NCBI RefSeq assembly: GCF_029319185.1
Contig: NZ_CP119754.1
Span: forward strand, 4,726,187 to 4,750,186
Length of the DNA: 24,000 bases
DNA from: Superficieibacter sp. HKU1
Lineage (GTDB): Bacteria; Pseudomonadota; Gammaproteobacteria; Enterobacterales; Enterobacteriaceae
Reading direction: 5' to 3'
Shown: one piece after another, positions 1 through 24,000 of the stretch
Layout: every line of letters begins with the position of its first letter
Numbering within the stretch: the stretch's first letter is position 1
Made by a program: the position numbers and the translations under genes
Notes under the pieces: model-generated
What the model saw: only the letters and a program-made list of their open reading frames with translations
The model's database searches: none
What the model was told of the DNA's origin: nothing

Positions 1-203
1 TTAATTTCTTTGATTTCAGCGGCTTGCTTTACTTGCAGTTCCTGGACTTTATTCTCGGCCTGCGCAGCGCGGTTCTCTGCCGCTTCCAGCCGTGCTTCCA
101 TCTGTTCTAAACGCTGTTCCAGAGTCATACGTTGGGTTTTGGCAAACCCGGTATTCGCAACCATCAATAGTCCTATTGTGATTGCAAGCGTTGTTTTCTT
201 CAT
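1..203 (-). CDS. Carbohydrate-selective outer-membrane porin, N-terminal fragment (ScrY/BglH-like, LamB family); continues beyond the left edge
   Basis: Reverse complement of 1-203 starts with ATG and reads MKKTTLAITIGLLMVANTGFA/KTQRMTLEQRLEQMEARLEAAENRAAQAENKVQELQVKQAAEIKEI. This is a signal peptide followed by a coiled-coil-like stretch, resembling the N-terminal extension of sucrose porin ScrY. It is missing from the ORF track because no stop lies in the window. The + ORF 10-225 is its antisense shadow. Confidence 0.6.
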   Translation of the reverse strand, partial: MKKTTLAITIGLLMVANTGFAKTQRMTLEQRLEQMEARLEAAENRAAQAENKVQELQVKQAAEIKEI

Positions 204-597
204 TATTACCATTCCTTTTCAATGATCTATTAATTCTTAAAATCCATATTTGTGCGTCGATATATATTTTTGGCGAATAGTATTTTTATAATTTACCTAA
301 TTAATTGAAAGCGTATAAAGGGTTTCTGGAAGAAACCAAACCCATCAAATAATAGGTGCAACCCAACGCAGGCCACGGCAGAGTATTATCAAGATCACTT
401 CAAGTAAATATTCTAAAATACGAGAACGTGAGCAAGCTAACATTATTTAGCGAAATAAAATTGAACTATAAACACAGAGTATATATTAGTAAAAATTAGT
501 CATTTGATGAATGTATTGTTATTTAACCCCTCGTATTCACTGCATTTTTATGTCTCTTAAAATTTGTGAGCTACCTCGCTATTTGCCTGCTAATGGA

Positions 598-615
598 TTG
601 GTATATTTTTGCCAA
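598..615. promoter_or_regulatory. Imperfect inverted repeat TTGGTA-N6-TGCCAA; candidate GntR/HutC-type operator
   Basis: Read directly. The left arm ATTGGTATA resembles HutC/NagR-type half-sites (GGTaTA). It lies about 40-55 bp upstream of the GH4 ATG, and a GntR/HutC regulator is encoded in the same locus. Confidence 0.3.
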
Positions 616-617
616 AT

Positions 618-631
618 CTGGCATATGCCAG
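618..631. promoter_or_regulatory. Perfect 14-bp palindrome CTGGCATATGCCAG just upstream of the GH4 gene (operator or 5'-UTR hairpin)
   Basis: Read directly. It ends 21 bp before the ATG at 653 and immediately precedes the SD-like GAGGG at 645-649. Confidence 0.4.
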
Positions 632-652
632 TTTAAATAAATACGAGGGCAC

Positions 653-1963
653 ATGAAAAAGTTAAAAGTAGTCACGATTGGTGGTGGTTCAGGCTATACC
701 CCGGAACTGATTGATGGTTTTATCCGGCGGCATGCCGATCTTCCCGTCACGGAATACTGGCTGGTCGATGTTGACGCCGGTCGGGAAAAACTGGAGATTG
801 TGGGCCAGCTGGCGCAACGGATGGTGAAAAAAGCGGGCATTCCAATGACGGTTCACCTGACCACCGACCGCCGGGAAGCGCTCAAAGAGGCAGATTTTGT
901 CACGACGCAAATCCGCGTAGGCCAGTTAGCGGCTCGCATCAACGATGAAAAAATCCCGCTGAAATATGGCGTATTGGGCCAGGAAACCACCGGACCGGGC
1001 GGCTTTATGAAAGCCCAGCGTACCATTCCGGTTTTGCTGGATATTTGTAAGGACATGGAGGAACTGTGCCCTGACGCCTGGATGATCAACTTTACGAATC
1101 CGGCAGGCATTGTGACCGAAGCCATCGCCAAATACAGCCCTATCAAATCGCTGGGGATTTGTAGCGGTGCCAATAACATGATGATGGACATCGCCAAAGC
1201 TTACGGCGTTGAGCGCAGCGCGGTTACCGCCCGCGTAATGGGCCTGAACCATCTTATTTTTGCCGATCGCATTCTCCTGAACGGCAACGATACGACCGCC
1301 GATTTTATTGAAAAACTAGCCCAGGGTACGGGCACCAATAAGCTCAAAAATGTGCCGGATGTTGGCCTGCCGCCCGAGTTTATCCGTGCGCTGAATCTCT
1401 ATCCGCTCTCTTACCTGAAGTATTTTTACCTGAACCGGGAAATGGTAGAGCACGAACTGGACGATCAGAAAAACGGCGGCACGCGCGGCGAGCGCTCGCT
1501 GGAAATTGAGCACTCCCTGCTGGAACTGTACAAAAATCCCGAGCTGTGCGAAAAACCGGCCGAACTCTCCAGCCGTGGCGGTGCGTTGTACTCCGATACC
1601 GCGTGCTCAATCATCAGTTCAATCTATAACAACAAACACGAAGTGCATGTCGTTAACGTACCGAACCAGGGAACCACACCCGACTTGCCTGACGATGCAG
1701 TGATTGAAACCAGCGCGGTTATTAATAAACTGGGCGCTCACCCGCTGGCTTATGGTCGTCTGCCCGTGCGTATTCGTGGATTGATTCAGAGCGTAAAAGC
1801 GTTTGAGGAGCTGACGGTCGAGGCGGCAATAACCGGCGACACCCGCATCGCGCTACTGGCACTGGTTAATCACCCCCTCGTACCGTCAGTTGACGTCGCA
1901 CAGCAAATTCTTAACGACTATCTGGCGGCAAACCGTGATTTTCTGCCGCAGTACGCTTTCTGA
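653..1963 (+). CDS. Glycoside hydrolase family 4 (NAD+/Mn2+-dependent) phospho-glycosidase, LicH/ChbF-like 6-phospho-beta-glucosidase architecture
   Basis: 436-aa ORF with ATG preceded by GAGGG. Motifs: N-terminal VTIGGGSGYTPE NAD-binding motif, NFTNPAG, Cys170 and GLNH (His200) at the metal-ligand positions, and C-terminal RGGALYSDTACSIISSIYNNK...NHPLVP typical of GH4. The residues after Cys170 are SGA, not the NVP usual for phospho-beta-glucosidases. Confidence 0.92.
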   Translation: MKKLKVVTIGGGSGYTPELIDGFIRRHADLPVTEYWLVDVDAGREKLEIVGQLAQRMVKKAGIPMTVHLTTDRREALKEADFVTTQIRVGQLAARINDEKIPLKYGVLGQETTGPGGFMKAQRTIPVLLDICKDMEELCPDAWMINFTNPAGIVTEAIAKYSPIKSLGICSGANNMMMDIAKAYGVERSAVTARVMGLNHLIFADRILLNGNDTTADFIEKLAQGTGTNKLKNVPDVGLPPEFIRALNLYPLSYLKYFYLNREMVEHELDDQKNGGTRGERSLEIEHSLLELYKNPELCEKPAELSSRGGALYSDTACSIISSIYNNKHEVHVVNVPNQGTTPDLPDDAVIETSAVINKLGAHPLAYGRLPVRIRGLIQSVKAFEELTVEAAITGDTRIALLALVNHPLVPSVDVAQQILNDYLAANRDFLPQYAF

Positions 1964-2000
1964 GCCGGCCGCAGAATATCTCATAAAAGGGATTTTTTTT

Positions 2001-3254
2001 ATGCAAAAGTTTCTGGAAAACAAACTGTTACCCATTTTGATGCGGGTGGGTAATAACGTCATTATGGTCGCGATACGTGACGGGATCTCGTTTACCCTGC
2101 CCTTTATTATTGCAGGCAGCGTGTTCCTGATTATTGCCAACTTGCCCATCCCCGGATGGAGCGAGTTTCTCGGGCCGTATGCCGAAATGCTTAGCGTGCC
2201 GGTACAGGCCACCTTTGGCGCGATTGGTCTGATTGCGGCGATTGGCATCAGTTACAATCTGGCGAAATATTACAAGCTGGACTGCCTGAGCTGCTGCTGT
2301 ATTACGGTGGCGGTTTTCCTGCTCGCCCAGCTTGATGATACCCATAAAATCAACGTCAATAACTTCGGTGCTGCCGGGTTATTTTCGGCGATTATTTTAT
2401 CGGTCATCACGGTCTATATCGTCCGCTTTTTCGTGGAAAAGAAGATTTATATCCGCCTGCCGGACAGCGTTCCGCCAGCGGTGCTTCAGTCTTTTATCAG
2501 TCTGGCACCGGCAATGGCCTGCCTGACGTTAATATGGCTGGTGCGGGTGGTATTTAATTTTGATATCAACGCCTTTTTCACGCTGATCTTAAGCCCGCTG
2601 GTTATGGGCCTGGATACGCTGCCGGGAATACTCATTCTGGTGGCACTGATCTCACTGCTGTGGAGCTGCGGTATTCACGGAACTAACGTTCTCTCCGGCA
2701 TTACCAGCCCGATATTCCTCAAGTTTATTGCTGAAAACACCGAGGCTTATCTGCAACATCAGCCGGTGCCGCACATTACTGCTGAAGGGTTTTATAACTT
2801 CTTCATCTGCTCCGGAGGATCTGGCGCAACGATGGGACTGGTGCTGGCGATGCTTTTATCCAAAAGCCGCTATTACAAATCGCTGGGACGCATCTCCATT
2901 GGCCCGGCCATCTTTTGTATTAATGAACCGGTGATGTTTGGCGTGCCGATGGTCTTCAACCCGATCATGATGCTGCCATTGATCCTGACGCCAATGGTCA
3001 TTTGCACCTGCTCATATCTGCTGATGCAGTTTGGCATTATTGGTCGCCCGGTATTCCAGATCCCCTGGACTATGCCACCGATCCTTAATGGCTACTTTGC
3101 CACCGGCGGGAATATTCCGGCCGCCATCTGGTCTGGCTGTATGGTGATTATCTCAACGGTCATGTACTACCCCTTCTTCCGTATCCTCGAGCGTAAGCAA
3201 CTGGTTACTGAGAAAGAAGAAGAAGCGGCCGCTTTAGCCAGCGCCGGGGCGTAA
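2001..3254 (+). CDS. PTS lactose/cellobiose-family EIIC permease component (ChbC/CelB-like)
   Basis: Polytopic membrane protein MQKFLENKLLPILMRVGNNVIMVAIRDGISFTLPFIIAGSVFLIIANLP..., typical of Lac-family EIIC. I place the start at ATG 2001 (SD-like AAAGGGA at 1986-1992). The track start at 1890 would overlap the GH4 gene by 74 nt and adds non-homologous residues. Confidence 0.9.
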   Translation: MQKFLENKLLPILMRVGNNVIMVAIRDGISFTLPFIIAGSVFLIIANLPIPGWSEFLGPYAEMLSVPVQATFGAIGLIAAIGISYNLAKYYKLDCLSCCCITVAVFLLAQLDDTHKINVNNFGAAGLFSAIILSVITVYIVRFFVEKKIYIRLPDSVPPAVLQSFISLAPAMACLTLIWLVRVVFNFDINAFFTLILSPLVMGLDTLPGILILVALISLLWSCGIHGTNVLSGITSPIFLKFIAENTEAYLQHQPVPHITAEGFYNFFICSGGSGATMGLVLAMLLSKSRYYKSLGRISIGPAIFCINEPVMFGVPMVFNPIMMLPLILTPMVICTCSYLLMQFGIIGRPVFQIPWTMPPILNGYFATGGNIPAAIWSGCMVIISTVMYYPFFRILERKQLVTEKEEEAAALASAGA

Positions 3255-3271
3255 TTTTTCTCTGTTCTATT

Positions 3272-3303
3272 CTGCCGGGTGGCGCTTCGCTTACCCGGCC
3301 TAC
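3272..3303. repeat. REP-like extragenic palindrome (GCCGGGT-N12-ACCCGGC followed by CTAC)
   Basis: tgCCGGGTGGCGCTTCGCTTACCCGGCCTAC sits 18 bp after the EIIC stop. The shape and the trailing GGCCTAC resemble enterobacterial REP units. It may also stabilise or terminate the upstream transcript. Confidence 0.6.
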
Positions 3304-3417
3304 CTTTAATTTCAATTAGTTAACCATTAACTCACCTCAGATGTGATGCGCTTTTGATTTCCGGCCACAACGTTAATGTTACACTAGCTCTCTTTTTCTT
3401 TATCAAGATTCGGCACG

Positions 3418-4146
3418 ATGACTGCTCGCTATATTCAGATAAAAAACGCGATAAAAAAACAGATCCTGAGCAATACATGGCAGGTCGGCGAGAAAATCCC
3501 GTCAGAACGCGAACTGGCCGTCACGTATGGTGTTACGCGGGTTACGCTGCAAAAAGCGATGCATATGCTTGAGCAGGAAGGGTTTATCGAGCGCATCCAC
3601 GGTAAAGGAATGTTTGTTACCCGCAGTATTGAAGACGATGTTTTCATGCTCAACGACGGTACCAGCGATTCCGTGCAGGGGTTTTCCAGGGAATTTCGTG
3701 AGCAGGCGAAAATCTCCAGCCGTCTGATTTGTCACCAGCTTCTTCCCGCCGACAGAATCATTGCCCGCAATCTTGAGATCAACGAAGGCGAACCGGTGCA
3801 TTTTATCCGCCGGGTACGCCTGATTGATGACGAGCCGGTGCTGGTAGAAGACTCATGGATTAATCGCGGCGTTATCCCCGTTATTCCCTCGCGGATCCTC
3901 GAGGAAGGTTCGCTATACGAATATATTGAGCACACCACCGGCAAGAAAATAAAGTTCTATAGCTCGGTCATTGAGGGCGATTTATTTGGCGAGGAGCTGG
4001 CGGCGCTGCTCTCAATCCCGCCGGGCCGTCCGATGCTCAAAGTCTCCGGCGTAACCAAACTTGAAGATGGCACGGCGTTTAACTACTCGTTCAGTTATAA
4101 CCGTGCCGATAAATTTAAAATCAAAAATAACTGGGTGGGGAAATAG
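3418..4146 (+). CDS. GntR-family transcriptional regulator, HutC subfamily (winged HTH plus UTRA effector domain)
   Basis: 242 aa. The N-terminus YIQIKNAIKKQILSNTWQVGEKIPSERELAVTYGVTRVTLQKAMHMLEQEGFIERIHGKGMFV is a canonical GntR HTH. The C-terminal ~160 aa has UTRA-like length and pattern. Confidence 0.9.
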   Translation: MTARYIQIKNAIKKQILSNTWQVGEKIPSERELAVTYGVTRVTLQKAMHMLEQEGFIERIHGKGMFVTRSIEDDVFMLNDGTSDSVQGFSREFREQAKISSRLICHQLLPADRIIARNLEINEGEPVHFIRRVRLIDDEPVLVEDSWINRGVIPVIPSRILEEGSLYEYIEHTTGKKIKFYSSVIEGDLFGEELAALLSIPPGRPMLKVSGVTKLEDGTAFNYSFSYNRADKFKIKNNWVGK

Positions 4147-4152
4147 CGGCCA

Positions 4153-5415
4153 TTACTGGGCAACCCGGTTTTTCAGAGGATTAATCAGCGGCGTACCGGA
4201 TAAGGTAAACGCTGACAGCACCGTCATCGCCAGCACAAAGCAGCCGAGGATCAGGTAGGTATCCTGAAAACCAATGCGGTCATACATATTTCCCGCGAAA
4301 GCGGAAAGGAAAATCGCGGCCAGCTGCTTGGCAAACTGAAATCCAATCAGATAAATCGTCGCAGAAAGGCGCGTGTCGAACACCCCGGTAATATATTTAA
4401 ATACGCCCACCAGCAGGAACGGCACTTCCAGCGCATGTAGCATCTTCAGCGCAACGACCTCCATTGCCGTGGCCGCGAATGACGAGCCGACAATACGTAC
4501 CGTCATAATCAGCCCGGCAATCAGCAGCGTATTTTTTGCCCCGATACGGTTAATGATCCACGGCGAGCAGAACATGATCGCAGCATTACAAAGTTCTCCG
4601 GCGGTGGTGGCAAAGCCAAAGGCGCGGGTACCCGCTTCAGGAGTAGTGAAAAAGGATTTAAAAAACGTCGCAAACTGCTGGTCGAAAACGTCGTAAATAC
4701 ACGCAACGCCAATAACATACAGCACCAGCATCCACATTTTGCGCTGACGGAATAAGTTGAAGACCATTCTGGCGTTGATTTGCGGCTGGTTAGCGCCGAG
4801 GGCATCCATAACCTGCGCGGTCTGATTGTGCCGGGGTTTCGCCACCAGTAATAACACCATCAGCAGAATAGCCGCCGCCGATCCCATCCAGAACACCCAT
4901 TCCGGGTTAACGCTGAACAGTATCCCCGCCGTTGAGGCGCACAGCCCCCAGCCCAGGCAGCCAAACATCCGTGCCTTGCCATACTCAAAGTGGCTGTTGC
5001 GGCTTATGCGCTCTACGTAGGCTTCCATCGCGCCCGATCCCGCCGAGAACACAAAGCCGATATAAACCCCTCCGGCCAGCGCGCCGAGCCAGATATTGGT
5101 TTTCAGCAGCGGCGCGAAGACGTAGAGAAAAAAGGGCGCAAACAGGAAAAGGGCAATCGCGATGACCCACAGCAGGTTCTTTTTCAGTCCCAGCCGGTCG
5201 GAAATCACCCCCAGTACCGGCTGGAAGCTAATCGCAAACAGGGAGACGCAGGAGAACACAATCCCGGTGTCGGTTTTGTTCAGGCCGATAATGTCGGACA
5301 GCCAGATCGGCAGAAAGGGAAAGCAGGTGGCCATAATAAAAAAGTAGAGAAAAACAAATAGCCCAAAAATCCAGAAATTCGGATTGTTTTTGTGGGTACA
5401 AATCGTGGTATTCAT
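4153..5415 (-). CDS. rafB: LacY-family oligosaccharide:H+ symporter (raffinose permease RafB-like)
   Basis: 420-aa 12-TM MFS protein. The N-terminus NPNFWIFGLFVFLYFFIMATCFPFLPIWL is typical of the LacY/RafB family. It lies directly downstream of the GH36 alpha-galactosidase in the same operon, with SD GAGGAA before the ATG. Confidence 0.85.
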   Translation of the reverse strand: MNTTICTHKNNPNFWIFGLFVFLYFFIMATCFPFLPIWLSDIIGLNKTDTGIVFSCVSLFAISFQPVLGVISDRLGLKKNLLWVIAIALFLFAPFFLYVFAPLLKTNIWLGALAGGVYIGFVFSAGSGAMEAYVERISRNSHFEYGKARMFGCLGWGLCASTAGILFSVNPEWVFWMGSAAAILLMVLLLVAKPRHNQTAQVMDALGANQPQINARMVFNLFRQRKMWMLVLYVIGVACIYDVFDQQFATFFKSFFTTPEAGTRAFGFATTAGELCNAAIMFCSPWIINRIGAKNTLLIAGLIMTVRIVGSSFAATAMEVVALKMLHALEVPFLLVGVFKYITGVFDTRLSATIYLIGFQFAKQLAAIFLSAFAGNMYDRIGFQDTYLILGCFVLAMTVLSAFTLSGTPLINPLKNRVAQ

Positions 5416-5432
5416 TTTTATTCCTCAGATAA

Positions 5433-5450
5433 GGGTCGCCTGCGCGACCC
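5433..5450 (-). other. Intercistronic GC-rich hairpin between rafA and rafB (GGGTCGC-N4-GCGACCC)
   Basis: A 7-bp perfect stem read directly in the 42-nt rafA-rafB spacer with no following U-run. It is more likely an mRNA-stability or processing element than a terminator. Confidence 0.4.
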
Positions 5451-5457
5451 CACACCC

Positions 5458-7581
5458 TTACACGCGTTCGAAGCCAATCAGGATGGCACTTTCGGGATCC
5501 AGAATCGGTAACGACAGCCCTGCCTGCATCAACCATTCACCGCTGACGGTTTGCGGCGTCAGCATCCACGCCGGCAGCTTACGCATGGTGTGCCCGCCTT
5601 CACCGGTGATGCTGATATCCGGATGATCGAGCAGCGTAATGCGGTACTGTGCACTGGCGTCCAGCCCCGCCATCCGCAGCGGTGACATCAGGGTGTAGTC
5701 CGGCATCGCCAGTTGACTCACCAGCAGCAGCGCCTGACGCCGATCCTGCGCGACTATCGCCTGCGCCATGGTGGTGGTATCCGGCATATCAAGCCGCCAC
5801 TGAGTCCCGCTATGGATAAGGCCGCGCCACTGTTTATAAAGCGCGGCATAATGCCGGTAGCCTTCGCGCTCCTGCGCATCAGCGCTGACCGGATCCAGCT
5901 CCAGACCCATGTGCCCAAACAGCGCGGTCAGGCCGCGAAACGCAGTGCTGTGCTGGCGGAAAGTGGCATGACAGTGGCGGTTGCCAATATGCGCGCCCAT
6001 GACCTCCGGCGGAAAGAAGTAGCTCATGCCGCGTTGAATGGTATTACGCTCCAGCGCATCGTTATTGTCCGAGGGCCAGAAGCGATGGCAGCGGGTCAGC
6101 ACCTCATAGTCGATACGGCCCCCGCCGGAGGAGCAGGATTCAAATTCAATATGCGGGAAGCGGGCACGCAGAGTATCGAGCAGACGATAATACTGGCGGG
6201 TTTGCGCATCGGCCGCCGCTTTGCCTTCATGCGCAGGCTGAACGATTTCCCGGTTCATATCCCACTTCACGTAGTCAATTTCGTGCTCGCCGAACAGCCA
6301 GCTCATGCGCTCAAGCAGGTAAGCAAATACCTGGGGAATATTCAGATTCAGCACCAGTTGATGACGGCCCGGTAGCTGAGGATACCCCGGCATCGCCAGC
6401 ACCCAGTCCGGATGCGCACGGTACAAATCTGAGTCCGGGTTAACCATTTCTGGTTCGACCCAGATGCCAAATTCCATGCCCTGCGCCTTAACGTGGTCGA
6501 TAACGGGTTTCAGCCCCTGCGGGTATTTTTGCTCATCCAGATACCAGTCGCCTAACGCCGCGTAATCATCATTACGCCCCCGGAACCAGCCATCATCAAT
6601 GATGAAACGTTCCACGCCCAGCGCTGCGGCCTCGTCCGCCATCTTCATGATGTACGCCGGATCGTGGTTGAAATAGATACCCTCCCAGGTATTGAGATGC
6701 ACCGGGCGCGGCTTGTTATCCGGGAAGTGAATGAGGTTCTCGCGCAGATAGCGGTGGAACTGTTGACTCATGCCGTTAAGACCCTGCGCGGAATAGCTGG
6801 CATACAGCCGTGGCGTCCACAGCGTTTCCCCCTCTTCCAGCGCCATTTCGCCCGGCAGGTACAGCGCTTCGGCCTGAATATAACGGCGGCCGTCAGTTTT
6901 TACCTCTGCCCGCAGGCGGTGGTTGCCGCTCCAGCCGAGATGAACGCCCCAGACGTCGCCGTGCATTTCACTGAAGGCGGGCGTGCCGGTCATCAGCGCC
7001 GGGAAATGTTCATGCGAACTGCGTCCGCGGCGGCTTTCCAGCACGACGCTGTCATGTTCAAGGGTCAGGCGATGCGGCTGAAATTCGCGGATCCAGCGAC
7101 CGTGAAAGGCCATCACGTCGCGGGCGCGCCCGGCGACCGGCAGCGTGACTGCCAGCCTGTCCACCTGCCACGCTTGCGTCCGCAGGTTAGTCACCCCGTG
7201 ACGCACCGTCAGGACCCCACTGGCATCAAGATTAATTTCACTGACCAGACGCAGCCCCGCCAGCACATCCTCGGCGAAGATCGTCAGCGCCTGCCCCTGC
7301 CGCTCCACGTTCACCGTTTTAAACATCGGCGAGCCATCCAGCCCCTGGCGATGGCCTTCGATACCCGGCGTGCCGAACAGACCGTGCCCCGGCTCAGCCA
7401 TCAGGGTTAACGGAATATCCACGTCCAGCCTGCCGTTCGCTACCGGACGAAACAGACTGGCGGCATCCTGCGGCGAAAAGTGGTTAATATGCGCACCCCA
7501 GTAAAGAATTTCGGCGAACGGGTGGGTTTTTATCACTACATCTACGGTGGCGCTTTCAAGGCGTAAAATAGAATCTTGCAT
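5458..7581 (-). CDS. rafA: Alpha-galactosidase, glycoside hydrolase family 36 (RafA-like)
   Basis: 707 aa, the typical GH36 length, with central blocks FIIDDGWF and KWDMN. It is flanked by a LacI-type repressor gene and a LacY-type permease gene, as in raf operons. Confidence 0.92.
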   Translation of the reverse strand: MQDSILRLESATVDVVIKTHPFAEILYWGAHINHFSPQDAASLFRPVANGRLDVDIPLTLMAEPGHGLFGTPGIEGHRQGLDGSPMFKTVNVERQGQALTIFAEDVLAGLRLVSEINLDASGVLTVRHGVTNLRTQAWQVDRLAVTLPVAGRARDVMAFHGRWIREFQPHRLTLEHDSVVLESRRGRSSHEHFPALMTGTPAFSEMHGDVWGVHLGWSGNHRLRAEVKTDGRRYIQAEALYLPGEMALEEGETLWTPRLYASYSAQGLNGMSQQFHRYLRENLIHFPDNKPRPVHLNTWEGIYFNHDPAYIMKMADEAAALGVERFIIDDGWFRGRNDDYAALGDWYLDEQKYPQGLKPVIDHVKAQGMEFGIWVEPEMVNPDSDLYRAHPDWVLAMPGYPQLPGRHQLVLNLNIPQVFAYLLERMSWLFGEHEIDYVKWDMNREIVQPAHEGKAAADAQTRQYYRLLDTLRARFPHIEFESCSSGGGRIDYEVLTRCHRFWPSDNNDALERNTIQRGMSYFFPPEVMGAHIGNRHCHATFRQHSTAFRGLTALFGHMGLELDPVSADAQEREGYRHYAALYKQWRGLIHSGTQWRLDMPDTTTMAQAIVAQDRRQALLLVSQLAMPDYTLMSPLRMAGLDASAQYRITLLDHPDISITGEGGHTMRKLPAWMLTPQTVSGEWLMQAGLSLPILDPESAILIGFERV

Positions 7582-7617
7582 CAGACATCTCCTGTCGTCG
7601 GGATGTCTTACTGTTGA

Positions 7618-7633
7618 TCCGAAACGTTTCGGA
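7618..7633. promoter_or_regulatory. LacI-family operator, perfect 16-bp palindrome TCCGAAACGTTTCGGA (candidate RafR O site)
   Basis: Read directly in the rafR-rafA spacer. The central CG and AAACG/CGTTT arms fit the LacI/GalR operator pattern. Confidence 0.8.
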
Positions 7634-7638
7634 CAACA

Positions 7639-7655
7639 ACCAAAACGTTTCGGAT
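7639..7655. promoter_or_regulatory. Second LacI-family operator ACCAAAACGTTTCGGAT (near-palindrome)
   Basis: It shares AAACGTTTCGGA with the first site. The centres are 21 bp apart (7625/7626 vs 7646/7647), so both sites face the same side of the helix. Paired operators are recalled for the plasmid raf promoter. Confidence 0.75.
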
Positions 7656-7694
7656 CTGTGATCGGGATATAATTTTACGCGTACAGAGGAAAGA

Positions 7695-8690
7695 TCAGGC
7701 GGTAACGCCAGGGGTAAATTCTGGCTGCCAGAGTACCTGAAGGCGGGAGGCGTCTTCTCCGGCAATAAGCTGGCGGACCATGGCCGCAATCTGCTTGCCC
7801 ACGCCCTGGCGCGTCGACTGGATCACCGCGGCGACGTCGGTTTCCACGATGCTGTCCTGTGGCAGGCCATCATAGACGATAAGCGCCACGCGGTTGTCAC
7901 CCTCCAGCCTTCCCATAGCTGACAGCGCCATGGCGGCACCATCGCCGTGCGTGTTGCAATCAGTGACGATGGCGGTAGGCGGTTCGGGCAGTGCGAGCAG
8001 TGCCTGCGTCTCGTTATAGCCCGCGCGGCGGGAAGGAGGCACAACGCGCAGCCATGCCTCAGAAAGGCCCGCTTCGCGCAATGCGTCCAGGTATCCGTTG
8101 CGCCGCTGGGTAATAAAAGCCTGATTGTTATTCTCGCTCAGCAGCGCAATGCGCTGATGGCCCTGCGCAATCAGGTGGCGCGTAGCCTGATACGTTCCGG
8201 CGTAGTTATCGAAGTCAAACCAGGCGTAGGGCCGGGGAAGCTGGCTGCGGCCCAGGGCGAGAAACGGGAATCCGGCACGCTGTAATTGTTCAAGCCGTGG
8301 ATCGTGGTCAAGCGTATGCGCGACGATCAACGTGTCCACGCGCCGACTCTGCACCATCCGCATGAAGCCGTGCTTATCGGCCTCATCGTCATCGGCCATC
8401 AGCAGCAGGTCGATTTCATAACGTGCCAGCTCGTGACTGATTTCGCCAACCATCTCCATAAAAACGCTGTTACTCAGCGGCGCGGGACGAACGGGAAACA
8501 CCAGCCCTACCGCGTCAATCTTGCCCATCTTCAGACGACGGGCAAACGTGTTCGGTCGATAACCACGCCGCTGCGCTTCTGCTTCAACGCGGGCACGCGT
8601 CTCCTGTGAAACGTCGTCATATCCGTTCAGCGCGCGACTGACGGTGGTAACGGAGAGCTTTAATTCTTTCGCAATAGCTTTCAGTGACAT
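7695..8690 (-). CDS. rafR: LacI-family transcriptional repressor (RafR-like)
   Basis: MSLKAIAKELKLSVTTVSRALNG is a LacI-type HTH, followed by a periplasmic-binding-protein-like sugar domain. I prefer ATG at 8690 over the track's GTG at 8702 because LacI-family HTHs begin within a few residues of the start. Confidence 0.85.
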   Translation of the reverse strand: MSLKAIAKELKLSVTTVSRALNGYDDVSQETRARVEAEAQRRGYRPNTFARRLKMGKIDAVGLVFPVRPAPLSNSVFMEMVGEISHELARYEIDLLLMADDDEADKHGFMRMVQSRRVDTLIVAHTLDHDPRLEQLQRAGFPFLALGRSQLPRPYAWFDFDNYAGTYQATRHLIAQGHQRIALLSENNNQAFITQRRNGYLDALREAGLSEAWLRVVPPSRRAGYNETQALLALPEPPTAIVTDCNTHGDGAAMALSAMGRLEGDNRVALIVYDGLPQDSIVETDVAAVIQSTRQGVGKQIAAMVRQLIAGEDASRLQVLWQPEFTPGVTA

Positions 8691-8741
8691 AGATACCTGC
8701 ACAGGCTGATTGACTTGATGATTTCCCGCCGGGACTCACCG

Positions 8742-9290
8742 TCAGTTTTGTTCGGCCACCAGAATAGCCTGCGTGTCCGGCTCCAGCGCTTTAAATACGT
8801 GTGGCTGGTCACCCGGATAGCAGATGTAATCGCCTTCGTTTAACTCTTCCGGGGCTTCGGTTAAGCCAACCAGCGCGCGTCCCTGGGTGACGATAATATG
8901 CTCAACCGAGCCGGAAGGATGCGGATGAGAAATACGATCGGCACCGGGCTGGGTCAGCAACAGATAGATATCACGACGCGCGCCCGGCGGGCAGGTTGCC
9001 AGCAACACCGCCTGATAATGCGCCTGCTCCGCCACCACTTTGGTGCCCTCGCCTCGCCGGATAACCTGCGTTTTATGCGGCTGCGGTTCAAGCAGGCGGG
9101 CAAAAGGAATATCCAGCGCCACACACAGTGACCAGAGCGTTTCCAGGCTCGGATTACCGTTACCCGATTCCAGTTGTGACAGCGTTGATTTGGCGATCCC
9201 GGCACGACGCGCGATTTCCGCCAGCGATAGTCCGGTTCTCAGGCGCTCACGGACCAGGCTTTTGGCAATGGTGCTGATTGGCTGCGTCAT
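8742..9290 (-). CDS. XRE-family HTH regulator with C-terminal cupin domain
   Basis: 182 aa. N-terminal LRTGLSLAEIARRAGIAKSTLSQLESGNGNPSLETLWSLCVAL is an HTH_3/XRE motif. C-terminal HPHPSGSVEHIIVTQG...GDYICYPGDQPH is a cupin two-motif pattern. It is divergent from azlCD. Confidence 0.9.
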   Translation of the reverse strand: MTQPISTIAKSLVRERLRTGLSLAEIARRAGIAKSTLSQLESGNGNPSLETLWSLCVALDIPFARLLEPQPHKTQVIRRGEGTKVVAEQAHYQAVLLATCPPGARRDIYLLLTQPGADRISHPHPSGSVEHIIVTQGRALVGLTEAPEELNEGDYICYPGDQPHVFKALEPDTQAILVAEQN

Positions 9291-9314
9291 AATACCGCTC
9301 CACTGTTTTATTTA

Positions 9315-9331
9315 TCGAACGAAACGTTCGA
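9315..9331. promoter_or_regulatory. Palindrome TCGAACG-AAA-CGTTCGA in the XRE/azlC divergent spacer (candidate operator)
   Basis: 7-bp perfect arms read directly. It lies 25 bp upstream of the XRE gene start and 28 bp upstream of a perfect TATAAT (9359-9364) facing azlC. Confidence 0.45.
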
Positions 9332-9393
9332 CTTGAAAAACGACATTGATGTGTTCATTATAATGGATACCTGTTCGTTATGGCGATAATAGT

Positions 9394-10056
9394 ATGTCTC
9401 TCTCGTTCTTCTCCAGCCTGAAAAGCGACACCATAAAAGCCATTTTTCTGGTTTGTCTGGCTGTCGGCGTGGTCGGTGCCTCCTACGGTTCACTGGCAAT
9501 GGCCTACGGCTTCCCGCTGTGGCTACCGCTGCTGCTTTCTGTCGTCGTGCTGGCCGGGGCCTCGGAATTTATGTTTATCGGCATTATTGCCAGCGGCGGT
9601 AATCCGCTGGCGGCAGCGGTGGCGGGGCTACTGGTGAATGCCCGACATTTTCCGTTCGGCGTTACCGTGCGCGATCTGGTCGGCAAAGGCGTGGTAAGCC
9701 TGATTGGTTGCCACATTATGAATGACGAGAGCGTGGTCTTCGGCCTGTCGCAATCCACGCCAGAACAGCGTAAAGCGGCATTCTGGCTGTGCGGCACTGG
9801 CGTCGCGCTGTTCTGGCCGGTCGGCACGCTGCTGGGCGCGGCGGTGGGTAAACTCCTGCCCGCGCCGGAAACCATCGGCCTGGACGCGGTATTTCCCGCC
9901 ATTCTGCTGGCGCTGGTTCTGCCGGCGCTGAAGAAAAAAACCACCCTGATCCGTGCCACCAGCGGAGCGGCGATTTCCCTTGCCGCCGTACCCTTTGCCC
10001 CGGTGGGCCTGCCGGTGCTGCTCTCCCTGCTGGGCTTAGCGACGAGGAAAAAATGA
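9394..10056 (+). CDS. azlC: AzlC-family branched-chain amino acid transport/export protein
   Basis: 220-aa membrane protein with the AzlC-like block GASEFMFIGIIASGGNPLAAAVAGLLVNARHFPFG. It is translationally coupled to the following azlD-like gene through an ATGA overlap. Confidence 0.85.
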   Translation: MSLSFFSSLKSDTIKAIFLVCLAVGVVGASYGSLAMAYGFPLWLPLLLSVVVLAGASEFMFIGIIASGGNPLAAAVAGLLVNARHFPFGVTVRDLVGKGVVSLIGCHIMNDESVVFGLSQSTPEQRKAAFWLCGTGVALFWPVGTLLGAAVGKLLPAPETIGLDAVFPAILLALVLPALKKKTTLIRATSGAAISLAAVPFAPVGLPVLLSLLGLATRKK

Positions 10057-10379
10057 TGGCTGACTACACGCTAATCCTTACCGGTGTGGCAATCCTGTCG
10101 ATTGGCACGTACCTGATGCGGCTGGGCGGGGCAAAACTGGGAAACCGGCTGACGCTCTCCGAACGCTCGCAGGCGCTGCTCTCTGATGCGGCCACGACGC
10201 TGCTCTTCTCCGTCGCCCTGGCGACCGCCCTGTATGAAGGCGGTCATTTCGCCGGGATGGCACGGGTGCTGGGCGTGGCGTTCGCGGTATTCCTCGCCTG
10301 GCGCAAAATGCCGCTGATTGTGGTGATTGTCGCGGCGGCAGTGGCTACCGCGCTGCTGCGACTGGCGGGAATGCCGTAG
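10053..10379 (+). CDS. azlD: AzlD-family small membrane protein (partner of AzlC)
   Basis: 108-aa hydrophobic protein. Its start overlaps the azlC stop (ATGATG / TGA at 10053-10058), which is the typical azlCD arrangement. Confidence 0.82.
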   Translation: MMADYTLILTGVAILSIGTYLMRLGGAKLGNRLTLSERSQALLSDAATTLLFSVALATALYEGGHFAGMARVLGVAFAVFLAWRKMPLIVVIVAAAVATALLRLAGMP

Positions 10380-10418
10380 TAAAATGTGTTCTCCTCCACA
10401 AATTTAGCACGCCACTCT

Positions 10419-10441
10419 GCCGGGTATTGTCACCCGGCTTT
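10419..10441 (+). terminator. Hairpin GCCGGGT-N6-ACCCGGC followed by TTT after azlD (weak intrinsic terminator or REP-like)
   Basis: Read directly 40 bp after the azlD stop. The stem is 7 bp but the U-tract is short (TTT), so terminator strength is uncertain. The arms are identical to those of the REP-like element at 3274-3299. Confidence 0.45.
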
Positions 10442-10514
10442 GACATATTGCCCCTCATCTCCACGCCGCTATCTCATTAGAATCAAATAATGATTTGTGC
10501 AACGGAGTTCGTTC

Positions 10515-10961
10515 ATGGCAACGCTTACCCTTAGCTGTATTGACCTTAATATTCCCGGAAACAGTGCTTATTCCATTCTCAAACAACTGACGGAAATGGC
10601 CTGGCAGAACGGCTACATCACCGATCGCGGCGCGTTTCTGCAAACGCTGCTGCTGCGTGAAAAACTCCACTCCACCGGTTTTGGCTCAGGCGTTGCCGTC
10701 CCGCACGGCAAAAATGCCTGCGTCAAACAGCCGTTTGTGTTGTTCGCCCGAAGCAATCAGGGCGTGGCGTGGAAGGCCAGCGATGACGAGGCGGTGACCT
10801 GCTGGATTTGCCTCGGCGTTCCGCAGGAAGGCGAGGAAGATCAAGTCAAAATGATCGGCACCCTGTGCCGCAAAATTATTCATGCCGATTTTATCGACCA
10901 GCTCAAGCAGGGCGATGCATCGCAGCTCCTCTCTCTGTTAACCCACACCTTAAGCCAATAA
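10515..10961 (+). CDS. frvA: PTS fructose/mannitol-family EIIA component (FrvA-like)
   Basis: PTS_EIIA_2 pattern with the phosphorylatable His in GVAVPHGK. ATG 10515 is preceded by GGAG (10504-10507) and gives 148 aa. The track's GTG at 10497 adds 6 residues and has no SD. The gene order frvA-B-X-R matches the E. coli frv operon. Confidence 0.85.
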   Translation: MATLTLSCIDLNIPGNSAYSILKQLTEMAWQNGYITDRGAFLQTLLLREKLHSTGFGSGVAVPHGKNACVKQPFVLFARSNQGVAWKASDDEAVTCWICLGVPQEGEEDQVKMIGTLCRKIIHADFIDQLKQGDASQLLSLLTHTLSQ

Positions 10962-10971
10962 GGAGAACCGG

Positions 10972-12414
10972 ATGGGATCCTTACAGTTAGTTGCCATCAC
11001 CAATTGTCCGGCAGGCATCGCGCATACCTATATGGTGGCGGAAGCGCTGGAGCAAAAAGCCCGCGCCCTCGGCCATACCATCAAAGTGGAAACGCAGGGG
11101 TCGAGCGGCGTGGAAAATCGCCTGACCAGCACTGAGATCGCCGCAGCGGATTACGTTATTCTGGCAACCGGACGCGGATTGAGCGGAGAAGATCGCGCGC
11201 GTTTCGCCGGTAAAAAAGTCTATGAAATTCCTATTTCTCAGGCGCTGAAAAACATCGACCAGATTTTTACCCAGTTGCCGACGCATTCCCAGCTTTTTGC
11301 AGCCGAGAGCGGGGTTAAGCTGGGAAATCAGGAAGTGCAACAGGGCAGCGTGATGAGTCACCTGATGGCGGGGGTTTCTGCTGCGCTGCCGTTTGTGATC
11401 GGCGGCGGTATCCTGGTGGCGATTGCTAATATGCTGGTGCAGTTCGGATTGCCTTATACCGATATGGCAAAAGGTACGCCGTCATTTACCTGGATAGTGG
11501 AGTCCATCGGTTATCTCGGCTTTACGTTTATGATCCCGATTATGGGCGCGTATATCGCCTCCTCCATCGCTGATAAACCTGCGTTTGCGCCTGCGTTTCT
11601 GGTCTGTTATCTGGCAAACGATAAAGCGATGCTCGGCACTCAGTCCGGCGCGGGTTTCCTTGGCGCGGTAGTCCTGGGGCTGGCAGTTGGCTACTTCGTG
11701 CTCTATTTCCGCAAAGTCCGTCTCGGCAAGGCCCTGCAACCACTACTGGGGTCCATGCTGATCCCATTTGTCACTCTGTTGCTGTTCGGGGTGCTGACCT
11801 ATTACGTGGTCGGTCCGGTCATGTCCGATATCATGGGCGCGTTGCTGCATTTCCTGAATACCATTCCGCCGTCAATGAAGCTCGGCGCGGCGTTTCTGGT
11901 TGGTGCGATGCTGGCATTTGATATGGGCGGCCCCATTAACAAAACGGCGTGGTTCTTCTGCTTTTCGCTGCTGGAGAAACATATTTACGACTGGTATGGC
12001 ATCGTCGGCGTTGTCACGCTCTTGCCTCCCGTTGCCGCAGGTATTGCTACCTACATTGCCCCCAAACTGTTTACGGCGCAGGAAAAAGGCGCAGCCAGTA
12101 GCGCCATTATTGTCGGCGCCACCGTCGCCACTGAACCCGCCATTCCTTATGCACTGGCCGCACCGCTGCCGATGATCACCGCCAACACCCTCTCTGGCGG
12201 TATTACCGGTATGCTGGTTATCGCTTTTGGTATCAAACGCCTGGCGCCAGGATTGGGTATATTCGATCCGCTGATTGGCCTGATGTCGCCAGCCGGGTCG
12301 TTTTATCTGGTGCTGGCCATCGGTCTGGCGCTGAATATTTCTCTTATCATCCTACTTAAAGGGTTGTGGCTGAAACGTAAGGCCGCGCAACAGGAGGTTG
12401 CCCGTGAACACTGA
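10972..12414 (+). CDS. frvB: PTS fructose-like EIIBC component (FrvB-like)
   Basis: 480 aa. The N-terminal EIIB(Fru) carries the active-site Cys in VAITNCPAGIAHTYM, followed by a polytopic EIIC domain. SD AAGGAG at 10960-10965. Confidence 0.9.
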   Translation: MGSLQLVAITNCPAGIAHTYMVAEALEQKARALGHTIKVETQGSSGVENRLTSTEIAAADYVILATGRGLSGEDRARFAGKKVYEIPISQALKNIDQIFTQLPTHSQLFAAESGVKLGNQEVQQGSVMSHLMAGVSAALPFVIGGGILVAIANMLVQFGLPYTDMAKGTPSFTWIVESIGYLGFTFMIPIMGAYIASSIADKPAFAPAFLVCYLANDKAMLGTQSGAGFLGAVVLGLAVGYFVLYFRKVRLGKALQPLLGSMLIPFVTLLLFGVLTYYVVGPVMSDIMGALLHFLNTIPPSMKLGAAFLVGAMLAFDMGGPINKTAWFFCFSLLEKHIYDWYGIVGVVTLLPPVAAGIATYIAPKLFTAQEKGAASSAIIVGATVATEPAIPYALAAPLPMITANTLSGGITGMLVIAFGIKRLAPGLGIFDPLIGLMSPAGSFYLVLAIGLALNISLIILLKGLWLKRKAAQQEVAREH

Positions 12415-13465
12415 TTTACTCCGAAAGCTCTGCGATGCCAGCGCCGTAAGCGGCGATGAGCATGAGGTACGTCAGGTCCTGATCGGGACGCTGGAAAACG
12501 ATGCCGATGAGATTACGTTTGACGGTCTGGGCAGTTTTATCGCCCGCAAAGGCACGCGCGGCCCTAAAGTCGCCATCGTCGGCCATATGGACGAAGTGGG
12601 CTTTATGGTGACGCATATTTGCGAGAAAGGATTTATCCGCTTCACCACCGTGGGTGGCTGGTGGAGCCAGTCCATGCTCAACCATCGCGTGACCATACGC
12701 ACCCGCGACGGGCAGAAAATCCCCGGCATTATTGGCTCGGTTGCACCGCACGCGCTTACCGAAAAACAAAAGCAGCAGCCGCTGACGTTCGATGAAATGT
12801 TTATTGATATCGGCGCGGAAAGCCGCAAAGAGGCAGAGTATCGCGGCGTTGCCGTGGGTGATTTCATCAGCCCGGAAGCCAACTTTGCCCGCTGGGGCGA
12901 TGATAAGATCGTCGCCAAGGCGCTGGATAATCGCGTTGGCTGCGCCCTGATGGCAGAGCTATTCCAGACGGTGAATAACCCGGACATTACGCTCTATGGC
13001 GTAGGCAGCGTAGAGGAAGAGGTGGGACTTCGCGGCGCACAAACCTCCGCCGAGTCGATTAAGCCCGATGTGGTGATCGTGCTGGATACCGCCGTCGCTG
13101 GCGATGTTCCGGGCATTGACGGGATTAAATATCCGCTGCAACTGGGTGAAGGTCCGGGCGTCATGCTGTTTGATAAGCGCTACTTCCCGAACCAGAAACT
13201 GCTGGCCCTGCTCAAACAAAGCGCCACCCGCAGCCATGCCCCGCTTCAGTTTGCCACCATGAAGACCGGCGCGACCGATGGCGGACGCTATAACGTGATG
13301 GGTGGCGGTCGCCCTGTGGTCGCGCTGTGCCTGCCTACACGCTATCTCCACGCCAATAGCGGCATGATTTCCGCCAGAGATTATGAAGCCTCATTGACGA
13401 TGATACGTGACCTGTTGCTGTCGCTGAATGAGCAGCGCATCCAGGACATGAAGGATTTCCGCTAA
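12404..13465 (+). CDS. frvX: M42-family metallo-aminopeptidase / 'endoglucanase-like' protein (FrvX-like)
   Basis: Typical M42 blocks: SGDEHEVR, GHMDEVGFMV, ALDNRVGCA, SVEEEVGLRGA. I prefer GTG 12404, which is 6 nt after AGGAGG (12392-12397), over the track's TTG 12398. It overlaps the frvB 3' end by 11 nt. Confidence 0.87.
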   Translation: MNTDLLRKLCDASAVSGDEHEVRQVLIGTLENDADEITFDGLGSFIARKGTRGPKVAIVGHMDEVGFMVTHICEKGFIRFTTVGGWWSQSMLNHRVTIRTRDGQKIPGIIGSVAPHALTEKQKQQPLTFDEMFIDIGAESRKEAEYRGVAVGDFISPEANFARWGDDKIVAKALDNRVGCALMAELFQTVNNPDITLYGVGSVEEEVGLRGAQTSAESIKPDVVIVLDTAVAGDVPGIDGIKYPLQLGEGPGVMLFDKRYFPNQKLLALLKQSATRSHAPLQFATMKTGATDGGRYNVMGGGRPVVALCLPTRYLHANSGMISARDYEASLTMIRDLLLSLNEQRIQDMKDFR

Positions 13466-13474
13466 GGGCACATT

Positions 13475-15220
13475 ATGCTTAACGAACGCCAGCTTACCCT
13501 GCTCGACCTTCTTGAACAGCAGCCCGTTTCTCTTATCGAGCTGGCGCGGTTAACAGAGGTTTCCGGGCGTACCGTTCTGCGTGATATTGATTATCTTAAC
13601 TTTACCCTTAGCGGAACGGCCCATATTCAGGGAACCGGTAGTTCAGGCTACCGGTTAGAGATTTTCGACCGCCGCCGCTATTTCCAGCTTCTGCAACGGC
13701 ATGATAATGATGACCGGTTGCTGGCGCATTTGCTGATCAATGCGTTTACCACACGGACTCAGCTTGCGGAGGCGCTCAATTTACCGGAGGCGTGGGTGGT
13801 CGACCGACTGTCGAGGCTCAGGCTCCGCTATGAACGCGCCTTTACCCTGCAAAGCCGTCCCGGCATGGGATATTTTATTGATGAGCCGGAAGAAAAACGC
13901 ATTATTCTGCTGGCCAACCTGCTGAAAAAAGATCCGTTTATCATCGCCTTGCCTGGCGTCACGCCGGAGGTTGTTGGGGTACTCCCGGACGTGGACAACG
14001 AGGATTTACAGCTGTCGTTTATTCCCGGTGACTATATCGCCAGTGTGATCCTCGCCGTCTATGCGCTCCGTCATCGCCTGAACCGCCGCTGGCCTGAGAC
14101 CCATAACGCGGGACTGCGGACAGCCATCGAACGGGCAGGCCTGTATTTAGGCACCGACGCCATAAATACGTTAACTGGCTTATTAATGCGCCATCAACAA
14201 CGTGCCGGCGAGGTCTCTGCCGCCAGCATTGAAGCATTATTACAGTCCCTGCCGGATATCGCCCGGCTGAATATTATCGACACGCCGCTGGTGGAGGATT
14301 TAACGGGCCATATTCTGCGCTGTACTGCCGCTCCTGTCTGGCTGTCAGAAAACCGTCAGGGTAGCCTGAATAACCTGAAGGCCGCCTGGCCCGCCGCATT
14401 CGACCTGAGCCTGCGCTTTATTAATCAGTTAAGTCAACAGTACGATATCCCGGTATTCGACAGCGATCTGGTGGGGCTTTATTTCGCCTGCGCGCTGGAA
14501 CGTCACCAGAACGAACGCCAGCCAGTGATCCTGCTGTGCGAGCAAAATGCGATTGCCACCATCAATAAGCAGGCTATTGAGCGGGAAATTGTTAACTGCC
14601 GGGTGATTATTGCGCACTCCCTGGCGGAGTTAGGCAATATCAGCACTGAGATTGAGCCAATGCTGATTATTAATAACAGCCATTTTTTCCCGGATGAATC
14701 CCGCCACAAGGTACTGGTAATTAAAAATATTATTACCGCAGCCGGGATCGGTCAGATAAAGGATTTTCTGGCGTCGGCGTTTATCCGTCAGCAGCCTGAG
14801 CGTTTCTTTCTGGCGGAGGGAAGTTTTCATTACGATAACGCGCCGGACGAATCCTGGCAGGCGATGATGGCGCGCATCTGCGAGCAGCTGGTGGCGAGTC
14901 ATCACCTCACTCCCGATGAGGCCGGGCGTATCTGCCTGCGTGAACAGGAAGGTGAAAACCTGATCGTGAACCGGATTGCCATTCCCCACTGCTGGAGCGA
15001 ACAGCAGACGCGGTTTCGCGGATTTTTTATTACGCTGACGTCAGCTATTCAGGTGAATGGAGAACCGGTTAATCATGTGCTGATTGCCTGTGCCAGCTCC
15101 AGCGCCCGCCATGAGCTTAAAATCTTTAGCTATCTGGCGAGCGTACTGTACCGTTATTCAGCCGAGGATATTATCGCGCTAACCGGCCATGAGGCGTTTG
15201 TGGCGCTATTGCGGGAATAG
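13475..15220 (+). CDS. frvR: Frv operon regulator-like protein: N-terminal HTH plus C-terminal PTS EIIA-2-like domain (FrvR-like)
   Basis: 581 aa. N-terminal LTLLDLLEQQPVSLIELARLTEVSGRTVLRDIDYLN is an HTH. The C-terminal ~140 aa carries the EIIA(Fru/Ntr)-like His context NRIAIPH. Its position as the fourth gene matches frvR. Confidence 0.82.
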   Translation: MLNERQLTLLDLLEQQPVSLIELARLTEVSGRTVLRDIDYLNFTLSGTAHIQGTGSSGYRLEIFDRRRYFQLLQRHDNDDRLLAHLLINAFTTRTQLAEALNLPEAWVVDRLSRLRLRYERAFTLQSRPGMGYFIDEPEEKRIILLANLLKKDPFIIALPGVTPEVVGVLPDVDNEDLQLSFIPGDYIASVILAVYALRHRLNRRWPETHNAGLRTAIERAGLYLGTDAINTLTGLLMRHQQRAGEVSAASIEALLQSLPDIARLNIIDTPLVEDLTGHILRCTAAPVWLSENRQGSLNNLKAAWPAAFDLSLRFINQLSQQYDIPVFDSDLVGLYFACALERHQNERQPVILLCEQNAIATINKQAIEREIVNCRVIIAHSLAELGNISTEIEPMLIINNSHFFPDESRHKVLVIKNIITAAGIGQIKDFLASAFIRQQPERFFLAEGSFHYDNAPDESWQAMMARICEQLVASHHLTPDEAGRICLREQEGENLIVNRIAIPHCWSEQQTRFRGFFITLTSAIQVNGEPVNHVLIACASSSARHELKIFSYLASVLYRYSAEDIIALTGHEAFVALLRE

Positions 15221-15223
15221 CGT

Positions 15224-16405
15224 TTATTTGTGGAGAAGAAATCCGCACGATTCATACGCCGCCTTTAGCCTTTTCATCGACTCCTCCAGCTGCGAACGCG
15301 GGCAGGCAATGTTTAGTCTCATATGACCCTCGCCGCCGGGGCCATACTGTATCCCCGGCGAAAGACCAAGCCTGGCGTTATGAACAAAAAATGACATTAA
15401 CTGCGCGTCACTCAGGCCCATTTTTTGCGCATTCAGGAAAACTAAATAAGAGGCACCGCCATAAATCACAGATATCAGAGGACAGTTCTTTTCAACTTCT
15501 TGTTTAACGTATGCCACATTTGCAGCTAAATAGCTTAATAATTTTTCAATCCAGCTGTCGCAATGCGTATAGGCAGAATAAATCGCCGCCTGTTGTATCG
15601 AATTCGTCTCGGCAAGGTAACAGTTATCGAGAAAATGATAAAAGGTATTCCGCAAGGCATCATTTTTGATGAGTGCGATGCCTCCCTGGATCGCAGGCGT
15701 ATTAAACGCCTTGCTGATGGACGTAAAGACAATGGATTTACAGTTTGATGACGCACTCAGGGTAAAAAAAGGAATATGCTGCTGAGGTGGCAATGTTAAA
15801 TCGCAATGCACTTCATCGGATACAACAATTACGTCAGCCTGATGGCAACATCGGTTAATTTCTTCAAGCGTCGCCCGATCCCAAACGATTCCCCCCGGAT
15901 TATGGGGTGAGGAAAACAAAAACATTTTGCACGTTTTTACTTTTTCGCGGAAGTCATGCCAGTCGAGTTCGTAAATGCCATTTTTTTCAACTAAACGTGT
16001 CTGAACCAGGTTCCTGCCACTGGTTTTTATCAGGTTAGGGTAAGGATCATAGACTGGCGTGCATGTTAATATAGTATCGCCCTTTTCCGTCAATGCCATG
16101 ATGGATAAGACTATCGTTTTTATTACGCCCGGAACAAAATGCAACCATGCTTCATCAATGCTGATATCATAGCGTTTTTTATACCATCCACATACGGACT
16201 GCCGCCATTGAGGATGCTCCATATTATAACCCTGCACAGGTTGCGATACGACCTCGCGCAGCGTATGCAGGACAGGCTCTGGCGTCGTGAATTCCATATC
16301 TGCAATCCACATGGGTAATACATCTTCAGTACCAAACATTGTTTTCAATTGCCCATACTTGCGGCTACGCCTGTCTCGTGTAATAACGCGATCAAAATCA
16401 GACAT
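15224..16405 (-). CDS. PLP-dependent class I/II aminotransferase-fold C-S lyase (MalY/PatB-type cystathionine beta-lyase family)
   Basis: 393 aa from ATG 16405 (SD AGGAG 6 nt upstream; the track's GTG 16408 adds one residue). The N-terminus FDRVITRDRRSRKYG...PMWIADMEF is typical of MalY/PatB. The PLP-lysine context is FTSISKAFN. Confidence 0.87.
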   Translation of the reverse strand: MSDFDRVITRDRRSRKYGQLKTMFGTEDVLPMWIADMEFTTPEPVLHTLREVVSQPVQGYNMEHPQWRQSVCGWYKKRYDISIDEAWLHFVPGVIKTIVLSIMALTEKGDTILTCTPVYDPYPNLIKTSGRNLVQTRLVEKNGIYELDWHDFREKVKTCKMFLFSSPHNPGGIVWDRATLEEINRCCHQADVIVVSDEVHCDLTLPPQQHIPFFTLSASSNCKSIVFTSISKAFNTPAIQGGIALIKNDALRNTFYHFLDNCYLAETNSIQQAAIYSAYTHCDSWIEKLLSYLAANVAYVKQEVEKNCPLISVIYGGASYLVFLNAQKMGLSDAQLMSFFVHNARLGLSPGIQYGPGGEGHMRLNIACPRSQLEESMKRLKAAYESCGFLLHK

Positions 16406-16503
16406 CACAATCTCCTGTATTAAAAATCATAAAGGCATCATGCTGTTAAATTCTGCTGAGCCTTTATATTCCTTAGGGTGCGTAATAAAAAATAAACCTG
16501 TCG

Positions 16504-17892
16504 TTAATTCTCAACCAGACGTTCTGGGTCATCACTCGGTTGATACTTTGCAATACCAATACCTGTCGCCGCCCACAAAAGGGCAAAGATAACACCGCTG
16601 TAGCAGAGAATGGCCCACGGTAAATAATCGAGGGTCGCAACTCCCAGCATGGTTGCACAATAGACGCCAGATGCAGACCAGGGAATGATAGGCTCGACAA
16701 CCGTTCCGGCATCTTCCGTTGTGCGGGAGAGGTTTTTGGTGGCCAGCCCTCTTCTTTTGTATTCCTCTTTAAAAGCATCACCGCAAAGTAATAAGGGTAA
16801 CGTGCCGTTTGCGGTACATGCACAGATGGTAAAGGTACTGATAATGGTGGTTAAGACCAGACGGAATGTCGATTTAATGCCTCTGGTCAGCGCGCTAATC
16901 ACCGTATGTAAAGAGCCGGTGGCACTCATTGCGCCAGCAAAGCTAAAGGCGCTAAACACCGTTACGAAACTACTGAACATCGATATCGCTCCGCCACGCT
17001 CCAGCAAGCGAGAGACGTCGGAGGGAAAAGCAGCGGCATTACCGCCTTCAGTCATCGTAAGTTTAAAACCGCTGACGACCGACTCGCCCACTGAAGATGC
17101 TGAAAAATCCTGAAAGACTAATGCGAGGATCATTGAGACGAGCGTTGACAGGAACAGCATGGGAATCGGGGGTTTTTTAGTGATTGAGCCGTACAGGACA
17201 ATAATCGGCGGTAACAATAAGAACAGATTGAAATGATAAATATGACCGATGGCGTTCATCAATACAGAGATGTTTTCTGGCGTATCTGGCGAGATATCAA
17301 TTCCCCTCCCCATATAAATATATACGGCGCAGCAGATAATAAATCCTGGCCCGGTTGTCCACAGCAGATGCGCTATATGAGAATAAAGGTTCACCCCCGC
17401 CGCAAGCGCCGCCATGTTTGTTGAGTCAGATACCGGAGATAATTTGTCGCCGAACCAGCAGCCAGAGACAATTGCTCCAGCGGCAATCGCAAGCGGTACA
17501 TTAAGGCCAATGGCAACACCAATCATGGCAATGCCAACGGTACCAATGGAGCCCCACGAGGTGCCGGTACACACTGAGATAAGCGCGCCTAAGAGGAAAG
17601 CGGAAATATAAAAATATTGTGGATTAATAAACGTTAACCCGTAGTAGATCATCATAGGTATCGTTCCAGATACCATCCATGCACCAATAAGAAAGCCTAT
17701 GCTTGCAACAATGAGGATGACGGGGAGTGCTTCAGATATTTTAGCACAAATTGATTTTAGAATATCATCCCAGGTATAACCATGCGCCAGTGCAATAAGA
17801 GAAGCAGTGGCTGTCCCCATCAGGATCATAGGCTCGGCACGAATATTAAAGACAAAATAACCTATGCTAATTGCGCCCAGCATTACTACCAT
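16504..17892 (-). CDS. NhaC-family (Na+/H+ antiporter-type) transporter; the 5' end appears disrupted or ambiguous
   Basis: 462-aa polytopic protein with NhaC-like blocks TGTSWGSIGTVGIAMIG, FGDKLSPVSDSTN and LLWTTGP. In-frame sequence upstream of ATG 17892 still encodes the conserved family N-terminus (FFWSIIP) but contains no ATG, GTG or TTG. See the finding on the A7 run. Confidence 0.82.
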   Translation of the reverse strand: MVVMLGAISIGYFVFNIRAEPMILMGTATASLIALAHGYTWDDILKSICAKISEALPVILIVASIGFLIGAWMVSGTIPMMIYYGLTFINPQYFYISAFLLGALISVCTGTSWGSIGTVGIAMIGVAIGLNVPLAIAAGAIVSGCWFGDKLSPVSDSTNMAALAAGVNLYSHIAHLLWTTGPGFIICCAVYIYMGRGIDISPDTPENISVLMNAIGHIYHFNLFLLLPPIIVLYGSITKKPPIPMLFLSTLVSMILALVFQDFSASSVGESVVSGFKLTMTEGGNAAAFPSDVSRLLERGGAISMFSSFVTVFSAFSFAGAMSATGSLHTVISALTRGIKSTFRLVLTTIISTFTICACTANGTLPLLLCGDAFKEEYKRRGLATKNLSRTTEDAGTVVEPIIPWSASGVYCATMLGVATLDYLPWAILCYSGVIFALLWAATGIGIAKYQPSDDPERLVEN

Positions 17893-18133
17893 AGGGATTA
17901 TCGACCAAAAAAAGACAATTGCCTTCTGTTTTTCAAAGCGTTACTCTTCAATTCCATAATTCCATCCAAACAGTTAAAAGTTGAATATCTATTACAGACA
18001 GCCTTACCCTAAGTAATAGTAATGTATGAAGTTAAATAATTTGATATAGGTTCCCTGCGGGAATGAAGCTTGTTGTTTTTAGCGCTATATGCTTTTTCAT
18101 GGCTATAACACTTACTGATATTTATACCTCCTG

Positions 18134-19060
18134 CTACGGCAAATGTTGTCTTCGTTGTTGGCTCAGCTTACGGTACTGCTGCGGTGGCATGCCGACGTAT
18201 TTATTAAACGTACTGTAAAAGCGGCTACTGGAACGAAATCCTGCAATCATTGCTATATCAAGAATGGTTTTATCCGTATCGCTAAGCAGAGCACGCACGT
18301 GGTTGATACGCATAGACGTAATATATTGTTTCATGGTCAGTTGCATAACACGCTGAAAAATACCCATCGCGTAATTAGGATTTAGCTTCACGTGTTCAGC
18401 GATAGCATTGACCGTCAATATTTTGTCGCAATGGGTAGCAATAAACTCCAGCATCTGACTCACATAAAATTGGGCATGTCGCGAAAGGCTGTCTTTCTGC
18501 GTGCGCGAGGTTTTATGAATTAACGCAGGTTGCCAGCCAGAAAGGCTAAAGCGCTTTAACATTAGCGCAATTTCATCGATCGCCAACTGGCGAACCTGTT
18601 CATTATCGCTGGTAAGCTCATGCTGCCAGCGCTGAACTTCAAAAATACTGAGCTGCTGCGCGGCGATAGATTCAATGACCATGCCATGCGTAACATGATT
18701 AATCAGTTCACGATCCAGTGGCCAGGTTAAAAACAAATGCATAGGCAAATTGAATATCGCCATCTGCTTACAGCGGCCCGGGCTGGTGAGCTGATGAGGG
18801 GTACAGGCCCAAAACAAGGTGATATGCCCCTGCTTGATCTGCACAACTTCATCGTTAAACAGGTATTCCACATCGCCATCAAAAGGAACGTTGACTTCAA
18901 CCTGACCATGCCAGTGGCTATAGGTCATTGCCAGCGGTGCCCGCAACTCAACGTCCATACGCTGATACTCTGAGTAGAGTGCCAGAGGGCTACGCGTCGT
19001 TTTTTCATAACTGCGACACATATGCGGTTCAGGTGGCAGTTGCGGAATACCATTTTTCAT
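18134..19060 (-). CDS. AraC/XylS-family transcriptional activator, MelR-like
   Basis: From memory, it matches the melibiose regulator MelR along the whole length (SPLALYSEYQRM, HWHGQVEVNVPFDGDVEY, GHITLFWACTPHQL, AMGIFQRVMQLTMKQYITSMRINHVRALLSDTDKTILDIA, FRSSSRFYSTFNKYVGMPPQQYRKLSQQRRQ). I use ATG 19060. The track start 19174 adds 38 basic/hydrophobic residues not expected in the family, and ATG 19021 is an alternative. There is no adjacent melAB, so no symbol is assigned. Confidence 0.85.
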   Translation of the reverse strand: MKNGIPQLPPEPHMCRSYEKTTRSPLALYSEYQRMDVELRAPLAMTYSHWHGQVEVNVPFDGDVEYLFNDEVVQIKQGHITLFWACTPHQLTSPGRCKQMAIFNLPMHLFLTWPLDRELINHVTHGMVIESIAAQQLSIFEVQRWQHELTSDNEQVRQLAIDEIALMLKRFSLSGWQPALIHKTSRTQKDSLSRHAQFYVSQMLEFIATHCDKILTVNAIAEHVKLNPNYAMGIFQRVMQLTMKQYITSMRINHVRALLSDTDKTILDIAMIAGFRSSSRFYSTFNKYVGMPPQQYRKLSQQRRQHLP

Positions 19061-19167
19061 GATGAGTAGCGTTCCCGGAACATGAGTCAGACATACTGTG
19101 ATGGCAAAGCCTGAATACAGCTTAACCGAAAAAAATCTCCTTTTTACTCTTCTTTTTCGTGAAATCA

Positions 19168-19186
19168 TTCCCAAAAACTCAGATTT
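19168..19186 (+). promoter_or_regulatory. 19-bp box TTCCCAAAAACTCAGATTT (candidate AraC/MelR-type binding site A)
   Basis: Read directly, about 110-125 bp upstream of the MelR-like start. It matches box B at 14 of 19 positions, in inverted orientation. Confidence 0.35.
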
Positions 19187-19202
19187 AATACGTTCCGGGG
19201 CA

Positions 19203-19221
19203 AGATCTGAGATAACGGGAA
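19203..19221 (-). promoter_or_regulatory. 19-bp box TTCCCGTTATCTCAGATCT (candidate AraC/MelR-type binding site B, inverted)
   Basis: The reverse complement of 19203-19221 shares TTCCC-N5-CTCAGAT-N-T with box A. The two boxes are 16 bp apart. Confidence 0.35.
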
Positions 19222-19246
19222 GGTCAACTATAGGTTGCTACTCAGT

Positions 19247-19281
19247 AAAAACTGAGGCCGTTCCGGTTAAGAAACGGCCTC
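19247..19281 (-). terminator. Rho-independent terminator of yiiG
   Basis: The minus strand reads GAGGCCGTT-tcttaaccgg-AACGGCCTC followed by AGTTTTT. This is a 9-bp perfect GC-rich stem plus a U-run, 64 nt after the yiiG stop. Confidence 0.75.
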
Positions 19282-19344
19282 CAGTACGCATAACACTAAA
19301 CGAAGGGAAGTAATTGAGGTGCCCTCTGGTTTTCCCCGCTGTGA

Positions 19345-20385
19345 TTAGTGCAAGCGATTATAGTTGTCCACCATCTGGTTATAGCTTCTTAGCGCACGTG
19401 GATAAGAAGCTTCAACCATCCAGCCGCCATTTGCATCTGAGAGAAGCCGGTTTTCACTTTCGGAATAAGGCGTTTTATCTCTCACACGGCGGATATATTT
19501 TTTAGCATCAAGTTGGTATTCATCAGCCGAAGAAATAAACATGCTAAAATTATGCGAATCGTCCGATTGTGCTTTCAGTTTTTCTTTAAATTCAGCCGTC
19601 GTTTTTTCCAGTTCCGTCAATTGTTTCATTGCGCTATCGGCATCAAAATTTTCAGTGCTAATAACATCATTAACATTGCCGGAATGTATCATAATAGCCA
19701 GTGAATAATAACTGGCAGACTTTCCTTCACTTTGCTCAATCGCTTTCAGCTGCGCAATCTGACGTTCTGCTTCTACCTGTTTGATCGCATCATTATAAGC
19801 TTTAGCGGCAGGTTCAAACGTCTCCCACTGTTTCATCAGGGTTTGGTGCAGCGTTTTACCTTGTGCAAAGGCATCATCCTTGTAATTTTCCTGCTCGTAG
19901 TATTTATCGATTTCATTGATGGTATTGGCGACATCTACTGCACTGGTAATAAAGGTGGAGGCTGCACCATCCATCGGTTCCAGCGCAGGTTTCAGCTTAA
20001 CAACTTCAGGAACGGCTTTCTGGCATTTTTCAATCGTGGAATCAGATACAGCGTAGGTGCCGTAAACAATACGTTCTTTTCCGGTAGGGCCCGTTTTGAG
20101 ATCTTTCAGCCAGCTCGCGTAGCGATCCATACTGTGATAAATCGAAAGCTGCAGGGTATTATAGCAATCAATATAGGTGTTCATTTTCTCATCATGAACC
20201 ATCTGCCGATCGGCCTGCGCGTCATTAGCGGATGCCGCTTGTTCTTGCGTTTTATCAGGTGCAGCATTAGATGGCGCTGGCGCACTGCTGGAAGGCGCTG
20301 CCTGAGAAGGTTCTGTTGAATTCTTATCGTCACAACCGGTAATCAGGGTTAAAACAATGGCTGTTGCTAATAGACTCCGCTTCAT
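19345..20385 (-). CDS. yiiG: YiiG-like lipoprotein (DUF3829 family)
   Basis: 346 aa. The signal peptide carries the lipobox LITGC, followed by a Pro/Ala/Ser-rich linker. The body is recalled as similar to E. coli YiiG (YIDCYN, YKDDAFAQGKTLHQ, YYSLAIMI, PRALRSYNQMVDNYN). Its position convergent with frvR matches E. coli synteny. SD AGGAA. Confidence 0.8.
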   Translation of the reverse strand: MKRSLLATAIVLTLITGCDDKNSTEPSQAAPSSSAPAPSNAAPDKTQEQAASANDAQADRQMVHDEKMNTYIDCYNTLQLSIYHSMDRYASWLKDLKTGPTGKERIVYGTYAVSDSTIEKCQKAVPEVVKLKPALEPMDGAASTFITSAVDVANTINEIDKYYEQENYKDDAFAQGKTLHQTLMKQWETFEPAAKAYNDAIKQVEAERQIAQLKAIEQSEGKSASYYSLAIMIHSGNVNDVISTENFDADSAMKQLTELEKTTAEFKEKLKAQSDDSHNFSMFISSADEYQLDAKKYIRRVRDKTPYSESENRLLSDANGGWMVEASYPRALRSYNQMVDNYNRLH

Positions 20386-20734
20386 ATATTTCCTGCCCGA
20401 GGTATTAAAAGAATACTTATCATTAACCAGCTTTTTAGTAAAAGCAATTTTAGATGTGACATCAACTGGTAATAATAAATCAAGAAAACATAGCTCATCA
20501 TTTTGGATGAAAAAATGTTTCCTGTAATTCTAATTGTTATTACTTAATTGAAACACCCCCCTATATTGGGGAGGTATGAGGTAGTATGTGCCTCTCATAT
20601 CAAAATTAGCGCAGTGAAACTTACGGCACTTCTGCACCATCTCCTTCGCAAAGGAAGGATAAAACTATTGAGAAACACGTCACATAATTATCAAAACATC
20701 ATTTCATTTTTCATAGCAAGAGCGGAGAGTACTC

Positions 20735-20785
20735 AGTGTCTAATGAACTTATTAGTGTCTAGTGTCTAATTTTTTCTAGACGCTA
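20735..20785. repeat. Cluster of four AG(T/C)GTCTA motifs (three direct, two of them overlapping in tandem, plus one inverted) upstream of the sigma-54 activator gene
   Basis: Read directly: AGTGTCTAAT 20735-20744, AGTGTCTA 20754-20761, AGTGTCTAAT 20761-20770, and the inverted AGCGTCTA (complement of 20777-20784). GTCTAG (20758-20763) and CTAGAC (20776-20781) also form a 6-bp inverted repeat. The cluster ends 28 bp before the ATG at 20813. Confidence 0.6.
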
Positions 20786-20812
20786 ATTTCTACTCTATCA
20801 GGATGTTACGTT

Positions 20813-23416
20813 ATGGCGCTGTCGGCTAAAGAAAAATTGTTCCATAAAATTATCACTCACTATGCCGAAAGCCCTTCAGGATTCACGGCTCAGGACTGTG
20901 CGGACTTTATCAAGGTCAACCGCAGCGTTATCAGCCATTATCTGAACCGATTATGTGATGACGGGCGTTTACATAAGGAGAATACGCGCCCGGTCCGCTT
21001 TTTTGTCCGGCAGTCTGGTGCCGATGCGCCGTCGCAATCCCGCACAGTGTCGAAAAACCAGGATGCCTTTCAACATTTCATTGGCGCACAGGGAAGCCTG
21101 GCTGAAGCAGTAGCATTATGTCGTTCAGCGGTGGATTACCCGGGCGACGGATTGCCGATCCTGCTGTCCGGCGAAAGCGGCGTGGGTAAAAGTCACCTCG
21201 CGCTGCTGATTTATCAGTATGCCGTAGAGCGCGGTGTTATTGCCGCTGATAAACCGTTCATTGAACTCAACTGTGCAGACTACGCCAATAACCCGGAATT
21301 GCTCTCTGCTACGTTATTTGGCTATACACGCGGTGCCTTTACCGGGGCCGATCGCGAAAAACGCGGCGCGTTTGACGATGCCGACGGCGGATTTCTGTTT
21401 CTTGATGAAGTACACCGTCTGTCAGCGGAGAATCAGGAGAAATTATTTCTGTTTATGGATAAGGGGTATTTCTATCGACTGGGAGATAACCGTACACGCC
21501 ATCCGGTCTCGCTGCGCTTTATTTTTGCCACCACTGAAAATATCGACACGGTACTCCTTAACACTTTTCGCCGACGCATCCCGGTGCGTGTCACCTTACC
21601 CAACTATATCTCCCGTCCGCTTACCGAACGCATCGCGCACATCACTCACTTTATGCGGCAGGAAGCGCTGAGCCTGCGCCGGGATATCCATCTGGATAAT
21701 CAGCTGATGCATCAACTGGTAACGTCGCCGGTACGCGGTAATATCGGTGAATTAAAAAACCAGATTAAAGTGATGTGCGCCAGCGCATGGAGCAATAACC
21801 ACGATGCGGGCGTTATCACGCTTCATGGCACGCATGCCGGAGGGGAAACGCTGGTTGTTTCCGCTCGCGCCCGCGATGTGGTGCCGGATGCCAGCGCGCT
21901 GCTGCCAAAAGCGATGCGGGACGAGGTGATTTTTCGCGATTTTTGTCATAGCGGTAATGTGCTGTTGCTGAACCGGAAAATGGAGCAGTTGCTGACCACC
22001 ATCGGCGGTATGATGGCTGCCGAATCGCTGTACAGCGGGTATGTCTGGCAAAATACCATGCATGCCATTAACGAACTGGAGAATTTGACCGGTATCTCGT
22101 GCGGGCAGGAAATCCGTAAAGCAGTATGGCTATGCCTGAGTTACGCGTTGCATACTTCTCAGGAGACGGCGACGATTACCGAACTGCAAAGCATATCCGA
22201 TTACGTTTCCGGTAAGGCGCGTTTACTGGCGGAAGAGTGCGTCACGCTGCTGGCAAAACACGTAGTTGATCAGCCCTTTCCCCTACTGCTGCCGCTGTTA
22301 AGCTGCGCCTTTCATACGCTGGCAGGTGAAGACGATCATATTCAGGGCATCATTGTTTCGCACGGACGCTCTACCGCCTCCAGCATTGCTGGCATCGCCA
22401 ATCAGCTTACCGGCGGCTACTACTTTAAAGCCTTCGATATGCCCAACGCGACGTCCACACGCGAGATCATTGATTTGCTGATTGCCCATTTGTCCCACCT
22501 TACCCAGGGCGCAGGGCTTATTATCCTGGTGGATATGGGGTCGCTGAAAGCAATCTACGAGGAGATTAAGCTCCATCTGCATGGTGAATTGCTGGTGATT
22601 AACAATGTTACTACGGCCATGGCGCTGGATATCGCTTCGAAAATCCAGGATAAACTCCCGATGGAGGCGATTATCGAAAGCGCGAAAGGCGCGTATGAAG
22701 TCGAAACCCGATATTACGCAGGTATGCTGCCAGGCAATAAAATCATTATTTCCTGCATTTCCGGCGAGGGGATTTCCCGCAAACTAAAAGACATTGTTCA
22801 GCGCTATCTGGCGCAGGACGAGATCGACATTATTACAATGGAATATGACGATCTGAAATGGAAGATCGCCCATGCGGACCCGGCGCTGAACGGCACACGG
22901 TTAATCATCACCACCACCGATTTGGAAGCGGGCTATATTCCGCTGATTAGCGTTGAACAGCTGATTAAAGAAAAAACACAGATCCTGAAGCGCGATTATT
23001 TCAGCGGCCTGCTGATGGAAGGCGGGCTGGAACCGATGATTGATGAGGTTGTGAAGCTGTTTACCGTGGAAGGCGTTGCCAGTCGCCTGAATTTCCTGAA
23101 CCCGGTAGTGATCATTGATGAAGTGGACGCAGTGATTAAGCAGTATGAAGCATTCTACAAAATCCACTTTGAAAGTTATCTGCGTATTAACCTCTTTATG
23201 CATATCGCGCTGATGATTGAACGCGTGATGGTTAACAACGGCGTACGCCACCGCGAGGAAGCAGAGCTGACGCTGGATCAGCAGGCGTTTGTCGCCGTGC
23301 ACGATACTTTTTTCCAGGCGCTGAATCGCAAATATCATATTACCCTGCCGCTGACCGAAGTACTGATGATTTATGAAATTATGGAGCCCTGGATTGCCGC
23401 TGATGCAACCTGGTAA
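20813..23416 (+). CDS. Sigma-54-dependent transcriptional activator of the LevR/ManR type (HTH, AAA+ domain, PRD, EIIA-Man-like, EIIB-Gat-like, PRD)
   Basis: 867 aa. Walker A GESGVGKS, the sigma-54 contact loop GAFTGA (RGAFTGAD), and Walker B FLFLDEVH. Downstream domains are IQGIIVSHGRSTASS (EIIA-Man-like His), KIIISCISGEGISRKL (EIIB-like Cys) and a C-terminal PRD-like region (FMHIALMIERV). Confidence 0.9.
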   Translation: MALSAKEKLFHKIITHYAESPSGFTAQDCADFIKVNRSVISHYLNRLCDDGRLHKENTRPVRFFVRQSGADAPSQSRTVSKNQDAFQHFIGAQGSLAEAVALCRSAVDYPGDGLPILLSGESGVGKSHLALLIYQYAVERGVIAADKPFIELNCADYANNPELLSATLFGYTRGAFTGADREKRGAFDDADGGFLFLDEVHRLSAENQEKLFLFMDKGYFYRLGDNRTRHPVSLRFIFATTENIDTVLLNTFRRRIPVRVTLPNYISRPLTERIAHITHFMRQEALSLRRDIHLDNQLMHQLVTSPVRGNIGELKNQIKVMCASAWSNNHDAGVITLHGTHAGGETLVVSARARDVVPDASALLPKAMRDEVIFRDFCHSGNVLLLNRKMEQLLTTIGGMMAAESLYSGYVWQNTMHAINELENLTGISCGQEIRKAVWLCLSYALHTSQETATITELQSISDYVSGKARLLAEECVTLLAKHVVDQPFPLLLPLLSCAFHTLAGEDDHIQGIIVSHGRSTASSIAGIANQLTGGYYFKAFDMPNATSTREIIDLLIAHLSHLTQGAGLIILVDMGSLKAIYEEIKLHLHGELLVINNVTTAMALDIASKIQDKLPMEAIIESAKGAYEVETRYYAGMLPGNKIIISCISGEGISRKLKDIVQRYLAQDEIDIITMEYDDLKWKIAHADPALNGTRLIITTTDLEAGYIPLISVEQLIKEKTQILKRDYFSGLLMEGGLEPMIDEVVKLFTVEGVASRLNFLNPVVIIDEVDAVIKQYEAFYKIHFESYLRINLFMHIALMIERVMVNNGVRHREEAELTLDQQAFVAVHDTFFQALNRKYHITLPLTEVLMIYEIMEPWIAADATW

Positions 23417-23423
23417 TTACCCC

Positions 23424-23442
23424 TGCCAGCGCAAGGCTGGCA
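23424..23442. promoter_or_regulatory. Inverted repeat TGCCAGC-N5-GCTGGCA: candidate enhancer (UAS) for the LevR-type activator, or a weak terminator hairpin
   Basis: Read directly 8 bp after the activator stop and about 100 bp upstream of the -24 element. No U-run follows, so it is a poor intrinsic terminator. Confidence 0.35.
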
Positions 23443-23537
23443 ACCTCCTTCGACACTACCCATGCCGCCTCTTTTCAACACTAAAACCAGCGTCCATAAA
23501 TGATATTTTAATCATATAAATCAATGAACTAAAAACA

Positions 23538-23553
23538 TGGCACAGCGATTGCT
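23538..23553 (+). promoter_or_regulatory. Sigma-54 (RpoN) -24/-12 promoter TGGCACagcgaTTGCT
   Basis: A perfect match to the TGGCAC-N5-TTGCW consensus, 43 nt upstream of the EIIA-Man ATG and immediately downstream of a sigma-54 activator gene. An AT-rich stretch with the IHF-like AATCAAtgaaCTA (23519-23531) lies between it and the putative UAS. Confidence 0.88.
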
Positions 23554-23595
23554 ATTCCTCTGGAAGACAACTGAAAAATGATTAAGGAACGCAAA

Positions 23596-24000
23596 ATGCG
23601 AGAGATGTATATCGCAACGCATGGCCACTACGCCGAGGGGATTATCTCCGCTCTGAACCTTCTGATTGGGGACGATCATGGCGTCGAGCCAGTCTGCGCA
23701 TATTGCGGCGAAATCGGTTCTACAGCGGAACTGGCAGTTTATTTTGATGACATTGCCCGCCAGGCGGCAAGCCGCGGCAGCGAACTGGTGCTGTTTACCG
23801 ATATGCCCGGCGGCAGCGTCAATAATACTGCCGTACAGATGATGGTCAAATATCCGCATGCGCATGTTATCAGCGGAGCCAACCTGATTATGCTGATGGA
23901 ATTTTGCATGTCTGAGCATGACGAAACGGCGATGCGATTACAGGATGCGATGGCCGCGGCCAGCGGCGCAATGCAGTACATGAATGACTTGCCGGAAATT
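23596..24000 (+). CDS. PTS mannose-family EIIA component, N-terminal part (runs off the right edge)
   Basis: My own translation: MREMYIATHGHYAEGIISALNLLIG...LFTDMPGGSVNN...ISGANLIMLMEF. These are the EIIA-Man hallmarks (active-site His in ATHG, the D-x-PGGS loop, GANL). SD AAGGAA at 23584-23589. The in-frame ATG at 23578 is an alternative start. It is not in the ORF track because there is no stop within the window. Confidence 0.85.
   Translation, partial: MREMYIATHGHYAEGIISALNLLIGDDHGVEPVCAYCGEIGSTAELAVYFDDIARQAASRGSELVLFTDMPGGSVNNTAVQMMVKYPHAHVISGANLIMLMEFCMSEHDETAMRLQDAMAAASGAMQYMNDLPEI

What the first reader, a model, noticed from the sequence alone, without database searches (positions are those of the whole stretch)
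15221..19246. AT-rich three-gene block (MelR-like regulator, NhaC-family transporter, MalY/PatB C-S lyase) between convergent frvR and yiiG: candidate uncharacterised import-and-cleavage module
Seen: three co-directional minus-strand genes run from 19060 down to 15224. They are an AraC regulator that looks MelR-like over its full length, a 240-bp AT-rich spacer, a 462-aa NhaC-family transporter, a 95-nt spacer, and a 393-aa MalY/PatB-type PLP lyase (FTSISKAFN lysine context). My hand counts of single 60-nt lines give about 33-42% G+C inside the block (lines at 15481, 17221, 18421), against about 58-70% in lines from frvB and rafA (12001, 6901). The block abuts frvR with only 3 bp between the two stop codons and ends at the yiiG terminator. 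From memory, frvR and yiiG are direct convergent neighbours in E. coli K-12, so this looks like an insertion. I see no integrase, IS, tRNA or flanking direct repeat. Knowledge: NhaC-family members include amino-acid and organic-acid carriers (for example the predicted MetT and LysW transporters, and MleN). MalY/PatB enzymes cleave cystathionine and cysteine S-conjugates. Inference: this may be an inducible uptake plus beta-elimination route for an S-substituted cysteine or cystathionine-like compound, controlled by a regulator of a sugar-sensing type. That pairing is unusual. MalY is also known to antagonise MalT by protein contact, so lyase-regulator cross-talk is conceivable.
Basis: partly seen in the sequence, partly recalled or inferred. 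Interest (0 to 1): 0.7.

Follow-up and report, generated by a model that had tools for sequence, protein, structure and literature searches.

The report
MelR-paralogue transporter–lyase operon, substrate unknown
This is a horizontally spread three-gene operon of enterobacteria in which a copy of the melibiose sensor MelR appears to switch on an NhaC-type transporter and a PLP lyase, probably to import and split an unidentified, likely galactose-linked, amino acid; I found no published study of it.

Summary
The three minus-strand genes are real. They sit between frvR and yiiG, which are direct neighbours in E. coli. The same triad (regulator, NhaC, PatB lyase) occurs in all 26 other loci checked, about eight genera, with unrelated flanks.

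New points. The regulator is 80% identical to E. coli MelR but belongs to a separate clade (88/100 bootstrap). That clade coexists with true, melAB-linked MelR in four genera. A melAB-type operator lies upstream of the regulator in every module locus examined: an inverted 18-bp pair, 38 bp start to start, with a conserved -10-like hexamer at pmelAB distance. The triad therefore looks like one self-activated operon.

The same NhaC–lyase clade also sits inside a galactonate-type sugar-acid operon. A distant pair sits beside a GalR/GalS-like repressor. The lyase clade has replaced hydrophobic family residues with polar ones next to catalytic residues. I infer a galactose-linked beta-substituted alanine as substrate, not plain cystathionine; this is unproven.

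Caveats. Low GC is shared with yiiG. The window's nhaC carries a 1-bp frameshift near its 5' end, so the "462-aa" gene and the "240-bp spacer" are artefacts of it. No literature on the module was found.

The parts
19205..19222 (-). MelR-type operator half, 'site 1' (CTTCCCGTTATCTCAGAT; 4 mismatches to E. coli melAB site 1)
   Evidence: It pairs with site 2 at exactly 38 bp start to start, as in E. coli pmelAB. The same pair is found in all 16 module loci checked.
19167..19184 (-). MelR-type operator half, 'site 2' (inverted; ATTCCCAAAAACTCAGAT on the + strand; 1 mismatch to the E. coli site)
   Evidence: this is the only match with up to 3 mismatches in the window, against 0.02 expected; the paired pattern is unique, with 0 of 100 shuffles matching.
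19119..19124 (-). Predicted -10-like hexamer TAAGCT of the module promoter; predicted transcription start near 19112
   Evidence: The hexamer is conserved as TAAG(C/A)T in all 11 aligned module loci. It lies 42 bp after site 2, against 41 bp to CATGAT in E. coli pmelAB. This is inference; no transcript data exist.
18134..19060 (-). MelR-paralogue AraC-family regulator (308 aa), first gene of the operon
   Evidence: It scores 566 bits against the MelR equivalog model. It is 80% identical to E. coli MelR over 295 aa. It belongs to a separate clade from melAB-linked MelRs (88/100).
17958..18133 (-). AT-rich regulator-nhaC spacer (the wider 17893-18133 stretch is 34% G+C). It has no MelR-type site, no terminator-like hairpin and no Rfam match.
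   Evidence: The 3' ~50 bp (17958-18010) is nearly identical in Pectobacterium. In the second sub-clade of the module this spacer is much shorter: the distance from the regulator stop to the conserved FFW codons is 83-117 bp in four of its loci (185 bp in Raoultella L091), against 210-256 bp in the window's sub-clade.
16504..17957 (-). NhaC-family transporter gene, with the conserved start at 17957. The reading frame is broken at the run 17907-17913; the intact ORF as it stands is 16504-17892 (462 aa).
   Evidence: It scores 484 bits against TIGR00931. It is 95% identical to the intact 488-aa gene of Superficieibacter sp. 1612_C1. The frameshift is shown.
17907..17913 (-). A7/T7 run carrying a 1-bp deletion relative to all orthologues (TCTTTTTTCTGG becomes TCTTTTTTTGG). 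A -1 slip on T_TTT_TTT_G would restore the frame.
   Evidence: Whether this is a mutation, a sequencing error or slippage-prone expression cannot be decided here.
15224..16405 (-). PatB/MalY-family PLP lyase (393 aa; AGGAG Shine-Dalgarno 6 nt before the ATG)
   Evidence: It scores 397 bits against TIGR04350. The closest solved structure is B. subtilis PatB 6QP3, E 7e-76. Catalytic residues Y60, Y119, N169, D197, K232 and R363 are conserved, with clade-specific polar substitutions beside them.
19254..19281 (-). yiiG terminator-like hairpin, marking the upstream boundary of the inserted block
15202..15224 (+). Hairpin at the frvR end that overlaps the lyase stop; a possible shared terminator and the downstream boundary of the block

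Best explanation
The block is a self-contained, horizontally transferred operon with the order promoter, melR-paralogue, nhaC, patB.

Shown:
- The triad is conserved as a unit.
- The regulator is a paralogue of MelR, not the melAB regulator.
- A melAB-type operator and promoter sit in front of the regulator gene.

Inferred:
- On binding an alpha-galactoside-like effector, the regulator occupies the paired 18-bp sites. It then activates transcription of itself, the transporter and the lyase, giving positive autoregulation.
- The NhaC-family carrier imports a polar beta-substituted L-alanine.
- The PatB-family PLP enzyme removes the beta-substituent by alpha,beta-elimination, yielding pyruvate, ammonium and the leaving group.

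My best guess for the substrate is a galactose-linked amino acid. O-alpha-D-galactosyl-L-serine, as released from plant extensins and arabinogalactan proteins, is the leading candidate; S-galactosyl-cysteine is an alternative. The freed galactose would enter host pathways.

In this particular window the transporter gene is frameshifted near its 5' end, so the module may be impaired.

Sub-probabilities:
- Operon under MelR-type control: about 0.8.
- Uptake plus beta-elimination: about 0.7.
- Sugar-linked or sugar-derived amino-acid substrate: about 0.45.
- Specifically galactosyl-serine: about 0.2.
For: - Triad conservation. The order regulator-NhaC-lyase is found in 26 other loci (27 with the window). 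These are Superficieibacter sp., S. electus, Buttiauxella and Citrobacter, Pectobacterium (two assemblies), Serratia, Raoultella and Providencia, two further contigs retrieved by exact-protein look-up, and 11 of 11 close NhaC hits in metagenomes. Flanks are unrelated, and some carry an IS or integrative-element genes.
- Operator. All 16 module loci checked have the inverted 18-bp pair at 38 bp spacing, 99-111 bp upstream of the regulator ATG. A conserved TAAG(C/A)T follows at pmelAB-like distance. The pattern is unique in the window, with 0 of 100 shuffles matching.
- Single transcription unit. The spacer has no terminator-like hairpin, no MelR site and no Rfam hit.
- Paralogy. The module regulators are monophyletic in 88 of 100 bootstraps. 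Module-clade and MelR-clade proteins are both on record for Serratia fonticola, and in different species or strains of Raoultella, Buttiauxella and Citrobacter.
- Effector. The effector domain is barely diverged: 76% identity between clades against 81-82% within, and no strict discriminating residue.
- Galactose link 1. The same lyase/NhaC clade (61% and 71% identity to the window proteins) lies in a tightly packed operon with overlapping stop and start codons. Its order is GntR, DgoK-like kinase, KDPGal aldolase (274 bits, cut-off 207), NhaC, PatB, SMP-30-type lactonase, IlvD-family dehydratase, DapA-like, SDR. In Atlantibacter the cluster is NhaC-PatB-lactonase-SDR.
- Galactose link 2. Serratia plasmids carry a GalR/GalS-like LacI repressor next to a distant NhaC-PatB pair.
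- Active site. Clade-invariant polar residues replace hydrophobic family residues beside the catalytic residues: Q58, D120, Y122, Q240, Q271, Q272, Q353, Y354 and H361.
- Elimination chemistry. A distant lyase-NhaC pair is followed by RidA, the 2-aminoacrylate deaminase.
Against: - There is no experimental or transcript evidence of any kind.
- The substrate is inferred only from gene context and residue polarity. No enzyme that beta-eliminates O-glycosyl-serine is known to me, and none turned up in the literature searches.
- No alpha-galactosidase or galactose gene is consistently linked to the MelR-type modules.
- PatB-family enzymes characterised so far are C-S (or C-N) lyases.
- The GalR/S-like assignment is below the curated cut-off (295 bits against 557). 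That PatB is only 28% identical to the window lyase.
- The contigs labelled 'E. coli/Shigella' that carry the sugar-acid operon match none of 5,426 complete E. coli genomes, so their origin is uncertain.
- A conserved ~50-bp block just upstream of nhaC in the window's sub-clade could be an internal promoter.
- The window's nhaC is frameshifted.
Confidence: 0.5

Rival explanations
1. The module is an inducible uptake and beta-C-S-lyase route for cystathionine, lanthionine, djenkolate or other cysteine S-conjugates, used as sulfur or nitrogen sources. The sugar-type regulator is an evolutionary accident.
For: - The lyase passes the PatB C-S lyase model, and its nearest solved relatives are C-S lyases.
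- NhaC-family members include a predicted methionine carrier, MetT (PMC2940859), and the transporter scores 244 bits against the ArcD arginine/ornithine antiporter model.
- The module needs no extra enzymes if its products are homocysteine or a thiol plus pyruvate.
Against: - No sulfur-metabolism gene, S-box, T-box or CysB/MetJ-type context appears in any of the loci; Rfam finds nothing.
- Three independent regulatory or operon contexts are sugar or galactose related.
- Clade-specific polar substitutions around the active site argue against hydrophobic S-conjugates.
Confidence: 0.22
2. The module is an accessory part of the melibiose regulon rather than a catabolic pathway for a new substrate. 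NhaC is a true Na+/H+ antiporter that expels the Na+ co-imported by MelB. The PatB protein acts mainly as a MalY-like protein antagonist of the MelR-type activator, giving negative feedback.
For: - The operator is indistinguishable from melAB sites, and the effector domain is barely diverged from MelR.
- The transporter exceeds the 'Na+/H+ antiporter NhaC' equivalog cut-off.
- MalY is known to inhibit MalT independently of catalysis (established knowledge).
Against: - The NhaC-PatB pair travels together under unrelated regulators (GntR, LacI, YheO) and inside a sugar-acid operon. That fits a transporter-enzyme couple, not Na+ homeostasis.
- All catalytic residues of the lyase are strictly conserved.
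- No melB lies in any module locus.
Confidence: 0.08
3. The substrate is a sugar-derived alpha-amino acid, such as a 2-amino-2-deoxy-aldonate of the galacto series, rather than a glycoside. The lyase eliminates the beta-hydroxyl, acting as an ammonia-lyase or dehydratase like glucosaminate ammonia-lyase. This would give 2-keto-3-deoxy-galactonate directly.
For: - DgoK-like kinase and KDPGal aldolase sit immediately upstream of NhaC-PatB, with lactonase and SDR downstream, in the GntR-type operon.
- This arrangement fits the sequence amino-sugar, lactone, amino-aldonate, KDGal.
- NhaC carriers take amino and organic acids.
Against: - D-galactosaminate and D-glucosaminate have the D configuration at C-alpha, whereas PatB enzymes act on L-amino acids (established knowledge).
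- The IlvD-family dehydratase and DapA-like genes would be redundant.
- An open-chain acid is an unlikely effector for a regulator 76-80% identical to the melibiose sensor.
- MelR-type modules lack the dehydrogenase and lactonase.
Confidence: 0.1
4. In this strain the block is a decaying remnant. The frameshifted nhaC makes the module non-functional, whatever its ancestral role.
For: - There is a 1-bp deletion in the run at 17907-17913. It removes the conserved N-terminus and half of predicted TM1.
- The Buttiauxella warmboldiae copy is also frameshifted a few codons downstream.
- An Enterobacter plasmid carries only a lyase remnant cut by Tn3.
Against: - The rest of nhaC (462 codons), the lyase and the regulator are intact and 94-99% identical to the intact module of Superficieibacter sp. 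1612_C1.
- The lesion is in a homopolymer, so it may be a sequencing error.
- A -1 slip on T_TTT_TTT_G, or transcriptional slippage, would restore the frame.
- This rival concerns the state of the module, not its function, and is compatible with the main explanation.
Confidence: 0.3

Closest known systems
E. coli MelR and the melAB promoter (AraC family; melibiose regulon)
   Same: The regulator is 80% identical over its full length. The 18-bp operator sequence, the inverted pair, the 38-bp spacing and the ~41-42 bp distance to the -10 are all the same.
   Different: - The targets are the regulator itself plus an NhaC carrier and a PLP lyase, not alpha-galactosidase and MelB.
- The regulator gene lies downstream of the promoter instead of divergent from it. 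Positive rather than negative autoregulation is therefore predicted.
- The regulator falls in a separate clade that coexists with true MelR in four genera.
- The CRP-site region between the two sites is not conserved.
E. coli malI-malXY (MalY, a PatB-family beta-C-S lyase co-transcribed with a sugar PTS permease under a LacI-type repressor)
   Same: A PatB/MalY-family lyase is encoded directly after a transporter and is controlled by a sugar-type regulator. The physiological substrate is unknown in both cases. MalY is a detectable homologue (1D2F, E 1e-48).
   Different: - The transporter is NhaC family, not PTS EIICB.
- The regulator is AraC/MelR type, not LacI/MalI.
- No evidence exists here for a protein-protein anti-activator role.
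- The lyase belongs to a distinct, more polar clade.
Characterised PatB/MetC-type C-S lyases (B. subtilis PatB 6QP3, S. hominis PatB 6QP1/2, cystalysin 1C7N)
   Same: Fold-type I PLP enzymes with the SxSK lysine and conserved Tyr, Asn, Asp and Arg catalytic residues. The TIGR04350 score is above the cut-off.
   Different: Identity to the other PatB-family homologues outside the clade is only 28-43%. Thirty-eight clade-invariant positions differ from the family, many of them hydrophobic-to-Gln/Asp/Glu/His/Tyr changes next to catalytic residues. The genomic contexts relate to sugar metabolism, not sulfur metabolism.
NhaC-family (TC 2.A.35) substrate carriers: MetT (predicted methionine), ArcD (arginine/ornithine), MleN (malate/lactate)
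   Same: Same family (PF03553 and TIGR00931; ArcD model 244 bits). The pairing with an amino-acid-metabolising enzyme is also shared.
   Different: No characterised member is close, and no solved structure was found by sequence. The substrate here is unknown, and the window copy is frameshifted.
LmbF/CcbF, PLP-dependent processing of S-glycosyl-L-cysteine in lincosamide biosynthesis (from my own knowledge, not tested here)
   Same: This is a precedent that a fold-type I PLP enzyme can act on a cysteine whose beta-substituent is a galacto-configured sugar.
   Different: These are biosynthetic, actinobacterial enzymes with no detectable close sequence relationship; they are absent from PDB hits at E up to 1e-8. 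The linkage is S, not O.

Membership tests
PatB/MalY family C-S lyase (TIGR04350) | Whole-protein score above the curated cut-off | tested here: met
   397.5 bits against a cut-off of 340.
PatB/MalY family C-S lyase (TIGR04350) | PLP-binding lysine in the SxSK motif, plus family-invariant catalytic residues | tested here: met
   K232 lies in FTSISKAFN. Y60, Y119, N169, D197, H200, R363 and N365 fall in columns at least 95% conserved across 93 family members.
PatB/MalY family C-S lyase (TIGR04350) | Beta-C-S lyase activity on cystathionine or cysteine S-conjugates | not testable with these tools
   This needs an enzyme assay. The clade-specific polar pocket residues raise doubt about classical substrates.
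MelR (NCBIfam NF007693 equivalog; regulator of melAB) | Whole-protein score above the equivalog cut-off | tested here: met
   566 bits against a cut-off of 253. It is 80% identical to E. coli MelR. NCBI names several clade members 'MelR'.
MelR (NCBIfam NF007693 equivalog; regulator of melAB) | Encoded divergently from melAB | tested here: not met
   No melA or melB lies in the window or within 10 kb in any of the module loci checked. All six canonical MelR loci examined have melA-melB divergent from melR.
MelR (NCBIfam NF007693 equivalog; regulator of melAB) | Orthology: clusters with melAB-linked MelRs | tested here: not met
   The module regulators form their own clade in 88 of 100 NJ bootstraps, rooted with Vibrio MelR. 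Both clades occur in Serratia fonticola and in the genera Buttiauxella, Raoultella and Citrobacter.
MelR (NCBIfam NF007693 equivalog; regulator of melAB) | Recognises the 18-bp MelR operator | tested here: inconclusive
   MelR-type sites in the correct pairing lie upstream of the gene in 16 of 16 loci. Binding itself was not tested.
MelR (NCBIfam NF007693 equivalog; regulator of melAB) | Activated by melibiose | not testable with these tools
   The effector domain shows no strict clade-discriminating residue. An alpha-galactoside effector is therefore plausible but unproven.
NhaC family transporter (TIGR00931 / PF03553) | Score above the cut-off | tested here: met
   484.5 bits against a cut-off of 370; PF03553 E 1e-46.
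NhaC family transporter (TIGR00931 / PF03553) | Intact full-length reading frame | tested here: not met
   A 1-bp deletion at 17907-17913 separates the conserved start (17957) from the body of the gene. Most orthologues are about 480-493 aa; the one other exception, the Buttiauxella warmboldiae copy, is itself frameshifted.
NhaC family transporter (TIGR00931 / PF03553) | Na+/H+ antiport as the physiological function | not testable with these tools
   Obligate pairing with a PLP lyase under four kinds of regulator argues for a substrate carrier.
Horizontally acquired genomic islet | Absent from the same junction in a related genome | tested here: met
   In E. coli, frvR and yiiG are adjacent with 101 bp between them. 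S. electus carries a different module variant at a different locus.
Horizontally acquired genomic islet | Gene phylogeny incongruent with taxonomy, and varied flanks | tested here: met
   The Serratia and Buttiauxella regulators are 94% identical across different families. An IS, integrative-element genes and T6SS/R-M neighbours occur at other loci.
Horizontally acquired genomic islet | Composition distinct from both flanks; integrase, tRNA or direct repeats present | tested here: not met
   GC3 is 47-51%, against 61-72% on the frv side, but yiiG is 41%. No tRNA, integrase or flanking repeats were found.

The most novel reading that the evidence does not exclude
The NhaC-PatB pair defines a previously unrecognised catabolic route. 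Free glyco-amino acids, with O-alpha-D-galactosyl-L-serine from plant extensin or arabinogalactan-protein breakdown as the prototype, are imported. They are then cleaved not by a glycosidase but by PLP-dependent beta-elimination. This 'glycosyl-serine lyase' activity is not described for any enzyme. It would release galactose, pyruvate and ammonium, under the control of a MelR paralogue that senses the alpha-galactosyl moiety. The same logic would explain why MalY, a C-S lyase, sits in the sugar-transport operon malXY.
Probability: 0.18. Interest if true: 0.8.

Novelty: new variant of a known kind. Interest (0 to 1): 0.55.

Why it matters
- It identifies a widespread, mobile and apparently unstudied operon in plant-, soil- and gut-associated Enterobacterales. 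The genera include Pectobacterium, Serratia, Citrobacter, Raoultella, Providencia, Buttiauxella and Superficieibacter.
- NCBI and UniRef names for proteins of this clade read 'transcriptional regulator MelR' or 'melibiose operon regulatory protein'. In fact the regulator is a paralogue wired to different genes. This matters for regulon inference and for possible cross-talk with melAB in the genera where both paralogues occur.
- The convergence of three galactose-related contexts on one transporter-lyase pair gives a concrete, testable lead. The lead is a new substrate class, and possibly a new PLP reaction type.
- It also offers an entry point to the long-open question of what sugar-operon-encoded C-S lyases such as MalY are for.

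Tried and rejected
- Riboswitch or leader control of nhaC or the lyase. Rfam found nothing at E up to 1 across 15000-19500.
- A second MelR site or a terminator in the regulator-nhaC spacer. None was found.
- 'It is simply the true melR left behind after loss of melAB'. This is rejected by the clade structure, by coexistence with canonical MelR in four genera, and by the fixed triad in 26 other loci.
- Neofunctionalised effector pocket. I looked for clade-discriminating residues. None passed at 85% or above, and only 5 conservative ones at 70% or above, so a changed ligand is not supported by sequence.
- Consistent linkage to alpha-galactosidase or galactose genes in MelR-type loci. None was found; raf lies nearby only in Superficieibacter.
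- Presence in E. coli. The window's nhaC-lyase DNA matched no complete E. coli genome, nor did the GntR-type island.
- Plasmid carriage of the full module. None was found, only a Tn3-truncated lyase remnant on Enterobacter plasmids and a distant LacI-NhaC-PatB variant on Serratia plasmids.
- Mobile-element signatures in the window. None was found.
- Sequence relationship to the S-glycosyl-cysteine enzymes LmbF/CcbF. None was seen among PDB hits.
- Literature. Seven full-text searches found no paper on the module or on bacterial glycosyl-serine catabolism.
- Exact-sequence look-ups of the window proteins failed. Structure prediction was not run, because coordinates for pocket analysis are not returned.

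Full report
**1. The observation**

The window carries three co-directional minus-strand ORFs exactly where stated. They are a lyase at 15224-16405/16408, an NhaC-family ORF at 16504-17892, and an AraC-family regulator at 18134-19060. frvR ends at 15220, 3 bp from the lyase stop.

Curated models place all three above their cut-offs:
- PatB family C-S lyase TIGR04350: 397 bits, cut-off 340.
- NhaC TIGR00931: 484 bits, cut-off 370.
- MelR equivalog NF007693: 566 bits, cut-off 253.

The FTSISKAFN lysine context is present. No tRNA, no meaningful flanking repeats and no Rfam element were found. In E. coli, frvR and yiiG are direct convergent neighbours 101 bp apart, so the block is an insertion relative to that junction.

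The nearest genome is Superficieibacter sp. 1612_C1 (locus L001). It has the same frvB-frvX-frvR / lyase-nhaC-regulator / yiiG order at 94-99% protein identity. The window itself matches no E. coli genome and no plasmid at high identity.

**2. Corrections to the observation**

*Composition.* The block is 45.3% G+C, against 55.8% on the frv side but 48.0% on the other side. GC3 is 47-51% in the three genes and 61-72% in the frv and raf genes. However, yiiG, which is syntenic with E. coli, has the lowest GC3 at 41%. Low GC is therefore real but not specific to the block.

*The transporter.* Ten orthologues compared across the gene's 5' end encode the start region ...(R/K)xLSFFWS(V/L)xPM..., and the other NhaC genes called or matched full-length run to about 480-493 aa. 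The window reads TCTTTTTTTGG where the others read TCTTTTTTCTGG or a synonymous variant. This 1-bp loss lies in the run at 17907-17913. It puts the conserved ATG at 17957 out of frame, and that frame stops after 23 codons.

The '462-aa NhaC' is what remains downstream. It lacks the basic N-terminus and about half of the first hydrophobic helix. The true regulator-nhaC spacer is 176 bp, not 241 bp. Whether the lesion is a mutation, a homopolymer sequencing error or a slippage-prone site cannot be decided here. A -1 slip on T_TTT_TTT_G would restore the frame.

**3. The triad is a conserved, mobile unit**

The order regulator-NhaC-lyase recurs with unrelated flanks in:
- Buttiauxella warmboldiae, Citrobacter sp. 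FP75 and Superficieibacter electus;
- Pectobacterium wasabiae;
- Serratia liquefaciens, next to an IS;
- Raoultella terrigena, between oligogalacturonide and sucrose genes;
- Providencia rettgeri, next to integrative-element genes;
- two further contigs retrieved by exact-protein look-up;
- all 11 close NhaC relatives found in metagenomes.

Regulators from Serratia and Buttiauxella, which belong to different families, are 94% identical. That fits horizontal transfer. S. electus carries a different variant of the module at a different locus. An Enterobacter IncF plasmid carries only the lyase, cut by a Tn3-family transposase.

**4. The regulator is a MelR paralogue**

It is 80% identical to E. 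coli MelR over 295 residues and about 75% at the DNA level against 5,400 E. coli genomes. Yet no melA or melB lies near it in any module locus. All six canonical MelRs examined do sit divergently from melA-melB: E. coli, C. freundii, K. pneumoniae, Salmonella, Duffyella and Kosakonia.

In a tree rooted with Vibrio parahaemolyticus MelR, the 22 module-type regulators form one clade. It is sister to the melAB-linked clade, with 88 of 100 NJ bootstraps. Both clades are represented in Serratia fonticola, and in different species or strains of Buttiauxella, Raoultella and Citrobacter. Source names for proteins of the module clade read 'MelR' or 'melibiose operon regulatory protein', which is an over-annotation.

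The two clades are barely differentiated. Effector-domain identity is 76% between clades and 81-82% within them. No position discriminates them at 85% or above, and only five conservative positions do so at 70% or above. Sequence gives no sign of a remodelled effector pocket, so an alpha-galactoside-like inducer remains the most economical assumption.

**5. A melAB-type promoter sits in front of the regulator gene**

The E. coli melAB promoter contains two identical 18-bp MelR sites (ATTCCCATAAACTCAGAT) as an inverted pair, 38 bp start to start. The window has the same arrangement at 19205-19222 (4 mismatches) and 19167-19184 (1 mismatch). It lies between the yiiG terminator and the regulator ATG. 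The paired pattern is unique in the window, and none of 100 shuffles matched it.

All 16 module loci checked have the pair at exactly 38 bp, 99-111 bp upstream of the regulator start. Downstream of site 2, the aligned module loci conserve TTTTTTCGGxTAAG(C/A)T. This -10-like hexamer lies 42 bp after site 2, against 41 bp to CATGAT in E. coli.

The regulator-nhaC spacer contains no MelR-like site, no terminator-like hairpin and no promoter-like match on the coding strand. In the second sub-clade of the module it is much shorter: the distance from the regulator stop to the conserved FFW codons is 83-117 bp in four of its loci (185 bp in Raoultella L091), against 210-256 bp in the window's sub-clade.

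I conclude, by inference, that the three genes form one operon driven by a MelR-type, activator-dependent promoter. The regulator would therefore activate its own synthesis. This is the opposite of the negative autoregulation of canonical melR. An internal promoter in the window's sub-clade is not excluded, because a ~50-bp block just upstream of nhaC is nearly identical in Pectobacterium.

**6. What the transporter-lyase pair does**

The lyase keeps every family-invariant catalytic residue. Its closest solved relatives are PatB and C-S lyases (6QP3, E 7e-76; MalY 1D2F, E 1e-48). A more distant lyase-NhaC pair is followed by RidA, the 2-aminoacrylate deaminase. That fits alpha,beta-elimination chemistry.

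Three contexts point to galactose or sugar chemistry rather than sulfur metabolism.

(a) The MelR paralogue and its operator, described above.

(b) Members of the same lyase/NhaC clade, 61% and 71% identical to the window proteins, lie in a tightly packed operon. Its order is GntR, DgoK-like kinase, KDPGal aldolase (274 bits, cut-off 207), NhaC, PatB, SMP-30/gluconolactonase-type lactonase, IlvD-family dehydratase, DapA-like protein, SDR. Stop and start codons overlap at three junctions. Atlantibacter hermannii has NhaC-PatB-lactonase-SDR. Together these enzymes make up a De Ley-Doudoroff-type route from a free aldose to pyruvate plus glyceraldehyde-3-phosphate.

(c) Conjugative Serratia plasmids carry a LacI-family repressor, whose best models are GalR and GalS (295 and 292 bits, below cut-off), next to a distant NhaC-PatB pair.

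In addition, 38 positions are invariant in the clade but rare in the wider PatB family. Many replace hydrophobic residues with Gln, Asp, Glu, His or Tyr immediately beside catalytic residues:
- Q58 next to Y60.
- D120 and Y122 next to Y119.
- Q240 after K232.
- Q353, Y354 and H361 before R363.
- Q271 and Q272.

These residues are shared by the MelR-type and GntR-type members, so both contexts should concern the same substrate class.

My working model is that the carrier imports a galactose-linked beta-substituted L-alanine. The lyase would then release the sugar plus pyruvate and ammonium. O-alpha-galactosyl-L-serine, the Ser-O-Gal unit of plant extensins and arabinogalactan proteins, is the leading candidate. 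It fits:
- the L-amino-acid stereochemistry;
- an alpha-galactoside-type sensor;
- the aldose-oxidising genes of the GntR variant;
- the plant and soil hosts. Two modules sit beside oligogalacturonate lyase genes.

This is inference only. I know of no enzyme with this activity, and the literature searches found none.

**7. Rivals**

It has no contextual support.
- A 'melibiose accessory' model (Na+ extrusion plus a MalY-like anti-activator) fits the unchanged operator and effector domain. It does not explain why NhaC and PatB travel together under GntR, LacI and YheO regulators.
- An amino-aldonate ammonia-lyase model fits the adjacent DgoK and KDPGal aldolase. It conflicts with the D configuration of such acids and makes other operon genes redundant.
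- The frameshift means the module may be inactive in this strain.

**8. Comparison with known systems and novelty**

The system works like malI-malXY, with a sugar-type regulator, a transporter and a PatB-family lyase. It borrows the MelR/pmelAB regulatory hardware. It is a member of the PatB and NhaC families. It is not the melAB regulator, because two defining features were tested and not met.

Seven full-text searches found no description of the module. I rate it a new variant of known kinds. If the glyco-amino-acid lyase idea proves right, it would be a new reaction and a new pathway.

**9. Limits**

- No expression, binding or enzyme data exist.
- Only three GntR-type loci were seen. Two of them are labelled E. 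coli/Shigella, yet the island is absent from 5,426 complete E. coli genomes.
- I could not check whether the window's genome also has melR-melAB.
- The trees are neighbour-joining only.

Noticed in passing
window 17907-17913 (nhaC 5' end): A 1-bp deletion creates a T7 run on the coding strand and frameshifts nhaC after codon 19. The 0-frame stops three codons after the run (GGT CGA TAA). The motif T_TTT_TTT_G is a classic -1 slippery heptamer, so ribosomal or transcriptional slippage could restore the frame. A sequencing error is equally possible.
   Followed up: partly
L002 (Buttiauxella warmboldiae) about 8440-8470: The orthologous nhaC is also frameshifted, a few codons further downstream (after ...ISIGYFIF). 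That makes two independent 5'-end lesions in two genomes.
   Followed up: partly
window 17958-18010: The ~50-bp block just upstream of the conserved nhaC start (GGTAAGGCTGTCTGTAATAGATATTCAACTTTTAACTGTTTGGATGGAATT) is almost identical in Pectobacterium wasabiae, although the flanking genes are only 86-88% identical at the protein level. It could be an internal promoter or a translational control element.
   Followed up: partly
window 19345-20385 (yiiG, DUF3829) and 20386-21000: yiiG is syntenic with E. coli but has the lowest GC3 in the window (41%). The low-GC stretch continues to about 21000. It is unexplained.
   Followed up: no
window 4153-8702: A raf-like cluster comprises a LacY/RafB-type permease, a 707-aa GH36-type alpha-galactosidase and a LacI regulator. 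It runs at 53-60% G+C, between a GH4/PTS-IIC/GntR cluster (653-4146) and the frv operon. An alpha-galactoside system therefore lies about 6.5 kb from the MelR-paralogue module, but only in Superficieibacter.
   Followed up: partly
window 20813-23416: A LevR-type sigma-54 activator has AAA+, EIIA-Man and PRD domains. It scores well below the cut-off for DagR (436 bits against 1400). Its target operon lies beyond the window.
   Followed up: no
L029, L033, L035, L054, L058, L061, L068, L070, L071, L076, L078 (Oscillospiraceae, Lachnospiraceae and other Bacillota): Distant PatB homologues (34-37% identical) in these gut and rumen anaerobes have a sigma-54-dependent activator gene about 0.5-1.2 kb upstream. 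This is a different regulatory solution for a PatB lyase.
   Followed up: no
L082 (Enterobacter asburiae plasmid pECLA) 7979-12354; also L084, L003, L090: An orthologue of the module lyase (about 71% identical to the window's) survives alone on IncF plasmids, truncated from its operon by a Tn3-family transposase. It is followed by a beta-carbonic anhydrase and a glycosyltransferase cluster. The same carbonic anhydrase (93-100% identical) follows the module in Citrobacter and lies near it in Serratia.
   Followed up: partly
L113-L118, L123, L124 and L109-L111, L119, L120 (metagenome contigs): More distant NhaC carriers (47-50%) are again paired with a class I/II aminotransferase-fold enzyme. 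In one group the pair is inserted between xylAB and xylR. In another the order is YheO-type regulator, lyase, NhaC, RidA.
   Followed up: partly
L093, L094 (assemblies labelled Shigella flexneri / E. coli): A nine-gene sugar-acid operon contains NhaC-PatB and is inserted next to rihC. It has no megablast match in 5,426 complete E. coli genomes. Its proteins are 78-92% identical to Atlantibacter hermannii, so the species label of these contigs is doubtful.
   Followed up: partly
one search hit list: Source names for module-clade regulators in Pectobacterium, Serratia fonticola, Scandinavium and S. electus read 'transcriptional regulator MelR'; the Raoultella ornithinolytica one is only 'AraC family transcriptional regulator'. 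The equivalog model NF007693 does not separate the two paralogues.
   Followed up: yes
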